Assembly: GCA_050123335.1 (NCBI GenBank) | Contig: JASFHH010000003.1 | Location: 6,615-70,614 of the forward strand | Length of the DNA: 64,000 bases | Source of the DNA: Gammaproteobacteria bacterium | GTDB lineage: Bacteria; Pseudomonadota; Gammaproteobacteria; UBA12402 | Reading direction: 5' to 3' | In this document: piece after piece, positions 1 through 64,000 of the stretch | How the letters are laid out: each line of letters starts with the position of its first letter | Position numbering within the stretch: position 1 is the first letter of the stretch | Position numbers and translations under genes: made by a program | Notes under the pieces: generated by a model | Told to the model about the DNA's origin: nothing | What the model saw: the letters and a program-made list of their open reading frames with translations, nothing else | Database searches by the model: none

Positions 1-875
1 ATATTGGTGGTATTCTACGTCCACTAAATATTAAAGGAGAATTGCAATCTAAAAGATTAAGATTTACCGGGTTGGATTTGAGAGACGTTAAATTAAATTT
101 GCAAGGTCAAAATGGTATTATTAATGCTCCCTTAACTGCAAATATGTATGATGGAGGATTGCAGTTTGATACTCAAATCAATGTGCAGCAAACAACACCA
201 AACATAACGGTGCAATACAAGTATAGTAATTTTAATTTAGCTTCTTTAGCTGGCAGTGTATATGGTGTGAAAAATATTTCTGGAACAGGAAATATTTGGG
301 GAAATATTACTACACATAGTTTTAGCGGGCCAAAAGTCATAAGTACTTTAAATGGTACAACAAGTTTCAAACTGGACAATGGAGTAATTCAAGGAGTTGA
401 TGCTGCATATATGATTTATCAGGGAAGAATGTTTTGGTATTCCGCTGTTGATATGCTACGAGGCCGAACTGGTTCTGATGACGCACAACGCCGTGTTGCT
501 CTTGTTCCGCGTAAAAATACTAAGCGGACGGAGTTTGGCAGTATTACCGGCGCCAATAAAATCACCAATGGAGTTATGCATGGTAATTTATCTATAAATG
601 CACCAGATATAGCGGGAAGTGGTTCTGGCATAATTGATTTAATTAAACGGTATGTTGATTACAGAATGCAAATTAATTCAAACAGAGATTTAAGCGATTG
701 GGCGGTGCCAATTATTATAAATGGACCATTTAATGATGTTAAGATTAAGTTGGATCAAGCGGCGTTAAGTAAAATGGTGCAGCAGAGAGCAGCAAAAGCT
801 GTTCAAAAACGTTTACAGCAAAAAATTAAACAAGATATCAAAAAGCTGCCGATTAAAATTCAGAATATATTCTGA
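1..875 (+). CDS. AsmA-family protein, C-terminal part (5' end lies upstream of the window)
   Basis: The frame is open from nt 3 with no upstream stop; the listed ORF starts at a TTG at 42. LNGTTSFKLDNGVIQGVD ... VPIIINGPFNDVKIKLD followed by a Lys/Gln-rich helical tail resembles the AsmA C-terminal domain as I recall it. Confidence 0.5.
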   Translation, partial: IGGILRPLNIKGELQSKRLRFTGLDLRDVKLNLQGQNGIINAPLTANMYDGGLQFDTQINVQQTTPNITVQYKYSNFNLASLAGSVYGVKNISGTGNIWGNITTHSFSGPKVISTLNGTTSFKLDNGVIQGVDAAYMIYQGRMFWYSAVDMLRGRTGSDDAQRRVALVPRKNTKRTEFGSITGANKITNGVMHGNLSINAPDIAGSGSGIIDLIKRYVDYRMQINSNRDLSDWAVPIIINGPFNDVKIKLDQAALSKMVQQRAAKAVQKRLQQKIKQDIKKLPIKIQNIF

Positions 876-960
876 TGTTTCCGCAAGTAGCATCTCAATA
901 AGTGGGGGTAGCAGCAAATTTTGCACGGCAATTAATATAATACGAATATTAGAAAAATTG

Positions 961-1005
961 GAACTCGTGATTTTACAGCCTTGTTTATTCTGTAAAATCA
1001 CGAGT
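961..1005. repeat. palindromic element, family D
   Basis: GAACTCGTGATTTTACAG-n-CTGTAAAATCACGAGT inverted repeat in the intergenic region after the asmA-like gene. Confidence 0.5.
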
Positions 1006-1263
1006 AAACAAGCCTCTACGGGGCTATAAAAGAATATCAATCCAACAGGCGCGTTAGCTCGCAAAAACTTGTTTGTGTATGTTATAAATTTACCTCCAGT
1101 TTTTGAGATGTTACTTTCGCAAGTTATAACTTCTTGAAAAATTAATATTTTTACTAACATGCTATTTTTTAAAACGAAATAATGCATATTTTTTCAGTTT
1201 TTAAGATTTCTTAATAATTATCTGCTATTATTATGTTACATAAAAAAATCTTTGAGGGGAAAT

Positions 1264-2217
1264 ATGTCAAAGGATATTCAATATACAAAGATATACTATA
1301 ATGGCGCTGAATATGTGAAGCGTTACTATGAGAAAATTATAAAAGCTTTGTATTTTATTGCAAATCTTAAAGTAGCAGGCGAAAGATCGTTCTTAAAATA
1401 TGTTGCTGCTTTACAAAAATTGCTTGCTTGGTTGAAGCAGGCAATTACACGACATGATTTACCTATCGATTTGAAGTTTACTGTACATGAGTTGCAGGCG
1501 CGTATTATTCCGTTGGCTGATCCTAATTTAATTGAACAATCAAATTTTGACGAAAACACTTTGAAATTGTTGGCACAGCTTAGTCGTGATATTGTGGCGC
1601 ATTTCTTAAAAAATGCTAGAAAAGGATTTGCGACAGTTGTGCAGCAAATAATCGCGAATGCAATTAACCATGGCCAGGGCAATGGCAATAATGTGATGAT
1701 AAATAATGACGTAATGCAGCAATTTTCCATACAAGTGTTTGATAATTTAACTCACAATATTGTTAATTCATTAAATGATCCAGAGCCGTCAGCCCCTGAA
1801 TTTGAACCGGATTTATTTAGAGATAACGTTGATAACTTGATTGATGCAACGGTTGGTTTGACTGATGACGTTGCCAATATAATACGTGGTGAGATATATA
1901 ATCATATTCAACTATTCGATACTGCTTTTCGCAATATGGTTGAAAATGTAACTAAGTTGTATGTTGAAGTTTCTGGCTCCTCTTATGATTATGGTTTAAA
2001 TAAACTTTTTGGTAATAAGTGTGAATTTTTTGGTTCGGTTTTGGATGAGGACGAGGAAGATAACGAGAGTGTGTTTGAACACGGAAATTCTTTCTTTGCA
2101 CCCCCTGAAAAAGATTATCCAAATGTTCCTCATTGGAAGCACATGTATTTACAGTCAGAAGAAGAGGATTTAACACAATCGTCATTAGACCCAGATTTTG
2201 TTAAATATGTTTATTAA
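1264..2217 (+). CDS. hypothetical protein with an acidic C-terminus
   Basis: 318-codon ORF. An ATG at 1264 is preceded by GAGGGG; the listed ORF starts at a TTG at 1252. The region is AT-rich and I recognise no domain. Confidence 0.4.
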   Translation: MSKDIQYTKIYYNGAEYVKRYYEKIIKALYFIANLKVAGERSFLKYVAALQKLLAWLKQAITRHDLPIDLKFTVHELQARIIPLADPNLIEQSNFDENTLKLLAQLSRDIVAHFLKNARKGFATVVQQIIANAINHGQGNGNNVMINNDVMQQFSIQVFDNLTHNIVNSLNDPEPSAPEFEPDLFRDNVDNLIDATVGLTDDVANIIRGEIYNHIQLFDTAFRNMVENVTKLYVEVSGSSYDYGLNKLFGNKCEFFGSVLDEDEEDNESVFEHGNSFFAPPEKDYPNVPHWKHMYLQSEEEDLTQSSLDPDFVKYVY

Positions 2218-2364
2218 AAATATTATTCTATTATTTTTCCTAATATTTGCATTTGTTCATTTTGTGTACTATTAACATAATGGTTGCAAATCTTCTTTAG
2301 TCTTGGTAAAAATAGATTGGAACTTTTAATAAATATAAAGTTTCAGTCTATCTAAAGTAAGGTG

Positions 2365-2931
2365 ATGGAGCCAATTATTGATCATGGGAGGATTGTGCTG
2401 GTGATAGAAGAAGTAGTAAAGACATTAGAATTTATTAGTAAAACTCATAACAGATTATATCAGTTTGTTTTATCTGCAGTTGTATTAAAATGTCAAATGA
2501 CAATAAAGGGGTTATCACGCGAGTTAGCTTCTCAATTACAGTTTAAAATCATTCCGGATCATAGTGCGGTTTTTTGTGTTAACAGGGATCGTAATTGTTT
2601 GATTGATCAGAATGGGCAAAAGATTACTGGTGATAGAACTAAGCAGGTTTTTGTCAGTCAGGAAGGAACGTGCGTGTTTCCTAATAAGTTTAATAATGGT
2701 TTGCAATATCCAAATGGTCAACCAGTAGATTTTGATAGTTTAGTGGGTCAGAAATTTTATCCTATGACTATCAAGGTGAATGTTCCTCATCAATTACATC
2801 CGGCTACAGCAGTCCGTCAGCAAATTTCTGCGTATATAAGTCGAACCGTATTTAATGATAATTTGAGATATCAATCATCACAAGATAAATCTAAGCCTGA
2901 GTCTGAGCAGAGGTTATCTCCGACGCAATAG
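2365..2931 (+). CDS. hypothetical protein
   Basis: 188-codon ORF. GTG and ATG are adjacent after AAGGTG. I recognise no domain. Confidence 0.35.
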   Translation: MEPIIDHGRIVLVIEEVVKTLEFISKTHNRLYQFVLSAVVLKCQMTIKGLSRELASQLQFKIIPDHSAVFCVNRDRNCLIDQNGQKITGDRTKQVFVSQEGTCVFPNKFNNGLQYPNGQPVDFDSLVGQKFYPMTIKVNVPHQLHPATAVRQQISAYISRTVFNDNLRYQSSQDKSKPESEQRLSPTQ

Positions 2932-2961
2932 TTTAATGCTTAAAAATTTCTCACATAATCC

Positions 2962-2997
2962 TCTTGATTTTTGCATTTTCATCCCTATTATAAGTCT
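2962..2997 (+). promoter_or_regulatory. candidate sigma-32 heat-shock promoter for groES-groEL
   Basis: cTTGATT-13nt-CCCTATTAT lies about 55 nt upstream of groES and resembles the TTGAAA-N13-15-CCCCATNT consensus. Confidence 0.35.
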
Positions 2998-3050
2998 TGT
3001 CTAAGTCAGTCTTGCTGGCTTGTAATTTCTACTAAAAAGGAGAATAAATT

Positions 3051-3335
3051 ATGAGTTTTCGTCCATTGCATGATCGAATATTGATCAAGCGCGTAGAGGA
3101 AGAGGTTACTAGTGGTGGTATCGTGATTCCTGATAGCGCAAAAGAGAAACCAAGTAAAGGGCTGGTGATTGCCGTTGGTAATGGGAAATTGCTAGAAAGT
3201 GGTGAGGTTCGCCCTCTAGATGTCAAAAAAGGAGATAAAGTGCTCTTTGGTAAATATGCTGGTACAGAAGTCAAAGTTGGCGACGAAGAGTTAATTGTAA
3301 TGAGAGAAGATGACATCTTAGGTGTGATCGACTAA
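3051..3335 (+). CDS. groES: co-chaperonin GroES
   Basis: 94 aa, [42 protein letters not shown] ribosome-binding site. Sits immediately upstream of groEL. Confidence 0.95.
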
Positions 3336-3353
3336 TTAAAAGAGGAAAAAATT

Positions 3354-5012
3354 ATGACAGCAAAACAAATTATTTTTGATCACGCGGTGCGTGATAGCCT
3401 GGTAGAGGGTATTCACATTTTAACTGATGCAGTTAGCACTACTATGGGGCCTAAAGGTCGTGTGGTAATGATTGATCAATCTTTTGGTGCGCCGCGGGTT
3501 ACTAAAGATGGTGTTTCAGTAGCTAAAGAGATCGAGCTCGAAGATAAATTCGAAAACATGGGAGCCCAGATGATCAAAGAAGTAGCTTCGCAAACCTCTG
3601 ATGACGCTGGTGATGGCACCACTACTGCAACAGTATTGGCGCGTAGCATTGTGGTAGAAGGTATGAAGGCTGTGGTTGCCGGCATGAATCCAATGGATCT
3701 AAAGCGTGGTATTGATAAAGCAGTGTTGGCAGTTGCGGATGAATTAAAGAAAATTTCTAAACCATGTGCTGATCACAAATCAATTGCTCAAGTTGGTACG
3801 ATTTCGGCGAACTCAGATGAAGCAATTGGTAATATTATTGCTGAAGCTATGGAAAAGGTTGGCAAAGAAGGAGTGATTACAGTTGAAGAAGGTTCTGGTT
3901 TAGGTAACGAGCTTGATGTGGTTGAAGGTATGCAGTTTGATCGTGGTTATTTGTCGCCATACTTTATTAACAACCAACAAAACATGAGCGTTGAATTAGA
4001 AAGTCCATATATATTGTTATTTGACAAAAAGATTTCTAATATTCGCGATATGTTGCCGATCTTAGAGGCTGTGGCAAAATCAGGTAAGCCGCTAATGGTG
4101 ATTGCTGAAGATGTAGAAGGTGAAGCATTAGCTACTTTGGTGGTTAATAATCTACGCGGTATTGTCAAAGTTGCAGCGGTTAAAGCGCCTGGGTTTGGTG
4201 ATCGTCGTAAAGCTATGTTAGAAGATATAGCGATTTTAACTGGCGGCCAAGTAATTGCTGAAGAAGTTGGTTTAAGTTTAGAGAAGGCAACTTTAGATGA
4301 TCTTGGTAATGCTAAACGTATTGTAATTACTAAAGATAACACCACAATTATTGATGGCGCTGGTAAAACTGATAATATTAAATCCAGAATTGAACAGCTT
4401 CGTGCACAAATCGAAGAAACCAGCTCTAGTTATGATAAAGAAAAATTGCAAGAACGTATGGCTAAATTAGCTGGCGGGGTTGCTGTTATTAAAGTTGGTG
4501 CTGCTACCGAAATCGAAATGAAAGAAAAGAAAGCGCGCGTTGAAGACGCTTTGCATGCTACTCGCGCTGCAGTTGAAGAAGGTGTAGTTCCTGGCGGTGG
4601 TGTTGCTTTAATTCGTGCATTGCAAGCGATCAAAGGTTTAAAAGGTGAAAATACTGATCAGGATATGGGTATTAGTATCATTCGCCGTGCGATTGAAGCT
4701 CCGTTACGTATTATTGTTAGCAATGCTGGTGAAGAAGCCTCGGTTGTGTTAGCTAAAGTTGTTGAAGGCAAAGATGATTTTGGTTTTAATGCAGCAACCA
4801 GTGAATACGGTAACATGATCAGCATGGGAATTATCGATCCTACCAAGGTTACACGTACCGCACTGCAAAATGCTGCTTCGGTTGCTGGCATGATGCTAAT
4901 AACTGAATGTATGGTTGCTGATATTCCAAAGAAAGAAGATGCTTGTGCACATGCTGCTGGCGGAATGGGCGGCGGTATGGGTGGAATGGGAGGTATGGGC
5001 GGCATGATGTGA
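3354..5012 (+). CDS. groEL: chaperonin GroEL (HtpB-like)
   Basis: 552 aa with the [11 protein letters not shown] motif and a C-terminal GGM repeat tail. Very high similarity to Legionella HtpB as I recall it. Confidence 0.97.
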
Positions 5013-5045
5013 TGCAGAAGGTGATTTTTTGCGGCTTTAGGTTTT

Positions 5046-5078
5046 TATTGTGCAAGAGATTTATCTCTTGCACAATAA
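5046..5078 (+). terminator. hairpin terminator after groEL
   Basis: Perfect 12-bp stem TTGTGCAAGAGA-ttta-TCTCTTGCACAA about 35 nt after the groEL stop. Confidence 0.5.
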
Positions 5079-5274
5079 AGAACCTGTCGCCTTCAAAATC
5101 GCCCGGCTTTGCCTTTTTTGCAATATCTGCGTTGTAGCATTTTTTGCGAATGCTCATTTATTGTATATAAACTCCGCTTCGCAAAAAATGCTACGCCTTG
5201 ATCTTGCAAAAAATGCTCGTCTGCACCTTTCCTGCAATTTTTTTCGTGCAAAACTTGTGTTAAGGAGGAACAAA

Positions 5275-6051
5275 GTGAGATTTAAAATTATTTTAATTGT
5301 TTTGTGTTTATTGTTAATAGGAGTAGTAGCTCAAGTTTCTGCAAGTACTAACAATGTAAATGGTTTTACTAAGGCGCAACAAGCGCAAATAAAAGTAATT
5401 ATACGTAATTATCTTATTCAAAATCCACAGGTTTTGGTTGAAGCGTCTCAAGCTTTGCAAGAGCAGCAAATGCAAAAATTGCGCCAGGATGCAATCAAAA
5501 ATGCGCGAGTTAATACCGATGCTTTGTTAAGATCTAATAGTCCGGTGGCTGGAGCTTCGCGTGGATCAATCACCATGGTTGCTTTTTTAGATTATCAATG
5601 TCCATTTTGCCGTTTAATGTCTCCAGTATTAAAACGTTTGATAAAAGATAATCCGCAAATGCGAGTTGTTTTTAAAGAGTTCCCGATTCATGGTAAATAT
5701 TCTGTAATGTCGGCTAAGGTTGCTTTGGCTGCTAGTTTGCAAGGTAAATATTGGGAAGTGCATCAAGCGTTAATGAAAGCAAAAATGCCGTTGACTGAGC
5801 AAGAAATTATGGATGTTGCTAAATCAACAGGATTGAATATGAAAAAATTAGCTGTTGATATGCGTAAGCCTTGGGTGAAACAAGAAATTGATGGCGTTTA
5901 TCGTTTAGCTAAAAAATTAAATTTAATTGGAGACCCGTCATTTTTTATTATGAAATCCAACATGACCGATAATTCCAAAGATCAAATTTATTTTATAGCG
6001 GGCTACGTTTCTGAGCAGGAATTGCAAGGTGCGATTAATAAGTTGAAATGA
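5275..6051 (+). CDS. DsbA/Com1-family periplasmic thiol:disulfide oxidoreductase
   Basis: Thioredoxin-type CPFC active site (FLDYQCPFCRL). A GTG at 5275 is preceded by AAGGAGG, and the signal-peptide-like VRFKIILIVLCLLLIGVVAQVSA follows. The ORF-track extension upstream to 5050 is probably non-coding. Confidence 0.7.
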   Translation: MRFKIILIVLCLLLIGVVAQVSASTNNVNGFTKAQQAQIKVIIRNYLIQNPQVLVEASQALQEQQMQKLRQDAIKNARVNTDALLRSNSPVAGASRGSITMVAFLDYQCPFCRLMSPVLKRLIKDNPQMRVVFKEFPIHGKYSVMSAKVALAASLQGKYWEVHQALMKAKMPLTEQEIMDVAKSTGLNMKKLAVDMRKPWVKQEIDGVYRLAKKLNLIGDPSFFIMKSNMTDNSKDQIYFIAGYVSEQELQGAINKLK

Positions 6052-6101
6052 GTATGATAAATTGCAAATAAGATTGAAAATAAGAAAAGAGGGAAAAAGG
6101 T

Positions 6102-6398
6102 ATGTTCTTTAAAAATAAAAAATGTGGTCAAGTAATTAGTAAGTTAATCGACTATGCGCTTGTGTTAGGTATAGGAATAGGTATTCCTGGCATAGGGGGC
6201 AATATAAATTGTGGAATTGATCCTAATAATTGTAATACATATACAAATATAAGTAGTATATTTTTTACTAGTATTGGAATGTCATCATTTGCTACGCTTA
6301 TTCTAAAAAAGCTTATAGAAAAATGTTGTAATCAACATTGCCAAACTGGCTGGAAAAACCCATCAGAAAGAAAACCAGAGGTAGTTGGCTATATATAA
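6102..6398 (+). CDS. small Gly/Cys-rich hypothetical protein
   Basis: 98-codon ORF with GIGIGIPGIGG and several Cys residues. Composition is plausible but there is no homology. Confidence 0.2.
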   Translation: MFFKNKKCGQVISKLIDYALVLGIGIGIPGIGGNINCGIDPNNCNTYTNISSIFFTSIGMSSFATLILKKLIEKCCNQHCQTGWKNPSERKPEVVGYI

Positions 6399-6416
6399 GG
6401 AAATTTAGCCAATTGG

Positions 6417-6435
6417 TTATCTAAATTTTAGATAA
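6417..6435. terminator. palindrome between convergent genes
   Basis: TTATCTAAA-ttt-TAGATAA overlaps the stop of the HAD gene on the minus strand and lies just after the 6102..6398 ORF. Confidence 0.3.
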
Positions 6436-7072
6436 TTTCCCAATTATTCTTTTTAGCTAATCTGCGTAAAAATATATCGGGATTTACTGCGATTGCATGT
6501 CCTGCAGCAGATAATAATGTGGCATCATAAATAGAATTTCCGTAAGCAAAACAATCTTTCAGATCAGCTTGATATTGTTGACAGACTCTTTTGGCGATGG
6601 TTAATTTTTCTTCAGCAAACGGATTTTGTGTTGGTGGAAGATTAGTAAAATAATTGTTTTCAATTACACAATAGCTAGGTTCAATATGATCGATATTCAA
6701 ATGTGCAGCAAATACTTTTGCAATAAAATGCGGTGTTCCAGTTAATAAAACTAAAATGTCACTATTTTTTCGATGTTGTTCGATTTTGGAAATCAAGTGA
6801 GGCCTGATTTTTTTTAACAATTTTTCTTTGACGTAACTTTCTGCCAGCTGCTTGATTTCATCTTTTGACATTCCTGATAGGTAAGCTTTGTTTTGTACAA
6901 AAATTTTTAATTTATATTTTGGCAGCCATTTTAAAATAAACATCCAATATTTGAGAAAGTGTTTCAGACCAATATGTCGTTTTCTAATTAAATAAAAGAA
7001 AAAAGATCTTTCAGAATTCATCCCTCCCAAGATGGTTCCATCTAAATCAAAAAAAGCAATACGTTTATTCAT
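6428..7072 (-). CDS. HAD-superfamily hydrolase (HAD-IB-like phosphatase)
   Basis: N-terminal FFDLDGTIL DxDGT motif; 214 aa. Confidence 0.75.
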   Translation of the reverse strand: MNKRIAFFDLDGTILGGMNSERSFFFYLIRKRHIGLKHFLKYWMFILKWLPKYKLKIFVQNKAYLSGMSKDEIKQLAESYVKEKLLKKIRPHLISKIEQHRKNSDILVLLTGTPHFIAKVFAAHLNIDHIEPSYCVIENNYFTNLPPTQNPFAEEKLTIAKRVCQQYQADLKDCFAYGNSIYDATLLSAAGHAIAVNPDIFLRRLAKKNNWEII

Positions 7073-7121
7073 TTAATTATGATAGAGGAAATCAGGTGCT
7101 AAGTCTAGTTCGATCCTCGAT

Positions 7122-7247
7122 GAAGATGCGAGATTTATGGGAAATTCTGATATTGAAGTTAAATTGAAACTCGCGATTTTACAAAAACAAACAGGTTGTA
7201 AAATCGCGAGTTCCAATTTGAACTGACAGTATAAATCTCGCATTTTC
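7122..7247. repeat. nested palindromic element, family D
   Basis: Outer inverted repeat GAAGATGCGAGATTTAT / ATAAATCTCGCATTTTC and inner inverted repeat AAACTCGCGATTTTACAA / TTGTAAAATCGCGAGTT. Related copies are at 961-1005 and 42745-43050. Confidence 0.55.
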
Positions 7248-7294
7248 ATTGGTGAGTGTATAGACTTGATATCTTATTAGGTTATAATGAAAAC

Positions 7295-8197
7295 GTGGAC
7301 AAAATTATTACTTTTCAAGAATTAATTTTTAAATTGCAGCAATATTGGGCAAGTCTCGATTGTGTAATAGTTCAACCTTTAGATCTGCAAGTTGGAGCAG
7401 GAACTTTTCATCCCGCAACATTTTTGCGTGCGATTGGGCCGGAGCCTTGGAGATCTGCTTATGTGCAGCCTAGTCGACGTCCCACAGATGGTCGTTATGG
7501 TGAAAATCCTAATCGGGTGCAGCATTATTATCAGTTCCAGGTAGCATTAAAGCCTTCACCAAATAATATTCAAGATCTTTACTTAAATTCGCTGGAAATT
7601 TTAGGCATAGATTTTTTAGAGCACGATGTTCGTTTTGTTGAAGATAATTGGGAATCGCCGACTTTAGGAGCATGGGGTTTAGGCTGGGAAGTTTGGTTGG
7701 ATGGTATGGAAATCACCCAATTTACTTATTTCCAGCAGGCTGGCGGATTGGAGTGCAGACCGGTTACTGGTGAAATAACTTATGGTTTAGAACGAATTGC
7801 TATGTATTTGCAAAAAGTTGATAGGATGTTTGATTTAGTATGGACACAATCTTCATTGGGGACGGTGACTTATGGAGATGTGTTTTTACAAAATGAAAAA
7901 GAAATGTCTGCTTATAATTTTGAATATGCTGATATTGCAATATTATTTAAAGAATTTGAAACTTGTGAGCAACAATGTAATCAATTAATAGATGCTGCAT
8001 TACCATTGCCGGCGTATGAGATGGTATTAAAAGCGTCACACACATTTAATTTATTAGATGCACGGCACGCAATTTCCGTAACCGAAAGACAGCAATATAT
8101 TTTGCGTGTACGTAAATTAGCGCAAGCGGTGGCAAAATCATATTATGCGTCACGCGAACAATTGGGTTTCCCTATGCTTAAGGAAGGCGAAGTATAA
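7295..8197 (+). CDS. glyQ: glycine--tRNA ligase alpha subunit
   Basis: [36 protein letters not shown]. The likely GTG start at 7295 gives a GlyQ-like length; the listed ATG at 7256 adds 13 non-conserved residues. Confidence 0.92.
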
Positions 8198-10281
8198 TGA
8201 TAAAAAAAGATTTTTTATTTGAATTATTAACGGAAGAATTGCCGCCAAAAGATTTATATAAATTATCACAAGCGTTAGAGAACAACTTCATAGAAAATTT
8301 GGGTAAGAACAAGTTAAATTATGCTGAAATAAAATCTTTTGCAACGCCGCGGCGTTTAGCGGTTTTAATTAAAAAACTTGATGATGCACAGCCGCAGCAG
8401 ATGATTGAGCGGCGAGGTCCTGCAGTTTCTACTGCTTTTGATCAAAATGGCAAACCAACCAAAGCGTGCATTGGGTTTGCGCAATCTTGCGGAGTAACGC
8501 CACAGGAATTAACAGTGATTAAAACTGATAAAGGCGAATGGGTTGGTTTTAAAAAGGAGCAAGCAGGTAAAAGTATTTTTCAGATTATGCCTGAGATTGT
8601 TAAGCAGGCGTTAAAATCTTTGCCAATTAACAGGCCAATGCGTTGGGGTAATAGTGAAGTTGAATTTATTCGGCCGGTGCATTCTGTGATTTTGTTATTT
8701 GACAAAAAAATAATAGCAGCAGAAATTTTAGGTATTAAAGCCAGTAATACAACTTTAGGTCATCGGTTTTTATCTAAAGACAAAATAAAAATTAAGTATC
8801 CGCGTGATTATGAAAAAATACTGAAGAAGCATTTTGTAATTGCTGATTTTATTAAGCGCAAAGCAGATATTCAACGACAGGTTTTACATTTTGCAGATAA
8901 AGTTGGCGGCAAGGCTTTAATGGAAAATGATTTATTAAATGAAGTTACTGCATTAGTTGAGTGGCCAGTTGGTTTGTTAGCGAATTTTCCTGAGCATTTT
9001 TTACAAGTTCCAGCAGAAATTTTAATTTCTTCAATTTGTCAACATCAAAAATGTTTCCCAATAAAAGATGAAAATAATAAATTGCTGCCTAATTTTATTA
9101 CTATAAGTAACATCAAAAGCAAACGCCCCCATGTGGTAATTGCTGGAAATGAAAAAGTAATGAATGCGCGATTAAGTGATGCTGAATTTTTTTATCATAC
9201 GGATATTGCTCAATCATTGGTAAAGCGAGTTGATGTGTTAAAAAACATTATTTTTCAACAACAATTGGGAAGTTTGTATGATAAGACCAAGCGGCTGATG
9301 GTTTTGTCTGCTTGGATCGCAGAATTAATTGGAGCTGATCAACAACATGCGGAACGAGCTGCATATTTGTCTAAGACTGATTTGGTGACGGAGGTGGTTG
9401 GTGAGTTTCCAGAATTGCAGGGTGTTATGGGATATTATTATGCTTTGCATGATGGAGAACCAGAGCAAGTGGCGGTGGCAATTCGCGAACAATATATGCC
9501 TGAGCATGCCAATGCGTTGTTACCACAAACTTTAGTTGGTCAAGTGTTAGCATCGGCAGATCGTGTTGATACGCTGATTGGTATTTTTGGAATTAATAAA
9601 ATCCCAACTGGAGATAAAGATCCTTTTGCTTTGCGTCGCGCCGCTTCAGGTATTGTTAGGATAATTGTCGAAAATAAATTGCCGCTTAATTTGTGGTTTT
9701 TATTGGAAAAGTCTTTGGATCTGTATGGTGATTTAATTAAGCGTGATAATGTAGTCGAGCAGGCATTTCAATTTATTCAGGACAGATTGAAGTCTTATGT
9801 ATTAGAACATGGATTTTCTGCGCATGAATTTGCTGCAGTTGCTGCAAGGAATGTTCATGAGACATATGATTTTTACTTAAGATTATTGGCGCTTAAAAAA
9901 TTTCTTGCAATGCCAGAGGCTGCGAGTCTAGCGGCAGCAAATAAAAGAGTTAGCAAATTGTTAGCTAAAGAAGCACAACAATTAATTGCAGGTCATGTAT
10001 TGCAGCAAGAGTTATTGACAGAAGATGATGAAATCAAATTAGCGCAGTTGATTGCTGAAAAACGTGAACAGACTCAGCAATTAGCTTTATCGCAAGATTA
10101 TGTTGCATTGTTGCAAGATTTGGCTGAACTGCAGCAGCCAATCGATAATTTTTTTGATCATGTAATGGTGATGGTTGAAGATAAAAACGTTTGTGCGAAT
10201 CGTCTATTGTTATTAGCTAGGTTGCGTGAGTTATTTTTGCAAGTGGCTGATATTTCATTAATTCCTGGGTCAGCGACATGA
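8197..10281 (+). CDS. glyS: glycine--tRNA ligase beta subunit
   Basis: 694 aa. ATGA overlap with glyQ. N-terminus [18 protein letters not shown] is typical of GlyS. Confidence 0.92.
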   Translation: MIKKDFLFELLTEELPPKDLYKLSQALENNFIENLGKNKLNYAEIKSFATPRRLAVLIKKLDDAQPQQMIERRGPAVSTAFDQNGKPTKACIGFAQSCGVTPQELTVIKTDKGEWVGFKKEQAGKSIFQIMPEIVKQALKSLPINRPMRWGNSEVEFIRPVHSVILLFDKKIIAAEILGIKASNTTLGHRFLSKDKIKIKYPRDYEKILKKHFVIADFIKRKADIQRQVLHFADKVGGKALMENDLLNEVTALVEWPVGLLANFPEHFLQVPAEILISSICQHQKCFPIKDENNKLLPNFITISNIKSKRPHVVIAGNEKVMNARLSDAEFFYHTDIAQSLVKRVDVLKNIIFQQQLGSLYDKTKRLMVLSAWIAELIGADQQHAERAAYLSKTDLVTEVVGEFPELQGVMGYYYALHDGEPEQVAVAIREQYMPEHANALLPQTLVGQVLASADRVDTLIGIFGINKIPTGDKDPFALRRAASGIVRIIVENKLPLNLWFLLEKSLDLYGDLIKRDNVVEQAFQFIQDRLKSYVLEHGFSAHEFAAVAARNVHETYDFYLRLLALKKFLAMPEAASLAAANKRVSKLLAKEAQQLIAGHVLQQELLTEDDEIKLAQLIAEKREQTQQLALSQDYVALLQDLAELQQPIDNFFDHVMVMVEDKNVCANRLLLLARLRELFLQVADISLIPGSAT

Positions 10282-10808
10282 AATTAATTATTCTTGATCG
10301 TGACGGCGTTATCAATGAAGATACCCCACATTATATTAAGTCCGCTGAGGAATGGCGTCCGATTCCTGGAAGTTTAGAAGCAATCGCCAAACTTAATCAT
10401 GCTGGGTACACTGTAATTATCGCAACTAATCAATCAGGAATTGGGCGTGGTTATTTTGACGTGGAAGCTTTAGATGAAATGCATGCTAAGATGCAGAGAG
10501 AGTTGGCTAAAATTGGAGGTAAGATAGATCATATTTATTTTTGTCCACACACTCCGGATGACAATTGTGATTGCCGCAAGCCAAAAACCGGAATGTTTGA
10601 ACAAATCATGCATGATTATGGTCTGCGCGATTTGAAGGGCGTGATTAATGTTGGAGATGCTTTGCGTGAAATACAAGTGGGGCAAATATTTGACTGTCGC
10701 AATATCTTGGTTTTAACCGGCAAAGGTCAAAAAACTTTGCAGGATAACCCGGATATCTCCGCCGAAATTTTCCAGGATTTGGCGGCATTGGTTAATTCAT
10801 TGGTGTGA
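10278..10808 (+). CDS. gmhB: D-glycero-beta-D-manno-heptose-1,7-bisphosphate 7-phosphatase
   Basis: DRDGVIN HAD motif plus the CPH...CDCRKP zinc-binding signature of GmhB; ATGA overlap with glyS. Confidence 0.85.
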   Translation: MKLIILDRDGVINEDTPHYIKSAEEWRPIPGSLEAIAKLNHAGYTVIIATNQSGIGRGYFDVEALDEMHAKMQRELAKIGGKIDHIYFCPHTPDDNCDCRKPKTGMFEQIMHDYGLRDLKGVINVGDALREIQVGQIFDCRNILVLTGKGQKTLQDNPDISAEIFQDLAALVNSLV

Positions 10809-10994
10809 TTTGTGAAATAAATATATTTTTATATTGGTTGATAACTTTATCCATTGTATCAAAAACTGGTCTAGGAGGCTAATGAATATTAGCCATAATA
10901 TTGTTTACTTAAGTGATTTTTTGGATTCATAACGTTCTCTTGCTTTTTTTATTGCTGAATGTAATCTTTCTTCGAAAATCTTTTTTGGCGGTAA

Positions 10995-11981
10995 TTAAGT
11001 CATAAATTGGCAAACGCGTATACCACTATCATTAAGTTGTAATAATTCAACACGTTCATCTGATTTTTCAGCACACAGTATGATTCCGATAGGTGGATTT
11101 TCGCCAGGTAACATTTCGTATTTTTCAAGCCAGCGCAAATATAATTCTATTTGCCCTTTATCAGCCGGTTTAAATGCTCCCATTTTAAGCTCGATCGCTG
11201 TCATACATTTTAATTGTCTATTGAACATTAATAAATCAATTTTAAAAAAGTCTCCATCAATCTCAATTACTTTTTGTCTTTCTTGGAAAGTAAATCCGGT
11301 GCCCATACTAAGTAGAAATTGTTGGATATCGCTAACAATAGCATCTTCAAACGATCGTTCATCTTCAAATTGTTGATTACTTAGATATTGCAAGATAACA
11401 GGATCCTGCATGATAAAATCTGGTTTTAAAATATCAGTTTTTCTTAGTTTGATAATTTCTTTTTTTATAATTGATTCAGGCTTTTTAGCAATTGCAGTAC
11501 GCTCAAATAGCATACTACTTAGTTTTTCTTTTAATCTGCTGATACTCCAGCGTTCAATACGACACATTTCTGCATAAAATTCTCTTTTCAGCTTATTTTC
11601 AATGTTGAGTAAAAAAACAAAATGCGACCATTTAAGATGATTTGACAAAGATATTACAATTTGTTCATCAGGAAATAATTTTGCGAATTGGATGCATCGA
11701 TAGATAACTCTGCGACCAAAACTGGAGCCAAATTTAATTTGAAGTTTATCAGCAAGAGTGTCGATGATGCCTGCGCCATATTTAGCACGCTCAGAGTCTA
11801 AAATATCATAATTAACACGTTGTCCGATATGCCAATAAAGTAGCACACCTGTTTGGCTTATTTTACGTAAAGTTTGTTGTTGAGTTGATTCTATGAGATT
11901 ACTGATGTCTTTAAATAGCTTATTTGCTGTGTTATTAACATCAGGGCAATCAATGCTAGAGTTGTTCATAATTTTACCCAA
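10995..11981 (-). CDS. yhcG: YhcG-like PDDEXK nuclease (DUF1016 family)
   Basis: MLFERTA, AIELKMGAFKPADKGQIELYLRWLEKYE and GIILCAEKSDERVELLQL all match DUF1016/YhcG signatures. Confidence 0.8.
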   Translation of the reverse strand: MGKIMNNSSIDCPDVNNTANKLFKDISNLIESTQQQTLRKISQTGVLLYWHIGQRVNYDILDSERAKYGAGIIDTLADKLQIKFGSSFGRRVIYRCIQFAKLFPDEQIVISLSNHLKWSHFVFLLNIENKLKREFYAEMCRIERWSISRLKEKLSSMLFERTAIAKKPESIIKKEIIKLRKTDILKPDFIMQDPVILQYLSNQQFEDERSFEDAIVSDIQQFLLSMGTGFTFQERQKVIEIDGDFFKIDLLMFNRQLKCMTAIELKMGAFKPADKGQIELYLRWLEKYEMLPGENPPIGIILCAEKSDERVELLQLNDSGIRVCQFMT

Positions 11982-12020
11982 AATATTATAAAAAAGCCAA
12001 AAAAAATCAAAGGGTTAAAA

Positions 12021-12081
12021 TTGTGTCTACGAGTAGACACAATTGAAAAATCTTAACCCGATAGTGTCTATATTAGACACT
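12021..12081. promoter_or_regulatory. two palindromic candidate operator sites (GTGTCTA-N-TAGACAC)
   Basis: TTGTGTCTAcgaGTAGACACAA at 12021-12042 and AGTGTCTAtatTAGACACT at 12063-12081. They lie upstream of yhcG on the minus strand and about 350 nt upstream of the pilus cluster. Confidence 0.3.
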
Positions 12082-12421
12082 GTTTTACCACCTTCCTATA
12101 AAAGTTGGTAAACAATATTACTGGATTTTTGCTCTCTCGGTAAGACTTTTTTGTGGTCAATTGGAGATTTGCCTTATAAATCATATGGGTTATGCTATTT
12201 TATCCGATATTTCTACTGTTCCTGCATGGAAAACCATTAAATTAACACAAAAAATTATCAAATTTTATTGTATTTCTTTGGCGATGTTTAATATTTGTTC
12301 TATATTAAATTTATCGATTGGGTTTGTAGGAGAAGAAGAGACTCATGCAGATTCAAGACCGATTGCCAATTTCATTTAATTTTGGTAGTCACATTTTGGA
12401 GTTACCAAGTGGGGGTTAAAA

Positions 12422-12874
12422 GTGAAAATAATATTATCAATAATATTTGGTATGTCTTGCGCTTTTATAATTAATGTAGGATATGCCGGTACAGTTCCAG
12501 TTAAGTATGTTCAAATTTCTCATTCTAAAATTAAGCCAGTTAAAAAAGATAAATCAGTTCACAAAACTATAGTTAAACCTAAACCTATAATTAAACCGAG
12601 ACCAGTTAAGATTAAGCGAGAGCCTTTTTTTATTATGACCAGTGGTTTTTTGTTACCTAATTTACGTATGTTTGCCAGGAAATTTAATTATCATCTGGTT
12701 TGGAAAGTAATTGATGTTAATACGGGTGAACAAATGGATTATCGATGGATTGGAACACACAAGGTTGTTGGCGCAACATCTTTGGATATTTTACAAAAGA
12801 TATTAAAGCCATATCCGGTTGTAGTTAATGTCTGGAAGACTAATAGAGTGGTTGAAGTTGCAAATGTTGGTTAA
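12422..12874 (+). CDS. small periplasmic protein at the head of the pilus cluster (possible secretin-associated or pilotin-like protein)
   Basis: GTG start after a GGGGGT ribosome-binding site, signal peptide, Lys/Pro-rich linker and conserved-looking C-terminal domain. It sits immediately upstream of the secretin. Confidence 0.4.
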   Translation: MKIILSIIFGMSCAFIINVGYAGTVPVKYVQISHSKIKPVKKDKSVHKTIVKPKPIIKPRPVKIKREPFFIMTSGFLLPNLRMFARKFNYHLVWKVIDVNTGEQMDYRWIGTHKVVGATSLDILQKILKPYPVVVNVWKTNRVVEVANVG

Positions 12875-12919
12875 CCACTGAAAGTTTATCATTACGAAAT
12901 ATTTATTGAGGGGGAAAGT

Positions 12920-14482
12920 ATGCGATCTAAATTTAAACGAATTTTATCTACGGGTATAGTTGCAGCATTTTGCGTAAGTTGTGTAAGTGGTTGTGCCAAC
13001 CAAATACAATTAGCCAAAGAAGCTGATGCAGCCAGTCAGCAGGCACAAGAGAGTATTAATGCTAATTTAGGTGAAATGCAAAATGTGCCAAAACCAGTAC
13101 ATCCTGGTGCAGTATTTAATGTCAAAAATAAAAGTTATGTTGATTTGAAACCAATCAGAATTCCTGCGAAGTGGAAAACTAAGCAGGTAGATATTTATGC
13201 TTCTGATCAGTCAGTTGCAGCAATTGTTGCAGAGATGACTAAAGGCATGGATGTAACTAATATTTTTGAGCCGGAGGTGCGTAATCAATCCATAAGTGTT
13301 GCATATCATGGTAATTTGTATGATGGCTTAAAGCAAATAGCAAGAGATAACAATATTGATTTAAATATTAGTGGTAATGTTAATCATCCAGTTTTTAATT
13401 GGTCGAAATATGAAACACGTACTTTTCAAATAGCATTTTTACCTGGTAATACTAGTTTTGGTATTGGTAATTATTCCAAAGATGGTGGTTCTTCTTCTTC
13501 AGATAGTTCTGATGATTCTGGGAAAACTGCTATATCCAATGGCAGCAACAGTGGTGCTTCTTTGTCTGGGTCGTCATTAAGTGTGTGGAAAGATTTGACC
13601 AGCTCAGTTAAAGGCATGTTATCTCCTCATGGTAAATTATCAGTTAGCCAGGCTTCAAGTTCGATTACGGTTATTGATACACCATATGTAGTTAATAAAA
13701 TTGCTAAGTATATTGATAATTACAATGGTATTTTATCAAAACGTGTTGCAATTAAAGTTAAAATTTTAGAAGTTCAATTAGATAATAATCACGCAAACGG
13801 TATTGATTGGAATGCGGTTTATTCAAGTTTTGGTGCAAAATTCAAGCTTAATGGAGCTTTTGGTAAAAGCGTTGCTAGTAATTTTGCTAAAGCTGTGTCT
13901 TCAGGTATAGGCATTGATGTTGGAAGAGGTCCCTGGAAAGATACCAGTGTCATGATTCAAGCCTTAGATCAGCAAGGTAAAACTACTGTAGTTAATGAGC
14001 CAACCGTAGTGAGTTTAAATAACCAGCCGAATACGATTAGCGTTGGTGAAAATCAAGCTTATGTTAAAAAAACAGATGTTACTTTGGATACGCAAACTCA
14101 TACAATGAGTACAGCATATACACCAGGTAATATAAAAACCGGTCTTGATTTAACTATCATTCCGCATATTCAGGATAATAAAATTTATTTATCTTTGAAT
14201 GCAATTTTATCTACTTTGCAAAGCATTAAAACATTTGGTGGTGATGGTACAGATCAAGATAAAAATTTATCACAAGTGCAATTACCGCAAACAGAAGATC
14301 GAGTGTTTAACCAGCGTATTATGTCACGTAGTGGGCATATGATTGTTTTGAGTGGATTTAAAGTTAAACAAAACTCATCTCAGGAAAATAAAAATTTTGG
14401 CACTAATTTGTTGGGAGGTGATTATGGATTATCTTCAAACGTAGAGCTAGTAGTTTTAATTCAGCCAACTTTAGTGAAATAG
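12920..14482 (+). CDS. lipoprotein secretin (type IVb pilus PilN/BfpB/TcpC-like)
   Basis: Lipobox SGC|ANQ after the signal peptide and a Ser-rich linker (GGSSSSDSSDDSG). The C-terminal secretin-domain pattern is VVNEPTVVSLNNQPNTISVGENQAY ... MSRSGHMIVLSGF. Confidence 0.65.
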   Translation: MRSKFKRILSTGIVAAFCVSCVSGCANQIQLAKEADAASQQAQESINANLGEMQNVPKPVHPGAVFNVKNKSYVDLKPIRIPAKWKTKQVDIYASDQSVAAIVAEMTKGMDVTNIFEPEVRNQSISVAYHGNLYDGLKQIARDNNIDLNISGNVNHPVFNWSKYETRTFQIAFLPGNTSFGIGNYSKDGGSSSSDSSDDSGKTAISNGSNSGASLSGSSLSVWKDLTSSVKGMLSPHGKLSVSQASSSITVIDTPYVVNKIAKYIDNYNGILSKRVAIKVKILEVQLDNNHANGIDWNAVYSSFGAKFKLNGAFGKSVASNFAKAVSSGIGIDVGRGPWKDTSVMIQALDQQGKTTVVNEPTVVSLNNQPNTISVGENQAYVKKTDVTLDTQTHTMSTAYTPGNIKTGLDLTIIPHIQDNKIYLSLNAILSTLQSIKTFGGDGTDQDKNLSQVQLPQTEDRVFNQRIMSRSGHMIVLSGFKVKQNSSQENKNFGTNLLGGDYGLSSNVELVVLIQPTLVK

Positions 14483-14495
14483 CGGGTAATATAAT

Positions 14496-15653
14496 ATGCA
14501 AGCATATTTATACGATATTTACAGTCAAAACGTCGCGGGAAAAAGCAGAAAAGAACTTTCTGATCTGCTATCCCGCGAAAGCGAACAATACAATTATGCT
14601 CTGTTAATTAAAGATCATTTAAGTTTGTCTAAACAAGATGGTATTTCCATTCCGGATGCTTTAATTGATAGTATTGCTGCTAAATCATTCATTTATGTGC
14701 AGCAATTAGCGGATCACCAATATTTCTTAATGGTATACGCTAATGACGCTATTATTTGGGCGGGAAAATTGGCAGAACATGAAATTGCTGGTATGTTGCA
14801 ATTGCATTTACAAACCAATCCAAAAATAAAATTGTTTACGTATAATTACAAAATTTCTGCAGATCTTGCGCACAGGAAAATTATAGAATTCAAACAGGAT
14901 CCTTTAGGTAAAATTAATCTGGAAGATTATCGTCTCAAACAAATTTTTGAAGTTAAACATAATTTAAATAAAAATATTAGATTTGCTTCAGCATTTTTGA
15001 TTATTTTAGTTATTGGGTTAATAATTGGTGGGTTATTTTTATCACATGCTGCAAGAGAACGGTCAGCTATTGCCGCTTGCGAAAAAGCTGCAGCAATGGA
15101 TGTATGGAAAAATTATCGACAAGAATTCAATCAACCACGCGCGTATGTATCAATTAAAGATATTGTTAGCAAATTACACCAAATATCTACAATACAAAAT
15201 TTTGCAGTTAGAGATTTTAAATGTGATGGCTCGAGTTTACAAGTGGATTTAGTTGCGTTTGGTGGTTCAGTAGTGGGTTTGGAAAAGTGGGCAGTGAAAA
15301 ATCAGTATAATTTACGTATTGTTAGTAATACTTACAAATTATCAAAATCGTTGGATATTCAGTCTCAAGAGTCACCGTTCACTATCATGGCAGCAGATGA
15401 TGTGTTAGCTCACGTGATTGATGCTGCTGGTATTTTAGGTAAAGACGTTGCAGTTGAAGTGGGAGATGTAGCGCAAAGTAATAATTATAAAGAGATTAAT
15501 TTGAGTGTGAATTTACAAAATCAGCCGGTCAATTTTATACAAAATTTGTTTAAGATTTTGCAAAAATATCCGGTGGAATTGGTGAGTATAGAAGGAGACT
15601 ATGCTTTAAATAATTTTAGTGGGGAAGTTAAGTTAAAAATTATTGGAGAGTAA
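14496..15653 (+). CDS. bitopic inner-membrane pilus assembly protein (PilO/BfpC-like)
   Basis: About 165 aa cytoplasmic domain, a single TM (FASAFLIILVIGLIIGGLFL) and about 200 aa periplasmic domain. Its position between the secretin and the ATPase matches the R64 pilN-pilO order. Confidence 0.4.
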   Translation: MQAYLYDIYSQNVAGKSRKELSDLLSRESEQYNYALLIKDHLSLSKQDGISIPDALIDSIAAKSFIYVQQLADHQYFLMVYANDAIIWAGKLAEHEIAGMLQLHLQTNPKIKLFTYNYKISADLAHRKIIEFKQDPLGKINLEDYRLKQIFEVKHNLNKNIRFASAFLIILVIGLIIGGLFLSHAARERSAIAACEKAAAMDVWKNYRQEFNQPRAYVSIKDIVSKLHQISTIQNFAVRDFKCDGSSLQVDLVAFGGSVVGLEKWAVKNQYNLRIVSNTYKLSKSLDIQSQESPFTIMAADDVLAHVIDAAGILGKDVAVEVGDVAQSNNYKEINLSVNLQNQPVNFIQNLFKILQKYPVELVSIEGDYALNNFSGEVKLKIIGE

Positions 15654-15655
15654 TC

Positions 15656-16384
15656 GTGAATAAATCTAATCGAAAACCAATGGTTAACAAAAAGTTAGCA
15701 ATTTTTAGTGTAATATTTTTAGTGATATGTGCTGGTGCATGGATCATGTTGGTGGGCAACCCTTTTGATAGTATATCTACTAGCAGTGTTTCATCGACAA
15801 AAGCACAAGTAGCTGTGTCAGCAAAACCTGCTCCTCGAGAGATAGATGTGCCAAAGTTAGAGGTAGATAATGCAGCTAAACCAGATTCTAATTTAATTAA
15901 GTTTAAATCATATTTGCAGCATGTAATTACCAATGATAAGAAACTTTCTAAACAGGATAAAAATGCTTATTTAGCTTATGTAGAGCAAATCAATAAATTT
16001 GTTGAACAAAAAACGCAAGCTGCAAAAGATATTCAACAATTGCAGCAATTAAGTGAGGAATATCGCATTAAGACATTACAAAGTCAGGTTTTAGAGCAGG
16101 AAAGCAAAATTTCTGCAGCCAAAGCTTCAATTCAAAGTGATCAATTCAAAGCTGCACAAGCATTAGGTTTGCCTGCGCAACAAATGGTGCAACAAGTTGA
16201 TCATGTTACCATGATTTATGGCAATGGTGGGAAATTGCAAGCTGATGTAGTAATTGATGGTGTTAAATATACCGGAAAAAGCATAGGGGATGCAATTAAT
16301 AATTATAAAATAGCAGGAATTCAATCTAATCAAGTTACATTATTAGATTCGAAGATACATAAAACAAAAATATTAGATTTGTAA
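15656..16384 (+). CDS. periplasmic coiled-coil pilus assembly protein (PilP-like)
   Basis: N-terminal TM anchor and Gln-rich coiled-coil; its position in the cluster is the main evidence. Confidence 0.35.
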   Translation: MNKSNRKPMVNKKLAIFSVIFLVICAGAWIMLVGNPFDSISTSSVSSTKAQVAVSAKPAPREIDVPKLEVDNAAKPDSNLIKFKSYLQHVITNDKKLSKQDKNAYLAYVEQINKFVEQKTQAAKDIQQLQQLSEEYRIKTLQSQVLEQESKISAAKASIQSDQFKAAQALGLPAQQMVQQVDHVTMIYGNGGKLQADVVIDGVKYTGKSIGDAINNYKIAGIQSNQVTLLDSKIHKTKILDL

Positions 16385-16398
16385 AAAAAATATTTGGT

Positions 16399-16518
16399 GG
16401 CGATTATCAGAGATTTTGGGTGGCTTTTTTCGACGACTAGCTCCCATGGATGGAAGAGCGGGAGGCACATGGATGTGCCAGGGAGGAGAAAAAAGACACA
16501 CAAAAACTCATAATCGCC
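16399..16518. repeat. palindromic element family B (copy B1, inverted orientation) inside the pilus operon
   Basis: Core TTTTTTCGACGACTAGCTCCCATGGATGGAAGAGCGGGAGGCACATGGATGTGCCAGGGAGGAGAAAAAAG flanked by the outer inverted repeat GGCGATTAT... Sits between the PilP-like gene and the ATPase gene. Confidence 0.6.
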
Positions 16519-16555
16519 AGAAATAAAAAGTTTGTAAATTATAAGGTAAAAATTT

Positions 16556-18217
16556 ATGGCAACAAACAGTTACGAACAATTACAAAAATATGCCGAGTTG
16601 CTGAATGCTAAGGTACTGTTGGATGCTTCAGAAATTAATGCTCAGGTAGATAAAAATATTAGTTTACATTGGGCAGCTAATAAAGAAGATATTGTAGTAT
16701 TGGTTAATGGCGATATTTTGATTTCTGATCCAGCGTCACCTAGTCTTTATGAATGCAAAACTTATTTTAAAACTCATGGCTTAACTCAAGGCGAGGTATA
16801 CTTTACTACTTTAGCGGTAGTTAAAGAATTGCGTGAGCGCGCCGCAGATGTGAGTGCAGTTGTTGCAAACGAAGACAAAACTATTGGTGAAAAACAATTG
16901 ATGGATTTAATTCGTTTGGCAATCGAACAAAATGCTTCAGATATTCACATGTTTATTGGTAGAACCAGATGTAAAATTCATTTTCGTGTAGATGGTTTGT
17001 TGATGCCGATTACTGATTGGCCGGCTGATCAAGGCATTAGAATACATAATGTAGCGTATAACTTTGTAGCGCAAGATAAGTCAGATAACTTTAATCGTAC
17101 TAAGCCGCAGGATACTTCTTTTACTTTGCATCTACAAGGTAAAGGTGATGTGCGAATTCGTTCGTCAAATATTCCAACTAATAATGGCGGTTGTAATATT
17201 GTTTATCGTATCCTTTCGATTGGTCAAAAAGATGTGGTACCAATTGAAAATCTTGGTTATACCAAAGCGCAAGAAAAACTATTAGAAGAAATTAAACATT
17301 TATCCAGCGGATTGGTGCTGTTTTGTGGTGAAACCGGTAGTGGTAAAACCACATCATTAGCTAGTGTGCTGGCTGGAATTGATCCCAGAAGAAAAGTTTA
17401 CAGCATTGAGGATCCAGTAGAAAAATTAGTGCCGAATGTTATTCAAATTCCGGTAGATACAAAAGACAAGTCAAAAAGTTTTGCTTATTATTTACGGGCA
17501 TTATTGCGTCAAGATCCGAATGTTATCATGGTGGGAGAAATTCGTGATTTGGAAACCGCAAAAGTAGCGATGCAAAGTGCATTGACTGGCCACTTGATTT
17601 TATCAACTTTGCATACGCGTTACGCGGTGGATTCGGTTTTGCGTTTAAATGAATTTGGTATGTCACCAAAAATTTTAGCCACACCAAATTTATTAAAATT
17701 GATTGTAGCACAGGAATTGCATCCAAAATTATGTCCATTATGTCGCAGACCTTTGATGTCTGAAGAAAAACAACAGTTATTAGGTTTGTATAAGAAGAGT
17801 GAGATGGAAGAGATGTTTACCGTGCCATTAAAAAAAGAAATTAATCCGGATTGTCCAGTTTGTGGCGGTAAAGGTATTGCCGGACGTAAAGTATATGCAG
17901 AGATGGTTAAAGTTGATCAGCGAGCACATGATTTTATTGCGGATGTAGACATTAAAGGATGGCGTGCGCATTTGCAAGAATGTGGTTTTGTAACTTTAAA
18001 TGAAAGGGTGCGAAATGCGATTAAGCGTGGTGAAATTGATGCTTTAGGAGTTACGCGTGATCCGGTTGAAGTAGCTGCTTATTCTTATCGCGAACAATTA
18101 CAAGTTGATCCAAGTTTTAGTTCGGTAGACCGAAAGGTTAAGTTTTTTAATGCACAAAATAATTCGCAAGAAAAAATAAATAGCCGATTAAATTCGGCCA
18201 GTATATTACGTAGGTAA
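16556..18217 (+). CDS. GspE/PilB-family secretion ATPase
   Basis: Walker A GETGSGKTT, Walker B VIMVGEIRD, and the tetracysteine CPLCRRP ... CPVCGG that is typical of assembly ATPases and absent from PilT. Confidence 0.9.
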   Translation: MATNSYEQLQKYAELLNAKVLLDASEINAQVDKNISLHWAANKEDIVVLVNGDILISDPASPSLYECKTYFKTHGLTQGEVYFTTLAVVKELRERAADVSAVVANEDKTIGEKQLMDLIRLAIEQNASDIHMFIGRTRCKIHFRVDGLLMPITDWPADQGIRIHNVAYNFVAQDKSDNFNRTKPQDTSFTLHLQGKGDVRIRSSNIPTNNGGCNIVYRILSIGQKDVVPIENLGYTKAQEKLLEEIKHLSSGLVLFCGETGSGKTTSLASVLAGIDPRRKVYSIEDPVEKLVPNVIQIPVDTKDKSKSFAYYLRALLRQDPNVIMVGEIRDLETAKVAMQSALTGHLILSTLHTRYAVDSVLRLNEFGMSPKILATPNLLKLIVAQELHPKLCPLCRRPLMSEEKQQLLGLYKKSEMEEMFTVPLKKEINPDCPVCGGKGIAGRKVYAEMVKVDQRAHDFIADVDIKGWRAHLQECGFVTLNERVRNAIKRGEIDALGVTRDPVEVAAYSYREQLQVDPSFSSVDRKVKFFNAQNNSQEKINSRLNSASILRR

Positions 18218-18221
18218 ATAA

Positions 18222-19265
18222 ATGAGTTTGTTTGAACGTATACAATTATTTTTATTTAAGAAGCAGTTTAACAATACTAAACGGCAGGAATTGTTAATTC
18301 AATTATCTTTTTTGTTGAAAGCAAACGTTCCGCCGTCAGATGCTTTGTACCACATGCAGCAGATTTACTTTGATAACAAAAATCTTTTGATGCATGCGGT
18401 AGTAACAGATATGTTAGATAATATTAGAGCTGGTAAAAAAATCGGTGACAATATGACGGATTGGTTTCCGTATGAAGTATGTCGCGTGTTATCGATTTCA
18501 GAAGAAAGAGGTTTTTTGCTGCAAGGTGTAGAGAATCTAATTAAATACTTTGATACAGGTCGTAACGCTTTAAAAGCACTTACCGGAATTATACCAGGCT
18601 TGGCTTATTTTATTGTGATTTTAGTGTTTATTGCGTTTACTGGTGCGAAGTTATTGCCAAGTTTAGGAACGATGGTAAAAGATTGGCCGGCAATTTCAAT
18701 GGCATTAAATAAATCTGGTATGTTTTTGTATCACAATTATTACTTCATATTGGCAATTGTGGTTTTGTTAATTGTTTGGGTGATTATCGCACTGCGAGAT
18801 TATTCTGGAAAAATTTATCAACTAATTGCTAAACCATTAGTGCCTACTTATAAATTGCAAGCATCGCTTTTATTATTTAAATCATTATCAATGTTAACAG
18901 GTAATGGTGTTGCGGTATCAGATGCCATTAAAATGTTGTTGCTAAATCGTACGCATGGTTTTGTTTATCGGCATCTTTCGGAGATGTTTTATCGGGTTAG
19001 ACGTGGTGAAAATATAGGAAATATGCTTGATACGGGTATTTTTACGCGTAGTCAGATAGCGCACCTTAAAGTAATTAGCCGTTATTGTTCGGAGGCTGAG
19101 TACTCAAAGGTATTTGCGCTTATGGGAGAGCAAACTAGCCACGATCTTAGCAGGCGGATGAAAATATTTTCAAAAATTATGAATTTTATTTTCATTGCTT
19201 TAACTGCCGTTGGGGTAGTTTGGGTCTACGGTGCATATGCACTGTTAGTATCTTCAATAACTTAG
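18222..19265 (+). CDS. GspF/PilC-family inner-membrane platform protein
   Basis: 347 aa polytopic membrane protein immediately after the ATPase. Its size fits BfpE/PilR-type platforms. Confidence 0.7.
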   Translation: MSLFERIQLFLFKKQFNNTKRQELLIQLSFLLKANVPPSDALYHMQQIYFDNKNLLMHAVVTDMLDNIRAGKKIGDNMTDWFPYEVCRVLSISEERGFLLQGVENLIKYFDTGRNALKALTGIIPGLAYFIVILVFIAFTGAKLLPSLGTMVKDWPAISMALNKSGMFLYHNYYFILAIVVLLIVWVIIALRDYSGKIYQLIAKPLVPTYKLQASLLLFKSLSMLTGNGVAVSDAIKMLLLNRTHGFVYRHLSEMFYRVRRGENIGNMLDTGIFTRSQIAHLKVISRYCSEAEYSKVFALMGEQTSHDLSRRMKIFSKIMNFIFIALTAVGVVWVYGAYALLVSSIT

Positions 19266-19280
19266 AAAGGGGAGGAGTCA

Positions 19281-19751
19281 ATGTTAAATAACTTTCTAAA
19301 AAAACGTAAGTCTGAACAAGGCTTTACTTTAGTTGAGTTCTTGGTTGTGTTAGGACTTATTTTTGTGTTGGTTGCAGTTATTGCAATGGCTGCATATAAA
19401 TCAACTCAGCGTACTCGTATTTCAAAGGTTAAAAGTGAAGTTATGAGTATCGTTGCTGCTGCACAGAATTGGGCTTCTAATAAACCAACCATGTTTAAAA
19501 ACATGACGTTTAAGGATTTAGAGAACTCAGATCTTGTAAGTAAAGATTTGGTTAATAGTAATTACCAGGATCCGTGGGGTGGAGTTTATGAACTAACACC
19601 AGCAGGAAATGGTGGTTCTTTTACAGTTACTATTAATGGAGTGCCTAATAAGTCAATAGCACAAGACTTAGCTGATAACTTGCGTCCAGCGAGTTTAAAT
19701 CAGGATAGTTCTGTAGCTGCTGATGACAACGTAAAGGTAACTTTCAGATAA
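19281..19751 (+). CDS. prepilin-type major (pseudo)pilin
   Basis: Leader MLNNFLKKRKSEQG, then mature FTLVEFLVVLGLIFVLVAVIAMAAY with Glu5. GGGGAGGAG ribosome-binding site. First pilin after the platform gene. Confidence 0.75.
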   Translation: MLNNFLKKRKSEQGFTLVEFLVVLGLIFVLVAVIAMAAYKSTQRTRISKVKSEVMSIVAAAQNWASNKPTMFKNMTFKDLENSDLVSKDLVNSNYQDPWGGVYELTPAGNGGSFTVTINGVPNKSIAQDLADNLRPASLNQDSSVAADDNVKVTFR

Positions 19752-19757
19752 TGTATA

Positions 19758-19824
19758 GGGGCCGGGTCTTTACTTATTACAAGTGCCCTGTCAGTTGCTT
19801 TGTAATAAGTAAAGACCCGGCCCC
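19758..19824. repeat. palindromic element family A (copy A1) acting as a hairpin terminator after the major pilin gene
   Basis: GGGGCCGGGTCTTTACTTATTACAAGTGC-loop-GCTTTGTAATAAGTAAAGACCCGGCCCC. Starts 7 nt after the pilin stop and ends 4 nt before the next ATG. Confidence 0.65.
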
Positions 19825-19827
19825 ATA

Positions 19828-20313
19828 ATGGAGCTAAACGTGAATAAAATGAAAAAGCACAAAGGTTTTACTTTAGTTGAATTGTTATTAGTGATGGCGA
19901 TTTGTGCGTCGTTGACCGCAGTGGTTTATACTGCTTGGCATAATATTCAAGTAAGGTTAGATCTGCAAAAAGTTCAATCGCAGGTAAATATAATAGTTGA
20001 TGTTGCCAGAGCTTGGCGTAATGCAAAAACTTCATATCAAGGGATTTCTATGAGTCCTGATGATAAAGATTCTCTTTGTAATGATAATCTATTGCCAAAA
20101 GATATGTGTGTTGCGGGTTTTGTAAATCCATGGGGTGGTCAGTATCGTGTTAGTGTGTCTGCAAAATATGGTGATAATAATTTTGATGTTACTTTAACTG
20201 ACATTACTAACTCAGAAATACGAAATGCGATCAAATTAATTTTATTAAAAAGCACTTTAGGACAAGACAGTATTCAAATAGAGAGAGACAAAATAATTGC
20301 GACGTTTAATTAA
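19828..20313 (+). CDS. prepilin-type minor pilin
   Basis: The leader ends in G, followed by FTLVELLLVMAICASL with Glu5. The alternative start at 19849 gives a short MKKHKG leader. Confidence 0.7.
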   Translation: MELNVNKMKKHKGFTLVELLLVMAICASLTAVVYTAWHNIQVRLDLQKVQSQVNIIVDVARAWRNAKTSYQGISMSPDDKDSLCNDNLLPKDMCVAGFVNPWGGQYRVSVSAKYGDNNFDVTLTDITNSEIRNAIKLILLKSTLGQDSIQIERDKIIATFN

Positions 20314-20818
20314 ACACAAAATAAAATATGAAGCAGCATTTACGATGATTGAAATGTTAATATCGCTGGCTGCTATTGGGATTTTATTTGCTATATTAAT
20401 AGTGGCTGCGCACCAAGCTTTTAACGTGCCGGCAGAACGGTCGAGTTTGATGAGTTGTAAAAATAATTTAATACAGGCGTTAAATGCTTATTATTTGAAT
20501 AATTATCATCAGTTGCACCATACAACTCAGCCGGTAGCAATTGATAATTTGGTTGCGCAACATTATTTGGATAAAGATAGTTTGTATAATATTGGACAGT
20601 TTAAATATACGGCTGGTGTGCGAGTAGTGGATACTCACGATCGGTTAGAGTTAGCTATTACAACTGATGATGCTAACAGTTTGGTATGGATGAAGCCGGA
20701 TAAAATAGATGGCAATAGGGCAATTTGGTATGTAGTACCGCAGTATGGTGATACGGCTAATTCGATAAGATATAACGCGGTGCAATTGGCTCGGGAGAAT
20801 GATAATGACAAAATGTAA
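20297..20818 (+). CDS. prepilin-type minor pilin
   Basis: ...KYEAA|FTMIEMLISLAAIGILFAIL has Ala rather than Gly at -1 and keeps Glu5. Overlaps the previous gene. Confidence 0.6.
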   Translation: MRRLIKHKIKYEAAFTMIEMLISLAAIGILFAILIVAAHQAFNVPAERSSLMSCKNNLIQALNAYYLNNYHQLHHTTQPVAIDNLVAQHYLDKDSLYNIGQFKYTAGVRVVDTHDRLELAITTDDANSLVWMKPDKIDGNRAIWYVVPQYGDTANSIRYNAVQLARENDNDKM

Positions 20819-21572
20819 TGTAAACAAACAACGTGGCTTTATTATGATCCAAGTGTTGTTGGGTTTAGCGGTGTTAATTGCGATCATGACGGGTTGGGCT
20901 TATTACCAGAATCGTGTGCATAAACGAGCGGTTGCTAATCGCATGACTAACGAAATTAATTATATTTTAGAAGCAGCAACTTCATATTACAGTGATCATA
21001 ATAAGTGGCCTGAGAGAATGGCCGATTTAATTAACGCGGGATATATAGATCGGCAAACTAAAGGCAGTGATGAAATTTTAGATCCGTATGGACAAAAATA
21101 TGTGTTAGACAATTCGCAGGGGGGCAAATTATATCTGCTTGCTTATATTCCAGAAGATGATGCGTATGTAGCGCGTAACGCCATGACAGCGTTGCCATTT
21201 GCTAAATTTGATCCAGATGGAGCATCTGCTCCGCAAGGATATGATGTATTACAAGCGGCGGTAATGCCTTATGGGCATGGTGGAATTGTAAAAAATGCTA
21301 CGATAGTTCCTTCAGGCACAATTATTGACAAGCCGATTTGTCCCAAGGATGAAAAAGCAAAAATTTATACTAGTGTAGCTTCGGGCGTTGAAAAAGATGG
21401 GTCTTTTGTGGGAGGTTATCGTACTTATGCTGATAATTTAGAGGATGAACATAAATGGAAAGTGCATATGCAAGTATTAACCAATGGAGGTTGGGTGGAT
21501 GCTGATAAAGATTCAGATGCTTATAAAATAGAGGTGTTTACAACATGTCAAAAAACAAATTCAGATTTTTGA
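20799..21572 (+). CDS. prepilin-type minor pilin lacking Glu5 (GspK/PilV-like large minor pilin)
   Basis: ...NKQRG|FIMIQVLLGLAVLIAIM has Gln at +5. At 257 aa it is the largest pilin in the cluster. Confidence 0.6.
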   Translation: MIMTKCNVNKQRGFIMIQVLLGLAVLIAIMTGWAYYQNRVHKRAVANRMTNEINYILEAATSYYSDHNKWPERMADLINAGYIDRQTKGSDEILDPYGQKYVLDNSQGGKLYLLAYIPEDDAYVARNAMTALPFAKFDPDGASAPQGYDVLQAAVMPYGHGGIVKNATIVPSGTIIDKPICPKDEKAKIYTSVASGVEKDGSFVGGYRTYADNLEDEHKWKVHMQVLTNGGWVDADKDSDAYKIEVFTTCQKTNSDF

Positions 21573-21958
21573 TGGCTAAAATTATTGTAATGTTATATTT
21601 GATTGCCAATATATTTGGTATTACTAATGTTTTTGCTGATGATGCTACTTCATATGGTAATATTTCAGTAAATACTCATATCAGGAGGGAGTTGGTAGCA
21701 ATTTATAAGCATGTTGATTTAAGCACGACGCGTTCTATTCCTATGCCAAATTGTAGTTCTGGCGGAGTCCCAGAAATTCTTCCTATAGTGTCAGATAATA
21801 TTATAAATTATTATCAAGGTCCTTTTAAAGCTCAAGATGAAAGTTATGATCTTGCTGTTCAGAGTGTAGGTAAAGTTTGGCTCGTATCGACTAAAATGCA
21901 AAATGGTATTCATTGGTATGCAAATTATGCGGTGTATTGTCGTTATACTCCTAAATAA
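21545..21958 (+). CDS. small secreted protein, last gene of the pilus cluster
   Basis: Signal peptide FLMAKIIVMLYLIANIFGITNVFA; overlaps the preceding pilin gene. Confidence 0.35.
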   Translation: MSKNKFRFLMAKIIVMLYLIANIFGITNVFADDATSYGNISVNTHIRRELVAIYKHVDLSTTRSIPMPNCSSGGVPEILPIVSDNIINYYQGPFKAQDESYDLAVQSVGKVWLVSTKMQNGIHWYANYAVYCRYTPK

Positions 21959-21969
21959 TGTTGCGTGAT

Positions 21970-22626
21970 TTAACCTAATCCGAATATTGTAAGAATTAAT
22001 CTTTGTAGTAGTACAATCGGTACCCATAAAAGTAAACGTAAAATGCCGGTGACTAATAACAATAACAAAATAAAAAATCCATATGGTGCAATTCGATCAT
22101 ATTTATAAGCTAATTTTGGCGGCAAAATGGCTGCAACTACGCGGCTGCCGTCAAGCGGCGGAATAGGGATTAAATTTAAGATCATTAATACTAAATTGAT
22201 CAGGATTCCTGCTCGACCCATTAATACGATTGGTAAGGCAAATTGTAGGCCGTGTCCCATTAGAATGCTACCTATTTTCGTAATTGCCGCCCAGATGAGT
22301 GCCATAATGATATTTGAAATTGGTCCAGCAAGAGCTACAAATGCCATATCTCTTCTGGGTTTCTTTAGATTATTTGGGTTCACCGGGACTGGTTTAGCCC
22401 AACCGAAGATGATAGGACTGAAAAGCAGTAAAATCAGTGGAATGAGAATCGTGCCAATCATATCAATATGCTTGAGCGGATTTAAAGTTAATCGACCAAG
22501 CATTAGTGCAGTTTTGTCACCTAGTTTTAATGCCATCCAGCCATGCGCTACTTCATGTACAGTAATAGCGAATAAAATAGGTGGAGCCCATACAATAATT
22601 TTTTGAATAATATTTAATTGCCACAT
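21970..22626 (-). CDS. site-2 protease family zinc metalloprotease (peptidase M50)
   Basis: HEVAHGWMA HExxH motif in a TM segment plus the LNLIPIPPLDGSR LDG motif; polytopic. Confidence 0.75.
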   Translation of the reverse strand: MWQLNIIQKIIVWAPPILFAITVHEVAHGWMALKLGDKTALMLGRLTLNPLKHIDMIGTILIPLILLLFSPIIFGWAKPVPVNPNNLKKPRRDMAFVALAGPISNIIMALIWAAITKIGSILMGHGLQFALPIVLMGRAGILINLVLMILNLIPIPPLDGSRVVAAILPPKLAYKYDRIAPYGFFILLLLLVTGILRLLLWVPIVLLQRLILTIFGLG

Positions 22627-22676
22627 AATGATCGCATTATATATTATATGAGCGGGAGATAAAAGTGCAACTTGGA

Positions 22677-22737
22677 GGGGCCGGGTCTTTACTTATTACA
22701 AGTGCGATAGCTTTGTAATTAGTAAAGACCCGGTCCC
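22677..22737. repeat. palindromic element family A (copy A2)
   Basis: GGGGCCGGGTCTTTACTTATTACAAGTGC...GTAATTAGTAAAGACCCGGTCCC, followed by the associated ATGTAAAGCTCACGACCCG segment. Confidence 0.65.
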
Positions 22738-22839
22738 ATAAAAATTATGTAAAGCTCACGACCCGCTTGACTTCTGTCATACAACAAGTGAAGATGTGAG
22801 ATATTATACTGATAATATAACATTTATGGGGTGTAAATT

Positions 22840-23220
22840 ATGTACAAAAAGTTTATGTGGATATTGGTAATATTAGTTTTAATTCCATTGACATCATCTG
22901 CGATTTGGCAAATTGCTGATCCAGCTCATGGAACTGGACGTCGTTATGAGCATGGTGTTGATTATCCGCAGCAATATGTTAATGGCGCTATTATTTCATT
23001 TAAATTACGCAAGGGTTTGCTTAAAGAGAATGTGTTTCGTATAGCTTGCAAATATCGTTGGAAAGTTAGATGGCTTGCGCCAAATAAATATTATGTAACA
23101 CTTGCTACCAAGATAGTTGGACCAACTTTTCCGATTGTAATGAATGGACTGTTGTCACATTATCCGCTACGTGCAACTTATGATATAAAATATAAGCGTA
23201 TGAGGGTATATAAACGCTAA
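22840..23220 (+). CDS. small secreted hypothetical protein
   Basis: Signal-peptide-like MYKKFMWILVILVLIPLTSSA; 126 aa. Confidence 0.35.
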   Translation: MYKKFMWILVILVLIPLTSSAIWQIADPAHGTGRRYEHGVDYPQQYVNGAIISFKLRKGLLKENVFRIACKYRWKVRWLAPNKYYVTLATKIVGPTFPIVMNGLLSHYPLRATYDIKYKRMRVYKR

Positions 23221-23416
23221 CTCTTGTTTGCAGCAACACCGCCGCCCAGATACCAGGAATTATGTGCTTGTTGCTGTGATTTTTTTGGTAAGTATAAAGG
23301 GCCGCTTTGTCCACAGCCATTTAGTACTAACAAGAATGCAAAAATACTTCCGATAAATATTATTTGTTTTATGCTCTTTTTCATGCTGTAATTATCAAAT
23401 TAATTTTATGTGGCTT

Positions 23417-23523
23417 ATAAGGTTTTGGGTTGATTTTTTCTCCTCCCTGGTACGTCCATGTACCTCCCGCGTTTCCATCCATGGACGCTAGTCGTCGAAA
23501 AATTCAACCCAAAACCTTATAAT
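23417..23523. repeat. palindromic element family B (copy B2)
   Basis: Outer inverted repeat TTATAAGGTTTTGGGTTGA / TCAACCCAAAACCTTATAA around the core TTTTTTCTCCTCCCTGGTACGTCCATGTACCTCCCGCGTTTCCATCCATGGACGCTAGTCGTCGAAAAA. Confidence 0.65.
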
Positions 23524-23575
23524 AATACATGGTTGCAATATTCACGTAGTATAACCAAAAACAAAGGGTTTGTGT

Positions 23576-24250
23576 ATGAATAAAAATGGCCTGCTAGAAT
23601 GTGTTGAAGTTAAACCAAAAAAACCACCGGTTTTGACGGTGATTTGGCTGCATGGTTTAGGAGCTGATGGGCATGATTTTGCTGGTATTGTTCCGCAATT
23701 AAATTTACCAGATAATTTACCAATAAAATTTATTTTTCCACATGCGCCGCTTAGGCCAATTACGATTAATAACGGTTATGTGATGCGTGGCTGGTATGAC
23801 ATTAAAGATTTGTCCAATCTTGCTAATGAAGACGAAGCTGGGATTCATGATTCAGCGGGAAAAATTGTTGCTTTAATTGAGCGCGAGCAACAATTAGGTA
23901 TGCCAAGCGATAAGATTATTTTAGCTGGATTTTCACAAGGCGGAGCGATGGCATTGTACGTTGGTTTGCGCTATCCTGAAAAATTAGCAGGAATTATTGC
24001 TTTATCAGCATATTTACCATTACATAATTTGTTACCGACAGAAATATCAAAAGCTAATTGTGATCTTTCAATAATGATGGCACATGGTACAGGAGATCCG
24101 TTACTTCCAATTAGTTTTGCAACAGCATCGCGAGATTTTTTAATTAAGCATGGTTATCAGGTTGAGTGGCACGATTATCCAATGCAGCATACGGTGTGCG
24201 CGCAGGAAATTAATGATATTAGTCAATGGCTACAGAAAAATTTTTATTAA
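23576..24250 (+). CDS. phospholipase/carboxylesterase-family serine hydrolase (acyl-protein thioesterase-like)
   Basis: [12 protein letters not shown] ... [11 protein letters not shown] (GxSxG) ... HGTGDPLLP. The overall pattern resembles LYPLA1/YpfH-type esterases as I recall them. Confidence 0.75.
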
Positions 24251-25293
24251 CAAATATCAGTTATTTCATGTGCCGTATAAATTTCATTTATTTGTTGGGT
24301 TACACGAATAAATGTAGTGCGTTTGGATAATTCTTTTAATTTTTCTGCGCCAACATAAGTGCAGGTGGAGCGCAAACCGCCGAGAATATCTTGTAAGGTT
24401 TGTTCTACTGGTCCGCGGTATGGCACATCAACAGATTTGCCTTCACTGGCACGGTATTGAGCAACTTCGCCGTAGTATTGCATCATTGCTTCTTTGGAGC
24501 TCATGCCGTAAAAACGTTTGAATTTTTTGCCGTCTTTTTCAAAGATTTCGCCAGAACATTCATCATGTCCGGCAAACATGCCACCTAACATCACAAAATC
24601 AGCTCCTGCGGCAAATGCTTTGGCAATATCACCAGGATTAGTGCAGCCGCCGTCAGCGCAGATATGGCCTTTTAAACCATGTGCAGCGTCGGCGCATTCA
24701 ATAATGGCTGATAGCTGTGGGTAACCTACACCAGTTTTTTTGCGGGTAGTGCAGACTGATCCTGGGCCAATGCCGATTTTAACGATATCAGCTCCGGATA
24801 AAGTTAGTTCTTCAGCCATTTCACCAGTCACTACATTACCAGCCATGATAATTTTATCAGGAAAAGCAAGCCGTGTTTTTTTAACAAAATCAATAAAATG
24901 CTGTGAATAGCCATTAGCAATATCTAAACAAATAAAAGGGCAGTCTACAGCGGACATAATTTCTTTAAGATGCTTTAGATCGTGATCTCTGGTGCCTGAG
25001 CTGGCAAAACAATATGATAATGTAGATTTATCGATTGCTTTCCAGTCTTCTTTTGTAGAAAACTTATCCAAAGCGGTTAGCACTTTAGATTTGGATAGTA
25101 CTTTTGCCATGGCAAAGGTACCAGTATGATCCATATTGGCAGCAATAATGGGAATGCCTTGCCAGGTTAGTTTTGAATGACGAAATGTATATTTTCTCTC
25201 CAAATCTACTTCGGCACGTGAGCGTAAAGTGCTTCTTTTTGGTCGAATTAAAACGTCTTTGAAATCTAATTTAATGTCTGCATCGATTCGCAT
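24247..25293 (-). CDS. guaC: GMP reductase
   Basis: [37 protein letters not shown] closely matches the E. coli GuaC N-terminus; IMPDH/GMPR family; 348 aa. Confidence 0.92.
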
Positions 25294-25399
25294 GATTATT
25301 GTCCTTTAAATAATTAATTTTATCATAGTAAAAATAATTGTTTAAGCTTCTTGCGATAAAGAGTATTATTTTTACCGAAAAAAGTATCAGGAGAAAATT

Positions 25400-25600
25400 A
25401 TGTTTAGCAAAAAAGTAAATAACTGTATATATATTGGCAAATACCCAGTTGAAGATAAGGTTATCATTAGTGTTGGTTGTGTTTATGGTAGAGAATTTAT
25501 AGGCAAGGTACAAATTGCTATAAAACTAGATAACAATGTTTGTACAAAGTTGATGTCAGAAATCAAAAAGATAGCGTGTCAAAATAAAAAAAATCTATAA
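25400..25600 (+). CDS. small hypothetical protein
   Basis: 66-codon ORF with AGGAG 7 nt upstream of the ATG. Confidence 0.3.
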   Translation: MFSKKVNNCIYIGKYPVEDKVIISVGCVYGREFIGKVQIAIKLDNNVCTKLMSEIKKIACQNKKNL

Positions 25601-25701
25601 AAAAGTCTACAATAGAAAAAGAAGATTATTTAGTCAATGATTCGGAAAAATTTCAGCAGATAATAAAAAAATTAAATATAAAAAATAAACGAATATGCGA
25701 C

Positions 25702-25953
25702 ATGATGACGTATATTAACTGCAATTTTGACAAAAAGAATAAATTAAATATATGTAATTGGGATGGCATACATTGTACTTTTGGCAAACCACTGTTAGAT
25801 TGTCCAAAGAAAAAAAAGAAGAAAAAACTTGGAAAAAGCATGAAAAAATCCAAGGATAAACATAAAAAACTCGTAAAAAAACTGAAGAGTAAATCTAAAA
25901 AATCGAAAACCCCGTCTTCGAAAATTACATTGCATATAGGCACAAGAATATAA
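25702..25953 (+). CDS. small protein with four N-terminal Cys and a poly-Lys tail (uncertain)
   Basis: C-x10-C-x6-C-x8-C followed by KKKKKKKLGKSMKKSKDKHKK... The coding DNA contains an A-rich tract. Confidence 0.2.
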   Translation: MMTYINCNFDKKNKLNICNWDGIHCTFGKPLLDCPKKKKKKKLGKSMKKSKDKHKKLVKKLKSKSKKSKTPSSKITLHIGTRI

Positions 25954-25986
25954 AATTTACAGCCTTATGCTAAAACAGTTTTATCC

Positions 25987-27279
25987 TTAGTATTTTTGAT
26001 AAGTATTTTTTGTGCGGGCTTTACAAATAACAGTATAAAAAAATCCATCCATATTATCTTGTCCTGGTAGGATTTGTTTGCCGTACTTAGTAGGCGCGCC
26101 CCATGAAGTATCGATTTTATTGATTTGAGCATTGGGAGTTTTAGCAAGGAAGTTGCTGATTACCTGGTCGTTTTCTTCCGGTAAAATCGAACAGGTTACA
26201 TAAACTAATAGTCCATTGGGTTTTAAAGTTGGCCAAATAGTTTGTAATATTTCTAATTGTTTGTGCGCGAGTTTCACTATGTCTTTTTCTTGTTTTAATA
26301 ATTTAATATCCGGATGACGGCGAATTACTCCAGTTGCAGAGCATGGAGCGTCAAGTAGAATACGGTCAAATGATTGTTGATCCCACCAGCTTTTTATTTG
26401 TGAGACATCTGCATGTAGAAGTTTAACTTTATTTTTTTGTGTGCGCATACGTTTTAAATTTTCTGTGATCATTTGCAAACGTTTTTTGTCATGATCAATG
26501 GCAATTAATTCTTTAATATTAGGTTCGGTTTCTAAAATATGCATGGTTTTGCTGCCGGGAGCGGCACATGCGTCTAAAATACGTTGGTTTGGTTTTAAAT
26601 CTAATAATTTTGCGGAGAATTGCGCGCCGCAATCTTGTACCGAAACTTCGCCTATAGCAAAGCCTGGTAGTTGTGATACAGGGCATGGTTCTTCCAAAGT
26701 AATGCATGATGCACAAACAGGATTTACGATAGCTTTTACTTGATGCAAATAATTTTTCGCAGAGATTTTTCGTAAATTTATTCGCAAACTCATTGGCGGG
26801 TGTTCATTGTTGGCAGCTAAAATTTTTTCCAAATCATTTGGATATGTCGATTTTATTTTTTCAATTAGCCATTGCGGATGGGCAAATTTAGCAATCGTGT
26901 TTTCATTAACAGCGCTAAGTACTGCGTCTTGTTGGCGCAAAAAATTACGTAAAACAGCATTAATTAAATTACATGCCCATGGTTTTTTTAGTTTGCGTGC
27001 GTTATCTACATTTTCATTAATAGCTGCATGCGTAGGTGTGCGCATATAAATAATTTCATATAATCCAGTTAAAATTAATACATAAATATCTAAGTCTTTA
27101 GATTTGAGTGGCTTGGTTAATAATTTTTTGGCAATGAAATCTAGTTGTAAATACCAGCGTGATATTCCATAACATAATTCCTGGACAAAACTTTCTGTAT
27201 TCGTGAGTGTTTTAGCAAAAGATATTTTGTCACGTAAAAATTTTATAATAATTTTGTTAGCGGTTAATCTAGGATTCAT
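25987..27279 (-). CDS. rsmB: 16S rRNA (cytosine967-C5)-methyltransferase RsmB
   Basis: AAPGSKTMHILE SAM-binding motif and DAPCSATGVIRRHPD catalytic Cys motif; lies downstream of fmt. Confidence 0.9.
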   Translation of the reverse strand: MNPRLTANKIIIKFLRDKISFAKTLTNTESFVQELCYGISRWYLQLDFIAKKLLTKPLKSKDLDIYVLILTGLYEIIYMRTPTHAAINENVDNARKLKKPWACNLINAVLRNFLRQQDAVLSAVNENTIAKFAHPQWLIEKIKSTYPNDLEKILAANNEHPPMSLRINLRKISAKNYLHQVKAIVNPVCASCITLEEPCPVSQLPGFAIGEVSVQDCGAQFSAKLLDLKPNQRILDACAAPGSKTMHILETEPNIKELIAIDHDKKRLQMITENLKRMRTQKNKVKLLHADVSQIKSWWDQQSFDRILLDAPCSATGVIRRHPDIKLLKQEKDIVKLAHKQLEILQTIWPTLKPNGLLVYVTCSILPEENDQVISNFLAKTPNAQINKIDTSWGAPTKYGKQILPGQDNMDGFFYTVICKARTKNTYQKY

Positions 27280-27299
27280 AATTTAATTTTGCTTAGGTA

Positions 27300-27410
27300 A
27301 TCATGATATTCTAGGTTGCTTTTTTTTCCTCCCTGGTACATCCATGTACCTCCCGCGCTTCCATCCATGGGCGCTAGTCGTCAAAAAAAGCAACCTAAAA
27401 TATCATTAAT
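27300..27410. repeat. palindromic element family B (copy B3)
   Basis: Core ...TTTTTTTTCCTCCCTGGTACATCCATGTACCTCCCGCGCTTCCATCCATGGGCGCTAGTCGTCAAAAAAAG with outer inverted repeat GGTTGC.../...GCAACC. Lies between rsmB and fmt. Confidence 0.65.
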
Positions 27411-28347
27411 TAAACTTCTTATGTTTTTCAAAAAAATCTAATTTGCTATTTAATATTTCAGCAATGGTTAATGCTTTCTTGCCGGGAAATTGCATTTTTA
27501 AAATGCGCAACATGCCATCGCCGGTTGCTACATCAATTCCTTTTTTATCTAATTTAACAATTTCACCTGGTTTTTTATCGCATGTTTCAGTTAATGGCGA
27601 TGCTTGCCAAATACGAATAATTTGGTCGCCAATTTGTGTATAAGAAATTGGCCATGGATTGAAAGCGCGAATTTCGCGATCTAATGTTATCGCAGATTTA
27701 TGCCAATCAATTTTGGCCTCTTCTTTAGTGATTTTTTTTGCGTAGCATGCTTTCTTTTCATTTTGTTTGGTTGGAGTAATTTCGTGTATTTTATCCAAAA
27801 CATTTAATAAGGCGTCAATGCCAAGTAACGCCAGTTCTTCTAGTAAACTTTTGGTGGTATCAGTTGGTTTAATTAAAAACTCTTTTTGCAAAAAAACCGG
27901 TCCAGTATCTAAGCCTTCATCCATTTGCATAATACTAACCCCGGTAATTTCATCACCAGCTAAAATTGCCCGTTGAATAGGAGATGCTCCACGCCATCTT
28001 GGCAATAAAGAAGGGTGAACATTAACACAACCGTAGTGGGGCAAAGATAAAATTTCTTTTGGAATCAACAAACCACAAGCGACATCAATAATAATATCAG
28101 CATGCAAATCTTTAATAGTTTTTTGTGCGGCAGCATCGCGTAAGGTTTTTGGTTGATAAATTGGAATTTTGTGAATTAAACTTAGTTGTTTAACTGGATT
28201 AATTTGTAGTTTGCGTCCACGACCAGCAGGTTTGTCTGGTTGAGTTATTACCGCACAGATGTCATATTTTGCGTTTAATAAACTTTGCAAAAATTTGGCG
28301 GCAAATTCTGGAGTGCCAGCAAAAATTATTTTTAAAGAATCAGGCAT
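27406..28347 (-). CDS. fmt: methionyl-tRNA formyltransferase
   Basis: LKIIFAGTPEFAAKFLQSL N-terminus and formyltransferase fold. Confidence 0.92.
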   Translation of the reverse strand: MPDSLKIIFAGTPEFAAKFLQSLLNAKYDICAVITQPDKPAGRGRKLQINPVKQLSLIHKIPIYQPKTLRDAAAQKTIKDLHADIIIDVACGLLIPKEILSLPHYGCVNVHPSLLPRWRGASPIQRAILAGDEITGVSIMQMDEGLDTGPVFLQKEFLIKPTDTTKSLLEELALLGIDALLNVLDKIHEITPTKQNEKKACYAKKITKEEAKIDWHKSAITLDREIRAFNPWPISYTQIGDQIIRIWQASPLTETCDKKPGEIVKLDKKGIDVATGDGMLRILKMQFPGKKALTIAEILNSKLDFFEKHKKFN

Positions 28348-28358
28348 ATTTTTCTCAG

Positions 28359-28862
28359 TTACAAGTTTGCTTTCTGCAATTTTTTTAATTTACTTTTAAT
28401 TAATTGTTTTTTTACCGACGATAGGCGATCAATAAATAATTTTCCATCTAAATGATCAAGTTCGTGCTGAATAGCTGCAGATAATAGGCCATCTGCTTGT
28501 AACGTAAATTTTTTGCCATCGCGGTCTAATGCTTCTACTGCAATAATATTAGCTCGTTTTACTTTTGCGTAAACCCCAGGAACTGATAAACATCCTTCCG
28601 GACATTGTTGTTCATCAGTTTTTTCGATAATTACTGGGTTAATGAACGCCCGCGGTTTTTGTTTGTTGTCTTGAATGTCTACTACAAAGATTCGTAAATC
28701 AATGCCAATTTGAGTTGCTGCTAAACCGATGCCATTGTCTTCGTACATGGTTTCAAACATGTCATCGACCAAACGCTTAATATCCGCATCAACTTTATCA
28801 ACAGATTCAGCTATATTGCGTAATTTTGGGTTTGGGTAGTGTAAAATTTTGCGTAATGTCAT
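28359..28862 (-). CDS. def: peptide deformylase
   Basis: GIGLAATQIG, EGCLSVPG and QHELDHLDG motifs. Confidence 0.93.
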   Translation of the reverse strand: MTLRKILHYPNPKLRNIAESVDKVDADIKRLVDDMFETMYEDNGIGLAATQIGIDLRIFVVDIQDNKQKPRAFINPVIIEKTDEQQCPEGCLSVPGVYAKVKRANIIAVEALDRDGKKFTLQADGLLSAAIQHELDHLDGKLFIDRLSSVKKQLIKSKLKKLQKANL

Positions 28863-28938
28863 AAATTATAATTATAGCGGAAAGAGTATATTTTTACATA
28901 CATTTTTATGCTTTATTCTGTTACACTGAATGTTAAGT

Positions 28939-29050
28939 TTTTAAGAGATTTTGGGTTGTTTTTTTCTCCTCCCTGGTACATCCATGTACCTCCCGCGTCT
29001 TCATCCATGGACGCTAGTCGTCGAAAAAACAACCCAAAATCTCTTAAAAT
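28939..29050. repeat. palindromic element family B (copy B4)
   Basis: Outer inverted repeat TTTTAAGAGATTTTGGGTTG / CAACCCAAAATCTCTTAAAA around the B core; lies upstream of def. Confidence 0.65.
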
Positions 29051-29082
29051 CGTCTAAATAAAAAACATTTATAGAGGTAAAA

Positions 29083-29478
29083 ATGGTGCGTCGATTAAGT
29101 TGTATGTTAGGTTTGTTGGTCATTACTACAGGCTGTTTTGCTGGTGATTATGATGTTTTGTTGAATGTGATTAACAAAACTGGGCAGGCAGGTTATTTTG
29201 GGGTTTGTGCCCAGCCGGTTAGTCCTGGAGGTGCAACGTTATGCAGTATTCCGCAGAAAATCCCACCGGGATTTAGTCGGATTTTTGTGCCGAATTACAA
29301 TATGGCATATCCTTTTTTTACCACTTTAGATGAAAAAGTGTATACTTGCGGATCACAAGCCGATCTACAGAAGCAGTTTTTTATTCCTATTGCGAAAGGA
29401 ATGCGCACAGTAGAATTGAATTTTATTACTGATAAAGATGGCAAAAAAGTCGCAATGGATTGTGCTATTAGTCAGTAG
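29083..29478 (+). CDS. secreted hypothetical protein
   Basis: Signal peptide followed by Cys-containing mature region; 131 aa. Confidence 0.4.
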   Translation: MVRRLSCMLGLLVITTGCFAGDYDVLLNVINKTGQAGYFGVCAQPVSPGGATLCSIPQKIPPGFSRIFVPNYNMAYPFFTTLDEKVYTCGSQADLQKQFFIPIAKGMRTVELNFITDKDGKKVAMDCAISQ

Positions 29479-30178
29479 TGGGCGGAGCAGAAGCAAATAC
29501 TACATCCGCGCGCAATATTACCTTATTACTTACAGTCAATGGTGCTGCAGCATCACCAGCACCATTGCGTGCAAATTTGGCTAATATCATAGCATTTGCA
29601 GGGGCGGGCGGAGTGGTTGGTACGAATGTTAGGTTATGTAGATAGTAGTGTTGTTTTGGGTAAGATTTATTTAATTGTGTTAATTCTGCATTAGCGATTT
29701 TATATAATTTTGCGTGTAATTTAGTTATAGTTTGTTGCGTTTCTTGTAAATCCGGTTGAAAGATGATTGATTCAACTTTATAGGTTTCTCCTGGCCGGCT
29801 AATGTTTTTTATTTTTGTTTGCAAAGTTTTTAATGCTGTTTCAGGTAAACGGATTTCAGCTATAGCATAAACCCGTTCTAACCCTGCTTTATCCTGACTG
29901 CGTTGAAACGTAGTAATATGCCATTTATTTGAGTTCGACAGAATAGATAGTTTTTGCATGATTCTATCATGCAGCGTAGTTAGATTAGCAGTATTCCCGG
30001 CAGCATTAATAGAAACTAATACTCTTGCAGTGTTAGTTGATATCCAATCTTCAGCAGTTAATTGCAGGTTGACTTTATTAAGGCATGCTATACATGGTTT
30101 TTGTGGTGTAGCTGCAAATGTATTAGTACCGCTTAATAACATTATCATACAGGAAAGTAATAGTGTTTTTTTAGTCAT
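29468..30178 (-). CDS. secreted protein, possibly SIMPL/DUF541 family
   Basis: Signal peptide MTKKTLLLSCMIMLLSGTNTFA. Size and C-terminal ...VILRADVVF resemble YggE-like proteins only weakly. Confidence 0.35.
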   Translation of the reverse strand: MTKKTLLLSCMIMLLSGTNTFAATPQKPCIACLNKVNLQLTAEDWISTNTARVLVSINAAGNTANLTTLHDRIMQKLSILSNSNKWHITTFQRSQDKAGLERVYAIAEIRLPETALKTLQTKIKNISRPGETYKVESIIFQPDLQETQQTITKLHAKLYKIANAELTQLNKSYPKQHYYLHNLTFVPTTPPAPANAMILAKFARNGAGDAAAPLTVSNKVILRADVVFASAPPTTD

Positions 30179-30198
30179 TTATGTTAATTTCCTTATGT

Positions 30199-31002
30199 TT
30201 ATGTGCTAACTGTGATTGCGCTTTTTGGATTTGCTTTGATCGCAATAAATAAATACACCATTGAAAGTAAGAAGTAAAATATATTTTGCAAAGGAAAGCT
30301 AAAGCTAAATATAAAAGCAATGGTGCTAATAATGATTGCGGGTGTTATACAGATGATTGATAAACCCATTAAAGCTTCGTACGGAAGTTTGCGTTTTAAG
30401 ATTAAGCAAAATAACATGCCTATTAATGCATAAATTAATATTTGAATGATGCGGTAAGCATATGCAATTATTAAGCCAATAAACCATATCCCAATGAAGA
30501 CCAAAGGAGTAATCCATTTACCAAATCGCAGAATGAAGCTGTTAATTTGTGTAGGTCCAATATCCATATTCATGGCTTGGGGATAATAATATTGGGATAT
30601 TTTGTTTGCGCTGTTATCTTTAATTAAAATGGCTTTTTTCTGTATCATGATCGTTGCAGTGCTTTTATGAAAATCACGTACTTTGTTGTTGGTATCAATG
30701 ATTATTACTGCTTTTCCTGAGGTAGGATCTTTGATGTAGTATGGGGTAGTTGCTTTGGTAGAGGCTATTCCTGCTTTAAAGTTTATAGTTGGCAAATCGG
30801 AGGTGACAATTTTCTGTGCAAACATATGCATTGCGGTATTTATTCTAAACGTTAATATGCCGCTAATAATTACCCAACAAATTAACAGTAGAATTAACAG
30901 ATATAAAAAACTGCGGCCACCCCAGCTTTGTGCGGTTTCCTGATATAGCTTTTTTGAATAAAATGATTTTGCCATAGCGGTAAATAAATTAGTGTGAGAC
31001 AT
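30199..31002 (-). CDS. polytopic membrane protein of unknown function
   Basis: Several hydrophobic segments; co-directional and adjacent to the previous gene. Confidence 0.45.
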   Translation of the reverse strand: MSHTNLFTAMAKSFYSKKLYQETAQSWGGRSFLYLLILLLICWVIISGILTFRINTAMHMFAQKIVTSDLPTINFKAGIASTKATTPYYIKDPTSGKAVIIIDTNNKVRDFHKSTATIMIQKKAILIKDNSANKISQYYYPQAMNMDIGPTQINSFILRFGKWITPLVFIGIWFIGLIIAYAYRIIQILIYALIGMLFCLILKRKLPYEALMGLSIICITPAIIISTIAFIFSFSFPLQNIFYFLLSMVYLFIAIKANPKSAITVST

Positions 31003-31081
31003 AATGTATTCCTATTAGTTTATGATACTATATTAATATTGTTGCAGTTTTTACGATGAAGTCAACAGGGTATGGCGTAAT

Positions 31082-31516
31082 ATGGCCTATAAATCATTAA
31101 CATTGTTGGGGTTTGATTTTGGTACGAAATCAATCGGAGTTGCAGTTGGGCAAACAGTAACAAAATCAGCTAAGCCGTTAACTGCTATCAAGGTAAAAGA
31201 TGATCGTCCTGATTGGCCCAAGATTATTCAGCTAATTGATGAGTGGAAACCAGATGCGTTAATCGTTGGTTTACCGTTAAATATGGATGGGAGCGAACAG
31301 GCGATAACTCAAGTGGTGAAAAAATTTGCCGATGATTTGCAGCGAAAATTTAATTTACCTGTGCATTTAGTAGACGAACGCTTGACCACAGTTGAAGCAC
31401 GGGCTAAATTATTTGAGGAACAGGGAGGATATCGTGCTCTCCGAAAGCCGAACATTGATGCTATGGCTGCTCAAGTAATTTTAGAAAGCTGGATGCAGCA
31501 GAACCGTGATGAATGA
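31082..31516 (+). CDS. ruvX: putative pre-16S rRNA nuclease / Holliday-junction resolvase-like YqgF
   Basis: [18 protein letters not shown]-terminal signature; 144 aa. Confidence 0.9.
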
Positions 31517-31525
31517 GGAATATGT

Positions 31526-32005
31526 ATGATCAGGTTGTCTTTTAAACAAGTATATTTCGTTAGTTTTTTAGTAGCATGCATGTTTATCGGTTTTACGATA
31601 TTTATTCAGAGTTGGCAGGTGTTATTACCTTGTCCGTTGTTGCATATTGAGAGAATTATTATGGGGTTATTGGCGTTAATTTTTTTGATTATTGCATTGT
31701 ATAATCACACCATATTAAGTAGAAAAATTTGGAGTTGGTCGGCGTGCGCGATTAGTTTGTTGGGTGCGCTGGTTGCGGGAAGGCATGTTTGGCTGCAGGA
31801 GTTTTCTACGGGAGAAGTTAGTCTTAATGGTTTTGCGGAGCAGTCGCCACAATCTTCGTTTGTACATTATTTACATCAGGCAGTTAACTCATCATTATGT
31901 GTCCAAGTACAGTGGTCAATTTTAGGTATTAGCTTGGCTGGCTGGACTTTGATTTTATTTATTTTGTTTGCGGGATTGTGTGTTTGGCAGCGTAATCGGA
32001 AATAA
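31526..32005 (+). CDS. DsbB-like four-TM membrane protein with degenerate first Cys pair
   Basis: Four TM segments, about 160 aa. LLPCPLLHIER aligns with E. coli DsbB KPCVLCIYER, but the second Cys is Leu (codon TTG). The second periplasmic loop has a single Cys. Confidence 0.45.
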   Translation: MIRLSFKQVYFVSFLVACMFIGFTIFIQSWQVLLPCPLLHIERIIMGLLALIFLIIALYNHTILSRKIWSWSACAISLLGALVAGRHVWLQEFSTGEVSLNGFAEQSPQSSFVHYLHQAVNSSLCVQVQWSILGISLAGWTLILFILFAGLCVWQRNRK

Positions 32006-32048
32006 TGCCACGCAGAAGGCGATTTAAATCTCCTTCTGCGTGGCATTA
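32004..32048 (+). terminator. rho-independent-type hairpin
   Basis: 16-bp stem AATGCCACGCAGAAGG-loop-CCTTCTGCGTGGCATT overlapping the dsbB-like stop codon. Confidence 0.6.
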
Positions 32049-32446
32049 TTTAATATTAAGAATGGAACTGCAAATATTCCAAAATGAAAGAGGCGACTAT
32101 ACAGGCCGCCTCTTATCTATTCGAGCTATAGCCCGAATCAACTTCCTTGTCTTTCAATCTCCATGTTTATTGCGTCCCTGCAACAATACATTTTCAGGAG
32201 ATCGTTCTAAAAAAGTAGCAAATTGAGTGATTAATGCAATACCTTATTTTTTGTCAATTGCTGATTTGGGCACGATCCTAATAATTTTTTTCACAAATAT
32301 TGATTATAAATCATTAAGTTGCAAAAACTTTTTAATCTATAACCGTAAATTTAAGCAAATATTCCACTTTTCGCTGACTAAACTTTCAGAGATTTCTTAC
32401 AAATAATATATGGGGGTTCGCATCTTCACTCATTACAAAAAAAGTA

Positions 32447-32537
32447 GTCGGGTCGCGAGCTTTACATAATTTTTATGGGGCCGGGTCTTTACTAATTACA
32501 AAGCTACCGCACTTGTAATTAGTAAAGACCCGGCCCC
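32447..32537. repeat. palindromic element family A (copy A3) with its associated segment
   Basis: GTCGGGTCGCGAGCTTTACAT followed by GGGGCCGGGTCTTTACTAATTACAAAGC...GTAATTAGTAAAGACCCGGCCCC. Ends at the CaCA antiporter stop on the minus strand. Confidence 0.65.
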
Positions 32538-32538
32538 A

Positions 32539-33561
32539 TTATATACATAAAATGATCAAATATGCGATATATGCAGCTAACAAGATGCTGCCTTTTGTTT
32601 TAGTGAGTACTTTTTTGTCTTTGCGGCCAAATGCAAAAAAGAACAATAGGACGGTGATGCCAAACATCATAGTAAAATCGATGAGCAGGTGTGGCGCTAC
32701 ATGGATCTGACAAATGATTGCAGGTAGGCCAATTACGGCAAGCAGATTAAAAATATTGGAGCCGATTACATTACCGATAATGATGTCGTATTCTTTTTTT
32801 CTGGCACAAGCCAGTGAGGTTGCCAGTTCTGGGAGGCTGGTGCCTAAAGCAACGATGGTTAAACCAATGATTAAGTCGCTAATATTAAATTGGTGCGCAA
32901 TATGTATCGCACTTTTTACAATCAAATTTGAGCTGATTGGAAGAAGGATTAAGCCAAATGTTATTAGCAAAATGGCTTTCTTAAGTGGTACTTTAGCTTC
33001 GATTTCTTTGCGGTATTCAGTTTCCAAGACGTCTTTGCGCAAAAATTTCTTTCTTCTTTTGCCTTCCTGAATTAGCCAGAATACTACCAAAATAGCTCCA
33101 ATCAGCAATAATATTCCATCGCCTCGGCCAAGCTTGCCGCTTAACATGAATGCGCCGACTAACAGCATAGAAATGAACAATAGCGGAAATTCTTTACGCA
33201 GGGTGGTAGATCGTACTCTTAATGGAACAATTAATGCGGTGATCCCTAAAACTAGGCCTATATTGGCTATGTTTGAACCCATCACATTACCAATTGCTAT
33301 ATTCGGATTACCATGTATTGCAGCCATTACTGAGATTACCATTTCAGGAATTGAAGTACCTAGAGCAATAATAGTTAGTCCAATCAAGCGTGGCGATAAG
33401 CCAAATTTTCTAGCTAAAGTCGCTGCGCCGGAAACCGCGCTATTAGCAGCCCAGGCCAACAAGAAAAATCCTGCTAGTAATAAAATCAATGATGTTAATA
33501 GCCCAAGCTGCATGATAAAAAACCTTGTATTAAGGGTTCGTTTTAATAAGGTGTCTGACAC
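32539..33561 (-). CDS. CaCA-family Na+/Ca2+ (K+-dependent-type) antiporter, YrbG-like
   Basis: Two alpha-repeat motifs: GTSIPEMVISVMAAIHG and GTSLPELATSLACARKKEYDIIIGNVIGSNIFNLL. Confidence 0.85.
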   Translation of the reverse strand: MSDTLLKRTLNTRFFIMQLGLLTSLILLLAGFFLLAWAANSAVSGAATLARKFGLSPRLIGLTIIALGTSIPEMVISVMAAIHGNPNIAIGNVMGSNIANIGLVLGITALIVPLRVRSTTLRKEFPLLFISMLLVGAFMLSGKLGRGDGILLLIGAILVVFWLIQEGKRRKKFLRKDVLETEYRKEIEAKVPLKKAILLITFGLILLPISSNLIVKSAIHIAHQFNISDLIIGLTIVALGTSLPELATSLACARKKEYDIIIGNVIGSNIFNLLAVIGLPAIICQIHVAPHLLIDFTMMFGITVLLFFFAFGRKDKKVLTKTKGSILLAAYIAYLIILCI

Positions 33562-33735
33562 CTTGCATTCGAAATTGCAAAAATTATAGCATAATAAGTT
33601 TGTTTAAGCTGATAAAGTTGACTGGTTTTGATGAAATTCTGTAAAGATCAATTGTTTTTTTCCTTCAAGCTTGCTTTTTGGATGAAACTTATATAACGTA
33701 AATATTACGAGGGAATCAATTATAGGAGATTTACC

Positions 33736-33960
33736 ATGTTTAAATTTAGCACGTTAGAATGGATCAGTCTAATTGTATTAATAATCGGCGGTCTTAATGA
33801 TATATTTCTTGGTGTAATGCGTTGGGATATTTTTAGGGCAATATTTGGCGGTTGGTTGGCGAGTTTAATATATATCGTAATTTGCTTAGCTGCTGTTTAT
33901 ATGGTTTATGCTCTTTGGACTTGGCGTAAAGAGCATAAAGAAGAAAAAGCTGCCAAATAA
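33736..33960 (+). CDS. DUF378-family small membrane protein
   Basis: LIVLIIGGLNDIFLGVMRWDIFRAIFGGW, 74 aa, two TM segments. Confidence 0.5.
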   Translation: MFKFSTLEWISLIVLIIGGLNDIFLGVMRWDIFRAIFGGWLASLIYIVICLAAVYMVYALWTWRKEHKEEKAAK

Positions 33961-33961
33961 A

Positions 33962-36900
33962 TTATAGTTCTATCCACAAGGGAATTGCTGGGTAATACAA
34001 TCCACAAGATATTTTTTCAGAGTATAATTGCATCAGTAATTGTTGATAATTAGTTAATTGTTGCTGATGCTTTATTCTTTCTTGAGCGATAAATTTTTCG
34101 ATATTTTTTCCGCTGAAAGCTGTGGTTTTGTAATCGATAATCCAGCGTTTATTTTGATCAATAAAGGTGCGATCGATTCTGTAGTGTTTTAATTGATTGT
34201 TTTGTGTAGTAGATATTGCAAATTCATTGCGATGATCCTGGTGATTTTTTAAGATCCATTGCGCGCGCGGGTCAGTTAAAATATTTTTTAAGACGAGTTC
34301 AATTTGTTTTTTAGCATAGTCTAAATTATCAGATAATACACCAAGTTGAATCAGCATATTTTGCCAGTATGGCAAAGAATTTTGTATGCGTTTTTCTGGC
34401 CATTTATCGATGCCCTCAATTGATATTTGCTGCAAGATACGATGAATGACCGTACCAAGGTGAGTGTTGGTATTGTTTGGGGGTGCAAGTGACTTTGTTC
34501 CTTCGAATCTGTCATCCCGGACCCAGTCAGTTGATCCGGGATCCATGTTCCCAAATCTGTCATCCCGCGACCCAGCCTGAAGCCTGTCCTGCGGCGCAGC
34601 CAGTTGACCGGAGGAATCGCGGGATCCAGGTTGTTCGGCACGCACAATCCGTCTTAATTGAGATAAGGTTTTGTGTGCAGCATTAGTTTGTTGTCTTTCT
34701 TCTGTGCTTTTGAATTCTTCTTTAACTTGCGGCCAAATTAAATTTAAAAAACTTCCTTTTTTTGGTTCATTGTTCGGTCCTGCGGTACCAAATAAATGCA
34801 ACTGGTGTTTGGCGCGAGTCATGGCAACATAAAGTAATCGCTGAGTTTCAAAGTTATTTTTGCGTTTTTCGTGTGTTTCAAGATAATTATAAATTTTATC
34901 TTTTTGCTCTGCATAATTTTTTATTGGCGCTAAAATTAACTCATCGCCGAATTCTGCTCGAGGTTGATCGGTCCATAATAAAAGCTGTTTTTCTGTTTGC
35001 CGTGCCTGGCGATGCAAACCTGGTAAAATTACCGTGTCAAATTCAAGGCCTTTAGCTTTATGAATTGTCATAATTTGTAGGGTATCATCGTTGGTTGCGG
35101 CAGGAGAGGTAAATAATGTTTCAATTTTTTCTTCGAGTTGGGTGAAATTTTTAATATCACCACCGGCGTCGAAAGTTTCTAATAATTTAAAATAAGTTTT
35201 TGCGTCTTCGATATCAGAACTTTTATTTAAACAAGCGCCCCCATTTATTGATAACCAAGTGTCAAAGACAAAATTGCGCAAATTTTTACGGCCGCGATTT
35301 TGTAATGCCTGATCGAGCCGTTCACATAAAAATAATAAATTTTGTTGTGTATTTACATCAAGTTTTTGTAGGGTGTTTGGATCGTTAATACTTTGCCATA
35401 TGGTTTCGTGCTGATTGGCAATGCAATGTAAATCTTTTAAACTCAAGCCACACCATGGTGCGCGTAAGATTGCAAGCCAGGCAATTTTATCTGCAAAATT
35501 TAGTAATGCGCGAGTTAAAGCCAATAAATCCTGAATTATCGGGTTGGTATTTAGTTTATCGATCTCAATTGCCTGATAAGTTAAGTTACAGTTTTGTAGC
35601 GCAGGTAAAATGTCAGTTAAATGAGAACGTGATCTGACTAAGATGGCGATTTTTTGTTGTGTGTTTTGTTGCTTAATCGATTTAATTAATTTAACTATTT
35701 CATTAACATCATTTGATGTGTGTATTTTGACACAGGTATCAGGAGTGTTTTCGTGAAAACTTTTAGTTTGACTGTATTTTACTGCGCCGTCAGTTAGATT
35801 TTCTACTTGCGGGAAGATATCGGTAAAAACCTGATTAAACCAATTTATTAATTTTTTGTTGGAGCGAAAGTTTGTTGATAAAGTTATTGGGTTTAATTTA
35901 ATATTTCCAATTCCATATTGACGTGCGCGAATAAATAATCCGACGCGGGCTTCGCGAAAACGATAAATTGATTGCATCGGGTCGCCAACAATAAATAATG
36001 TGCGCCCATCATTTTCTTCCCAGCCGGCGGTTAGTAATTCTAATAATTCGATCTGGGAGATAGAAGTGTCTTGAAACTCATCTACCAGAATATGTTTGAT
36101 CTTATAGTCTAAAAATAATGCCAAGTCAGTTGGATCGTCGGTTGTGCCTAATACGTTTTTAGCTGCTTGCGCTACTTCAATAAAATCTATTTCGCCAATT
36201 TCCTGGAAAACTAATTTTAGAAACGCAGCAGCGCGTGGTAATAAAATTGTTAAAGATTCTAAAGTTTGCCATTGTTGTTCTGAATATTTAGTTGGTGGAA
36301 TAATTTTTGCTTCAGTTAATGCTTCGCGGAAATCATCATGCGCAGAAAGTTGCTGTAATAAATCCAGTACATGTTGTTTCATCGGTTTATCGTTTGCTGG
36401 AAAACCATTTCTCTTATCGATAGTTTTGCGCCAGTCGTTTTTATCGGTTAAAAATATTTTAGCAATGAATTGCCAATAATTTATTTCTTCTGTTGTGTTA
36501 TCCCGCGGCAAGCCTGTCCTGCGGCCCAGCCAGTTGACCGGAGGAACCGCGGGATCCATGTTTGTTTTTGCAAACTCAGCTAAAACTTTTATTTCCTGTG
36601 CCAAATTTTTTGGCAAGATATTATTTAATTTTTCCAGGCAATCATAAGAAATATTTCGCAGGCTTTGTTCTAAATCTTCACGTGAAATTTTTTGACCATG
36701 TACATGTGGTAACCATTGGTCACGTTTAGCCAACATTGCGGCAATTAGGTTTTGTGTTTTACTAAAATCATTGTCAAGATGTAGCAATAATTGTTTGATG
36801 TGGAAAGCGCATGCTTCATTAGAATAAATTTGCATCAATAATTCATATGCGGCTTTTAGATATAATGGTTTTGCATCATCAGTGATTTTGGTAATCGTCC

Positions 36901-37267
36901 CAAAAGAAGACAGCATCGGCATCTGTTGTGCAAGATTATGACATAATGAATCAATAGTTTTAATTTGTAAACGGTTTGGATTTTCTAAAAGATTCCAGTT
37001 ATGTTTTTTATCTTGTGCTAAAGCTTGTTTGGCATATTCTTCAGTGGCGTTTTGCAATGCAGCAATTACACGATTACGCATTTCATTGGCGGCTTTTTTA
37101 GTAAAGGTTATTGCAAGAATTTCTTCAGGTTTTTTAACTATACTTAATAAACGCAAAATTCGTTGTGTAAGCAAAGTGGTTTTGCCGGATCCCGCAGGAG
37201 CTTGTACGATAAATGATTTATCGTATTCTAAAGCTTGTTGTCGTTGTGCTAAATCAGTTATGTTCAT
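33962..37267 (-). CDS. addA: AddA-type helicase-nuclease (UvrD-like helicase with C-terminal PD-(D/E)XK nuclease)
   Basis: Walker A APAGSGKTTLLTQRI near the N-terminus; about 1100 aa. The ATG at 37267 overlaps the addB stop by 14 nt; longer in-frame extensions to 37357 exist. The frame stays open through two family-C repeat insertions. Confidence 0.8.
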   Translation of the reverse strand: MNITDLAQRQQALEYDKSFIVQAPAGSGKTTLLTQRILRLLSIVKKPEEILAITFTKKAANEMRNRVIAALQNATEEYAKQALAQDKKHNWNLLENPNRLQIKTIDSLCHNLAQQMPMLSSFGTITKITDDAKPLYLKAAYELLMQIYSNEACAFHIKQLLLHLDNDFSKTQNLIAAMLAKRDQWLPHVHGQKISREDLEQSLRNISYDCLEKLNNILPKNLAQEIKVLAEFAKTNMDPAVPPVNWLGRRTGLPRDNTTEEINYWQFIAKIFLTDKNDWRKTIDKRNGFPANDKPMKQHVLDLLQQLSAHDDFREALTEAKIIPPTKYSEQQWQTLESLTILLPRAAAFLKLVFQEIGEIDFIEVAQAAKNVLGTTDDPTDLALFLDYKIKHILVDEFQDTSISQIELLELLTAGWEENDGRTLFIVGDPMQSIYRFREARVGLFIRARQYGIGNIKLNPITLSTNFRSNKKLINWFNQVFTDIFPQVENLTDGAVKYSQTKSFHENTPDTCVKIHTSNDVNEIVKLIKSIKQQNTQQKIAILVRSRSHLTDILPALQNCNLTYQAIEIDKLNTNPIIQDLLALTRALLNFADKIAWLAILRAPWCGLSLKDLHCIANQHETIWQSINDPNTLQKLDVNTQQNLLFLCERLDQALQNRGRKNLRNFVFDTWLSINGGACLNKSSDIEDAKTYFKLLETFDAGGDIKNFTQLEEKIETLFTSPAATNDDTLQIMTIHKAKGLEFDTVILPGLHRQARQTEKQLLLWTDQPRAEFGDELILAPIKNYAEQKDKIYNYLETHEKRKNNFETQRLLYVAMTRAKHQLHLFGTAGPNNEPKKGSFLNLIWPQVKEEFKSTEERQQTNAAHKTLSQLRRIVRAEQPGSRDSSGQLAAPQDRLQAGSRDDRFGNMDPGSTDWVRDDRFEGTKSLAPPNNTNTHLGTVIHRILQQISIEGIDKWPEKRIQNSLPYWQNMLIQLGVLSDNLDYAKKQIELVLKNILTDPRAQWILKNHQDHRNEFAISTTQNNQLKHYRIDRTFIDQNKRWIIDYKTTAFSGKNIEKFIAQERIKHQQQLTNYQQLLMQLYSEKISCGLYYPAIPLWIEL
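34508..34632. repeat. palindromic element family C (two tandem units) inserted in frame within addA
   Basis: GTCATCCCGGACCCAGTCAGTTGATCCGGGATC followed by GTCATCCCGCGACCCAGCCTGAAGCCTGTCCTGCGGCGCAGCCAGTTGACCGGAGGAATCGCGGGATCCAGG. Read as ...GSRDSSGQLAAPQDRLQAGSRDD... in the addA frame. Confidence 0.7.
36497..36560. repeat. palindromic element family C inserted in frame within addA (second site)
   Basis: ATCCCGCGGCAAGCCTGTCCTGCGGCCCAGCCAGTTGACCGGAGGAACCGCGGGATCC. Confidence 0.7.
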
Positions 37268-46883: not shown

Positions 46884-48182
46884 TTATTTGGTATGTTTCA
46901 ACATCAATAATCCACTTAAGCCAAAAGCAATAGCAGCAACAATAAGTGGTAACATAACGCTAAAATGAGTTAACCAAGCAAGTAACATGCTAGCTGCAAA
47001 AAATGAAACGCTGGTAACAGCACCAATGCCGCCCATTACTTTGCCTTGTTCATCTATTGTAACAGCATTTGAACACATCGCAAGCAAACTACTAAAACAT
47101 AAAATCTGTAATACTGCAAAAACAAATACCGCAATCCACATTTCCTTCAAGCTAGGATGAATATCGCTGATTATTAAAAGCACTGCTATTATAATAGCAC
47201 AATATATAAAAATATTTTTAAGTGATGTTTTTTGTAAGATGAGTGGTTGTACAAAAAGAATTGCAAAAATACTACCTATGCCAAGTACACAGAAGAATAT
47301 ACCTGCAAATTGAATGCTAAAGTGAAATATTTGAGTTAATATTAATGGCATAGCAGTAAGGTAAAACCCCCATCCCAAATTCAATAAAAAGAAAGCTATT
47401 CCCAAAAGAATTACTCTTTTATCAGTAAAAATGAACAAGAAGGCAGAAAATATTTTAGACAAGCTAATATGTGTTTTTTTCTTGGTTTTATAAGTTTCTC
47501 TAAATAGAATCATAATTAAGATAGCGTTTAAAATTGCAAAAGTAGCCGCGATCCAAAAAGGAGTTACTATAGAAAACCAAGAAATTATTCGGCTACTTGT
47601 GGTAAAGCTAGCAATAGCAGGCCCTATTATCATTCCAATTGCTGCTGCTACTGAAATCCAGCCCATATTGCGCATTTTTAATTCTTTAGGGCTAATATCT
47701 GCTGTTGCAGCTTGAGCAATATCATAATTGCCACCAAAAAACCCCGAAAATAATCTAGTCACAAAAAATAATATTGCAGAATGTAGATAAATTGCTATCG
47801 CATAAAAAGAATAGCCTATTCCTGTAACAATAAGACAAACAATTAACAAGTTTTTACGACCAAATTTATCCGACAATTGACCAAGATATGGAGTACCAAA
47901 AAATGTTCCAACTGGCCAAAGAGCTAAGGCTATCCCATAGAATACATATCGCATTTTAAGGCTCAGATGAGTGCCAACCAATATCGCTTTTCCAGATACA
48001 AAAAGTGCAGGCAATATTGGGAACACCAAACTGAAACCCATAATATCAATTACGATTGTTAACATTAACGTCATGAGCAAATATGTGGAAGATTTTTTGG
48101 TGTTTGTTTTTAGATTCGCCATGTAATTTGAAACCTGATTTTCAATAGTCTTTAATTTAATTAAAAATCTTAACAACAGCAA
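46884..48182 (-). CDS. MFS transporter (drug:H+ antiporter-like)
   Basis: Motif A GQLSDKFGRK and 12 predicted TM segments. The real start is probably the internal MANLKT at about 48122. Confidence 0.75.
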   Translation of the reverse strand: MLLLRFLIKLKTIENQVSNYMANLKTNTKKSSTYLLMTLMLTIVIDIMGFSLVFPILPALFVSGKAILVGTHLSLKMRYVFYGIALALWPVGTFFGTPYLGQLSDKFGRKNLLIVCLIVTGIGYSFYAIAIYLHSAILFFVTRLFSGFFGGNYDIAQAATADISPKELKMRNMGWISVAAAIGMIIGPAIASFTTSSRIISWFSIVTPFWIAATFAILNAILIMILFRETYKTKKKTHISLSKIFSAFLFIFTDKRVILLGIAFFLLNLGWGFYLTAMPLILTQIFHFSIQFAGIFFCVLGIGSIFAILFVQPLILQKTSLKNIFIYCAIIIAVLLIISDIHPSLKEMWIAVFVFAVLQILCFSSLLAMCSNAVTIDEQGKVMGGIGAVTSVSFFAASMLLAWLTHFSVMLPLIVAAIAFGLSGLLMLKHTK

Positions 48183-48501
48183 TTTTAATGTGTCTAATTA
48201 TGAGCTAAATATTATCATGTTCAATGGGATATTAAAATAAATTTTAGATGTTTCAGTTTGTTTTTGACGGAACGGCTTGAGGTAATGGGTATATAATTTA
48301 AACAGGCTCTTTTTGCTGATTGATAAGAAAAAGCAATCTTGGTTTAGTGTCAAAATAAATCATTTATCAATAGGTTATCATTTCACTTTTTTAGAATATG
48401 CTGATGACTAGAGATATATGGTCTTAAATGCTTCTTTTTGGTGTATGGTGTATTCAAGGAATGTCTTTAATTATTTGGTAGTTAGTTGTAGAATTTAAAG
48501 A

Positions 48502-49728
48502 ATGAAAGCTAGCAAAGGATTAATCGTATTTTCATGGTCGATGTATGATTTCGCAAATACTATATTTGCGATGAATGTCATTACTCTTTATTTCGCATTA
48601 TGGGTAACGATCGATATGCGGGGTGAGGATCTTTTGTATGGTTCTTTTCTTTCATTTTCAATGTTACTATCTGCAGTTACAGCACCAATTTTAGGTGCAG
48701 TATCTGATCGTGTTGGTAAACGCATGCCATTTTTAATTTTCTTTACTGTGCTATGTTGTATTTTTACTGCTTTGATTGGTTTAATTAATCAGTTGTTTGT
48801 TGGTTTGATGTTATTTGCTTTAGCGAATTATTGTTTTCAAACAGCTGATATTTTTTATAATTCGTTATTACCGCAAGTTAGTAGCGCAGATAAGGTTGGT
48901 CGAGTATCTGGTTATGGAACTGGATTGGGTTATTTTGGTACCATAGCTGGATTGCTTTTGGTTAGTCCTTTTGTGATAAAATTTGGCAGACAGGCTGCAT
49001 TTGTTCCTACAGGAGTATTATTTTTTGTTTTTGCTTTGCCATGTTTTCTTTTTGTTAAAGATAATTTTATCTCACAAAAAGCACCGTTTACTGATGGTTG
49101 GTGGGTGATCGTTTTAAAATCTTTTGGCAAAATAAAAAATACCATCGTTAATTTTAAAAAATATCCAGGGTTATTGAATTTTTTAATTGCGATATTTATT
49201 TCATTTAATGCAATTAATACCACGTTTGTATTTATGTCTATTTATACTAAGAAAGTTATGGGTTTTGGTGATGTTGAAATAATTTCTTTTTACGTTATTT
49301 CAAGTGTATTTGCTATTTTTGGTGCATTTGCTGCCGGGTTTATTACTGATCGATTAGGGGCAAAACGTACCTTGGTAGGTGTTTTAATGTTGTGGTGTAT
49401 TGCGCTTTTTATTGGAGCTATTGCATTTAATAAAATGGTTTTTTGGATTATTGGTCCGGTAGTAGGAATAAACTTAGGTTCTACCTGGACTAGTGCGCGT
49501 GCGTTAGCAGTAAAATTAGCGCCAAAAGAAATGGTAGGAGAAGTGTTTGGATTTTATGGTTTAATGGGAAAAACAGCATCAATTCTTGGGCCACTGGTTT
49601 GGGGTTTTTCAGTATATTTATTCGGATTTTTAGGTGTAATTAAATATCGTATAGCGGTATTAATTTTATTAGGTTTTTTATTATTGGGTTTAGTGGTTTT
49701 ATGGAAAGGAGTTAAATGTCAACGTTAA
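48502..49728 (+). CDS. MFS transporter, possible lysophospholipid transporter (LplT-like by context)
   Basis: 12 TM segments with MFS topology, directly upstream of and overlapping the aas-like gene, as in lplT-aas. Confidence 0.55.
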   Translation: MKASKGLIVFSWSMYDFANTIFAMNVITLYFALWVTIDMRGEDLLYGSFLSFSMLLSAVTAPILGAVSDRVGKRMPFLIFFTVLCCIFTALIGLINQLFVGLMLFALANYCFQTADIFYNSLLPQVSSADKVGRVSGYGTGLGYFGTIAGLLLVSPFVIKFGRQAAFVPTGVLFFVFALPCFLFVKDNFISQKAPFTDGWWVIVLKSFGKIKNTIVNFKKYPGLLNFLIAIFISFNAINTTFVFMSIYTKKVMGFGDVEIISFYVISSVFAIFGAFAAGFITDRLGAKRTLVGVLMLWCIALFIGAIAFNKMVFWIIGPVVGINLGSTWTSARALAVKLAPKEMVGEVFGFYGLMGKTASILGPLVWGFSVYLFGFLGVIKYRIAVLILLGFLLLGLVVLWKGVKCQR

Positions 49729-52454
49729 CTGAAAAATTAGCTCAAGTTGTAAGCGAGGCGCCTAACAAGATCGCTATGCAGATTAAAAAAAATAATAAGT
49801 ACGTTCAATATACTTATAAAGAACTTTATGATCATGTACGTTCTATTGCTTATTCATTGATGCAGTTAAAGGTGCAGCCGGGAGACAAAATTGCTCTGAT
49901 TTTAGAAAATAGACCGGAGTGGAGTTTTATTTATTTTGGGATTTTGCTTGCGGGTGCGATTGCAATTCCAATTGATCCGCAATCTGATCAGCAAGATTTA
50001 ACTTATTTTTTAGCTGATTCGGAAGCCAAAATAGTATTTACTTCCAGCCAATTATTATCTTCAATAGCCAAAGCAAATATGGCTTTAGTTGAAAAAATAA
50101 TTGTATTGGACGAAGATTCACAAAACATTGATGCTTTGATAGAAACAAAAGTTTTGTCTTTCACAAAATTTTTTGCTTGCCCGCAAGCAGATACGATATG
50201 GCCTAAGATTTTACCCGAAAATTTAGCATCAATATTATATACTTCTGGTACTACAGGCAAGCCTAAAGGGGTGCAATTAACTCATGCGAATTTTTATGCT
50301 AATTTTTCTAGTATCGAAAAATTAAAATTTTTGTCAAGCGGCCATAATATTTTATCCATTTTACCTTTACATCATTCTTTTCCTTTTATGGTAAGTTTGA
50401 TTTTGCCATTATTTTCCAAAAATAAAATCACTTATTTATCAAGTCTTAAGCGTGAAGAAATTTTGCATTGTATACAAGAAACTGATGTAACGGCGTTGAT
50501 TGGAGTGCCGCAATTTTTTGTTTTATTAGCTAAGGCGATAAAACAAGCGATAAAAGATATTCCTTTTTTCTTGAGTTGGCCGCTTTATGGCTTAATAAAT
50601 ATAGGTTGGTTAATACGTAAAACAACTAAAATCAACTTAAATAAATATTTATTATATAAAATTCATAAGCTTTTTGGTAAAAAATTTAAGTTTTTAGTTT
50701 GCGGCGGTGCAAAGCTTAATTTAGATGTAGAGTATTTTTTTGATAAGTTAGGATTTACTTTGCTTCAGGGTTATGGTTTAACTGAAACTGCTCCAGTAGT
50801 TACTTTTAATCCGGGATTGTTAAGTAAAATCGGTTCGGTAGGTAAGGCTATTCCAGATGTCGCAATTAAAATCATTGATCCTGGTCAACATGGGATTGGG
50901 GAAATAGCGATTAAAGGCCTAAATGTTATGCAAGGCTATTATAAAAATGCAGTTGCAACATCTGCAGTGTTAAAAGATAAATGGTTTTATTCGGGTGATT
51001 TAGGTTATCTGGATCAAGATGGTTATTTGTTTATTACTGGCAGAAAAAAAGAATTAATTGTATTGAGTTCGGGCAAAAATATTACACCAGAGCTCGTAGA
51101 AGATTATTATAGTCAAAGCCGTTTTATTAAAGAATTATGTGTCATGTTAATTGCAACGCAAGATGGTGCGGTGGAGCAATTAAAAGCAGTAATTGTTCCT
51201 GATTTTGGTAATTTGCGCAAATTTGGTGTGATTGACGTAGAAGCGGCGATTAAAGTGGAGTTAGAAATTTTATCTAAAGACTATCCTGAATATAAACATA
51301 TTATGGGATTTATTATTGCTAAGCAGGATTTGCCGCGTACTCGACTTGGAAAATTAAAACGTCATTTAATTCGAGCTAAATATCAAGACGAATTAAGTGG
51401 TGCTGAACCGGCAACATATCAAGAGCCAGAAATTAGCGCAGAAGATTTGCAGCTAGTTGTTACTCCTACGTTTAAAAAAATTGCTGAAATAATTCAGCAG
51501 GAAAAACAAATTAGTCGTCCAATTGTTTTAGCTGATCATTTAGGTATTGATTTAGGATTTGATTCGTTAAGTCGTGTCGAATTAATTGCAGTTTTGGAGA
51601 AAAATTTTAATTTGCACATTGCTGAGCAGGATATGGCAAATATTTTTACGGTTAAAGAACTAGTGTTAATGATTAACAAGTTGCTTGGTCAACAAAAACC
51701 GGAAGCTACAGTGGCGCTTGAGCTCAAATCAAAAGAAGTTTTGTGGAAAGATTTATTGAATGCTGAGCCAGATAAAAGTATCACCGATAAAATTGATTTA
51801 GCTCCTAACCAACTAATAAAGTTTGCAACATTCTTATTTTGTGGTGGATTATATGCAATTGCTAAATTAGCTTGGCGTATAGAAGTTGTTGGCGTAGAAA
51901 ATTTACCTAAAGATACCGCATTTGTGTTATGTCCAAATCATGCTGCTTATTTGGATGCGTTTTTAGTTGCTGCTGCTATGCCAAATTGGTTAGCAATACG
52001 TAACTTTTTTCTTGGGTATAATGTCTTTTTTGATGTACCAGTCATTCGTGATTTAATTAAAATTGGCAGGATTATTCCATTAGATCCTGGCGCAAGATTA
52101 GTAGATGCTCTGCAGGCTTGTGGTTATGTTTTGCGGCATGGTAAAGTTATTTGCATTTTTCCTGAAGGAGGTAGGTCGGTTGATGGTTCAGTAAAACCTT
52201 TTAAAAAAGGTATCGGAATTTTGGCTAAAGAACTTAATGTTCCGTTGGTTCCGGTTTATATTGACGGATCATTTCAGGCTTTACCGCGTGGGAGAGTTTT
52301 TCCTCGTTTTAATAAAATTAAAATAGAATTTGGTAAACCATGTTTGCCTGATGAATTGCAGCAACAAGGTTTTGCTTTGGGTGAAACTGATAATTATGCA
52401 GCAATTGCGCGTGGGATTGAGCAGCAGGTAAAAATTTTAGGTTCCCTTAAGTAA
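49716..52454 (+). CDS. fused acyl-AMP ligase - acyl-carrier domain - lysophospholipid acyltransferase (Aas-like)
   Basis: AMP-binding LYTSGTTGKPKGV; phosphopantetheine-attachment-like LGIDLGFDSLSRVELIAVL; PlsC-type acyltransferase motifs CPNHAAYLDAF (H-x4-D) and FPEGGRS. Confidence 0.8.
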   Translation: MSTLTEKLAQVVSEAPNKIAMQIKKNNKYVQYTYKELYDHVRSIAYSLMQLKVQPGDKIALILENRPEWSFIYFGILLAGAIAIPIDPQSDQQDLTYFLADSEAKIVFTSSQLLSSIAKANMALVEKIIVLDEDSQNIDALIETKVLSFTKFFACPQADTIWPKILPENLASILYTSGTTGKPKGVQLTHANFYANFSSIEKLKFLSSGHNILSILPLHHSFPFMVSLILPLFSKNKITYLSSLKREEILHCIQETDVTALIGVPQFFVLLAKAIKQAIKDIPFFLSWPLYGLINIGWLIRKTTKINLNKYLLYKIHKLFGKKFKFLVCGGAKLNLDVEYFFDKLGFTLLQGYGLTETAPVVTFNPGLLSKIGSVGKAIPDVAIKIIDPGQHGIGEIAIKGLNVMQGYYKNAVATSAVLKDKWFYSGDLGYLDQDGYLFITGRKKELIVLSSGKNITPELVEDYYSQSRFIKELCVMLIATQDGAVEQLKAVIVPDFGNLRKFGVIDVEAAIKVELEILSKDYPEYKHIMGFIIAKQDLPRTRLGKLKRHLIRAKYQDELSGAEPATYQEPEISAEDLQLVVTPTFKKIAEIIQQEKQISRPIVLADHLGIDLGFDSLSRVELIAVLEKNFNLHIAEQDMANIFTVKELVLMINKLLGQQKPEATVALELKSKEVLWKDLLNAEPDKSITDKIDLAPNQLIKFATFLFCGGLYAIAKLAWRIEVVGVENLPKDTAFVLCPNHAAYLDAFLVAAAMPNWLAIRNFFLGYNVFFDVPVIRDLIKIGRIIPLDPGARLVDALQACGYVLRHGKVICIFPEGGRSVDGSVKPFKKGIGILAKELNVPLVPVYIDGSFQALPRGRVFPRFNKIKIEFGKPCLPDELQQQGFALGETDNYAAIARGIEQQVKILGSLK

Positions 52455-52805
52455 AGCTTAATTCATCCTCAGTCGTTTGCATAGTTGTTTGAATCTGTTC
52501 CAGTTGTTTTAATATATTTGAAGTGTTTGTTGGTGACGTTTTTTCTGTAATATTTGGTTTTTTATCAGAAGTAGGTTGATTGTTTGTGTCGGTTTTGGGC
52601 AGGTACGATGTTGATTTAATTTTGGTATAAATTTTTTTAATTAGGTTGTTTATTTTTTTTGAACTCATTTTTTTTAGTGTGCCCCTTGCACTTTATTAAA
52701 GTGTTGATTATATAAGCTTATTTGTTTTAGTCAATAATTTGGTGTTGATAGGGTGTAATTCAACATGGTTGGTATATTGTAATTTTGATACAAATTATAA
52801 CATCA

Positions 52806-52995
52806 TTGTCATCCCGCGACCCAGTTTGTTGATCGCGGGATCTAGGCTGTTTGGTAGTTTTCCTGGATACCGCGGGTGAGCCGGTGTTAGTTTAGGCAAA
52901 GCATGCTTTGCCCCGGCGAACGCGAGACATGGATGTCGAGCTGGCAAAATTACCATGGATGGTTGCTTGGAACAATCTAAGCCGCGGTATGACAA
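52806..52995. repeat. family-C palindromic element plus an adjoining composite palindromic region
   Basis: GTCATCCCGCGACCCAGTTTGTTGATCGCGGGATC, then TACCGCGGG...GCAAAGCATGCTTTGC...CCGCGGTA with CATGGATG motifs. The two small ORFs listed here translate repeat DNA. Confidence 0.55.
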
Positions 52996-53108
52996 AGTGA
53001 AATTTACCGACCATGTTGAATTGCATCCGTTCTGATATGTGTTGAAAATTAGTTTGCATAAGAGTTTTAAGATGCATTACAATTCACGATATTTTTGGGA
53101 GAGAAATC

Positions 53109-53453
53109 ATGTGTGGTTTATTTAAGGTTATTTTTCATGTTCTTGTGTGTTTTGGTGTTAGTATCATAGGAGTTGCATGGGCTAATCCAGATCTATGTTT
53201 GGTGGCGCAAAAATTCAGCGGTTCTCATAAGGCCTTGCATTTAACTACAGTTGGATGTGAAGAGGGGTATATCAAATATAATAGTTTTGTGAGACGCAAC
53301 CGTGGTCGAGGAATGAATACCATGTGGGTTAGATGTAATCATGATAATTGTATTATTGCTAAGAGGATGATTGTAAAGTATGTGGGAGTTAAAGGTAGAC
53401 TTCCGTTGAAATGGCACAAAATGACTTTGCCGCAGCATCTTTATAAAAAATAA
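53109..53453 (+). CDS. small secreted Cys-containing hypothetical protein
   Basis: Signal-peptide-like MCGLFKVIFHVLVCFGVSIIGVAWA; 114 aa. Confidence 0.3.
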   Translation: MCGLFKVIFHVLVCFGVSIIGVAWANPDLCLVAQKFSGSHKALHLTTVGCEEGYIKYNSFVRRNRGRGMNTMWVRCNHDNCIIAKRMIVKYVGVKGRLPLKWHKMTLPQHLYKK

Positions 53454-54173
53454 AGAATTTACTTGACAAGAAAATTGAAAAATATGGATTTTATAAAGTT
53501 GTACACAGGATCAAATATATTGTTTAATACTTTATCATTTAATTTATTATTCAAATGTTAAAATAAGCTAATAAACTATAACTCCTTGAAAAATAAACAC
53601 AAACCATCAATGCAGAAAAAGTAGACAATTTGACTTCAAGTACGTATTGATGCTGTCTCAGATGAAATTTCCAAGAGTTTTTCACATAGTTATCCACAGA
53701 AAATGTGGATAATTTTATTGTTTTAGGGAAAAACAACAAGTTACGTGAAAAAGGTATTGTAATTTCTTAACTGATAATATCTATGGTGTGCAAATTATAA
53801 CATCAGTTATAAATTTACTTCCTGTTTTTGAAGTTAAAACAAATTAATGTAGCAACTAAGGTCTTGACACAAAGGTAATACAAGCATACTTTAAGTATAC
53901 AAATCTTAACAATACGGTAATTTATACTAGTTTATCGGCGGATAGATTTAAGTGCTTTTAGGATGATAATTGAGCAATTTTTTTAGTTACTTAAGTTTTT
54001 CTTAAGAATAGAGTGGTATGATCTAAAGTTAAGACATTAATCATTTTTACTCAATTAGCAATATTTCTATTAAATAAGAAATATTGCATTTAATAAAAAT
54101 TAATAAAATGTGCATCTTGAATGCATGATGAATTATGTAACATCATAGTAATATTTTGTAGGGAGGATTTATA

Positions 54174-55553
54174 ATGTCTAAAACTCTTTATAACGCTTAT
54201 AGCAAAGATATCCCTGAGAAAGATAGGCAATGTATAAAACAACTGTCTAAACAATGGGGAAAACCTAAGCCTTTTTGTGGTAAAAAGGTTCTATTAAATT
54301 GTCACATTACTCTTTCCACTTTAATAATAATTGACACATTGATTCGTGGGGGCGCCAAAGTAGAGGTCACGGCGACCGATGATTTGGTTGTACACAAAAA
54401 CGTATTGGAAATAATGGAAGAAGCTAAAATAAAATTCTATCCTAAGGGGCGTATACCCAAAGATAAAATAGATGGATTTTATTATATGGCATTTGATTGC
54501 GGAGCTGGGTTGTTAGGCAAAGTAACTACAAAAAAAGGAATGGTGGAATTAACACAAACTGACCCAAATTTATACAAAAACATCAAGTTCCCAGTTATTA
54601 CAGTTGATAATTCTAAAACTAAAAAATTAGAAACATCCCTTGGAACTGGAGATGGTGCAATTAGAGCGCTTATATTTCATTCCTATAATACACTGCAAAA
54701 ATGGATAAATTTTGTAGAATTTGCAAGAAAAACTTCTCGGCTGAACCAAGGATTTGTGGATGTTTTTAACGTTGCCATGCTAATGCATAGCAATTTGTTT
54801 TTCAATAGAAAATACATGTTGTTTGGTTTTGGTAAAGTTGGCTCAGGGATAGCAGCAGCATTAGTTAGCGCAGGTGTCAAAGAAAGTGATATTTATGTAA
54901 TTGATATTAATGAAAAAGCTCGTCAACATGCAAAAAATAAAAAGCATACAGTTTTTGATTTAAATGAGAAAACACTACCTAAGTTAAAAAAAATTTTAAA
55001 AAATGATATTCATTGCGTGTTAACTGCTACAGGGGTGGAAGGGGTTATTTCTAAGTACTTTAAGTTGAAAGATTTTTCAAGCAAGTGCATATTAGCAAAT
55101 ATGGGAACGCCTGATGAATTTGGCAAAAATTTTAAAAAAGAGGACGTTTTAAATAACAAAAAAATATTAAATTTCATGTTGCCATTCCCCACAGAAGTTG
55201 TATTTTTAGAAGCAATTTTTACAATTTTTCTTAAGGCAGGTGTGCAATTATTAACAGATAAAAATTTGAAGAATGGATTACAAAATGTAGATAATGAGAT
55301 AGATAATGAAGTGCTGTTTTTATGGAAGAAATATAATGATGAAGCAAAATGGCCGCACAAAGAATTCATGAAGCATTATAATGAAAAATTACGGAAAAAG
55401 TATATAGCACTTAAACAAACGCTCAAATTGCCTCATACTAAAAAATTTAAATTTTTTAGCTTACATGAACACAATAAGTTGAGTAAAATTCAAAATTTGA
55501 ATGTTTACAAACAAATAAAATCTGGTTCTATAGGTGAACTCAAAATATTTTAA
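54174..55553 (+). CDS. divergent S-adenosyl-L-homocysteine hydrolase (AHCY)-like protein
   Basis: [30 protein letters not shown] aligns with AHCY [52 protein letters not shown] aligns with [23 protein letters not shown]. Rossmann motif [9 protein letters not shown]. GGAGG ribosome-binding site. Lies in a very AT-rich islet. Confidence 0.6.
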   Translation: [459 protein letters not shown]

Positions 55554-55621
55554 TGTTATGTTTTGTAACTTTTTATAACAATTTTTGGTGATCATTTCTA
55601 ACAATATTTTATGGTATAGTA

Positions 55622-64000: not shown

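What the first reader, a model, noticed from the sequence alone, without database searches (positions are those of the whole stretch)
12422..21958. Compact chromosomal type IVb-pilus / T2SS-like cluster with R64/PAPI-1 pilN-O-P-Q-R-S gene order
Ten co-directional genes, several overlapping. They encode a small periplasmic protein, a lipoprotein secretin (lipobox SGC, Ser-rich linker, secretin C-domain) and a bitopic inner-membrane protein with large cytoplasmic and periplasmic domains. These are followed by a periplasmic coiled-coil protein, a GspE-type ATPase with the CxxC...CxxC zinc site, a GspF-type platform and four prepilin-type pilins. The fourth pilin lacks Glu5, like GspK, and a small secreted protein ends the cluster. 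Lipoprotein secretins and this gene order are hallmarks of type IVb pili (Bfp/Tcp/R64 thin pilus/PAPI-1 pil2), which normally travel with conjugative elements. Here the cluster sits between gmhB/yhcG and an M50 protease with no conjugation genes. It could be a minimal pilus or secretion machine in a Legionellales-like intracellular bacterium, possibly for adhesion or for exporting the neighbouring small secreted protein.
Basis: partly seen in the sequence, partly recalled or inferred. Interest (0 to 1): 0.85.

Follow-up and report, generated by a model that had tools for sequence, protein, structure and literature searches.

The report
Chromosomal type IVb pilus gene cluster
This is an intact 11-gene cluster for a type IVb pilus (a surface fibre used for attachment and sometimes protein export) in the core chromosome of an uncultured Legionella/Coxiella-like bacterium; it is an unstudied, diverged version of a known machine, and relatives occur in about 40 related species, including culturable Aquicella.

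Summary
Window 12422-21958 carries eleven co-directional intact ORFs under purifying selection. They encode a TcpQ/BfpG-like secretin partner, a PilN/BfpB-type lipoprotein secretin and a bitopic protein whose predicted fold matches PilO2 and GspL/M. After these come a PilP-like protein, a GspE/PilB-type ATPase with CxxC...CxxC, a PilC-type platform, four prepilins and a small secreted protein. The order matches R64 pilL-N-O-P-Q-R-S...V and also bfpG-B-C-U-D-E...I-J-K-L.

No conjugation genes, integrase, tRNA, prepilin peptidase or retraction ATPase lie in the 64 kb. Homologous clusters are chromosomal in about 45 Legionellales/Coxiellaceae genomes. In 29 of 33 rearranged "type B" loci, including cultured Aquicella siphonis, the cluster sits directly after gyrB.

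Two corrections. The Glu5-less fourth pilin is not GspK-like. Its confident model is a T4b pilin domain plus a TcpB/CofB-like beta domain, and Gln5 is a recent change. Compact chromosomal R64-type clusters without a peptidase or conjugation genes are already known (Burkholderia Tfp7).

Most likely it builds a pilus for attachment, possibly also exporting the adjacent secreted protein as TCP and CFA/III do. Verdict: a new variant of a known kind, moderate interest.

The parts
12422..12874 (+). ORF1, 150 aa. Periplasmic TcpQ/BfpG-like secretin partner; corresponds to the C-terminal domain of R64 PilL.
   Evidence: No Pfam hit for the single sequence. The family profile hits PDB 9u5s_R, the 114-aa 'Lipoprotein' chain that accompanies the BfpB secretin chain and that I take to be BfpG (E 1.5e-7). 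It also hits the R64 PilL C-terminus (hhalign prob 85%, E 6e-6), and BfpG, Hydrogenophaga TcpQ and Pandoraea TcpQ. Homologues in related loci carry Pfam TcpQ. dN/dS 0.13.
12920..14482 (+). ORF2, 520 aa. Outer-membrane lipoprotein secretin of the PilN/BfpB (type IVb) class.
   Evidence: Pfam Secretin and Secretin_N_2. Best NCBIfam hit is PilN T4b at 229.6 bits (below the 287.65 cut-off), against MshL 125, GspD 62 and PilQ 37. The only PDB match is BfpB 9u5s_A, E 6.4e-31 over residues 94-519. The lipobox Cys25 is invariant. It falls in the T4b secretin clade with 100% NJ bootstrap against MshL.
14496..15653 (+). ORF3, 385 aa. Bitopic inner-membrane assembly protein: cytoplasmic actin-like domain, one TM helix, two tandem ferredoxin-like periplasmic domains. 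PilO2/BfpC/GspL analogue.
15656..16384 (+). ORF4, 242 aa. Bitopic protein: N-terminal TM helix, coiled-coil-like middle region, C-terminal PilP-like beta domain. Probable link between the inner-membrane platform and the secretin.
   Evidence: NCBIfam PilP TIGR03021 at 24.1 bits, below the 34.65 cut-off. hhalign to the R64 PilP C-terminus prob 36%, E 3.7e-4. The family HMM hits the PilP-position protein of the Hydrogenophaga plasmid at 24 bits. It occupies the same position as pilP/bfpU.
16411..16523 (.). 113-nt repeat element that fills most of the ORF4/ATPase spacer.
   Evidence: 81% inverted copy of 23405-23517, which carries its own 26-nt terminal inverted repeats. The spacer is only 13 nt in relative L001.
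16556..18217 (+). ORF5, 553 aa. Assembly ATPase (PilQ/BfpD/GspE class) with a tetracysteine zinc motif.
   Evidence: Pfam T2SSE 3.5e-80. Walker A, Walker B, His box and CPLC...CPVC read directly from the sequence. Closest references: Hydrogenophaga PilQ 154, Pandoraea PilQ 152, R64 PilQ 117, BfpD 95 bits. Closest solved structure: EpsE, 1.4e-50.
18222..19265 (+). ORF6, 347 aa. Polytopic inner-membrane platform (PilR/BfpE/GspF class).
   Evidence: Pfam T2SSF, two stretches, 1.7e-12. BfpE 53 bits, PilR 28 bits. dN/dS 0.07.
19281..19751 (+). ORF7, 156 aa. Candidate major pilin (pilS position). Prepilin site G|FTLVE, no cysteines, DPWGGVY motif.
   Evidence: N_methyl hit; PilS domain 20.8 bits; weak GspG-like match over the globular part. 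Most conserved gene of the cluster: 99% identity, dN/dS 0.024 against L012. Followed by a strong hairpin.
19758..19824 (+). Perfect 25-bp-stem palindrome directly after ORF7. Possible attenuator or mRNA stabiliser that would set the major-to-minor pilin ratio. Member of a REP-like repeat family.
   Evidence: three copies in the window, none expected by chance. RNA fold -48.5 kcal/mol, z -7.9. A related palindrome occupies the same spacer in L012. The regulatory role is inferred, not shown.
19828..20313 (+). ORF8, 161 aa. Pilin with site G|FTLVE and a NPWGGQY motif; PilS-type domain.
   Evidence: N_methyl 3.5e-8; PilS 23.0 bits against cut-off 22. BfpA 25 bits. dN/dS 0.25.
20297..20818 (+). ORF9, 173 aa. 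Minor pilin with Ala instead of Gly at -1 (A|FTMIE).
   Evidence: N_methyl and TIGR02532 hits. Ala at -1 is conserved in L012 and L001.
20799..21572 (+). ORF10, 257 aa. Two-domain minor pilin: T4b pilin domain plus a C-terminal beta domain of TcpB/CofB (H-type-lectin-like) type. Site G|FIMIQ (Gln5). Candidate tip or initiator pilin.
21545..21958 (+). ORF11, 137 aa. Small Sec-exported protein with one conserved Cys pair. Lineage-specific. Candidate exported partner of the tip pilin.
   Evidence: No Pfam or NCBIfam family. The only sequence-detectable homologue is in L012. The positional counterpart in L001 shares DATS at the predicted mature N-terminus and the Cys pair. dN/dS 0.59. The function is inferred only by analogy with TcpF/CofJ.

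Best explanation
The cluster encodes a complete, functional type IVb-class pilus machine that has become part of the core chromosome.

Shown or directly read:
- ORF2 is a lipoprotein secretin of the PilN/BfpB class, and ORF1 is its TcpQ/BfpG-type partner.
- ORF5 is a zinc-motif assembly ATPase and ORF6 a PilC-type platform.
- ORF3 has the PilO2/BfpC/GspL topology and predicted fold.
- ORF7-10 carry prepilin sites.

Inferred:
- ORF3 recruits the ATPase through its actin-like cytoplasmic domain.
- ORF4 (PilP-like) bridges the platform to the secretin.
- A prepilin peptidase encoded elsewhere (PilD/LspO type) cleaves the prepilins.
- ORF10, a small TcpB/CofB-type two-domain pilin, together with ORF8 and ORF9, primes assembly and sits at the tip.
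- ORF7 polymerises as the shaft. Its gene is followed by a hairpin that may keep shaft pilin in excess.
- The filament leaves through the secretin and mediates attachment or aggregation on a host (probably protist) or another surface.
- By analogy with TCP/TcpF and CFA-III/CofJ, the fast-evolving secreted ORF11 may be carried out by, or bind to, the ORF10 tip.
- There is no retraction ATPase in the window, so any retraction would be of the ATPase-independent TCP kind. Gln5 in ORF10 may reduce even that.
For: - Family and structure matches for each part.
- Gene order identical to R64 pilL-N-O-P-Q-R-S...V and to bfpG-B-C-U-D-E...I-J-K-L.
- T4b secretin clade at 100% bootstrap.
- Purifying selection on all genes.
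- Conserved synteny in the 92% and 69% relatives.
- Homologous chromosomal clusters in about 45 Legionellales/Coxiellaceae genomes, with gyrB adjacent in 29 of 33 type-B loci, including cultured Aquicella siphonis.
- Uniform GC, no tRNA, no tra, integrase, peptidase or PilT-like sequence in the window.
- Precedents: peptidase-less chromosomal R64-variant Tfp7 (PMC3984277). TcpB and CofB initiate assembly and bind the exoproteins TcpF and CofJ, and TCP lacks a retraction ATPase (PMC5207764, PMC6048534, PMC10120004).
Against: - No filament or expression data exist.
- ORF3 has no sequence-level link to PF06864, and the PilP assignment is sub-threshold.
- The secretin scores below the PilN equivalog cut-off.
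- ORF7 and ORF8 lack classical T4b pilin features (non-Phe +1, long leader, large disulfide-bonded D-region) and carry a GspG-like DPWG motif. A short periplasmic endopilus therefore cannot be excluded.
- No prepilin peptidase lies in the 64 kb, and the rest of the genome was not available.
- ORF11's role rests on analogy alone.
- The taxonomy of the window organism is inferred from its relatives.
Confidence: 0.72

Rival explanations
1. The machine is mainly a T2SS-like exporter. A short endopilus of the GspG-like ORF7 pushes one or a few periplasmic substrates, such as ORF11, through the secretin, and no long surface pilus is made.
For: - ORF7 and ORF8 have Phe+1, short leaders, no D-region disulfide and a DPWGG-Y motif. 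ORF7 has a weak GspG match over its globular part (TIGR01710 28 bits; PulG 5wda E 0.022).
- The ATPase is closest to EpsE among solved structures.
- ORF3 is GspL/M-like in fold.
- T4b pili do export proteins.
Against: - The secretin, its TcpQ partner and the ORF10 fold are T4b-specific. GspD scores 62 bits against a cut-off of 351.
- There is no GspM, no GspC with a PDZ domain, and no GspH-K set.
- ORF10 is built like CofA/TcpB, not GspK.
- Pfam scores ORF7 and ORF8 as PilS-type, and no T2SS protein G hit appears.
- TCP and CFA/III both export a protein and make long pili, so the two functions do not exclude each other.
Confidence: 0.18
2. It is the thin-pilus module of a conjugative plasmid or ICE, as in R64 or PAPI-1, either still mobile or a recently stranded fragment.
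For: R64 gene order. The closest named plasmid homologues are PilN proteins on conjugative plasmids.
Against: - No tra/trb genes, relaxase, T4CP, integrase, tRNA or flanking direct repeats in 64 kb.
- GC equals that of the flanks.
- The neighbours are housekeeping genes in every related locus examined.
- Type-B clusters are fixed next to gyrB in 29 of 33 loci.
- No shufflon PilV, and identities to plasmid PilN and PilQ are only about 30%.
Confidence: 0.03
3. It is a decaying, non-functional remnant.
For: It lacks a peptidase, a lytic transglycosylase and a retraction ATPase. Repeat elements are inserted in two spacers. ORF9 has Ala at -1 and ORF10 has Gln5.
Against: All 11 ORFs are intact, with dN/dS of 0.02-0.25 for ten of them. 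The catalytic motifs are intact. The cluster is conserved across about 45 genomes.
Confidence: 0.03
4. It is a DNA-uptake (competence) pilus.
For: Type IV filaments can take up DNA. The cluster is small and has several minor pilins.
Against: No ComEA, ComEC or DprA next to it, and no PilT. The secretin and tip pilin are T4b adhesion/secretion types. Known competence pili are T4a or Com (Denise 2019).
Confidence: 0.04

Closest known systems
R64/IncI thin pilus (pilL-V) and its chromosomal derivatives: Burkholderia pseudomallei Tfp7, PAPI-1 pil2, and the Pandoraea cluster
   Same: - Order TcpQ-domain protein, PilN, PilO, PilP, PilQ, PilR, PilS, then a larger C-terminal-domain pilin.
- The secretin and ATPase score highest against this group.
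- The ORF3 cytoplasmic domain is closest in fold to PilO2 of B. pseudomallei.
- Like Tfp7 and PAPI-1, it has no peptidase of its own; like Tfp7 it is chromosomal, compact and carries TcpQ.
   Different: - No PilM, no PilT lytic transglycosylase, no PilU, no shufflon PilV.
- ORF3 is not recognised by PF06864, and its model has two periplasmic ferredoxin-like domains.
- The pilins have Phe+1 and lack the D-region disulfide.
- There are two extra minor pilins and a secreted protein.
- All equivalog models score below their cut-offs.
- It forms separate secretin clades (type A 85%, type B 83% bootstrap).
Bundle-forming pilus of EPEC (bfpA-G-B-C-U-D-E-F-P-H-I-J-K-L)
   Same: - Core order G-B-C-U-D-E, followed by several small pilins and a small last gene.
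- BfpB is the only solved structure that matches the secretin, and the partner chain of that entry (taken to be BfpG) matches the ORF1 family.
- The platform and ORF7/8 score best against BfpE and BfpA.
   Different: - No BfpF retraction ATPase, BfpP peptidase or BfpH.
- The major pilin gene is not at the front of the cluster.
- Chromosomal rather than plasmid-borne.
- The secretin and ATPase are closer to the R64 type than to Bfp.
TCP of Vibrio cholerae and CFA/III of ETEC (minor pilin TcpB/CofB plus exoprotein TcpF/CofJ)
   Same: - ORF10 is a two-domain minor pilin whose model matches CofA and TcpA (pilin domain) and the TcpB C-terminal half and CofB.
- No retraction ATPase in the window.
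- A small secreted protein is encoded in the operon.
   Different: - ORF10 is about half the size of TcpB or CofB and has Gln5.
- There are three further pilins rather than a single minor pilin.
- ORF11 has no detectable similarity to TcpF or CofJ.
- The gene order differs.
Type II secretion system
   Same: - Zinc-motif GspE-like ATPase, GspF-like platform and a GspL/M-like fold for ORF3.
- GspG-like motif and Phe+1 in ORF7 and ORF8.
- One pilin without Glu5.
   Different: - The secretin is a T4b lipoprotein type (GspD 62 bits against 351).
- A TcpQ partner stands in place of a pilotin.
- No GspC, GspM or GspH-K.
- The Glu5-less pilin has a T4b/CofB-like fold, not a GspK fold.

Membership tests
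Type IVb pilus (T4bP), R64 thin-pilus variant | PilN/BfpB-class lipoprotein secretin | tested here: met
   Lipobox Cys invariant. PilN TIGR02520 is by far the best model, at 229.6 bits, although below the equivalog cut-off of 287.65. BfpB is the only PDB match, E 6.4e-31. T4b clade at 100% bootstrap.
Type IVb pilus (T4bP), R64 thin-pilus variant | TcpQ/BfpG/PilL-domain secretin partner encoded next to the secretin | tested here: met
   The family profile hits the partner chain 9u5s_R, taken to be BfpG (E 1.5e-7), the PilL C-terminus (prob 85%) and TcpQ proteins. The single window sequence has no Pfam hit.
Type IVb pilus (T4bP), R64 thin-pilus variant | PilO2/BfpC protein: sequence membership of Pfam PF06864 | tested here: not met
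   0 of 55 family members match PF06864 at E <= 0.1. hhalign against R64 PilO2, Hydrogenophaga PilO2 and BfpC is not significant.
Type IVb pilus (T4bP), R64 thin-pilus variant | PilO2/BfpC protein: bitopic topology with an actin-like cytoplasmic domain, encoded after the secretin gene | tested here: met
Type IVb pilus (T4bP), R64 thin-pilus variant | PilP | tested here: inconclusive
   TIGR03021 at 24.1 bits against cut-off 34.65. hhalign prob 36%. 24 bits to the Hydrogenophaga PilP-position protein. The position and topology fit.
Type IVb pilus (T4bP), R64 thin-pilus variant | Assembly ATPase and PilC-type platform | tested here: met
   T2SSE 3.5e-80 and T2SSF 1.7e-12. Closest references are T4b PilQ and BfpE. 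These domains are shared by all type IV filament systems.
Type IVb pilus (T4bP), R64 thin-pilus variant | Classical T4b major pilin: about 190-200 aa, long leader, non-Phe residue +1, large disulfide-bonded D-region | tested here: not met
   ORF7 and ORF8 are 156 and 161 aa, with 13-14-aa leaders and Phe+1. ORF7 has no Cys. The reference pilins BfpA, PilS and the Pandoraea and Hydrogenophaga pilins all have the Cys pair. The PilS Pfam domain is borderline (23.0 and 20.8 against 22). ORF10 does have a T4b pilin fold and a C181-C250 pair.
Type IVb pilus (T4bP), R64 thin-pilus variant | Dedicated prepilin peptidase in the locus (PilU/BfpP/TcpJ) | tested here: not met
   No A24-like sequence in the 64 kb (tblastn; ORF reading). 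It is also absent from PAPI-1 and Tfp7, and it is treated as a 'loner' gene in the TXSScan T4bP model. The rest of the genome could not be tested.
Type IVb pilus (T4bP), R64 thin-pilus variant | Linkage to a conjugative element; shufflon PilV adhesin | tested here: not met
   No tra, relaxase, integrase or Rci genes. Housekeeping flanks in all relatives.
TCP/CFA-III-type T4b pilus | Two-domain initiator minor pilin with a TcpB/CofB-type C-terminal domain | tested here: met
TCP/CFA-III-type T4b pilus | Operon-encoded exoprotein exported through binding to the minor pilin | not testable with these tools
   ORF11 is a Sec-exported, fast-evolving candidate. It has no similarity to TcpF or CofJ, and no binding or secretion data exist.
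Type II secretion system | GspD secretin; GspC, GspL and GspM; pseudopilins GspG-K | tested here: not met
   GspD 62 bits against 351. GspE 243 against 630. GspF 36 against 424. GspG 28 against 89. No GspC or GspM. The Glu5-less pilin has a T4b/CofB-like fold.
MSH pilus | MshL secretin and the msh gene set | tested here: not met
   MshL 125 bits against a cut-off of 250. MshL sequences fall outside the T4b clade that holds the window secretin.

The most novel reading that the evidence does not exclude
The window cluster and its gyrB-linked relatives may be an ancient, vertically inherited type IVb pilus of the Aquicella/Coxiellaceae branch of Legionellales. It could descend from the thin-pilus half of the same IncI-like transfer region whose Tra/Trb half became the Dot/Icm secretion system. 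It would now serve host-cell attachment, or export of a dedicated protein through a CofB/TcpB-like tip. My evidence does not exclude this. The gene order is that of R64. ORF1 matches the PilL C-domain. The secretins sit inside the T4b clade, but their position relative to IncI PilN is unresolved (type A plus type B 54% bootstrap; R64-like group 31%).
Probability: 0.12. Interest if true: 0.75.

Novelty: new variant of a known kind. Interest (0 to 1): 0.42.

Why it matters
Legionellales are studied mainly for Dot/Icm, the Lsp type II system and type IVa pili. My full-text searches found no paper linking a type IVb pilus to this order.

Here a T4b-class machine turns out to be a conserved core-genome feature of many uncultured Coxiellaceae-like lineages and of culturable Aquicella. 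That makes it experimentally accessible.

Its parts are a mosaic: an R64-like secretin and ATPase, a Bfp-like platform, a small TcpB/CofB-like tip pilin, and GspG-like small pilins. This is useful for understanding how T4b pili and type II secretion relate, and for finding a possible new attachment or export route in amoeba-associated bacteria.

It does not overturn anything. Compact chromosomal R64-type clusters were already known.

Tried and rejected
- Promoter and terminator consensus scans over 11900-22700 were at chance level (50 found against 48 expected; 7 against 5.9). No operon structure can be claimed from them.
- Rfam found nothing in the window.
- ORF10 and ORF11 as paralogues: BLASTP shows no similarity.
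- ORF3 as a sequence member of PilO2/BfpC was tested with Pfam on 55 members, a PDB profile search and three hhalign runs. All were negative or non-significant. Only the predicted fold links them.
- ORF4 family against the PDB by sequence gave only spurious coiled-coil hits.
- ORF1 family against R64 PilM gave no match.
- The GspK reading of ORF10 is rejected on fold and on Glu5 in the homologues.
- The NJ tree could not resolve whether the Legionellales secretins are sister to IncI PilN.
- I could not place the window organism itself by marker genes.

Full report
OBSERVATION. Three junctions overlap (ORF8/9, 9/10, 10/11). Most of the others are 2-15 nt apart, and ORF1/2 are 45 nt apart. The two larger spacers, 171 nt before the ATPase and 76 nt after ORF7, each contain a repeat element.
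- the lipobox VSGC|A, whose Cys is invariant in 21 homologues;
- a Ser-rich linker that aligns with that of BfpB;
- Walker A, Walker B and His boxes, with CPLC...CPVC, in the ATPase;
- prepilin sites G|FTLVE in ORF7 and ORF8, A|FTMIE in ORF9 and G|FIMIQ in ORF10;
- a Sec signal peptide on ORF11.

HMMs confirm Secretin plus Secretin_N_2, T2SSE (3.5e-80), T2SSF, N_methyl and a borderline PilS domain. The neighbours are gmhB (230 bits against cut-off 178), a YhcG-type PDDEXK protein and an M50 peptidase. Against a 92%-identical relative (L012), ten genes have dN/dS of 0.02-0.25 and ORF11 has 0.59. These are real genes under selection.

WHAT EACH PART IS.
- Secretin (ORF2). By a wide margin its best model is the PilN type IVb family: 229.6 bits, against MshL 125, GspD 62 and PilQ 37. 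It stays below the equivalog cut-off of 287.65. The only solved structure it matches is BfpB (E 6.4e-31, residues 94-519).
- ORF1. Alone it has no family. A profile of its homologues matches the 114-aa 'Lipoprotein' chain of the same cryo-EM entry, which I take to be BfpG (9u5s_R, E 1.5e-7; paper PMC12531336). It also matches the C-terminal domain of R64 PilL (prob 85%) and TcpQ proteins, but not PilM.
- ORF4. It is weakly PilP-like (24 bits against 34.65; hhalign prob 36%; 24 bits to a plasmid PilP-position protein).
- ATPase and secretin. Both score highest against R64-type references (Hydrogenophaga, then Pandoraea, then R64, then Bfp).
- Platform and ORF7/8. These score highest against BfpE and BfpA.
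- ORF11. It has no family and only one sequence-detectable homologue.

CONTEXT.
- GC content is uniform and there is no tRNA.
- There is no tra gene, integrase, prepilin peptidase, PilT, lytic transglycosylase or PilV-like sequence in the 64 kb.
- The window comes from a MAG labelled Gammaproteobacteria.
- A scan of one genome per species found 43 loci with a clearly related secretin, in genomes labelled Coxiellaceae, Legionellales or Gammaproteobacteria (all MAGs except BBSC-SA01/SA02, which are not labelled MAG), plus eight weaker hits in other phyla.
- Two arrangements exist. Type A has the R64 order and is found in the window, L012 (92% identity, same flanks), L001 (69%, same downstream genes), L002/L003 and L004/L005 (other housekeeping flanks). 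Type B has the order ATPase, platform, two large pilins, TcpQ, secretin, ORF3-like, ORF4-like.
- In 29 of 33 type-B loci, gyrB of the dnaA-dnaN-recF-gyrB block lies directly upstream. This includes the complete chromosome of cultured Aquicella siphonis.
- A profile of the ORF3 family retrieves 532 proteins, including those of A. lusitana and A. siphonis.
- No assembly gave two hits in the scan. This suggests one system per genome, with the caveat that the search pattern was narrow.
- A rough NJ tree puts types A and B, the R64-like secretins and BfpB in one clade, with 100% bootstrap against MshL. Type A has 85% and type B 83% support. Deeper branching is unresolved.

MECHANISM (inferred unless marked). 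The secretin and its TcpQ partner form the outer-membrane channel; this is shown by homology to BfpB and its partner chain. ORF3, ORF4, the platform and the ATPase form the inner-membrane motor. ORF3 probably docks the ATPase, as GspL and BfpC do, and ORF4 probably contacts the secretin, as PilP and GspC do. A peptidase encoded elsewhere must cleave the prepilins. PAPI-1 and Burkholderia Tfp7 also lack their own peptidase (PMC3984277), and a review states that T4P occur in all Legionellales and that the T2S O peptidase is needed for both type II secretion and T4P in L. pneumophila (PMC6617341). ORF7 is the probable shaft pilin. It sits in the pilS position, is 99% conserved with dN/dS of 0.024, and is followed by a -48.5 kcal/mol hairpin (z -7.9). 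A related hairpin occupies the same spacer in L012. ORF10 probably primes assembly and sits at the tip, as TcpB and CofB do (PMC5207764, PMC6048534). ORF11 is a candidate exported partner, by analogy with TcpF and CofJ, which bind the minor pilin through their mature N-termini (PMC10120004). ORF11 and its L012 and L001 counterparts keep DATS at the predicted mature N-terminus while the rest of the protein diverges. TcpB E5V is piliated but non-retractile and impaired in secretion. Gln5 in ORF10 occurs only in the window and its closest relatives and might have a similar effect. That is speculation.

COMPARISON AND NOVELTY. The machine is a member of the T4b class and is closest to the R64 variant. 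It fails several strict tests:
- it is below the cut-off on every equivalog model;
- ORF3 lies outside PF06864;
- the small pilins have Phe+1, short leaders, a GspG-like DPWG motif and no D-region disulfide pair;
- it has no PilM, PilT, PilU or shufflon PilV.

It is not a T2SS or an MSH pilus. TXSScan treats the peptidase as a loner gene. What appears to be new is the lineage (my full-text searches found no paper linking T4b pili to Legionellales or Aquicella), the core-genome fixation next to gyrB, and the mosaic of R64-, Bfp- and Tcp/Cof-like parts. I rate it a new variant of a known kind, with interest 0.42.

LIMITS.
- The structures are predictions.
- The tree is a simple NJ tree.
- The organism's taxonomy is inferred from its relatives and from an F-box/RCC1 protein in the window.
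- Only 64 kb of the genome was available.

Noticed in passing
window 43118-44737 (-): A 539-aa protein with an N-terminal F-box and seven RCC1 repeats (Pfam RCC1 6.8e-69, F-box-like 1.1e-7). This eukaryote-like architecture is typical of effectors of intracellular bacteria.
   Followed up: partly
window 19758-19824, 22677-22737, 32477-32537: A REP-like family of perfect palindromes (25-nt arms GGGGCCGGGTCTTTACTTATTACAA, 11-17-nt loops), always intergenic. One copy lies directly after the candidate major pilin gene. A related but different palindrome occupies the same spacer in the 92% relative L012.
   Followed up: partly
window 16411-16523 and 23405-23517: A 113-nt element in the ORF4/ATPase spacer is an 81% inverted copy of an element downstream of the cluster. 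That downstream copy has its own 26-nt terminal inverted repeats, which looks MITE-like. The spacer is only 13 nt in relative L001.
   Followed up: no
window 10995-11981 (-): The YhcG/DUF1016 PDDEXK nuclease-like gene between gmhB and the cluster is absent from the 92%-identical relative L012, where gmhB ends 252 nt before ORF1. It is a strain-specific insertion.
   Followed up: partly
L063 (Aquicella siphonis LR699119.1) 3396-11961, and 28 other loci: The rearranged 'type B' version of the system (ATPase, platform, two large pilins of about 265 and 315 aa, TcpQ, secretin, ORF3-like, ORF4-like) sits directly after dnaA-dnaN-recF-gyrB in 29 of 33 loci. It is therefore next to the replication origin region in a culturable species.
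   Followed up: partly
window 20297-20818: The ORF9 prepilin has Ala rather than Gly at position -1 of the cleavage site. This is conserved in L012 and L001. Cleavage may be inefficient or need a tolerant peptidase.
   Followed up: no
window 57760-58206 (+): A 148-aa secreted, Cys/His-rich protein with an MVL mannan-binding repeat (Pfam 1.1e-8).
   Followed up: no
window 1252-2217 and 2362-2931 (+): Two proteins (321 and 189 aa) just upstream of groEL with no Pfam family at E <= 0.01. The first ends in an acidic tail. They could be lineage-specific effectors.
   Followed up: no
window 54174-55553 (+): A 459-aa protein with only sub-threshold AdoHcyase and NAD-binding matches (about 22 bits, below the cut-offs), lying next to a hybrid sensor kinase at 55622-57682.
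   Followed up: no
L002 5803-7737 (-): In a 37%-identical type-A relative, a 644-aa protein with a weak eukaryotic-type protein kinase (Pkinase) hit lies just upstream of the pilus cluster.
   Followed up: no

Follow-up and report, generated by a model that had tools for sequence, protein, structure and literature searches.

The four tandem prepilin genes that fill positions 19281-21572 on the plus strand are real prepilin genes, and they form part of a type IVb-class pilus operon on the chromosome of an uncultured gammaproteobacterium. Comparison with related sequences indicates that the two unusual residues near their cleavage sites, Ala at -1 in the third pilin and Gln at +5 in the fourth, are conserved, lineage-specific and derived variants of a kind that is tolerated. 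The operon covers positions 12422-21958 of the 64-kb window (that is, the whole stretch of DNA analysed, 64,000 nucleotides) and consists of eleven co-directional plus-strand genes, several of which overlap, the largest gap between neighbours being about 170 nt. The assembly genes, including those for the extension ATPase and the platform protein, are thereby clustered with the pilin genes in a single operon. We consider it probable that the operon was inherited vertically on the chromosome and encodes a pilus of the type IVb class that mixes features of R64 PilN-type systems with features of the bundle-forming pilus (BFP). Its components are as follows, an arrow marking the prepilin cleavage site.

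12422..12874, plus strand: small exported protein that opens the operon; its C-terminal domain is TcpQ/PilL-like on weak evidence (position-matched homologues, and Pfam TcpQ via those homologues)
12920..14482, plus strand: outer-membrane secretin, putative lipoprotein, closest to the PilN family (Pfam, TIGR02520, lipobox-like motif, tblastn)
14496..15653, plus strand: 385-aa protein in the PilO/BfpC position (assigned by position and size only)
15656..16384, plus strand: PilP-like protein (TIGR03021, pilP_fam, E 5.9e-5, 24.1 bits, under the cutoff of 34.65)
16556..18217, plus strand: extension ATPase of the PilB/GspE/PilQ superfamily (Pfam T2SSE, 3.5e-80)
18222..19265, plus strand: inner-membrane platform protein of the GspF/PilC/PilR family (Pfam T2SSF, 1.7e-12, two stretches)
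19281..19751, plus strand: pilin 1, probable major pilin (G↓FTLVEF, 14-aa leader; N_methyl, PilS, Shine-Dalgarno sequence, BfpA-like head)
19758..19824, no strand assigned: stem-loop between pilins 1 and 2 with a 25-bp perfect stem, a copy of a repeated palindromic element (folding)
19849..20313, plus strand: pilin 2, PilS-like paralogue of pilin 1 (MKKHKG↓FTLVEL; an in-frame upstream ATG also lies at 19828)
20297..20818, plus strand: pilin 3, small minor pilin that starts at TTG and has Ala at -1 (EAA↓FTMIEM; N_methyl, TIGR02532)
20805..21572, plus strand: pilin 4, two-module minor pilin carrying Gln5 (KQRG↓FIMIQV); C181 and C250 flank the PilV-type C-terminal domain that comes after its pilin domain (profiles, hhalign)
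21545..21958, plus strand: ORF5, 137 aa, bearing a Sec-type signal peptide; its first 28 nt lie within the end of pilin 4 (sequence)

Signal peptides and identities of pilins 1 to 3

Classically, a type IVb major pilin combines a long leader, a residue other than Phe at +1, and a head of the PilS, BfpA or TcpA type. The signal peptides encoded here are type IVa-like, with leaders of 6-14 aa and Phe1 throughout; cleavage falls at G↓F in pilins 1, 2 and 4 and at A↓F in pilin 3, and position 5 is Glu in pilins 1-3 and Gln in pilin 4. The first-pass annotation had described such type IVa- or pseudopilin-like sites within a cluster bearing type IVb features, and this description holds. The leader criterion for type IVb is no longer held to be discriminatory (PMC10191384, PMC6668835): the prepilin leader ends in Gly or Ala and its length does not separate type IVa from type IVb (PMC10191384), and pilin profiles of the type IVa kind are at times the better fit to a type IVb system and are exchangeable in type IVb models (PMC6668835). 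Reviews accept all three features: Gly or Ala at -1, tip pilins without Glu5, and type IVa-like pilins in type IVb systems. Alternative start codons do not give G(-1) and E(+5) in all four proteins, and they could not remove Ala(-1) or Gln5, since both residues sit within the conserved motif.

Of the pilin genes, that of pilin 1 (MLNNFLKKRKSEQG↓FTLVEF) comes first after the platform gene, with the stem-loop behind it; the start codon of pilin 1 is preceded at 5 nt by a GGAGG Shine-Dalgarno sequence. The protein scores 23.8 bits against Pfam N_methyl (gathering threshold 21.2 bits) and 20.8 bits against Pfam PilS, just below the cutoff of 22. For the profile built on pilins 1 and 2, BfpA was the best match, at 44.1 bits over the full length and 21.6 bits without the N-terminal helix, compared with 3.1 bits for GspG, and the BfpA structure 1zwt in the PDB gave E 9.8e-4. 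Because of this BfpA/PilS-like head, the strong ribosome-binding site and the stem-loop that precedes the downstream genes, we regard pilin 1 as the probable major subunit. The stem-loop has an RNA folding energy of -48.5 kcal/mol (z -8.8), and stem-loops of differing sequence lie at the matching position in the related loci L001 (-66.7) and L003 (-22.6). A canonical intrinsic terminator was considered for this element and rejected, as no T-run follows the stem.

Pilin 2 shares 32% identity with pilin 1, scores 33.1 bits against N_methyl and 23.0 bits against PilS (above the cutoff of 22), and could be a second major pilin. Its longest ORF, from 19828, would give a 13-aa leader, but both orthologues start at the Met that matches 19849, which gives a 6-aa leader (MKKHKG / MRKQKG), and in L003 a GGAG lies 6 nt upstream of the equivalent Met. 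The earlier leader lengths of 13-14 residues, or 6 from alternative starts, are right for pilin 1 (14) and, by the orthologues' starts, for pilin 2 (6), but not for pilin 4, where the leader has 11 residues rather than 13.

Pilin 3 (MRRLIKHKIKYEAA↓FTMIEM) begins at the TTG at 20297, there being no other in-frame start codon before the motif, and its first 17 nt are shared with the end of pilin 2; L003 has the identical TTG and overlap, with the leader MQVLIRKQRA↓FTVIEL. The assignment is supported by N_methyl (22.2 bits, above 21.2) and TIGR02532 (19.9 bits, above the cutoff of 16.3). An AF2 model, of moderate or low confidence as are the structural models of both pilins 3 and 4, places a long alpha-1 helix before four strands (pLDDT 67), and a fold search of the PDB with it returned no match. 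Ala(-1) had been flagged as a residue that PilD disfavours. It is real, being kept in five orthologues (the window copy, P0008, P0009, P0010 and L003; P0012 has Gly), whereas the objection to it falls away, Gly or Ala being accepted at this position (PMC10191384). Both Ala(-1) in pilin 3 and Gln5 in pilin 4 are derived, since the four pilins of the locus L009, a sister cluster of matching architecture, all have Gly(-1) and Glu5.

The scanned ORFs of the 64-kb window (the pil cluster, its neighbours and most larger ORFs elsewhere) contain no Peptidase_A24 domain, and none was found in the L001, L003, L007 and L009 clusters. Prepilin peptidase is treated as a 'loner' gene (PMC6668835); it is mandatory in the TXSScan model, yet is allowed to lie elsewhere in the genome. 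The lack of a peptidase gene in the window may explain the PilD-compatible short leaders and Phe1: we propose that, lacking a peptidase from their own operon, the pilins have retained the form that serves as substrate for housekeeping type IVa/T2SS peptidases. Once inserted in the inner membrane, the prepilins would be cut by a PilD-type peptidase whose gene lies elsewhere in the genome, after Gly(-1) in pilins 1, 2 and 4 and after Ala(-1) in pilin 3.

Pilin 4, ORF5 and the filament tip

For pilin 4, the conserved Met, a GGGAG at 7 nt and the NCBI protein record of 255 aa all place the start at the ATG at 20805. The protein falls under the N_methyl gathering threshold and matches no Pfam family, Shufflon_N (PF04917) included. 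Profile comparison nevertheless identified its C-terminal domain. Searching with a profile of seven orthologues (hmmsearch) recovered the Shufflon_N proteins P0026, P0033, P0039 and P0044 (E 1e-13 to 6e-11), and hhalign aligned this profile with residues 275-349 of P0026 at a probability of 98.7% (E 2.5e-16, 35% identity), with both Cys residues aligned. Among the best 60 distant relatives of pilin 4, 14 match Shufflon_N (best E 2.9e-28), and a wider family profile without the N-terminal helix gave 36.8 and 24.8 bits for two PilV proteins. By these profile alignments the domain is homologous to the PilV (Shufflon_N) C-terminus, this module alone linking pilin 4 to PilV proteins, and on the basis of that homology pilin 4 is probably a tip adhesin. 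Its 3' end carries no inverted repeat set, and no Rci-type recombinase was found among the ORFs scanned in the window.

Gln5 is invariant in all seven orthologues, down to 45% identity. Outside the clade of the window, Glu5 is present in 118 of 143 relatives, as it is in P0013, P0014 and the full-length L009 homologue; since that orthologous fourth pilin has Glu5, Gln5 is a recent substitution and not an ancestral trait of the GspK type. The first-pass annotation had likened Gln5 to GspK/PilX-type tip pilins, and part of the comparison stands: the residue is real, and it fits the general rule that an apical pilin can do without Glu5; tip complexes are capped by a subunit lacking it (PMC10191384). 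Pilin 4 is also the largest minor pilin and the last of the minor pilin block, as in GspK, PilX and PilK, and it is followed by a non-pilin gene, as in pilVWXY1 and mshDOPQ (PMC13533445). No sequence similarity to GspK was found, however (-1.6 bits for the family profile without the helix, and no NCBIfam or Pfam GspK match), and the retention of Glu5 by most homologues outside the clade is a further difference. PilK homologues, by contrast, are reported to lack Glu5 invariably. The resemblance to TcpB of the toxin-coregulated pilus (TCP) and CofB of CFA/III is one of build, a bimodular minor pilin with a pilin domain and then a beta-rich C-terminal domain: AF2 places a helix at 8-67 ahead of a beta-rich domain in pilin 4 (pLDDT 74), and the top Foldseek matches of pilin 4 in the PDB are these two minor pilins, though weakly (E 5.6e-3), while the comparison with TcpB/CofB-type sequence was not significant (6mic, E 0.8). 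TcpB and CofB differ in keeping Glu5 and in being the sole minor pilin of their systems, as homotrimers (PMC13533445).

Pilins 3 and 4 overlap by 14 nt, and the overlaps that run from pilin 2 into ORF5 suggest that these four genes are translationally coupled. [quoted passage not shown] The change from Glu5 to Gln would be tolerated in pilin 4 because no further subunit, with an N-terminal amine to be paired by Glu5, sits above it. A parallel is offered by TcpB of Vibrio cholerae, which still primes assembly as E5Q or E5V (PMC5207764). In pilin 3, both the TTG start and Ala(-1) could be neutral or could lower its abundance. The most likely function of the pilus would be adhesion to a host or a surface via the pilin 4 tip domain.

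ORF5 bears on an extension of this scheme, compatible with it, in which the type IVb pilus exports its own partner: ORF5 would be a secreted factor like TcpF or CofJ, or a tip partner like PilY1 or MshQ, that docks on the pilin 4 tip and leaves through the secretin. The Sec signal peptide and the overlap with pilin 4 favour this extension, as do the presence of a similar-sized gene at the same place in L001, L003 and L009 and the fast evolution of ORF5 (dN/dS 0.59 versus L001, 24% identity to L003), such as exposed proteins show. There are precedents as well, since TCP and CFA/III secrete the operon-encoded TcpF and CofJ via the minor pilin tip (PMC9565799, PMC6048534), and in other type IV filaments the apical pilin receives a strand from proteins whose genes lie just 3' of those for the minor pilins (PMC13533445). 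A weak likeness between ORF5 and the C-terminal domain of pilin 4 in the motif I-P-x-P-x-C-x-x-G-x-P (8-12 bits) points the same way, but hhalign of the two was not significant. ORF5 matches no Pfam family and has no homology to TcpF, CofJ, BfpL or PilY1, and the protein at its position in L009 has no detectable similarity to it. Moreover, TcpF secretion by TCP is poor when the tip pilin is E5Q (PMC5207764), and the natural Gln5 therefore argues against a piston mechanism of the TcpB type. On balance, we judge export of ORF5 by the pilus to be unlikely.

Also rather unlikely, and offered as a tentative model, is a non-retractile, PilD-dependent adhesive pilus with a heteromeric tip of pilins 2-4 in the style of I-J-K, rather than a homotrimer of the TcpB type, and with ORF5 as an in-trans partner like PilY1 or MshQ or as tip cargo. 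If this were true, the lineage in the window would represent a natural E5Q experiment, with an apical PilV-like adhesin locked at the tip. Such an adhesin could neither re-enter the fibre nor trigger self-retraction of the TcpB type, and the outcome would be a non-retractile adhesive pilus that uses housekeeping PilD.

Assembly machinery and comparison with known systems

The secretin matches Pfam Secretin (8.7e-14) and Secretin_N_2 (4.9e-6, passing the cutoff). Its best secretin model is TIGR02520, for the PilN family of type IVB (6e-68, 229.6 bits), under the cutoff of 287.65, as every type IVb NCBIfam match in the operon is under its trusted cutoff; MshL reached 125 bits and GspD 62 bits (3.4e-17, cutoff 351). 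A tblastn search against plasmids returned PilN genes at 28-32% identity, the closest annotated secretins being PilN of conjugative plasmids. The N-terminus (...AAFCVSCVSGC) includes a lipobox-like VSGC, from which we read the protein as a lipoprotein. Homologues of the small protein at the operon head occupy the same position in L001, L007, L008 and L009, and two of five homologues match Pfam TcpQ, weakly (best E 4.8e-4), while the window copy itself has no Pfam match. The protein in the PilO position is conserved in L001, L003, L007, L008 and L009; it has no Pfam or NCBIfam match, and hhalign against IncI PilO2 was not significant. For both of these proteins, no direct link to R64 proteins was detected. 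The ATPase belongs to a distinct metagenomic clade of about 13 relatives at 46-51% identity. Its core is 35-40% identical to GspE or PilB over some 62% of the length, versus 29% to R64-type PilQ; the IncI and Hydrogenophaga type IVb ATPases are 29% identical to it.

The gene order of secretin, PilO-position gene, PilP, ATPase, platform protein and pilins is collinear with pilL-V of the R64/IncI thin pilus. Likeness to R64-type PilN systems extends to the secretin (closest family, Secretin_N_2 and the lipobox-like VSGC) and to the last pilin, a large minor pilin with a C-terminal module homologous to the PilV family. In contrast to R64/IncI, the operon has no PilM, PilT (lytic transglycosylase), PilU (peptidase), shufflon or Rci; it adds two extra pilins and ORF5, its ATPase identity is low, and it lies on a chromosome between housekeeping genes rather than on a plasmid or ICE. 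The IncI PilS and PilV examined combine a long leader with the absence of Glu5 (G↓IEMLS, G↓IDLIG), unlike the short leaders, Phe1 and Glu5 found here. The operon is also collinear with bfpG-B-C-U-D-E...I-J-K-L of the BFP of EPEC (bfpA-L). In both, the first gene encodes a small protein and the second a lipoprotein secretin, and both have one major and three minor pilins (BfpI, J and K in BFP) and then a small protein, ORF5 matching bfpL in position; the last four genes overlap or abut in BFP, as do pilins 2-4 and ORF5, and the head of pilins 1 and 2 is most like BfpA. The differences are that all Bfp pilins read G↓LSLIE with Glu5, that BFP itself encodes a peptidase (BfpP), a retraction ATPase (BfpF) and a lytic transglycosylase (BfpH), and that BfpD is a more distant relative of the ATPase (94.9 bits) than GspE is (175.9 bits). 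BfpI, J, K and L have no detectable homology to pilins 3 and 4 and ORF5. We regard the clade as one of uncharacterised type IVb-like systems.

The same data bear on the proposal that the system is a short secretion pseudopilus like that of type II secretion (T2SS), a piston exporting periplasmic proteins with compressed H/I/J/K minor pseudopilins and pilin 4 as the GspK equivalent. The pseudopilin-like short leaders with G↓F(T/I)(L/M)(V/I)(E/Q), the GspE proteins that are the ATPase's next-best relatives in a word-indexed search, the lack of a retraction ATPase in the operon and the one minor pilin without E5 are all in keeping with it, as are weak partial NCBIfam matches to GspG (28 bits) and GspH (27.6 bits). 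Those matches lie largely on the N-terminal helix and, like all comparisons of the pilin set with the GspG/H/I/J/K families, are far under their cutoffs; without the helix, these families score at most 3.9 bits against the profiles of pilins 1/2 and of pilin 3, so that the suggested alignment does not bear out a pseudopilin identity and the head of pilins 1 and 2 fits BfpA instead. The ATPase likewise has no Pfam match to T2SSE_N, the GspE N-domain, and scores 242.7 bits against a GspE cutoff of 630, and the secretin carries Secretin_N_2 in place of the GspD N-domains. One major and three minor pilins, one of them lacking E5, had been taken as the mark of a T2SS pseudopilus; BFP has the same layout, and GspC, GspL and GspM were not found among the operon proteins with Pfam or NCBIfam. 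With PilV proteins favoured over GspK for pilin 4 and Glu5 present in the sister cluster's fourth pilin, a pseudopilus is improbable, and the odd signal-peptide residues are better read as accepted variation than as a sign of one.

Inheritance and integrity of the operon

L001 and L003 carry the same operon between the same housekeeping flanks, gmhB upstream and an M50 peptidase gene downstream. This synteny is kept in relatives down to 58-80% protein identity, and GC content is uniform over the region. Each of these observations weighs against a thin pilus that stabilises mating pairs for an integrated conjugative element, comparable to the PilV pili of R64/IncI or the type IVb pilus of PAPI-1, for which the plasmid-borne PilN secretins and the C-terminal module shared with PilV-family proteins would speak. 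The ORFs scanned in the 64-kb window yielded no relaxase, T4SS, integrase, tRNA or shufflon/Rci, and we consider this origin very improbable.

All eleven ORFs are intact in three genomes, and dN/dS is 0.02-0.34 for every component except ORF5, which places all four pilin genes under purifying selection. Degeneration of a non-functional pilus operon in a host-restricted bacterium, with Ala(-1), Gln5 and the TTG start as its symptoms, could draw on the missing peptidase, lytic transglycosylase and retraction ATPase and on a probable host association, but is disfavoured and highly improbable given this constraint, the invariance of Gln5 among diverged orthologues and the known tolerance of both substitutions (PMC10191384, PMC5207764). 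The organism encodes an F-box/RCC1 protein, on account of which it is probably host-associated.

Four pilin genes and their signal peptides

The interval 19281-21572 is filled exactly by four consecutive plus-strand ORFs, each with a class III signal peptide at its start, as seen in the ORF listing and the raw sequence. These genes form the distal part of an eleven-gene co-directional cluster (12422-21958). Their best-supported starts are as follows (slash, cleavage site; brackets, residues upstream of the preferred start).

Prepilin genes of the cluster
19281-19751, plus strand: pilin 1, signal peptide MLNNFLKKRKSEQG/FTLVEF, leader of 14 aa
19849-20313 (ORF from 19828), plus strand: pilin 2, (MELNVNK)MKKHKG/FTLVEL, leader of 6 aa
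20297-20818, plus strand: pilin 3, MRRLIKHKIKYEAA/FTMIEM, leader of 14 aa, TTG start
20805-21572 (ORF from 20799), plus strand: pilin 4, (MI)MTKCNVNKQRG/FIMIQV, leader of 11 aa

The pilin 1 ATG is preceded by GGAGG at a distance of 5 nt. In L001 and L003, two loci with the same operon, the pilin 2 orthologues start at the Met equivalent to 19849, which in L003 has GGAG 6 nt upstream. Three things support ATG 20805 as the pilin 4 start: the Met is conserved, GGGAG precedes it by 7 nt, and the NCBI protein is 255 aa long. For pilin 3, TTG 20297 is the sole in-frame start 5' of the motif and overlaps the end of pilin 2; L003 shows the same arrangement, with the leader MQVLIRKQRA/FTVIEL. We rejected a start at the internal Met17 (MIEML...), chosen by two gene callers for pilin 3 relatives (P0007, P0011), because five orthologues keep the basic leader and the [AG]-F-T motif in their protein sequences and L003 again shows the TTG and the overlap.

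The first-pass annotation, which had noted Ala at -1 in the third pilin and Gln at +5 in the fourth, was thus confirmed in its observation on the four genes: neither residue is removed by any alternative start, so that no choice of starts yields canonical residues in all four. Its leader lengths of 13-14 residues, or 6, hold for pilins 1 to 3 but not for pilin 4. Pilins 1-3 score above the gathering threshold of Pfam N_methyl, whereas pilin 4, in which Gln5 breaks the motif, is missed. Public annotation names these genes ‘type II secretion system protein’ or ‘PulG’, which is generic and misleading.

Identity of the pilins and of the assembly machinery

We compared the pilins with a panel comprising BfpA/I/J/K/L, E. 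coli GspG-K, and PilS and PilV from an IncI plasmid and a Hydrogenophaga plasmid. Pilins 1 and 2 are paralogues (32% identical), and their joint profile matched BfpA best, at 44.1 bits over the full length and 21.6 bits without the N-terminal helix, compared to 29.0 and 3.1 bits for GspG. A PDB profile search with this pair likewise retrieved BfpA (1zwt, E 9.8e-4 over the head), and the Pfam PilS scores of pilins 1 and 2 were 20.8 and 23.0 bits (threshold 22). The pilin 3 head showed no detectable similarity to anything; its AF2 model (pLDDT 67, weak) contains the expected long helix and four strands, and a Foldseek search of the PDB returned nothing meaningful (best E ~1), so that a pilin fold for pilin 3 is suggested by the order of predicted secondary-structure elements only.

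Pilin 4 is modelled (AF2, pLDDT 74) as a bimodular protein, with a helix at 8-67 and an alpha/beta pilin domain followed by a beta-rich C-terminal domain that is flanked by two invariant cysteines, C181 and C250. Its best fold matches are the type IVb minor pilins TcpB and CofB, at a weak E of 5.6e-3. A profile built from seven pilin 4 orthologues alone retrieved P0026, P0033, P0039 and P0044 (E 1e-13 to 6e-11), all of which score above the Pfam cutoff for Shufflon_N (PilV). The match covers the last 75-95 residues of these proteins, past the Shufflon_N region, and in hhalign reaches a probability of 98.7% (E 2.5e-16, 35% identity) with both Cys aligned. The same orthologue profile gave no significant hhalign match to the single IncI and Hydrogenophaga PilV sequences, and the link to PilV emerged only through exhaustive profile search. 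With the helix removed, a wider family profile that includes the Shufflon_N members gave the panel's PilV proteins 36.8 and 24.8 bits, against -1.6 bits for GspK. The description that fits pilin 4 best is that of a PilV-related tip pilin lacking a shufflon. We also noted a DsbA-like thioredoxin-fold protein (5050-6051, judged by eye from the translation) and DsbB (31526-32005, Pfam DsbB 7.2e-20), which could form the C181-C250 disulfide and a disulfide in ORF5, the product of the gene that follows pilin 4.

The secretin carries a lipobox-like VSGC and the Pfam domains Secretin and Secretin_N_2. Of the secretin models, that of the type IVB PilN family fits it best (6e-68), although its 229.6 bits fall short of the trusted cutoff; MshL reached 125 bits and GspD 62 bits. 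A tblastn search against plasmids found PilN genes of conjugative plasmids at 28-32% identity. A PilP-like protein matches its family weakly, the first gene of the operon matches Pfam TcpQ in two of five homologues, and the 385-aa protein in the PilO/BfpC position belongs to no detectable family. In hhalign, neither the PilO-position family against IncI PilO2 nor the TcpQ-like family against IncI PilL was significant. The ATPase consists of the T2SSE core only, without the GspE N-domain, and shares 29% identity with its IncI and Hydrogenophaga type IVb counterparts; its clade comprises about 13 metagenomic sequences at 46-51% identity, beyond which similarity falls to generic GspE/PilB cores. 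GspC/L/M, a lytic transglycosylase and a retraction ATPase are all missing from the cluster. The ORFs scanned (the cluster, its neighbours and most larger ORFs elsewhere in the 64-kb window) contained no Peptidase_A24, and a dedicated peptidase is absent from four related pilin-bearing clusters (L001, L003 and the sister clusters L007 and L009).

The proposal that these genes encode a T2SS-like secretion pseudopilus is therefore not supported: the cluster lacks GspC/L/M, its secretin is nearest to the PilN family, the pilin 1/2 head is closest to BfpA, and pilin 4 is closer to PilV than to GspK. The analogy drawn with GspK survives as the general rule that an apical pilin can lack Glu5, and no further. 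What does stand is the description of type IVa-like cleavage sites in a type IVb-like cluster, as short leaders and Phe1 co-occur with a PilN-type secretin and a BfpA-like head. The system adds a new member to the type IVb class, a divergent one whose tip pilin shows a natural contrast between Glu5 and Gln5. It combines R64-like parts, namely the PilN-type secretin and the PilV-type tip module, with BFP-like ones, that is, a BfpA-like major pilin and three minor pilins plus a small protein.

The literature is in line with this reading of the signal peptides. According to a 2023 review of type 4 filaments (PMC10191384), the leader ‘invariably ends with... Gly or Ala’, Glu5 is found ‘often, but not always’, and type IVa cannot be told from type IVb by the length of the leader. 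An earlier review from that group (PMC4471445) still had Gly as invariant in bacteria. Ala(-1) is thus accepted though uncommon, occurring in 2 of 143 signal peptides in our sample of pilin 4 relatives. In the TXSScan study the type IVb pilin profile was set as exchangeable with the type IVa one; this study also treated the peptidase as a loner gene (PMC6668835). In locus L004, from the IncI plasmid pAVS0968-C, the annotated PilS (L004 14047-14652) reads G/IEMLS and PilV (L004 15796-17244) G/IDLIG after the last leader Gly, as judged from sequence. Both lack Glu at +5, so that classical R64-type type IVb pilins deviate more from the canonical motif than those of the window do. Short Phe1 leaders, Ala at -1 or a minor pilin without Glu5 do not tell a pseudopilus from a pilus, and our results correct a tempting over-reading of these features.

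Conservation of Ala(-1) and Gln5 and a model of assembly

Pilin 4 has only six close relatives among 5.8 billion clustered proteins, and in word-indexed searches pilin 3 and pilin 4 each yielded only 6 relatives. The motif G/FIMIQVLLGL is present in all seven pilin 4 sequences, at identities down to 45%. An exhaustive profile search added 454 more distant relatives; combining the best 148 of these with the six close ones, we found a recognizable signal peptide in 143 of 154. Position -1 is Gly in 141 and Ala in 2, position +1 is Phe in 101, position +5 is Glu in 118, Asp in 9 and Gln in 8 (6 of the 8 from the window's own clade), and leaders are mostly 5-12 residues long. A scan of genome contigs with the pilin 4 family found a single species representative, the MAG of L001.

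Glu5 occurs in the next pilin 4 relatives outward (P0013 and P0014) and in the full-length homologue of the sister cluster L009 (hhalign probability 99.4%). For pilin 3, Ala(-1) is found in the window, P0008, P0009, P0010 and L003, and Gly(-1) in P0012 and the sister clusters L009 and L007. Gln5 and Ala(-1) are therefore both derived, lineage-specific states, with Gly and Ala interchanging within pilin 3. L009 (ATPase 48% identical) has the same layout of four pilins followed by a 142-aa ORF, with Gly(-1) and Glu5 in all four and Tyr, Trp, Tyr and Phe at +1. Glu5 in L009, P0013 and P0014, set against Gln5 throughout the window's clade, offers a clean natural comparison for the role of Glu5 in a tip pilin. 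The dN/dS of the four pilin genes (0.02-0.25 against L001, 0.17-0.34 against L003) shows purifying selection on all of them, with no decay. In L008, another related cluster (10535-12769, ATPase 51% identical), prfB comes immediately after the platform gene and pilin genes are absent; the pilins of that genome must have been lost or lie elsewhere.

We propose that a PilD-type peptidase encoded elsewhere cuts all four prepilins; a simple explanation of why the leaders are short, PilD-compatible and followed by Phe1 would be that the related clusters have no dedicated peptidase. Pilins 2-4, possibly with ORF5, would prime assembly, with pilin 4 at the apex presenting the PilV-type domain and pilin 1 polymerizing beneath, driven by the ATPase and platform protein, to exit through the PilN-type secretin. 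An apical subunit would need no Glu5, and V. cholerae TcpB E5Q and E5V still restored piliation while impairing retraction-dependent functions (PMC5207764); taken together, the fixed Gln5 would predict tip-only incorporation of pilin 4. The TTG start and Ala(-1) may lower the abundance of pilin 3.

The downstream module and genomic setting

Overlaps link pilins 2 and 3 (17 nt), 3 and 4 (14 nt), and pilin 4 and ORF5 (28 nt), a probable signature of a co-translated module, as in bfpI-J-K-L. According to a 2026 study, TCP and CFA/III have a single minor pilin that forms a homotrimer, BFP encodes PilIJK-like minor pilins, and a protein encoded just downstream can complete the sheet of the apical pilin (PMC13533445), which makes ORF5 worth modelling.

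ORF5, with Sec signal peptide, and its counterparts by position
21545-21958, plus strand: window
10783-11196: L001
8755-9165: L003
13986-14414: L009

Compared with the rest of the operon, ORF5 is evolving much faster (dN/dS 0.59 against L001; only 24% identity to the L003 protein) while retaining the signal peptide, two Cys and an aromatic C-terminus. A short motif of ORF5, I-P-x-P-x-C-x-x-G-x-P-x-I, recurs in the pilin 4 family's C-terminal domain, though not significantly (8-12 bits, from a family HMM run against only four sequences); the hhalign probability was 1.8%, and this possible similarity is a lead only.

Pilin 1 is set apart from the downstream pilins by a 25-bp perfect stem-loop (-48.5 kcal/mol), and L001 and L003 have stem-loops of unrelated sequence at the same position. 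We rejected an intrinsic terminator because the stem-loop lacks a T-run and is a copy of a dispersed palindromic repeat; it is at most an mRNA-stabilizing or attenuating element.

Intergenic copies of the palindromic element GGGGCCGGGTCTTTACTTA...TAAGTAAAGACCCGGCCCC
19758-19824
22677-22737
32477-32537
59627-59645

Seven half-sites were found, with 0 expected by chance, and the L001 pilin 1/pilin 2 spacer carries a related but different palindrome, GGGGTCGGGGCATCACTCATTACAT. The element looks like a REP- or MITE-like repeat family of the window's lineage.

The cluster is flanked by gmhB and an M50 peptidase gene, as in L001 (an NCBI MAG labelled ‘Gammaproteobacteria bacterium’) and L003, its GC content is no different from that of its surroundings, and no tRNA, integrase or conjugation genes were found among the ORFs scanned in the window. 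It is a vertically inherited chromosomal operon. A DUF1016/YhcG PD-(D/E)XK nuclease gene (10995-11981, minus strand) between gmhB and the operon is absent from the same L001 junction and is therefore a small lineage-specific insertion. Just past the divergent M50 peptidase gene lies a 126-aa exported protein (22840-23220, plus strand; syntenic at 12106-12486 in L001 and 9918-10307 in L003), whose similarity to the TcpQ-like C-terminal domain encoded by the first gene of the operon is weak (BLASTP E 0.08; hhalign E 0.0026, probability 11.5%) and which may be a second secretin-associated protein.

The type IVb-like operons described here are chromosomal and form a small, uncharacterized clade, carried by gammaproteobacteria that are uncultured and probably host-associated. 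Elsewhere in the window, there is a 539-aa protein (43118-44737, minus strand) in which six RCC1 repeats follow an F-box (Pfam RCC1 6.8e-69, F-box-like 1.1e-7). Such a eukaryote-like domain arrangement is characteristic of the effectors of intracellular bacteria, Legionellales among them, and suggests a host-associated lifestyle.

Follow-up and report, generated by a model that had tools for sequence, protein, structure and literature searches.

A lineage-specific family of dispersed hairpin repeats and the probable replacement of a pilin operon terminator

The window, which is the whole 64-kb stretch of DNA analysed here, contains four copies (A1 to A4) of a dispersed palindromic repeat, termed family A. 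Family A probably represents a lineage-specific set of non-coding hairpin repeats of the REPIN/MITE kind, one of which took the place of the ancestral terminator downstream of the major pilin gene. The compared sequences show the repeat family with its structure and presence/absence polymorphism, as well as the loss of that terminator, and an effect on RNA and a manner of spread may be deduced from them. The comparison with sibling loci points to a repeat that turns over and that displaced the terminator, rather than to one that was recruited and kept as a terminator.

Family A and the pil cluster in the window

The window is chromosomal, and its open reading frames encode GroES/GroEL, GlyQS, AddAB-like nucleases, MlaFEDCB, and CysZ. 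The ATPase and CysZ have identical counterparts in proteins MGD9107747.1 and MGD9107788.1 of an 80.8-kb MAG contig from an uncultured gammaproteobacterium. The best named relatives of its GroEL are at 84% identity. The gene order of the pil cluster (Table 1) is that of type IVb pili. Among the genes of the operon, the first prepilin differs most between siblings (63% amino acid identity, against 94% for the platform protein), which fits a surface-exposed protein and makes it the probable major pilin. For the second pilin gene, GTG 19840 or ATG 19849 is a likelier start than ATG 19828. Sibling L111 has CTG at the position of ATG 19849, so the start is probably GTG 19840.

The arm GGGGCCGGGTCTTTAC has eight matches with three mismatches or fewer in the window, and these form four inverted pairs. 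Shuffling gives an expectation of 0.10 matches, and 0 of 100 shuffles reach eight. The pairs correspond to the hairpins previously noticed at 19758, 22677, 32477, and, as a variant, 59578, of which the fourth is now placed one base earlier. In the window, a covariance model of the family matches these four copies alone, at 82–100 bits.

A1 separates the major pilin-like gene from the second pilin-like gene and is not flanked by half-arms. It begins 6 nt past the pilin stop codon and ends 5 nt short of the GGAG of the next gene, in keeping with the earlier remark that it nearly fills this gap. A2 lies in a divergent promoter region, between an M50-peptidase-like ORF (21970–22626, minus strand) and an ORF on the plus strand (22840–23220), and the earlier statement that all copies are at gene 3′ ends is therefore wrong for this copy. 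A3 begins 1 nt past the stop codon (32539–32541) of a minus-strand Na/Ca-exchanger gene, and its loop orientation is sense to that gene. The stop codon of mlaB (STAS), at 59645–59647, overlaps the last base of the A4 stem.

Table 1. Positions of family-A elements and pil cluster features in the window.
Feature	Position	Strand	Remarks
A1, Z-subfamily hairpin	19758–19824	+	26-bp stem, 18-nt loop GTGCCCTGTCAGTTGCTT; covariance model 99.6 bits
A2, Z-subfamily hairpin	22677–22737	+	covariance model 87.5 bits
Remnant right half of older nested element beside A2	22747–22799	+	Y' half-arm 22747–22765, spacer, X' half-arm 22778–22799
A3, Z-subfamily hairpin	32477–32537	-	covariance model 89.8 bits
Half-arms adjoining A3	32412–32467	-	X arm 32412–32438, Y arm 32449–32467 (read on + strand)
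A4, Y-like subfamily hairpin, between mlaB and cysZ	59577–59645	-	covariance model 82.5 bits
X half-arm of A4 composite	59528–59553	-	immediately upstream of cysZ ribosome-binding site GGAGAA (59517–59522, -)
Secretin gene, pil cluster	12920–14482		
T2SSE-family ATPase gene, pil cluster	16556–18217		
T2SSF platform protein gene, pil cluster	18222–19265		
PilS-like prepilin, probable major pilin	19281–19751	+	TAA stop 19749–19751
Second PilS-like prepilin	19828/19840–20313	+	
GGAG ribosome-binding site of second PilS-like pilin gene	19830–19833	+	
Pilin-like ORF	20297–20818		N-terminal methylation motif

The family is larger than the four hairpins first described, and includes half-arms by A2, A3, and A4. 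All three copies have beside them a diverged half-arm, (A/G)AGTGAAG(A/G)TG(C/T)GA. A 19-nt segment, ATGTAAAGCTC(A/G)CGACCCG, occurs at 22747–22765 (A2) and, reverse-complemented, at 32449–32467 (A3). This is the associated segment already noticed at these two copies, which is confirmed here as part of a longer composite of 89 nt. A2 and A3 are inverted copies of that composite at 96% identity, and the associated segment is a half-arm of an older subfamily. The remnant beside A2 is near-identical to the right half of an X-Y-Y'-X' element of sibling L115 (16264–16418).

The copies contain 46–48% G+C against about 35% in the window background. The description of the repeats as GC-rich in AT-rich surroundings thus stands for the copies as a whole, but only the outer 11 bp of the stem are rich in G+C, and the inner stem is A+T-rich.

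Structure, folding, and covariation

The hairpins are 61–69 bp long, and stems of 25–26 bp are near-perfect in all seven complete copies (four in the window and three in L115). The arms comprise about 26 nt with the pattern GGGG-Y-CG...CTT-Y-AC...TTACA. The inner stem ATTACA / TGTAAT is kept across the seven copies and, together with the loop, is their most conserved part. The loop is asymmetric, TGCC-N-TGTTTGTTGC, with a length of 12–19 nt, and is shorter in A2 and A3. The outer stems vary between subfamilies, and both arms of each copy change together. Four subfamilies are distinguished: Z (A1–A3), Y (A4 and the L115 copy at the A2 site), X, and W. Solitary arms occur beside A2, A3, A4, and the L115 copies, and single, nested, and arrayed copies are all found.

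Over the four window copies, 100% of cells pair and 7 of 26 pairs are changed on both sides, as counted on a model-based alignment that is fitted to the structure and in which some changes are a 1-nt register shift in A4. This covariation is matched by 0 of 500 shuffles and by no slid register. A pair count based on MAFFT was dropped because A4 was out of register, and the recount on the model-based alignment is the one given here.

Folding energies had been suggested as a check in the preliminary description, and each window copy folds strongly. The minimum free energies of the hairpins alone as RNA are −43 to −49 kcal/mol. When flanks are included, z-scores range from −6 to −10, and none of 200 shuffles folds as stably. 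As single-stranded DNA, A1 and A4 reach −29 and −25 kcal/mol. The arms do not fold on their own: the four arm types as single-stranded DNA have minimum free energies of 0 to −0.1 kcal/mol, no better than shuffles.

Three further structural properties were considered and rejected. A strand-specific RNA structure, judged by G-U versus A-C asymmetry, would be suggested by A2, which prefers the plus strand (−42.8 versus −36.2 kcal/mol), but not by A4 or the L115 copies. A fixed orientation to transcription is true for the four window copies and is broken by the L115 hairpin at 13302–13374. A riboswitch-like switch with X' as alternative pairing partner is not indicated, as the perfect stem always dominates.

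The pilin junction in sibling loci

Five sibling loci were compared with the window at the A1, A2, and A4 sites. The closest is L115 (JGI 3300035137 / NCBI MAG), with 87–93% nucleotide identity to the window. The others are L114 (Logan SRR24270834, 82–90%), L116 (Logan SRR22388154, 81–87%), L111 (Logan SRR22388294, 84%), and L112 (Logan SRR15144438, 71–78%).

The pilin junction of L111 contains an 11-bp stem, TTCCTGCGGG-TTTTGTG-CCCGCAGGAA, followed by the T tract TCACTTTTTGGTTTT. The terminator scan calls this hairpin, and it is the sole terminator-like site in 1.2 kb. L112 has the L111 stem with another loop and one G-U pair. L116 also keeps the native L111-type terminator stem, after which about 140 nt of unrelated GC-rich hairpins are inserted. 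In the window, A1 is found at the slot of the sibling terminator, and the flanks are conserved, with TTCAGATAAT upstream and TAAACGTGAATAAA downstream. A terminator at such a position is reported for type IVb pilus operons after tcpA and after bfpA, favouring the upstream pilin (PMC5207764; PMC4810605). The earlier proposal that A1 fills an attenuator slot is borne out by this precedent and by the short GC-rich hairpins of L111, L112, and L116, of which that of L111 carries the T tract.

The junction of L115 has neither A1 nor the terminator, and the terminator scan lists no terminator-like site in it. It is filled by an inverted three-arm composite, with two solitary X-type arms and a complete hairpin (13302–13374) of another subfamily in the opposite orientation. 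Parsimony over the siblings makes the pilin terminator the ancestral state, with its loss placed in the lineage shared by the window and L115, and A1 now occupies its slot in the window. The content of the junction is not conserved, since even the closest sibling has a different, inverted multi-arm composite.

Two minor observations concern insertion at these points. In L116 (5811–5960), at least four unrelated GC-rich hairpins follow the native stem before the conserved GATTTGGAGTTTGAAATG, and structured insertions seem to concentrate at the pilin junction in several lineages. In L115, short CCCGACCCC and GACCCC fragments stand directly after complete hairpins (9975–9986 and 13375–13388). They look like the tips of earlier arms, which suggests repeated insertion and deletion at the same points.

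The A2 and A4 sites and turnover of the family

The A2 site is empty in L112 and L116. In L115 it is occupied by a complete nested palindrome, X - spacer - Y hairpin - spacer - X' (16264–16418), and the right half (Y', X') of such an element is what persists in the window beside A2, whose Z hairpin therefore replaced the left half of an older member. At the A4 site, the mlaB–cysZ gap of L114 is 3 nt and the A4 composite of about 135 nt is absent, which identifies the composite as an insertion. It provides a new stop codon for mlaB. Elsewhere, mlaB and cysZ overlap in a more distant contig, and are separated by a 171-nt gap in a contig at 95% CysZ identity.

The covariance model finds three further copies in 21.6 kb of L115, at 56–70 bits, and no copy in L111, L112, L113, L114, or L116. 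The orthologous sites are empty or otherwise filled in siblings, which supports the earlier suggestion of active spread. As far as the aligned loci go, family A is polymorphic between siblings and turns over.

The flanks of the copies are A+T-rich (TATA / ATWAT) and carry no consistent direct repeat that would represent a target-site duplication. Comparison of filled with empty sites shows small replacements instead of clean insertions. The three Z-type copies are nearly identical, and all of them are at sites with earlier family members. For A2 this is seen from L115, for A3 from the adjacent X and Y arms, and for A1 it is suggested by the L115 composite. Conversion between copies fits these pre-occupied sites at least as well as transposition, and the Z variant may spread by such conversion or by homing, rather than by random transposition.

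Terminator features and probable role in RNA

Whichever orientation is read, no U tract stands 3′ of the stem in any of the four copies, which rules out A1 as a canonical intrinsic terminator. A1 has CAUAAUGGAGCU as its tail, and the tails of A2, A3, and A4 are A-rich in the orientation defined by the loop. In A2–A4 a U-rich stretch precedes the stem on the other strand. The terminator scan at the A1 and A2 junctions lists the full palindrome at neither.

In a transcript of the operon, A1 would fold into an RNA stem of 26 bp that separates the two pilin cistrons. This stem would most plausibly block 3′-to-5′ exonucleases and/or be cut by RNase III, and would perhaps give some pausing or Rho-dependent attenuation. 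Any of these effects would give more message for the pilin than for the downstream pilin-like genes, as with REP and Correia elements. The REP325 element in yjdMN is a partial, partly Rho-dependent terminator and also stabilises the upstream mRNA against 3′ exonucleases (bioRxiv 10.64898/2026.03.23.713779). In Correia elements, the inverted repeats of 26 bp fold into hairpins in the mRNA, which are bound or cleaved by RNase III (PMC2649163). By analogy, A1 is most likely an mRNA 3′-end stabiliser, an RNase III site, or a weak attenuator. The loss of the U tract could equally mean that the attenuator function was simply lost.

Relation to known repeats

Family A resembles the REPINs in that two inverted conserved ends and a spacer form one hairpin of about 70 nt with two-sided compensatory changes (PMC3116915). 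Extragenic copies, clusters, and single leftover arms are also shared with REPINs (PMC3116915). REPs at operon junctions are partial terminators and mRNA stabilisers (bioRxiv 10.64898/2026.03.23.713779), which is a further likeness. In contrast, the REP unit is itself a short imperfect palindrome, whereas the arms of family A do not self-fold. Family A also lacks a consistent GTAG-type motif and sequence similarity to any described REP, and no RAYT gene is found in the DNA covered. Neither a transposase nor a RAYT gene occurs among the approximately 50 window ORFs scanned against Pfam. The copy density is 4 in the 64-kb window and 3 in 21.6 kb of L115.

The Correia (NEMIS) elements of Neisseria likewise have 26-bp inverted repeats, presence/absence differences between close relatives, and co-transcription within operons (PMC2649163). 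Their stem is an RNase III substrate and their ends can create promoter-like hexamers (PMC2649163). The right arm of A1 and its flank also give a sigma-70-like TTGTAA-18-CATAAT (19800–19829), and such matches are no commoner in the region than in shuffles. Correia elements differ in their length of 104–157 bp with a core, in an often present IHF site, and in their duplicated TA target. Family A is almost only stem and short loop, has no clear target duplication, and is unrelated in sequence.

As in MITEs, terminal inverted repeats are present in family A: the arms are 26 nt long, and the L115 element at 16264–16418 has outer X/X' and inner Y/Y' repeats. Presence/absence polymorphism is seen at A2 and A4, and the A1 slot holds the native terminator in L111, L112, and L116. 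A1 resembles the terminators of the tcpA and bfpA type in position, past the major pilin gene and ahead of the further pilin-like genes. It differs from them in its 26-bp stem (against 11 bp), in the lack of a U tract, and in belonging to a dispersed family instead of being specific to one locus.

No family-A copy has a match in Rfam, either at the gathering threshold or at E ≤ 1. By BLAST, plasmids and phages contain no match to the A3 composite, and plasmids none to the pil region. Metagenome and viral contigs contain none of the Z-type patterns of 21–25 nt, in a metagenome collection that evidently does not include the window's sample, JGI 3300042731. In genome contigs, a 16-mer of the arm, which is too short a pattern, has no more than isolated chance matches, all in unrelated taxa. 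The arm sequence was not found in the literature searched. Family A is a new lineage-specific family of a known repeat kind, and is not assigned to any named family.

Origin of the A1 junction and alternative explanations

Under the preferred reading, in which a family-A element displaced the terminator, the ancestor had a rho-independent terminator past the major pilin gene. A family-A element took this slot in the lineage of the window and L115, and in the window it is now a single Z-type hairpin. Between short intergenic junctions, copies would be spread or exchanged either through transposition or through conversion of one copy by another. The preliminary description instead suggested that A1 may be a co-opted regulatory terminator, and such a terminator, kept by selection and setting the major-to-minor pilin ratio, is unlikely. 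The element does lie in the ancestral terminator slot and spares both the stop codon and the downstream ribosome-binding site; T4b operons use terminators at the same position (PMC5207764; PMC4810605), and REPs can attenuate partly via Rho (bioRxiv 10.64898/2026.03.23.713779). These points are opposed by the lack of a U tract in either orientation and of a call by the terminator scan at A1, and by the different inverted composite of L115, which leaves the junction sequence without conservation. The family is also found in a promoter region (A2), away from gene 3′ ends, and at the mlaB–cysZ junction, which is empty in a sibling with 82–90% identity. A possible, if not the expected, alternative is a neutral selfish insertion, in which A1 destroyed the terminator, has no useful effect, and is tolerated since the stop codon and ribosome-binding site are spared. 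The pil junctions of the window and L115 hold several unrelated repeats that are absent from other siblings, such as the TwoAYGGAY-like repeat at 16411–16523 and the X-type hairpin at L115 9902–9974, and the hairpins of L116 directly past its native terminator stem are of the same bearing. A 26-bp stem in a polycistronic mRNA would, however, hardly be without effect on RNA decay or processing. Its pairing is also kept through two-sided changes, although a copying mechanism could do likewise.

A host function at the DNA level is very improbable. It would make the hairpin a site for a nucleoid protein, gyrase, or IHF, or a DNA-uptake sequence for the adjacent pilus. The conserved loop and inner stem with a co-varying outer stem would suit a protein recognition site, and A1 is part of a type IV pilus operon. 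In A3 the loop includes the Haemophilus uptake-sequence core, AAGTGCGGT. The 64 kb have a single occurrence of this motif, a number also reached by 24 of 100 shuffles, and the other copies carry different loop bases at its position. An uptake sequence (USS/DUS) was rejected on this ground, as AAGTGCGGT is at chance level and not over-represented. An assembly artefact or a local duplication is conceivable for a contig of a metagenome-assembled genome and is extremely improbable here. The preliminary description had named confinement to one region as an argument against its reading, but the copies span 40 kb in different gene contexts with intact flanking genes, and variants are present in a second genome, the independent L115 assembly from another sample (JGI 3300035137).

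A more specific form of the terminator replacement is that family A homes to existing hairpins, either terminators or older copies, and replaces them, with the loop and inner stem as the site for an enzyme acting on single-stranded DNA. Such homing is speculative and distinctly unlikely. It is hinted at by the position of all three Z-type copies where a hairpin or an older member stood, by the refilling of the pilin junction in at least three ways in five genomes, and by the differences between filled and empty sites, which are replacements and not simple insertions. If homing were true, the repeat would be a terminator-replacing element able to rewire attenuation within operons.

The junction offers a natural comparison, as one type IVb pilus operon junction has four fillings in closely related genomes. 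These comprise a canonical terminator, a terminator with other hairpins, a multi-arm composite, and a single 26-bp hairpin without a U tract. The set is usable for testing dispersed hairpins as stand-ins for terminators or attenuators that determine subunit ratios, and the conserved loop with the co-varying stem is a handle for finding the mobilising enzyme. The biology itself is unsurprising, since REP, REPIN, and Correia-type repeats are already known at operon junctions, where they alter termination and mRNA decay.

Other repeats and genes in the window

A second repeat family has copies of 107–113 nt with 81–84% identity at 16411–16523 (inverted), 23405–23517, 27293–27404, and 28933–29039. 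It matches the Rfam TwoAYGGAY RNA (RF01731) with 44.1 bits at 28930–29058 (minus strand), where the gathering score is 43, and with 31.4 bits at 27291–27419 (minus strand). The first of its copies is within the pil operon, between the PilP-like and ATPase genes. This junction is a gap of 13–14 nt in L111, L112, and L116, and contains a family-A X-type hairpin in L115 (9902–9974).

A third palindromic family, ACTCGCGATTTTACAA-loop-TTGTAAAATCGCGAGT, is found at 955–1005, 7169–7228, 42774–42833, and 42966–43010. It shares the inner-stem motif TTACAA/TTGTAA with family A, and the family-A model gives 30 bits at 7158–7222. GC-rich repeats of the form GTCATTCCGCGG...CCGCGGAATCCAG are present at 34580–34632, 36510–36562, 38645–38682, 60586–60623, and approximately 52807–52883. 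Two copies with 94% identity are inside the AddA-like ORF (33962–37357) and one is inside the AddB-like ORF, and these may resemble the palindromic elements of Rickettsia in being in-frame insertions. L114 lacks the copy at the mlaD/mlaC junction.

The ORF at 43118–44737 (minus strand) encodes an F-box and six RCC1 repeats, the latter by 171-nt tandem repeats. Eukaryote-like proteins of the F-box/RCC1 type are typical of intracellular bacteria. The gene is missing from the part of L114 that is syntenic here and does not appear among the listed genes of the P0241 contig.

Three other palindromes were observed. The palindrome at 62022–62091 has 31-nt arms with 97% complementarity across the mlaF stop and the mlaE start, and it reaches 43 bits with the family-A model on structure alone. 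Another, at 31993–32058, has 33-nt arms at the end of dsbB. The third, at 39776–39886, is upstream of the AddB-like gene and comprises 30-nt arms (97%) that are 51 nt apart.

Follow-up and report, generated by a model that had tools for sequence, protein, structure and literature searches.

The 64-kb window, by which we mean the whole stretch of DNA analysed here, contains five copies (B1 to B5) of a non-coding repeat, each about 110-125 bp long, and in the family as a whole the unit reaches about 130 bp. Searches with CCTCCCTGGTACATCCATGTACCTCCCGCG and with CCATCCATGGACGCTAGTCGTCGAAAAA, each allowing at most three mismatches, both return four matches in the window against 0.00 expected in shuffled sequence, and B5 (39776-39886) contains GGCACATCCATGTGCCTCCCG and has the architecture common to the other copies. 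The five repeats of the original prediction are borne out, with the core strings at the predicted positions and the fifth copy recognised by its shared architecture; R1, a covariance model built from the family, recovers exactly B1 to B5 in the window at E ≤ 1. Pairwise identity among the window copies is 80-82% over 107 nt, and no two of them are near-identical. In the orientation used by that prediction, B1 has its core on the minus strand and the other four copies have theirs on the plus strand. We describe the repeat on the opposite, G-rich strand, which reads AYGGAY and is called the G-strand below; it, rather than the strand quoted earlier, is probably informative. Several other palindromic repeat families are also found in the genome.

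Two of the window copies lie between co-directional genes inside operons, and three lie in divergent promoter regions. B1 (16396-16520; subtype 1; 105.1 bits with R1) has its G-strand on the plus strand, sense to the flanking pilus/T2SS-type genes, and its 3' end is 36 nt upstream of the start codon of an ATPase gene (16556). Its predicted location within a pilus operon holds: B1 separates a 242-aa open reading frame without a Pfam hit from the T2SSE-type ATPase, in an operon of secretin, ATPase, platform and pilin genes. B2 (whole unit 23415-23525; subtype 1; G-strand minus; R1 match at 23429-23508, minus, 100.5 bits) occupies a divergent spacer between a short minus-strand gene (start near 23386), the ortholog of the PF13627 LptM_cons gene called in the related loci L031 and L032, and an Abhydrolase_2 gene (start near 23578). 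B3 (27298-27405; subtype 1; G-strand minus and sense to the genes; 107.8 bits) is intercistronic, with fmt (27406-28347) on one side and rsmB (25987-27279) on the other. B4 (28938-29050; subtype 1; G-strand minus; 97.2 bits) is 76 nt upstream of def in a divergent spacer shared with a 131-aa gene, so that B3 and B4, said earlier to bracket def-fmt-rsmB, in fact bracket def-fmt only. B5 (subtype 2, divergent; G-strand minus; 63.1 bits) has a P1 stem of its own (ATTGAAGCTTGCTGATAGGTTTTAAGCC) and a P2 of GACCGC..GCGGUC with a CUGGAUG loop, and is located upstream of a PDDEXK_1 (AddB-like) gene; the start of this neighbour gene is uncertain. With sites of this kind, intergenic or intercistronic, an effect of the repeat on mRNA is plausible.

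In all copies, a long closing stem (P1) leads into a three-way junction with two short hairpins, P2 and P3, whose stems are Watson-Crick, and a T run lies opposite an A run at the inner end of P1. On the G-strand the centre of the unit reads UUUUUU-CGACGACUAG-[CGUCC AUGGAU GGAAACG]-CGGGA-[GGUAC AUGGAU GUACC]-AGGGAGGAG-AAAAAA. The GGA triplets of the P2 and P3 loops are 23 nt apart, start to start, and additional GGA triplets are located in the junction strands CGGGAGG and AGGGAGGAG. In B2, the left arm of P1 (TTATAAGGTTTTGGGTTGATTTTTTC) spans 23415-23440 and the right arm (GAAAAATTCAACCCAAAACCTTATAA) 23497-23522, both in plus-strand coordinates. Between them are hairpin P3 at 23449-23464 (GGUACGUCCAUGUACC, which reverse-complemented to the minus strand is GGUACAUGGACGUACC, with an AUGGAC loop that fits the CsrA-type ACANGGANGU pattern), the P2/P3 junction at 23465-23469 (minus strand CGGGA, part of the CGGGAGG that is invariant among all aligned copies) and hairpin P2 at 23470-23487 (minus strand CGUCCAUGGAUGGAAACG, apex CAUGGAUG). 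Folding z-scores of the window copies, compared with shuffled sequence, range from -6.4 to -13.3 on either strand. The outer inverted repeats had been described as perfect over 19-28 bp, which is exact for B4 (26 nt, 100% complementary); those of B5 (30 nt, 97%), B2 (26 nt, 96%) and B3 (24 nt, 96%) are near-perfect, and that of B1 (34 nt, 71%) is degraded.

For the assessment of covariation, the window, two sister genomes and metagenomes supplied 37 distinct copies, which were aligned by fitting to the covariance model. In this model-guided alignment standard pairs fill 97.1% of the pair cells, compared with 71.8% in shuffles, and two-sided changes are present in 16 of 22 pairs. The alignment scores 0.588 for covariation; shuffled data give 0.143 (none of 500 shuffles reaches the observed value), and partners slid out of register score at most 0.093. 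All 12 modelled P1 pairs covary, P3 alternates between U-A and C-G (20 versus 16 copies), and one position of P2 displays four pair types. The P3 loop is AUGGAU or AUGGAC in 32 of 32 aligned copies. In the P2 loop, subtype 1 has mostly AUGGAU, with a few ACGGAU or AGGGAU, and subtype 2 has CUGGAU or UUGGAU. Despite unrelated arms, these 32 copies show no variation in ACAUGGAYGU, in CGGGAGG or in the GGA of P2.

Relatives were sought with an exact degenerate 21-mer from the core in a one-genome-per-species set, in metagenomes and in viral contigs. A single genome in the species set was matched, the gamma-proteobacterial MAG JASFHF01, at 11 places, together with 20 metagenome contigs; the viral contigs gave zero matches, as did a blastn search of plasmids and phages with the B4 unit. 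Because G+C is 33-42% in all related loci and the GroEL proteins of L003 and L028, the sole pair compared, are 87% identical, the family, as far as sampled, probably comes from a single low-GC clade of gamma-proteobacteria. The copies fall into several subtypes. Subtype 1 comprises B1 to B4 and the majority of the MAG copies, and subtype 2, with a distinct P1 and P2, comprises B5, L006 and several metagenome copies. Other variants have unrelated arms (L012, L019/L025, L022, L023 and L029), and subtype 3, in L031, was overlooked by the 21-mer and scores merely 21.8 bits with R1. No neighbour gene is conserved across the copies, and the neighbours that are shared reflect synteny between related organisms.

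The combination of a conserved core with variable yet self-complementary arms, which the original prediction pointed out, is that of a real repeat family. The prediction further held that the arms are copy-specific, and offered as one origin the insertion of a core of about 60 nt into the loops of older, locus-specific terminator hairpins, the arms then being host sequence. The arms of subtype 1 are in fact related: identity between copies is 58.6% and 57.4% in the 30 nt on either side of the core and falls to 31.8% and 30.0% in the next 30 nt outward, and the arms of B1 to B4 and the sister-genome copies have a common consensus, roughly GGCGATTATAAGAGGTTTTGGGTWGYTTTTTT. No arm palindrome without a core occurs in the 276 kb formed by the window and 212 kb of related loci. 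The only extra arm-like family sequence there is a truncated remnant in L007, ATGAGGTTTTGGGTATCTTTTTTCTCCTCAT, which looks like the product of a deletion between two CCTC microhomologies. A clean empty site is available for L021, where a subtype-2 copy lies between two genes that, in the orthologous site of L005, overlap (GCGGTAATTATG) without any palindrome. Some observations do fit the insertion model, namely that arms vary between copies and differ wholly between subtypes, that in L021 the 5' arm shares its outermost 8 nt with the final codons of the gene upstream, and that the L032 spacer orthologous to that of B2 has just a short hairpin, ACAGTTAT-TGGGTTCT-ATAACTGT. The last of these, however, resembles a subtype-1 arm and is explained equally well as a deletion remnant of the kind found in L007. 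The window copies, moreover, are placed in divergent promoter regions or inside operons rather than at terminators, and no T-run follows their stems. We therefore consider insertion into pre-existing hairpins very improbable. Because the arms are homologous, no core-less palindrome occurs and the empty site is clean, we infer that the whole unit, arms and core together, is the element that is inherited and spread. Empty sites devoid of the palindromes were the outcome that the original prediction had itself set as evidence for this conclusion. The repeat is likewise not an intrinsic terminator in its own right, given the missing T-run and the three copies in divergent promoter regions.

Comparison of orthologous spacers indicates that the unit is gained, lost and replaced over the timescale separating these genomes, and that the arms travel along with it. 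In the fmt-rsmB spacer, the window has B3, L032 has 27 nt with no palindrome, and L031 has a member of a different repeat family. Between LptM_cons (PF13627) and Abhydrolase_2, the window has B2, L031 has an inverted copy of subtype 3, and L032 has the short hairpin. Upstream of def, B4 has an ortholog in L032 (9316-9395), and L031 lacks both the element and about 60 nt beside it; because Fmt of L031 is closer to that of the window (89% identical) than is Fmt of L032 (81%), the missing copy is most simply read as a deletion. In the region downstream of groEL, intergenic sequence of the window and L003 is unalignable, and this comparison gave no clean empty site. The orthologous B4 pair shows how the parts of the unit diverge: the core is identical at 54 of 58 positions (93%), the arms at 46 of 55 (84%) and the downstream spacer at 54 of 76 (71%), and the neutral reference, the four-fold degenerate sites of def, fmt and rsmB in the window and L032, is 59.5% identical (n = 247). 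The core of B4 is conserved well above neutral expectation. Purifying selection is the apparent cause, with concerted evolution among copies as an alternative.

The pairing of the arms is close to complete in most copies. Extended without gaps, P1 is mostly 16-53 bp long, with three copies breaking off at 7-8 bp. Across all P1 stems, read on the G-strand, there are 773 Watson-Crick pairs, 12 G.U, 3 A.C and 13 transversion mismatches, so that G.U makes up 1.5% and Watson-Crick 97% of P1, even with arms that diverge by about 41% from copy to copy. The 12:3 ratio of G.U to A.C (two-sided binomial p ~0.035, with some events shared by descent) mildly favours folding of the G-strand. Changes in one arm are matched in the other even where length changes, as in the compensated block TCAGG/CCTGA in L019 versus CTGT/ACAG in L025, and the orthologous B4 pair contains a compensated transversion (AAGAG/CTCTT versus ATGAG/CTCAT). 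Point mutation combined with RNA-level selection alone would be expected to leave many G.U intermediates, and quasi-palindrome template-switch mutation is established in E. coli genetics. The rare G.U pairs and the compensated indels therefore point to a DNA-level process rather than to RNA-level selection only, and templated correction of one arm against the other would be the simpler account of the rare wobbles. The second origin proposed for the arms, replicative copying of flanking sequence, found no support in these comparisons, but the compensated changes between L019 and L025 fit templated copying of one arm from the other.

At the gathering level, no Rfam family matches the window, which applies to known ribozymes as to other RNA families; by eye, the hammerhead core CUGAUGA...GAAA is absent from the three-way junction. 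In E-value mode, TwoAYGGAY (RF01731) is the only structured-RNA family that recurs, always on the G-strand. Its scores are 27.8 bits for B2, 24.3 for B5, 37.8 for L012 and 29.6 for L016, all below the gathering threshold of 43, and hairpin-shaped miRNA or leader models, which match any long stem, equal or beat it on single copies. TwoAYGGAY RNAs contain two hairpins with AYGGAY loops and often a very long P1 with few mismatches, and the published alignment includes at least five copies from Psychromonas ingrahamii, with an A/U-rich inner P1 (Weinberg et al. 2010, PMC2864571). The family shares Rfam clan CL00106 with RsmY; Gardner and Eldai predicted it, from motif matches, to be a CsrA-sequestering sRNA, and tandem G-A pairs occur in one TwoAYGGAY stem (PMC4333381). 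In the literature since the 2010 description we found no tested function for TwoAYGGAY, and CsrA binding is a motif-based prediction.

The repeat resembles TwoAYGGAY in its two AYGGAY-loop hairpins on the same strand, its very long and nearly mismatch-free P1, its gamma-proteobacterial hosts, the several copies per genome (as in Psychromonas ingrahamii) and the lack of a fixed gene neighbourhood. It differs in its junctions, which are CGACGACUAG, CGGGA and AGGGAGGAG here and GCAAG, CUAAG and UGGUGCGU in Psychromonas, and in an AA bulge in P2; the Rfam model was built from other taxa. Gain and loss in the manner of MITEs, strand bias and conservation above neutral expectation go without mention in the excerpted 2010 description. 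On these sequence features, the core is best regarded as a putative lineage-specific, sub-threshold variant of the TwoAYGGAY motif. A match of the core to a known annotated repeat with a described mechanism had been named as an outcome that would count against the original prediction; the core does resemble a known annotated motif, but TwoAYGGAY comes without a described mechanism.

The likeness to CsrA sites is closest in P3. The consensus obtained for CsrA by SELEX, RUACARGGAUGU, has an invariant ACA and an invariant GGA, the latter placed in a hairpin loop (PMC4347634). P3 (GUACAUGGAUGU) agrees with this consensus at 11 of 12 positions, and ACANGGANGT occurs seven times in the window against 0.74 expected, five of the seven being the elements. 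The 23-nt spacing of the two loop GGA triplets reportedly falls within reach of a CsrA dimer. CsrB, CsrC and RsmX/Y/Z likewise contain several GGA motifs, the best of them in short loops matching RUACARGGAUGU or CANGGANG, with paired sites spaced for bridging by a CsrA dimer, and they are linked to TwoAYGGAY through clan CL00106. Each of these RNAs is encoded by a single-copy gene that has a GacA/UvrY/LetA-dependent promoter and an intrinsic terminator, whereas the repeat has many dispersed copies, a closing duplex of 25-55 bp and no recognisable promoter or terminator. No GacA-type box lies beside any copy and no terminator-like site was found at the copies. The sole perfect GacA-box-like palindrome in the window (41814-41831) is just upstream of a minus-strand gene, with no element or GGA-rich RNA nearby; that gene has, by eye, the apparent sequence of a helix-turn-helix repressor, and the palindrome is probably the operator of this adjacent repressor. 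No csrA gene is present in the 276 kb of window and related loci, which cover a minor fraction of each genome.

Within the window, each of the five G-strands points toward the start of the adjacent gene, at a distance of about 20-80 nt for four of them. Orientation is informative only for B1 and B3, the other three window copies being in divergent spacers, and across all copies there is no orientation rule relative to gene starts: of the copies flanked by co-directional genes, 3 have a sense and 8 an antisense G-strand (three of these assignments were set by hand from gene tables). A bias of another kind does exist. When strands are classified by GC skew in 5 kb of flanking sequence on each side, 28 of the 37 copies have their G-strand on the locally C-rich strand, the minority coding strand (p = 0.0026); among the 28 copies whose skew is clear, 21 do so (p = 0.0125). 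Transcripts made by read-through would thus contain the other strand in most cases. Either replication or transcription could underlie the bias. Following replication, it is what would be expected for single-strand transposition; following transcription, it could reflect selection against GGA-rich or SD-rich inserts in mRNAs. Splitting the skew between replication and coding strand, at the 20 loci where both strands carry genes and replication skew is clear, leaves 13 versus 7 (p = 0.26). The strand bias counts against a simple cis-acting 5'-UTR model. Promoter-like hexamers are not enriched near the copies (56 versus 58.1 in shuffles), and we therefore draw nothing from the outward-facing TCGAAA-17-TATAAT on the C-strand of B2, of which B3 and B4 have weaker versions.

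In a general sense the repeat has the features of a MITE, being short, intergenic, multi-copy, free of open reading frames and polymorphic for presence at orthologous sites. The features of a DDE-type MITE are absent: the arms diverge by about 41% between copies around a conserved centre, and the ends show no direct repeats. Parallels also exist with the REPIN/REP-RAYT system and the PATEs of IS200/IS605 elements, which are also intergenic, non-coding hairpin units of about 100 nt, without target duplication, with hairpins kept by compensatory changes and with suspected single-strand intermediates. In REPINs, however, the arms are conserved (the REPs, with their GTAG motif) and the loop varies, whereas the present repeat combines a conserved centre with variable arms; REPINs and PATEs also have a cognate RAYT or TnpA, and none was found here in partial genome sequence. 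QMITE1 and QMITE2 of Coxiella burnetii, a low-GC intracellular gamma-proteobacterium, are MITEs that yield small RNAs, and their conservation between strains was taken by the authors to suggest that they are adaptive (Wachter et al. 2018, PMC5896051). QMITEs are 150-400 bp long with direct repeats, QMITE2 carries a GTAG REP targeted by IS1111, and a core of two GGA hairpins does not figure in the abstract, the comparison being by description only. The repeat also does not have the organisation of an integron attC site, since its conserved part is central rather than at the stem base and it has no cassette context.

We rank first, tentatively and at somewhat less than an even chance, a MITE/REPIN-like repeat with a TwoAYGGAY-type, putative CsrA-binding RNA module held by a long duplex. 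The G-strand would be transcribed by read-through or from a local promoter, and the two GGA loops would bind both faces of one CsrA/RsmA dimer, so that each copy could act as a small CsrA decoy or place the neighbouring gene under CsrA control. P1 would clamp the module and, whichever strand is transcribed, would also serve as a processing site of the RNase III type. The complementarity of the arms would be kept by DNA-level correction of arm against arm (quasi-palindrome, template-switch), by selection for pairing, or by both. Against this reading stand the scores below 43 bits, junctions unlike those of published TwoAYGGAY RNAs, the few G.U pairs, the lack of a preference for sense orientation, the bias toward the locally C-rich strand, the promoter-like hexamers that are no commoner than in shuffles, and the absence of csrA from what is partial genome sequence. 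The main rival, which we consider rather unlikely, is a mobile element acting at the DNA level and moving in single-stranded form, with the hairpins as sites of an HUH/Y1-type enzyme or a structure-specific recombinase and the GGA likeness a coincidence. Such an element would be multi-copy, present or absent between close relatives and accompanied by truncated remnants, as is found; different subtypes in opposite orientations occupy the same spacer in the window and L031, there are no target-site duplications by eye, both hairpins have a common apex on the same strand, and the arms are nearly pure Watson-Crick with indels compensated between them. The bias relative to local GC skew (28/37, p = 0.003) also fits, and IS200/IS605 elements are said to target the lagging-strand template. 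The bias drops, however, to the 13 versus 7 given above (p = 0.26) once coding composition is split from replication skew, and the strand to which the wobble asymmetry points is mostly off the lagging-strand template. Nor do the window copies, at 80-82% identity over 107 nt, or the one copy retained at its orthologous site despite about 19% divergence of the Fmt protein, with a 93% conserved core, agree well with this rival, and the pattern is missing from viral contigs, plasmids and phages. No Y1/HUH open reading frame is found in the window or loci, which is a weak test: blastp with approximate IS200 TnpA and E. coli RAYT queries against the open reading frames of the window and L001-L030, which are fractions of genomes, gave nothing better than E = 0.04. 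Single-strand movement and a CsrA-binding module are compatible, since a mobile unit can carry a functional RNA; the QMITEs of Coxiella, from which sRNAs arise, are an example.

Two further explanations are each improbable. The unit could be a structural repeat of the REP/ERIC type without a specific partner, whose hairpin alters mRNA decay or processing (a block to 3' exonucleases, or cleavage by RNase III) or DNA topology. The intergenic or intercistronic sites, the very stable folding of both strands (z of -6 to -13), the lack of orientation preference toward neighbouring gene starts and the presence of other palindromic repeat families in the genome are all in keeping with it. Stability, however, does not need the loop and junction nucleotides that are invariant across subtypes with unrelated arms, and the core of the orthologous pair is more conserved than its arms (93% versus 84%); because of these two observations, sequence-specific recognition is indicated instead. 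The other explanation, given the same low weight as the structural repeat, extends the CsrA-binding module to a self-spreading carrier of CsrA decoys, in which dozens of two-GGA-hairpin modules, dispersed over the intergenic DNA of a clade of uncultured low-GC gamma-proteobacteria, would form a distributed CsrA sponge or regulon tunable by copy number, and in which one arm would be rebuilt from the other by fold-back or template-switch copying. If true, this would have no described precedent among the ways in which bacterial repeats propagate and are maintained, and it would account for indels being compensated between arms and for wobble pairs being so few.

The motif class and its proposed link to CsrA were already known. 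What is new is a sub-threshold lineage variant with different junctions and several subtypes, the gain and loss of the whole palindromic unit, the conservation of an orthologous copy above neutral expectation, the nearly wobble-free co-evolving arms and the strand bias. This clade offers a compact, many-copy version of a TwoAYGGAY-type element in which covariation, an orthologous copy, gain and loss between sister genomes and strand bias can be followed together. Two questions become testable with it: whether CsrA binds the module, and how arms of 25-55 bp stay nearly perfectly complementary while they drift. If the CsrA link is true, the family would be a mobile repeat that spreads binding sites of a global post-transcriptional regulator.

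An outward-facing, promoter-like pair (TCGAAA-17/18-TATAAT) is present on the plus strand in three subtype-1 copies of the main palindromic element, at window positions 23495-23523, 27378-27406 and 29021-29050. The pair is composed of the conserved junction GTCGTCGAAAAA and a TATAAT-like distal arm, and is directed toward the gene on the plus side. Counted over the whole region, promoter-like sites show no enrichment relative to shuffled sequences. A truncated form of the same subtype occurs in the related locus L007 (about 2465-2500, minus strand), where the 5' arm, together with the T-run and the initial six bases of the core, is fused to the distal 3' arm; a full copy of the element is located about 100 nt away from this remnant.

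GGA hairpins are also found in a distinct repeat family, a member of which spans 52808-52993 and carries the inverted repeats GTCATCCCGCG and CGCGGTATGAC at its termini. This repeat lacks a long P1, the outer stem of the main element, and has no Rfam match. It contains two GGA hairpins on the plus strand with a spacing of 27 nt. The first, GACAUGGAUGUC near 52925, is similar to hairpin A (GCGAGACCAUGGAUGGUCGAGC) of the subtype-3 element in the related locus L031, and the second is ACCAUGGAUGGU near 52952. The GacA/UvrY box consensus TGTAAGN6CTTACA is matched perfectly at 41814-41831 (TGTAAGATATAACTTACA), with no GGA-rich RNA nearby. A minus-strand gene starting at about 41793 has the box about 20 nt upstream of it and, read by eye, apparently encodes a helix-turn-helix repressor, and the palindrome is probably the operator of this repressor.

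Several other palindromes can be grouped by their arms. The GGGGCCGGGTCTTTACTTATTACAA / TTGTAATAAGTAAAGACCCGGCCCC family, presumably family A of the original prediction, occurs at 19758-19824, 22677-22737, 32475-32539 and 59575-59647, and at about 2040-2100 in the related locus L003 (arms of 25-28 nt, complementarity of 92-100%, loops of 11-17 nt). Palindromes at 7161-7219 and 42783-43010, with common GATTTTACAA / TTGTAAAATC arms (24-45 nt), form a further small repeat family, and they end in a TTACAA/TTGTAA apex that is shared with the GGGGCC family. An inverted repeat, TTAAGGTGTCAAGTCTAGACTTGAGACTTGA / TCAAGTCTCAAGTCTAGACTTGACACCTAAA, is located at 62022-62091 (31 nt, 97% complementarity, 8 nt loop). 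Seven tandem units of about 171 bp (43042-44382; 63-93% identity to the reference unit) suggest a repeat-domain protein, since the array sits within a long open frame on the minus strand (43121-44764).

The GTCATNCCGCGG...CCGCGGNATGAC pattern has 12 matches against 4 expected, and family members, which include short 38-nt and longer forms, occur at 34559-34632, 36497-36562, 38645-38682 and 60586-60623, and at 10960-11070 in L031. In L031 a member of this family occupies the fmt-rsmB spacer, whereas the window has B3, a subtype-1 copy of the main element, in this spacer. Downstream of groEL, the window carries a perfect 17-nt inverted repeat with a 27-nt loop (GTAGCATTTTTTGCGAA / TTCGCAAAAAATGCTAC, 5134-5194), and the same position holds a subtype-1 element in L003 and a subtype-2 element in L028, another related locus. 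Because all three share this position, the groEL-downstream spacer looks like a recurrent site of landing or retention.

Follow-up and report, generated by a model that had tools for sequence, protein, structure and literature searches.

Palindromic repeats, very probably of the CGTC-4 (RPE-4) family, translated in frame within addA-like and addB-like genes of an uncultured gammaproteobacterium

Short palindromic repeats lie inside an addA-like and an addB-like gene of an uncultured gammaproteobacterium, which raises the question of what these repeats are, whether they are insertions translated within intact genes, and whether their likeness to the Rickettsia palindromic elements (RPEs) arose by convergence, as a first-pass annotation had proposed. 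We analyzed the whole 64-kb stretch of DNA that carries them (the window; ~35% G+C, with a positive GC skew throughout) and compared it with related genomes. The RPE-like behavior of the repeats is confirmed; the claims that it is convergent and rare are not.

A hairpin repeat with seven copies in the window

An arm-pairing scan of the window located seven copies of a hairpin of the form TGTC-ATCCCGCGG-loop-CCGCGGGAT-CCA, six on the plus and one on the minus strand. With at most one mismatch, GTCATCCCGCG is matched six times (0.14 expected by chance) and CGCGGGATCC eight times (0.59 expected); the hairpin arms are far above chance frequency in the window. The repeat is present at all five previously annotated locations, and the scan added a seventh copy at 52864-52993 on the minus strand, absent from the earlier list. 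The copies and the genes around them are as follows, with the interval from the arm-pairing scan in parentheses.

33962-37267, minus: addA-like gene, UvrD-type helicase plus PD-(D/E)XK nuclease, 1101 amino acids, intact
34508-34546 (34511-34545), plus: medium repeat with CCGG-variant stem, addA site 2a, translated MDPGSTDWVRDDR, AddA residues 908-920
34556-34630 (34559-34628), plus: long-form repeat, addA site 2b, translated PGSRDSSGQLAAPQDRLQAGSRDDR, AddA residues 880-904
36497-36559 (36497-36558), plus: long-form repeat, addA site 1, read from the minus strand as MDPAVPPVNWLGRRTGLPRDN, AddA residues 237-257
37254-39719, minus: addB-like gene, TIGR03623 family, PD-(D/E)XK, 821 amino acids, intact
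38647-38677 (38649-38677), plus: short repeat in addB, translated LDSAIKPRND, AddB residues 348-357
52806-52845 (52808-52844), plus: medium repeat, intergenic, left partner of an HH dimer
52864-52993, minus: composite repeat, intergenic, right partner of the HH dimer, ATACCGCGG and CCGCGGTAT arms around ~100 nt
59968-60573, minus: true coding region of mlaC; the ORF extends spuriously upstream to 60657
60588-60620 (60590-60618), plus: short canonical repeat, mlaD-mlaC spacer

On folding, all seven copies share a common stem of 8-9 bp, the ATCCCGCGG/CCGCGGGAT stem being paired in every fold and one variant having an 8-bp ATCCCGGA stem. The tag TGTC lies 5' of six copies and TGTT 5' of the copy at 36497, and in the arm-pairing scan the unpaired tail is CCAG or CCAT in six copies and CTAG in one. 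The loop spans 5-7 nt around CTTGA in the two short copies and from 13 to ~110 nt in the other five, which are best read as expanded derivatives of the short unit. This unit is clearest at 60588-60620, where TGTC, ATCCCGCGG, CTTGA, CCGCGGGAT and CCAG follow one another and fold with -13.3 kcal/mol (z = -6.3). The medium form has 35-37 nt with ACCCAGTCAGTTGAT at its center, the two long forms have 62-70 nt and 53-nt cores that are 94% identical between addA sites 1 and 2b, and the single composite form (52864-52993) has 130 nt. What had been annotated as a tandem pair at 34508-34632 does comprise two units, but these are of different sub-types, a 35-nt medium unit with the CCGG stem and a 70-nt long unit. 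The window has no match in Rfam at gathering thresholds, a full-text literature search with the repeat string returned only unrelated plant and algal primers, and Pfam contains no model for the repeat-encoded peptides. The long-form core found no match in a scan of JGI metagenomes and is absent from all 115 loci retrieved.

Outside addAB, the repeat upstream of mlaC had been taken to create a spurious N-terminal extension and to overlap the ribosome-binding site. The extension is indeed spurious: mlaC starts with the ATG at 60573-60571, which is followed by a signal peptide (MKLHKKLILFF...). The repeat, however, abuts the ribosome-binding site (AAGGAG, 60585-60580) rather than overlapping it, as it begins 4 nt further upstream, in the spacer between mlaC and mlaD, which ends at 60761. 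It is an ordinary intergenic repetitive extragenic palindrome (REP) between co-directional genes, and non-coding. At 52806-52993, downstream of an acyltransferase/AMP-binding gene, two copies form an intergenic HH dimer with the tags outward. Eight further loci in the genome of a relative (L001, see below) contain intergenic copies throughout, typically short plus medium HH heterodimers ~21 nt apart, and most copies in the clade of five genomes formed by the window and its four relatives are likewise intergenic, commonly as dimers with their tags outward.

Insertions translated within addA-like and addB-like genes

The addA frame spans 1131 codons (33962-37357, minus) and the addB frame 37254-39821 (minus); alignment with orthologues places the true starts at M31 and M35, respectively. 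The resulting AddA of 1101 residues is identical to NCBI MGD9107771.1, and its closest solved homologue is Bacillus subtilis AddA (3U44). AddB scores 751 bits with TIGR03623, "probable DNA repair protein" (cutoff 300), and AddA 249 bits with the addA_alphas equivalog (cutoff 861). As AddA falls short of its equivalog cutoffs, the gene pair is most safely called "AddAB-like". Three repeat copies are translated in frame in addA and one in addB. Both frames stay open across their copies and the peptides quoted in the first-pass annotation are correct; neither gene contains a stop or a frameshift, all catalytic motifs are kept, and every invariant helicase and nuclease column of a 66-sequence alignment is present in AddA. 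The frameshifts that were to expose addA as a pseudogene are thus not found, nor is there motif loss, and the repeats are, as annotated, palindromic elements inserted in frame and translated within intact addA and addB genes, exactly in the manner of RPEs.

We compared the sites with four relatives (L001 to L004) that share 76-80% protein identity and for which the DNA was also recovered, so that codon alignments could be made. The same addAB sites are variously empty, filled, duplicated, collapsed or decayed in these genomes.

addA site 1 (residues 237-257): long form in the window; two tandem short units in L001; one decayed short unit in L002; empty in L003 and L004
addA site 2b (residues 880-904): long form in the window; absent from L001, L002, L003 and L004
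addA site 2a (residues 908-920): perfect palindrome in the window; recognizable but decayed in L001, L002 and L003; possible remnant in L004
addA site 3: empty in the window; inverted pair (84 nt) in L001; pair collapsed to one palindrome in L002; empty in L003 and L004

For site 3, the second filled relative is L002 in our site table and L003 in our evidence list, and the two conflict. Both L001 units at site 1 encode MDPAVKPRDD, and each includes 12 nt of flank. In addB, a single hypervariable segment holds LDSAIKPRND of the window (residues 348-357) and, ~15 residues upstream of it, a second and separate copy present in L003, LLDPAIKSRDD. Either copy has taken over part of an ancestral ..NLxQL..LQTIKFK.. 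sequence conserved in relatives at 57-78% identity. The window copy takes the place of the ..LQTIKFK.. segment with a net gain of ~5 residues and is not a clean 30-nt insertion.

Among 120 AddA homologues, repeat peptides occur only in the five-genome clade. Because ~115 more distant orthologues lack them, the AddA peptides are, by this comparison, insertions and not native sequence; repeat-free orthologues that share the peptides, which would have spoken for native sequence, did not appear. The peptides are also absent from all of 120 GroEL sequences. JGI data contain an independent assembly of the identical AddA with its inserts, and mis-assembly is therefore excluded; orthologous copies are present in NCBI, ENA and Logan assemblies. 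Comparison of filled with empty sites found no duplicated target at the insertion sites. The 9-14 nt of flank that accompany the tandem copies indicate local duplication and not a target-site duplication. A distance matrix of the five genomes yields a near-star tree that gives no order of gains and losses, and shared sites therefore do not separate into inheritance, re-insertion or gene conversion.

The inserts were expected to map to loops, and AlphaFold2 models support this. In the AddA model (pLDDT 84.5, pTM 0.72), site 1 falls into a predicted coil between helices 220-236 and 259-272 (pLDDT 53-61), and sites 2b and 2a into a coil at 859-932 (pLDDT <50) that links the helicase to the nuclease domain. 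AddB residues 348-357 are modeled as a helix end and loop with pLDDT 67-74, as compared with at least 84 on either side (overall pLDDT 89.5). The models thus support a placement of the AddA and AddB inserts in loops or an inter-domain linker.

Affiliation with the CGTC-4 repeats and RPE-4

The CGTC superfamily of REPs is characterized by a CGTC/TGTC tag, an AT-first stem of 8-9 bp, a loop of 4-5 nt and a CCA tail, and its members occur predominantly as tags-outward dimers without a dedicated transposase (Di Nocera, De Gregorio and Rocco 2013, PMC3733652). Within it, family CGTC-4, which is the RPE-4 of Rickettsia conorii, has an unpaired CGTC (TGTC and CCTC variants), a 9-bp stem with complementary A and T at the first and second positions, a 5-nt loop and a 3-nt CCA tail (PMC3733652). 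The window repeat has the tag, the 9-bp AT-first stem, the CCA tail, the HH dimer and multiple copies (seven in 64 kb). In its medium and long forms, the loops far exceed the family-defining 4-5 nt. Open-frame translations of the short unit read VIPRLDRGIQ, SSRGLTAGS, LDPAVKPRDD and WIPRSSRGMT and are matched by the R. conorii CGTC-4 peptides VIPWLDHGI, AIPRLDRGIQ, WILRSSRGMT and DTVVKPRYD (PMC3733652), the stem being CCGTGG there and CCGCGG here. From the inferred R. conorii CGTC-4 hairpin the short unit differs only at CpG/TpG stem positions. Ogata et al. (2002) are reportedly a further source for R. conorii RPE-4.

The NCBIfam model RPE4 (TIGR03777, cutoff 23.95 bits) scores 40.5 bits (E 2e-10, model positions 2-32) with the L001 addA inverted pair and 34.3 bits with the L001 tandem pair. 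This model describes a dimer, whereas the window holds single or expanded units, and single ones cover 10 of the 32 model positions. No translated copy of the window reaches the cutoff: the addB peptide scores 14.6 bits, and for the long forms there is no match. A scan of 185,579 species genomes yielded more than 111 stretches that carry the hairpin. They derive from numerous Gamma- and Alphaproteobacteria, from a Coxiellaceae MAG and from Rickettsia asembonensis, in which the exact hairpin forms a typical RPE doublet. At the 111 scan loci, most ORFs that span the repeat in GC-rich contigs are spurious.

It is very probable that the annotated repeats, termed family C, are CGTC-4 REPs, that is, members of the Rickettsia RPE-4 family, which are mostly intergenic, with a few tolerated in addAB loops. 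The resemblance to RPEs is, on sequence grounds, homology rather than the convergent genome biology that had been suggested, because anatomy and peptides are shared, a relative's dimer passes the RPE4 cutoff, and the exact hairpin occurs in Rickettsia. Identity as a GTAG REP or REPIN-RAYT element is rejected on the TGTC tag and the absence of a Y1 transposase among the scanned window ORFs; a search of 30 window ORFs against Pfam, plus addA and addB, found no transposase domain. A MITE is rejected on the lack of a target-site duplication in the comparison of filled and empty sites.

Like the window repeat, R. conorii CGTC-4 has in-frame copies and HH dimers and shares its tag, stem, CTTGA loop, CCA tail and peptides; both reside within repair genes, which in R. 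conorii are a uvrB homologue and dnaE. Here, in contrast, the host is a low-GC gammaproteobacterium, the genes are addA and addB, and medium (35-37 nt), long (62-70 nt) and composite (130 nt) forms with expanded loops occur. The longer RPEs such as RPE-1 are also selfish palindromes that sit in frame at surface-compatible positions of functional proteins and that proliferate and then deteriorate, but they are, at 100-150 bp, 3-5 times longer than the 29-nt unit of the window and unrelated to it in sequence. Neisseria dRS3/NIME (a CGTC-1 REP, equal to RPE-6) belongs to the same superfamily, and its arms enclose variable inner segments in a way comparable with 52864-52993; it differs in its 8-bp ATTCCCGC-type stem and 4-nt loop, and in forming large clusters and being used by prophages and IS elements for attachment, neither of which is seen in the window. 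REPIN/RAYT systems and MITEs, among them Coxiella QMITE1/2 (PMC5896051), are likewise non-autonomous, dispersed, hairpin-forming and arranged as inverted doublets, but the window repeat has no GTAG tag, flanking RAYT, terminal inverted repeats beyond the hairpin or target-site duplication.

In-frame insertion had been called unusual outside Rickettsia, a view at odds with the literature. Intragenic GTAG and CGTC REPs were described in many species of many phyla, with an over-representation in replication and repair genes (UvrABCD, UvrD/Rep, RecBCD, PolA, DnaE2) (Di Nocera et al. 2013, PMC3733652). The closest parallels, a GTAG-3 dimer in C. burnetii addB (CBU_1229, residues 190-215) and REPs at a common site of Xanthomonas recB (PMC3733652 and its supplement), are, like the window copies, in-frame REPs in a gammaproteobacterial double-strand-break helicase-nuclease, but belong to another, RAYT-associated superfamily with a GTAG tag and occupy another protein site. 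In R. bellii, 53 of 526 RPEs lie in coding regions, protein-coding palindromes are documented for Wolbachia, Coxiella QMITEs overlap ORF ends (PMC5896051), and in-frame MITE fusions are, according to a 2024 review, "not unusual". The repeat thus belongs to a described family that is already known inside repair genes. The annotated "intracellular lineage" of the host is not established either: among named organisms, those closest in GroEL are free-living Gammaproteobacteria, for example Thioalkalivibrio and Beggiatoa (77-78% identity), and the best named AddB match, from a Coxiella endosymbiont, shares only 34%. An intracellular lifestyle is possible from these sequences.

Survival within genes and alternative explanations

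Inside genes, the repeats have been changed by tandem duplication with 9-14 nt of flank, loop expansion, dimer collapse and AT-biased decay. The sites are polymorphic for presence and absence, and of the unit's six frames, four of which are open, only stop-free ones are used. We infer that an intragenic copy would survive only if its added length keeps the reading frame, if the frame through the unit is free of stops, and if the resulting hydrophilic Pro/Asp/Arg/Ser/Gly peptide comes to lie in a tolerant loop or inter-domain linker, a tolerance judged from models and conservation. Selection would thereby let only in-frame insertions in loops persist. If GTAG REPs and their RAYTs are a guide, copying is probably the work of a trans-acting enzyme that takes the single-stranded hairpin as its substrate during replication.

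Two explanations would deny that a known element has inserted here. Extremely unlikely is the one by which the peptides are native AddA/AddB sequence, addA is a decaying pseudogene, or the metagenome-assembled genome that served as source was mis-assembled. It could appeal to that source and to the variable length of the insert regions among distant orthologues, but close relatives have empty sites, frames are open with motifs conserved, and the independent JGI assembly is identical, with orthologous copies in three other assemblies. Very unlikely, if a little less so, are independent, lineage-specific palindromes that resemble RPEs by convergence only. Such an origin would suit a gammaproteobacterial host far from Rickettsia and long forms that are unique to the window genome among the loci and JGI data examined. 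It leaves unexplained why the short unit equals the CGTC-4 hairpin but for CpG/TpG stem positions, with the same tag, stem length, CTTGA and CCA, why an L001 dimer passes the RPE4 cutoff, and why the exact hairpin recurs in R. asembonensis and many other Proteobacteria.

A further explanation accepts the insertions and holds them to be adaptive, the hairpins or peptides being retained because they modulate the expression or activity of AddAB. Di Nocera et al. speculate on such effects, either of mRNA hairpins on stability or translation or of altered end-processing leading to a mutator phenotype (PMC3733652). Four of the seven window copies fall within addAB, whose coding sequence makes up 9% of the window (binomial P ~0.002, or ~0.012 with the tandem pair counted once), a share that fits the published repair-gene bias in what is a small sample. 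That bias was found independently (PMC3733652), at least five separate addAB sites are used across the five genomes, the only intragenic copies in the L001 loci examined are those in addA, and the window copy at site 2a has remained perfectly palindromic, unlike its decayed orthologues. Against adaptation, copies decay freely in sister genomes, L004 being without a recognizable copy at most sites; all sites lie in predicted loops or linkers, as passive tolerance would predict; both proteins are long and have extensive disordered stretches; and the samples are small and the copies not independent. We thus regard an adaptive role as unlikely and prefer the tolerated insertion of CGTC-4 repeats.

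The data reveal no new kind of element and do not show by what means the elements move. They extend in-frame RPE-4/CGTC-4 insertions to an uncultured gammaproteobacterial clade and supply one more, independent example of the tendency, published but unexplained, of intragenic REPs to lie in DNA-repair helicase-nucleases. With five related genomes, they also offer a comparison that is seldom available, of how such inserts are gained, duplicate, expand, collapse and decay in a single gene pair. It is a long shot that AddAB is a preferred and repeatedly re-used REP/RPE-4 target across phyla, either because insertions alter AddAB or because propagation is coupled to it. Many genomes contain strictly one-sided arrays of duplicated tag-plus-left-arm units. 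If AddAB were such a target, these arrays would mark a still-active, strand-specific nicking or copying process, which could identify the long-sought mobilizing agent of CGTC REPs and RPEs.

One-sided arrays at CGTC-4 hairpins

We found in many unrelated genomes of our species-genome scan (loci L005-L115) that a single complete CGTC-4 hairpin is preceded by two to three tandem copies of a unit. This unit consists of local flanking sequence (4-22 nt) followed by the TGTC tag and the left arm, as seen in the following loci:

L011, 3287-3356, - strand: left-arm array
L112, 5768-5831: left-arm array
L090, 2790-2855: left-arm array

In the fetched loci, extra left arms are present at 51 of 144 CGTC-4 hairpins, a sample in which such arrays are over-represented because the pattern used to fetch L005-L115 accepted no gap shorter than 9 nt, and extra right arms at none of the 144. 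The left/right asymmetry itself is not a product of this pattern. Microhomology of 2-5 nt between loop and flank is often present at the array junctions in L005-L115. We found no description of left-arm arrays in PMC3733652.

A CGTC-4-pattern hairpin in a Chloroflexia metagenome-assembled genome (L021, 2156-2188) is translated (..DWDPAPTVARGMTS..) within a 1024-codon ORF, between a kinase-like and a DinG-like helicase domain. It may represent a further REP in a repair helicase or else a chance match in GC-rich DNA.

Orientation and a composite copy in the window

The tagged strand is the + strand in every singleton CGTC-4 copy of the window, the only inverted copy being a dimer partner, and the + strand is G-rich over the entire window. 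With only five to six copies to judge from, this placement may point to an association with the template of the lagging strand, comparable to that of IS200/IS605 elements.

The dimer partner (52864-52993, - strand) carries ~100 nt between its CGTC-4 arms, including the motifs CCATGGATGG and ACATCCATGT. These resemble both the 107-nt repeat family of the window and the loops of CGTC-4 copies from Dokdonella/Rhodanobacteraceae (L039, L043), which suggests nested or mosaic elements resembling Neisseria NIMEs.

Further repeats in the window

Three additional repeat families were observed:

16410-16523, 23405-23517, 27293-27404, 28933-29039, 39797-39846: second family, ~107 nt (..CCTCCCTGGTACATCCATGTACCTCCCGCG..TCCATCCATGG), intergenic
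19751-19845, 22670-22765, 32449-32558, 59527-59644: third family, palindromes of ~90 nt (GGGGCCGGGTCTTTACTAATTACAAAG...CTTTGTAATTAGTAAAGACCCGGCCCC)
955-1005, 7169-7228, 42774-42833, 42966-43010: fourth family, ACTCGCGATTTTACAAAAACAAACAGGTTGTAAAATCGCGAGT hairpins

One second-family copy occupies the gap between fmt and rsmB. The addB ORF has a spurious extension at its N-terminus, and this overlaps with an incomplete copy of the second family. The mlaD-mlaC spacer contains a second hairpin (60649-60672, GATCCCCCACTTTCGCGGGGGATA), unlike the CGTC-4 copy located there, and a 31-nt inverted repeat with 97% complementarity is found at the mlaE 5' end (62022-62091).

Seven 171-nt (57-aa) tandem repeats (43042-44382) lie within the first of two adjoining paralogous ORFs:

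43118-44737, - strand: 539-aa repeat ORF
45101-46726, - strand: 541-aa paralogue

The syntenic genes in the relative L003 contain the RCC1-like domain PF25390 (WD40_RLD).

Follow-up and report, generated by a model that had tools for sequence, protein, structure and literature searches.

A rewired S-adenosylhomocysteine-hydrolase-fold protein as the likely detached input module of a neighbouring soluble histidine kinase

What does a protein with the fold of S-adenosylhomocysteine (SAH) hydrolase (AHCY, or SAHH) do when its gene lies directly in front of a sensor-kinase gene? The question arises in a stretch of 64,000 nucleotides from a gammaproteobacterial contig (JASFHH010000003.1; GenBank protein MGD9107784.1, locus tag PVI75_01255), here called the window. 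An earlier note had described the protein, referred to below as AHL (AHCY-like), as a highly divergent AHCY paralogue isolated in an AT-rich islet, and had proposed that it is horizontally acquired or of an effector type, possibly with an action on host methylation metabolism, or that it is a degenerate adenosine-binding protein. The observation was partly confirmed and its interpretation partly supported. AHL is a heavily rewired relative of AHCY; it has no housekeeping role, and it is not an effector standing by itself. Judged from sequence comparisons and a structural model, it is likely to be a cytoplasmic, NAD-binding ligand sensor, an input module separated from its kinase, whose gene begins after a spacer of 68 nt. 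The features of the locus are listed in Table 1.

Table 1. Features of the AHL-kinase locus, in window positions, with the residue map of the AHL pocket in the last row.
Feature	Position	Strand	Remarks
AT-rich upstream spacer, 720 bp	53454..54173	.	GC 0.251; sole ORF of at least 60 aa: 62 aa, minus strand, 53551..53739
Presence/absence cassette, about 3.97 kb	about 53775..57745	+	AHL gene, kinase gene and ~0.4 kb of upstream spacer; L084 alignment
AHCY-like (AHL) gene	54174..55553	+	459 aa; ORF list, AF2, Foldseek, hhalign
Substrate-binding-type domain, aa 1-164	54174..54665	+	pocket residues mapped onto human AHCY
Helical insertion, 45 residues, about aa 165-206	54666..54791	+	no human AHCY counterpart (hhalign gap)
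Rossmann NAD-binding domain, aa 207-330	54792..55163	+	G218-F-G-K-V-G-S-G225, D244, T286-G287, N309
C-terminal extension, aa 392-459	55347..55550	+	one helix, then Lys-rich disordered tail
AHL-kinase spacer, 68 nt	55554..55621	+	no terminator-like site (terminator scan)
Soluble hybrid histidine kinase, 686 aa	55622..57682	+	Pfam
Kinase PAS_4	55733-56059	+	Pfam
Kinase HisKA	56123-56317	+	Pfam
Kinase HATPase_c	56459-56824	+	Pfam
Kinase REC	56909-57238	+	Pfam
Kinase Hpt	57404-57598	+	Pfam
Mapped pocket positions	H44, T46, C109, L126, T127, D145, K150, E153, T154, G157-T158-G159		human H55, T57, D131, E156, T157, N181, K186, D190, N191, G194-R196

The similarity to AHCY is real. The predicted structure of AHL (AF2; mean pLDDT 90.8, pTM 0.88) found SAH hydrolases as all 50 of its 50 best fold matches in the PDB (Foldseek, E~1e-17, TM ~0.6), and the family profile aligned with human AHCY over 320 columns (hhalign, probability 99.3%, E=2.8e-20). 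At the sequence level, the significant PDB matches were AHCY proteins without exception, with 3mtg at the top (E=7e-7). The test for a different Rossmann family by structure prediction thus came out negative, and the fold is specifically AHCY-like. The conserved blocks named earlier span AHL residues 12-91, 139-160 and 218-225; their human counterparts in the alignment are residues 23-102, 175-197 and 220-227. The remainder had been called highly diverged, but AHL follows the AHCY fold as far as residue 390 or so.

AHL nevertheless lies far under the family cut-offs, in keeping with the earlier view of a divergent paralogue distinct from housekeeping ahcY. Its match to TIGR00936 (E=2.3e-13) reached 49.8 bits against a cut-off of 497.6, and the other curated AHCY models that were tested gave scores below threshold as well (NCBIfam NF004005, 49.4 bits against 275; Pfam PF05221, 21.8 against 25, and PF00670, 21.9 against 27 bits). 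A tblastn search with human AHCY did not match the AHL gene at E<=0.01 and found no canonical ahcY within the window. The AHL proteins form a small family of their own (289 representatives at 50% identity; E<=1e-30). The labels of its proteins vary between 'adenosylhomocysteinase', 'NAD-binding protein' and 'hypothetical', the first being the name given by the JGI and NCBI pipelines to AHL or its relatives.

We mapped the pocket of AHL onto that of human AHCY by profile alignment (hhalign), without superposed coordinates, and counted conservation in 57 family sequences at about 26% identity, including a close tier of 33. According to this alignment, D131, E156 and D190 of the human enzyme are replaced by C109, L126 and E153, and the same replacements are found in 57/57 sequences. 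D145, T154 and G157-T158-G159 are equally invariant, as are T127 and K150, which preserve the 3'-OH/redox pair T157 and K186; the invariant set extends to members that are not linked to a kinase. On the same map, the contacts to the ribose hydroxyls are matched in part, since that of E156 with the 2'-OH is invariably lost and the exchange of D190 for Glu is conservative. H55 is kept as H44 in 32 of the 33 close relatives. Further changes concern H301, which is T312 in AHL, where the G-H-F motif reads G-T-P, N191 and C195 (both Thr) and H353 (Tyr or Phe); the position of E59 is variable. In AHCY, H55, D131 and H301 serve the chemistry at the 5'-OH and C4', with D131 in C4' proton transfer; E156, D190, T157 and K186 contact the ribose hydroxyls, E156 the 2'-OH and T157 and K186 the 3'-OH, and G300-H301-F302 has been described as 'completely conserved among SAHHs' (PMC4647836). 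With Cys in place of D131, Leu in place of E156 and Thr in place of H301, AHL should not be able to hydrolyse SAH by the canonical route, and its activity on SAH is predicted to be negative.

The dinucleotide site, on the other hand, appears intact. The GxGxxG motif is invariant (G218-x-G220-K-V-G223-x-G225), position 244 is D or E in 33/33 close relatives and N346 is retained. From the retention of these three features, of which position 244 closes strand beta-2, we infer that the domain still holds NAD(H). Retention of the T157/K186 pair and the conservative exchange of D190 for Glu suggest that the ligand is probably a ribose- or diol-containing small molecule placed beside the nicotinamide, and/or NAD(H) itself. 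The predicted base-pocket positions 48, 128 and 338 differ between AHL paralogues of one genome, which suggests diversified ligands. The earlier idea of a degenerate adenosine-binding protein comes close in spirit to a ligand sensor.

Outside the pocket, AHL carries an insertion without counterpart in AHCY, whose helices are predicted at pLDDT about 89-97 (AF2). Its length of ~45 residues is restricted to the closest AHL clade, compared with 10 residues in distant relatives and fusions. The Lys-rich insertions announced earlier are therefore present in part: the insertion exists, but its Lys content is 5%. The C-terminal extension was correctly recognized, with a disordered tail (418-459, 21% Lys; pLDDT <50 at 430-459 in AF2) whose length varies among relatives, from 0 to 264 aa within the close tier and from 5 to 18 aa within the distant one. 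In AHCY, the C-terminal tail with Lys426 and Tyr430 completes the NAD site of the neighbouring subunit in the tetramer. The hhalign alignment stops at human residue 396, and the AHL tail is unrelated to this region. No signal peptide was found in AHL. Weak Pfam matches to AdoHcyase_NAD and TrkA_N cover aa 212-314; the TrkA_N (KTN) match is borderline, with 22.4 bits in AHL and 25.9 to 31.8 in those fusions that match TrkA_N.

The gene does not sit alone, as had been stated, but forms the upstream half of a conserved pair with the kinase gene. The best NCBIfam matches of the kinase were generic BarA/ArcB/TorS-type hybrid kinases, all under cut-off, and the NahK/ErcS model NF041832 gave 168.1 bits against a cut-off of 400. 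By its hydropathy, the kinase is cytosolic and without membrane segments: the maximal 19-aa Kyte-Doolittle mean is 1.21, with 0 windows at or above 1.6 compared with 98 in an MFS control. The two genes are presumably co-transcribed; in relatives, they overlap or stand about 0-70 nt apart, and a same-strand PAS-histidine kinase gene follows directly 3' of the AHL gene in the window as well as at loci L001 and L003. The vicinity of the pair in the window yielded no cognate response regulator, and PADLOC returned no match that would assign AHL to a defence system.

To describe how general the pairing is, we surveyed 80 genomic loci and the window, comprising 28 His-type and roughly 52 Pro-type AHL genes. 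A PAS-histidine kinase was adjacent or fused in 20 of the 28 His-type genes. In three more, a kinase or the matching PAS ORF lies at a distance of one gene. Two loci stop at contig edges, and L020, L021 and L031 are without kinase. Among the Pro-type genes, about 8 of roughly 52 were linked to a kinase (Fisher p=5.8e-6), and most members of this type, including those of cultured Legionella, Kangiella, Ruegeria, Aquimarina and Fibrobacter, have no adjacent kinase. Kinase coupling is, on the evidence of this survey, a feature of a clade and not of the whole family. At least five AHL-kinase pairs occur in one metagenome-assembled genome (MAG).

The two genes also occur as one. In 12 proteins, namely that of locus L033 and 11 separate representatives of 50%-identity clusters (P0123, P0126, P0128, P0131, P0132, P0134, P0137, P0141, P0145, P0148 and P0183; one partial), the AHL domain is fused N-terminally to the PAS-kinase in the order AHL-PAS_4-HisKA-HATPase(-REC-Hpt). 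The His-type pocket of the window protein is present in 11/12 of these fusions, and the PAS motif of the window kinase matches that of the fusions in 12/12. Since the same AHL domain is fused to the same PAS-kinase, the two genes of the window can be regarded as a split sensor kinase. Elsewhere in the AHL family, the fusion partner is an OTU or a DUF6829 domain, both possibly effector-like.

The proposed functional link between AHL and the kinase rests on a conserved genomic association, both adjacency and fusion. In the proposed mechanism, AHL and the kinase would do as two proteins what the fused sensor kinases, with AHL directly before the PAS domain, do as one chain. The two AHL domains would close upon each other when a ligand binds in the cleft, as in AHCY, and this closure might be passed on to the PAS and dimerisation domains of the kinase by direct contact. 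Alternatively, the C-terminal helices of AHL and the N-terminal helix of the kinase could relay it. Either way, closure would alter autophosphorylation and the His-Asp-His phosphorelay.

Several known systems resemble parts of this arrangement. With AHCY itself (PF05221 and PF00670, TIGR00936), AHL shares the two-domain fold, the GxGxxG motif, the acidic NAD-ribose residue, T157/K186 and N346 and, in the clade of the window protein, H55 and T57. It differs by the 45-aa helical insertion, by lacking the K426/Y430 tail and by its context, which is a kinase partner and not the methyl-cycle genes. A functional parallel may be found in animals, where IRBIT is an AHCY-fold protein turned from an enzyme into a regulator of a partner protein. 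AHCYL1/IRBIT and AHCYL2 (3mtg, 3gvp) have the same fold as AHL at ~18% identity, which indicates that AHL represents an independent bacterial lineage. Regulators of the IRBIT type belong to a eukaryotic lineage and carry an N-terminal regulatory extension, which is missing in AHL (residue 12 aligns with residue 35 of 3mtg); moreover, IRBIT partners IP3 receptors or transporters, whereas the partner of AHL is a histidine kinase. The archaeal S-inosyl-L-homocysteine hydrolase (7r3a), the second PDB sequence match (E=1e-5), is a diverged AHCY with changed base specificity and has in common with AHL a 'GTG' motif that follows the catalytic Lys. Hydrolase activity is present in the archaeal enzymes; AHL is without D131, E156 and H301.

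With regard to gene organization, stand-alone cytosolic sensors are encoded in operons with cytosolic kinases in NosP-NahK-NarR, H-NOX-HqsK and Hnox2-Lpg2458 (PMC11237717). Like these sensors, the AHL gene lies immediately upstream of, and co-oriented with, a gene for a soluble PAS-containing hybrid kinase, whose autophosphorylation AHL would be expected to control. NosP and H-NOX are haem proteins, whereas AHL has an NAD-binding AHCY fold and is not expected to bind NO, and the AHL system additionally exists in fused, single-chain versions.

Our literature searches yielded no link between a sensor kinase and a protein resembling AHCY (SAHH), and no description of an AHCY fold as a kinase input domain. 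Input domains define what a two-component system senses, and the cytoplasmic ones are poorly catalogued. The locus, its relatives with adjacent genes and at least 12 fusions point to the recruitment of the AHCY enzyme fold as a kinase input module. Such a recruitment would parallel the IRBIT proteins, and it hints that host-associated bacteria of the Legionellales kind may sense their metabolism through nucleosides or NAD. A practical consequence concerns annotation: metabolic reconstructions should leave proteins of the AHL family out of the methyl cycle.

The pocket leaves room for catalysis. Its invariance even in members without kinase link is more typical of a catalytic than of a binding site, and AHL may be an active enzyme for which signalling is secondary. 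As an NAD-dependent enzyme, it would act on a substrate other than SAH, perhaps a sugar or a nucleoside substituted at 5', and Cys109 would take the part of Asp131 as the C4' acid/base; it would make, destroy or process the signal of the kinase, or be a 'trigger enzyme' whose catalytic state the kinase reads. The conservation across 57 sequences at ~26% identity, the intact redox pair and NAD site and the presence of His55, the water-activating base, in the kinase-linked type all agree with an enzyme, and signal-synthase genes adjoin sensor-kinase genes elsewhere (LuxM/LuxN, CqsA/CqsS, LqsA/LqsS). However, the 12 fusions place AHL N-terminal of the PAS domain, which is an input position where a synthase of a diffusible signal is unexpected, the kinase is cytoplasmic, and of the six catalytic residues that contact the ribose, three have been lost. 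We therefore regard an enzyme of this kind as unlikely. It overlaps with the preferred reading of AHL as a ligand sensor, as catalysis and sensing are not mutually exclusive. A combination of both can be proposed tentatively: AHL might represent a class of cytoplasmic two-component input domain not recognised before, one that signals by chemistry instead of by binding as such, in which tightly bound NAD+ oxidises a nucleoside 3'-OH with the help of K150 and T127, Cys109 acts as an acid/base or adds to the activated intermediate, the clamp locks and the kinase switches. If so, AHL in host-associated Legionellales would be a reporter of host nucleosides or of methylation by-products (adenosine, SAH or MTA-like compounds), and the five or more sensor-kinase pairs of one genome would stand for diversified ligands.

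AHL could also report the NAD+/NADH ratio to the kinase without a separate ligand, similarly to Rex or KTN/RCK. The conserved Rossmann motif with its acidic beta-2 residue, the borderline TrkA_N matches in AHL and the fusions, and the loss of canonical substrate contacts are in line with such a redox sensor. But the substrate-binding domain and an invariant cleft (C109, D145, K150, E153) are kept, although a pure dinucleotide sensor has no need of them, and the differences at positions 48, 128 and 338 between paralogues speak for diversified ligands. In AHCY, moreover, NAD is tightly bound and does not exchange. We consider this reading distinctly improbable.

In the relative L084, the AHL-kinase pair is missing at this site through a clean 4-kb indel (L084 3314-3628 aligns with window 53451-53770, and L084 3693-3723 with window 57749-57779), and the close relative L001 carries the module at another site. 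The pair behaves as a unit and is part of the variable genome. The locus is thus a discrete element, as an islet would be, but one that includes the kinase. Target-site duplications and terminal, direct or inverted repeats were not found at the cassette ends. A 15-mer shared by positions 52791 and 53791, CAAATTATAACATCA, shows no significant enrichment (3 matches where 0.96 are expected; 7/100 shuffles reach 3).

A secreted, horizontally acquired AHCY paralogue that manipulates the methylation metabolism of a host is very hard to reconcile with these data. The organism does look host-associated and Legionellales-like, with relatives from Coxiellaceae and Legionellales MAGs, and the F-box+RCC1 protein in the window, the variable cassette locus, the disordered and variable C-terminal tail and the OTU and DUF6829 fusions of family members would all suit an effector. 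However, the residues for SAH hydrolysis are replaced, a signal peptide is lacking, the cassette always includes the kinase, and the pairing and repeated fusion with a bacterial cytoplasmic histidine kinase make no sense for a translocated protein. A bona fide, fast-evolving housekeeping SAH hydrolase, which the AHCY fold and the pipeline name might suggest, is effectively refuted by the score of 49.8 bits against 497.6, the replacement of D131, E156, H301 and H353 with G-H-F turned into G-T-P, the lack of a counterpart to the C-terminal K426/Y430 region in the alignment, the absence of the gene at the same locus in L084 and the small, separate family.

Minor observations concern neighbouring genes and the spacer. 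Six of the kinase-linked loci, but not the window, have a 214-aa gene upstream. A GNAT- or autoinducer-synthase-like protein was suspected; the gene gave weak OlsB/LBL_2463 matches only (E=0.002 to 1e-4) and no PDB match, which leaves it as a lead. The distant-tier neighbours (DUF3293, a 281-aa protein and a 302-aa protein in Fibrobacter) provided no functional clue. The composition of the AHL gene (GC 0.309, GC3 0.261) is ordinary in comparison with its neighbours (0.325-0.34 and 0.215-0.249), which does not agree with a compositional AT-rich islet. The description of a repeat-filled, gene-free upstream stretch of 0.7 kb is borne out in that the spacer is AT-rich and holds no convincing gene, but not as regards its repeats, which amount to a trivial pair of tandem repeats of AT-rich sequence (54060-54108) and to short matches in two copies at chance level. 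An RNA element or riboswitch, for example an SAH riboswitch, was not detected by Rfam in the whole window at the gathering threshold, and at E<=1 a chance-level mir-92 match was the only one over 52455-54200. The spacer presumably contains the promoter of the AHL gene; a promoter scan was uninformative (28 sites against 24 expected). The left 320 bp of the spacer, including a hairpin at 53688-53714, are conserved in L084.

At window 54174..55553 (+), exactly where the earlier note had placed it, lies the gene for the 459-aa AHCY-like (AHL) protein. It does not sit alone, as had been thought: a second gene (55622..57682) starts 68 nt downstream and encodes a hybrid histidine kinase (PAS_4-HisKA-HATPase_c-REC-Hpt in Pfam) with no membrane segment, and the gap holds no terminator-like site. 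The same gene order was repeated in the first two relatives looked up. We counted linkage in 80 genomic loci of relatives plus the window, separating the two pocket types of the family, the His-type (H44/T46) of the window protein and the Pro-type. A kinase was adjacent or fused in 20 of 28 His-type genes; three had a matching PAS ORF or kinase one gene off, two loci stopped at a contig edge, and three (L020, L021, L031) were without a kinase. In contrast, about 8 of ~52 Pro-type genes had a kinase adjacent or fused and the remainder were unlinked (kinase linkage versus pocket type, Fisher p=5.8e-6).

Gene fusions appear decisive for reading the AHL gene as half of a sensor kinase. At locus L033, a single open frame of 880 codons (~865 aa from the first Met) joins an AHCY-like domain to PAS-HisKA-HATPase-REC. 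Among the top 150 representatives, we found ten more proteins of the order AHCY-like, PAS_4, HisKA, HATPase_c, optionally followed by REC and Hpt, no two of them in one 50%-identity cluster, and an eleventh that is truncated. The pocket is His-type in 11 of 12 fusions, and six agree with the window protein in all of eleven pocket residues (H-T-S-C-L-T-Q-D-K-E-T). In the fusions, the PAS domain starts with '...IP.FIYWKD.DSVYQGCN..FAKAAG...GKTD.EL.W', and the PAS domain of the window kinase with the same distinctive motif, 'VPGYVFWKDENSVLRGCNNNFAKQVG...GKTDFELPW'. Because fusions share both pocket and PAS motif, the two window genes are, judged from sequence, such single-chain proteins in split form. 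In the fusions, the AHCY-like domain sits N-terminal, in the usual place of input domains.

Several loci hold variations on this arrangement. In MFD00731.bin.2.180, an uncultured proteobacterial MAG, there are at least five paralogous AHL/PAS-kinase gene pairs (L006, L007, L008, L010, L016), and a single-domain REC gene of its own comes after most of them; two other MAGs have two or three pairs. A conserved protein of ~214 aa, missing from the window, is encoded directly upstream of the AHL gene at six loci; five are kinase-linked by score (L041, L046, L053, L059, L071), and at L029 the link comes solely from a kinase/REC-cluster ORF at -3 nt. Its matches are limited to weak acyltransferase-like ones (OlsB, E=0.002; LBL_2463 family, E=1e-4); it could be a signal-producing enzyme of a three-gene module. 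Elsewhere in the window, 41960-42721 (+) encodes a short HATPase_c protein of 253 aa that resembles the hybrid kinase in its catalytic part (32% identity); at the threshold applied, neither a sensor nor a HisKA domain was recognised in it.

The similarity to SAH hydrolases (SAHHs) proposed in the earlier note is genuine, though remote. The AHL protein scored 21.8 bits against Pfam AdoHcyase (gathering cut-off 25), 21.9 against AdoHcyase_NAD (27) and 49.8 against NCBIfam TIGR00936 (cut-off 497.6). Every significant match in a PDB sequence search was AHCY or AHCY-like, the best being human AHCYL1 (3mtg, E=7e-7); tblastn with human AHCY did not detect the gene at E<=0.01. Database names differ for the identical protein ('hypothetical protein PVI75_01255 [Gammaproteobacteria bacterium]' at NCBI, 'adenosylhomocysteinase' at JGI). 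An AlphaFold2 model from 57 homologues had a mean pLDDT of 90.8 and a pTM of 0.88, with disorder confined to residues 430-459; its best 50 Foldseek matches in the PDB were all SAH hydrolases (E ~1e-17, probability 1.00), and the AHL profile matched human AHCY at 99.3% probability across 320 columns. These results argue against another Rossmann family and for a predicted fold that is specifically AHCY-like. Only the closest clade of the window protein has the 45-residue helical insertion (~165-206) and the long C-terminal tail.

In mouse SAHH, Glu156 and Asp190 contact the ribose 2'-OH, and Thr157 and Lys186, the acid/base of the redox step, the 3'-OH; His55, Asp131 and His301 hold the 5'-OH or catalytic water, transfer of the C4' proton falls to Asp131, and adenine is held by Thr57, Glu59 and the His353 main chain (PMC4647836). 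Complete conservation of Gly300-His301-Phe302 among SAHHs is reported in the same work. We mapped these residues through the profile alignment with human AHCY (1li4 chain A, identity confirmed) and counted conservation across 57 family members, divided into a close and a distant tier.

Active-site residues of human AHCY and their AHL counterparts
Human AHCY	AHL	Conservation in the family
K186	K150	invariant
T157	T127	invariant
N346	N333	invariant
GxGxxG	G218..G225	invariant
E243 (NAD ribose)	D244	D/E in 33/33 close relatives
H55	H44	32/33 close relatives; Pro in distant tier
T57	T46	31/33 close relatives
D131	C109	Cys in 57/57
E156	L126	Leu in 57/57
D190	E153	Glu in 57/57
N191	T154	56/57
C195	T158	invariant
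H301	T312	Thr in close tier (motif G-T-P)
H353	F338	Tyr or Phe in close tier
E59	S48	variable

As the alignment ends at human residue 396, the Lys426/Tyr430 tail has no counterpart in it. These replacements indicate that AHL is not an SAH hydrolase. Its pocket has apparently been rebuilt on a different, strictly conserved set of residues. As mapped, the site retains its redox half and its NAD-binding part but has lost the half for elimination and hydration.

When 1.84 billion representative proteins were searched exhaustively with the family profile, 289 passed E<=1e-30 and 1096 passed E<=1e-3, which suggests a small family well apart from canonical AHCY; no Pfam or NCBIfam model covers it above threshold. 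We found 477 stretches encoding a relative among 185,579 species genomes, with a concentration in Legionellales, Coxiellaceae and Legionellaceae MAGs. Relatives also occur in several cultured Legionella species (massiliensis, jamestowniensis, brunensis, waltersii, quinlivanii, nagasakiensis, impletisoli) and beyond, in Kangiella, Ruegeria, Hoeflea, Aquimarina, Fibrobacter and Chlamydiae. Pro-type representatives are fused with Dabb and an OTU protease (P0152), DUF6829 (P0197; likewise, weakly, L048 5917-8364 of a Legionellaceae MAG) or DUF3293 (P0198), and a DUF3293 gene and a 281-aa 'HDLFGH'-motif gene flank the Pro-type gene in Ruegeria, Aquimarina and related loci (L037, L052, L058, L064, L069, L070, L076). 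Such fusions and neighbours point to other, non-kinase roles in the family.

AHCY is a clamp, whose substrate domain shuts onto the NAD domain upon substrate binding (PMC4647836). The AHL module would hold NAD(H) and bind a ribose- or diol-bearing ligand via the kept T127/K150/E153/D145 set; its cleft would close, and this closure, passed on to the kinase at its PAS and dimerisation domains, would alter autophosphorylation and the His-Asp-His relay. Two variants of this sensor model are live: AHL may be an active enzyme with a new substrate (a 'trigger enzyme') or a pure NAD+/NADH redox sensor. With an invariant pocket and a Cys at the Asp131 position, AHL may process its ligand chemically as well as bind it. 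The predicted base-pocket positions 48, 128 and 338 differ between paralogues, which, given the multiple pairs in MFD00731.bin.2.180, suggests that specificities have diversified. Comparable systems are documented (PMC11237717): Legionella has NosP-NahK-NarR and Hnox2-Lpg2458, Vibrio has H-NOX-HqsK and NosP-VpsS, and in each a stand-alone sensor of the cytosol is encoded alongside a cytosolic (hybrid) kinase. The window kinase scored 168 bits on the NahK/ErcS model, under its 400-bit cut-off. A conceptual parallel is the animal AHCY-like protein IRBIT, an AHCY fold turned regulator. Full-text searches turned up no account of an AHCY-like/SAHH-like domain linked to a sensor kinase, and on comparative genomics we rate AHL as a putative new family of the AHCY superfamily and new two-component input module.

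We find no support for the idea of a secreted effector that targets host methylation, since catalytic residues are lost, the suggested secretion-signal check gave no signal peptide, and the partner to which AHL is coupled is a cytoplasmic kinase of bacterial type. Other proteins of the family, with OTU or DUF6829 fusions, might be effector-like. PADLOC gave no defence-system match for the AHL protein. A separate window gene (43118-44737, -) encodes an F-box protein with six RCC1 repeats, a eukaryotic-like architecture typical of effectors in intracellular Legionellales-type bacteria, which supports a host-associated lifestyle of the source organism. A housekeeping SAHH is excluded by the pocket replacements together with the presence/absence pattern of the locus.

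The AHL-kinase pair belongs to the variable genome. Locus L001, syntenic with window 19885-28862 and with housekeeping proteins 83-98% identical, has an AHCY-like, kinase and response-regulator (REC-GerE) module between an IMPDH-like gene and rsmB, where the window has just a 693-bp AT-rich spacer (25294-25986, GC 0.26) with no remnant of the module genes in tblastn; the two pairs share 60% and 49% identity. Locus L084 (aas-like protein 72% identical) is collinear with the window to ~53770 and again from ~57749, with 65 bp where the window has a ~3.97-kb cassette (~53775-57745) of AHL gene, kinase gene and upstream spacer. Because the cassette carries no terminal repeats or integrase, insertion and deletion are indistinguishable. 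The proposed horizontal acquisition thus fits a variable locus, but the unit is sensor plus kinase rather than the AHL gene alone. The supposed AT-rich islet is of ordinary composition (AHL gene GC 0.309 and GC3 0.261; cassette GC 0.309; neighbouring genes GC 0.325-0.34), and repeat searches do not bear out a repeat-filled upstream spacer, in which Rfam found no riboswitch.

Left of the cassette, a 73-aa Lys/Thr-rich ORF (52447-52668, -) runs convergent with the aas-like gene, the final 8 bases of which it overlaps. As it is conserved in L084 (3043-3222, -; 40% identity over 55 aa), this small gene may be genuine. A ~0.78-kb segment (52668-53451) missing from L084 includes a 114-aa ORF (53109-53453, +) with a hydrophobic signal-peptide-like N-terminus, several Cys and no Pfam or NCBIfam match. 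A GC-rich (~0.42) element of ~200 bp (52800-52998), missing from the corresponding L084 spacer, has internal inverted repeats and is flanked by another (52751-52785 / 52994-53028). It looks like a MITE, as the same motif stands inverted at both ends: TGTCATCCCGCGA at one and, on the opposite strand with 2 mismatches, at the other (CCGCGGTATGACA on the + strand). This 13-mer has 8 copies in the window (<=2 mismatches; 0.44 expected), some intragenic, e.g. 34558 and 36496 in a UvrD-like gene. A terminator-like hairpin, AGTTATCCACAGAAAATGTGGATAATT then a T-run (53688-53714, +; L084 ~3549-3585), with no Rfam match, lies in a 320-bp intergenic block just left of the cassette junction, unusually well conserved for non-coding DNA (74% identity in L084). 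Directly right of the cassette, 57760-58206 (+) encodes a secreted protein of 148 aa that is rich in Cys and His and carries an MVL (mannan-binding lectin) repeat at its C-terminus (PF12151, E=1e-8); the L084 version of this protein is shorter.
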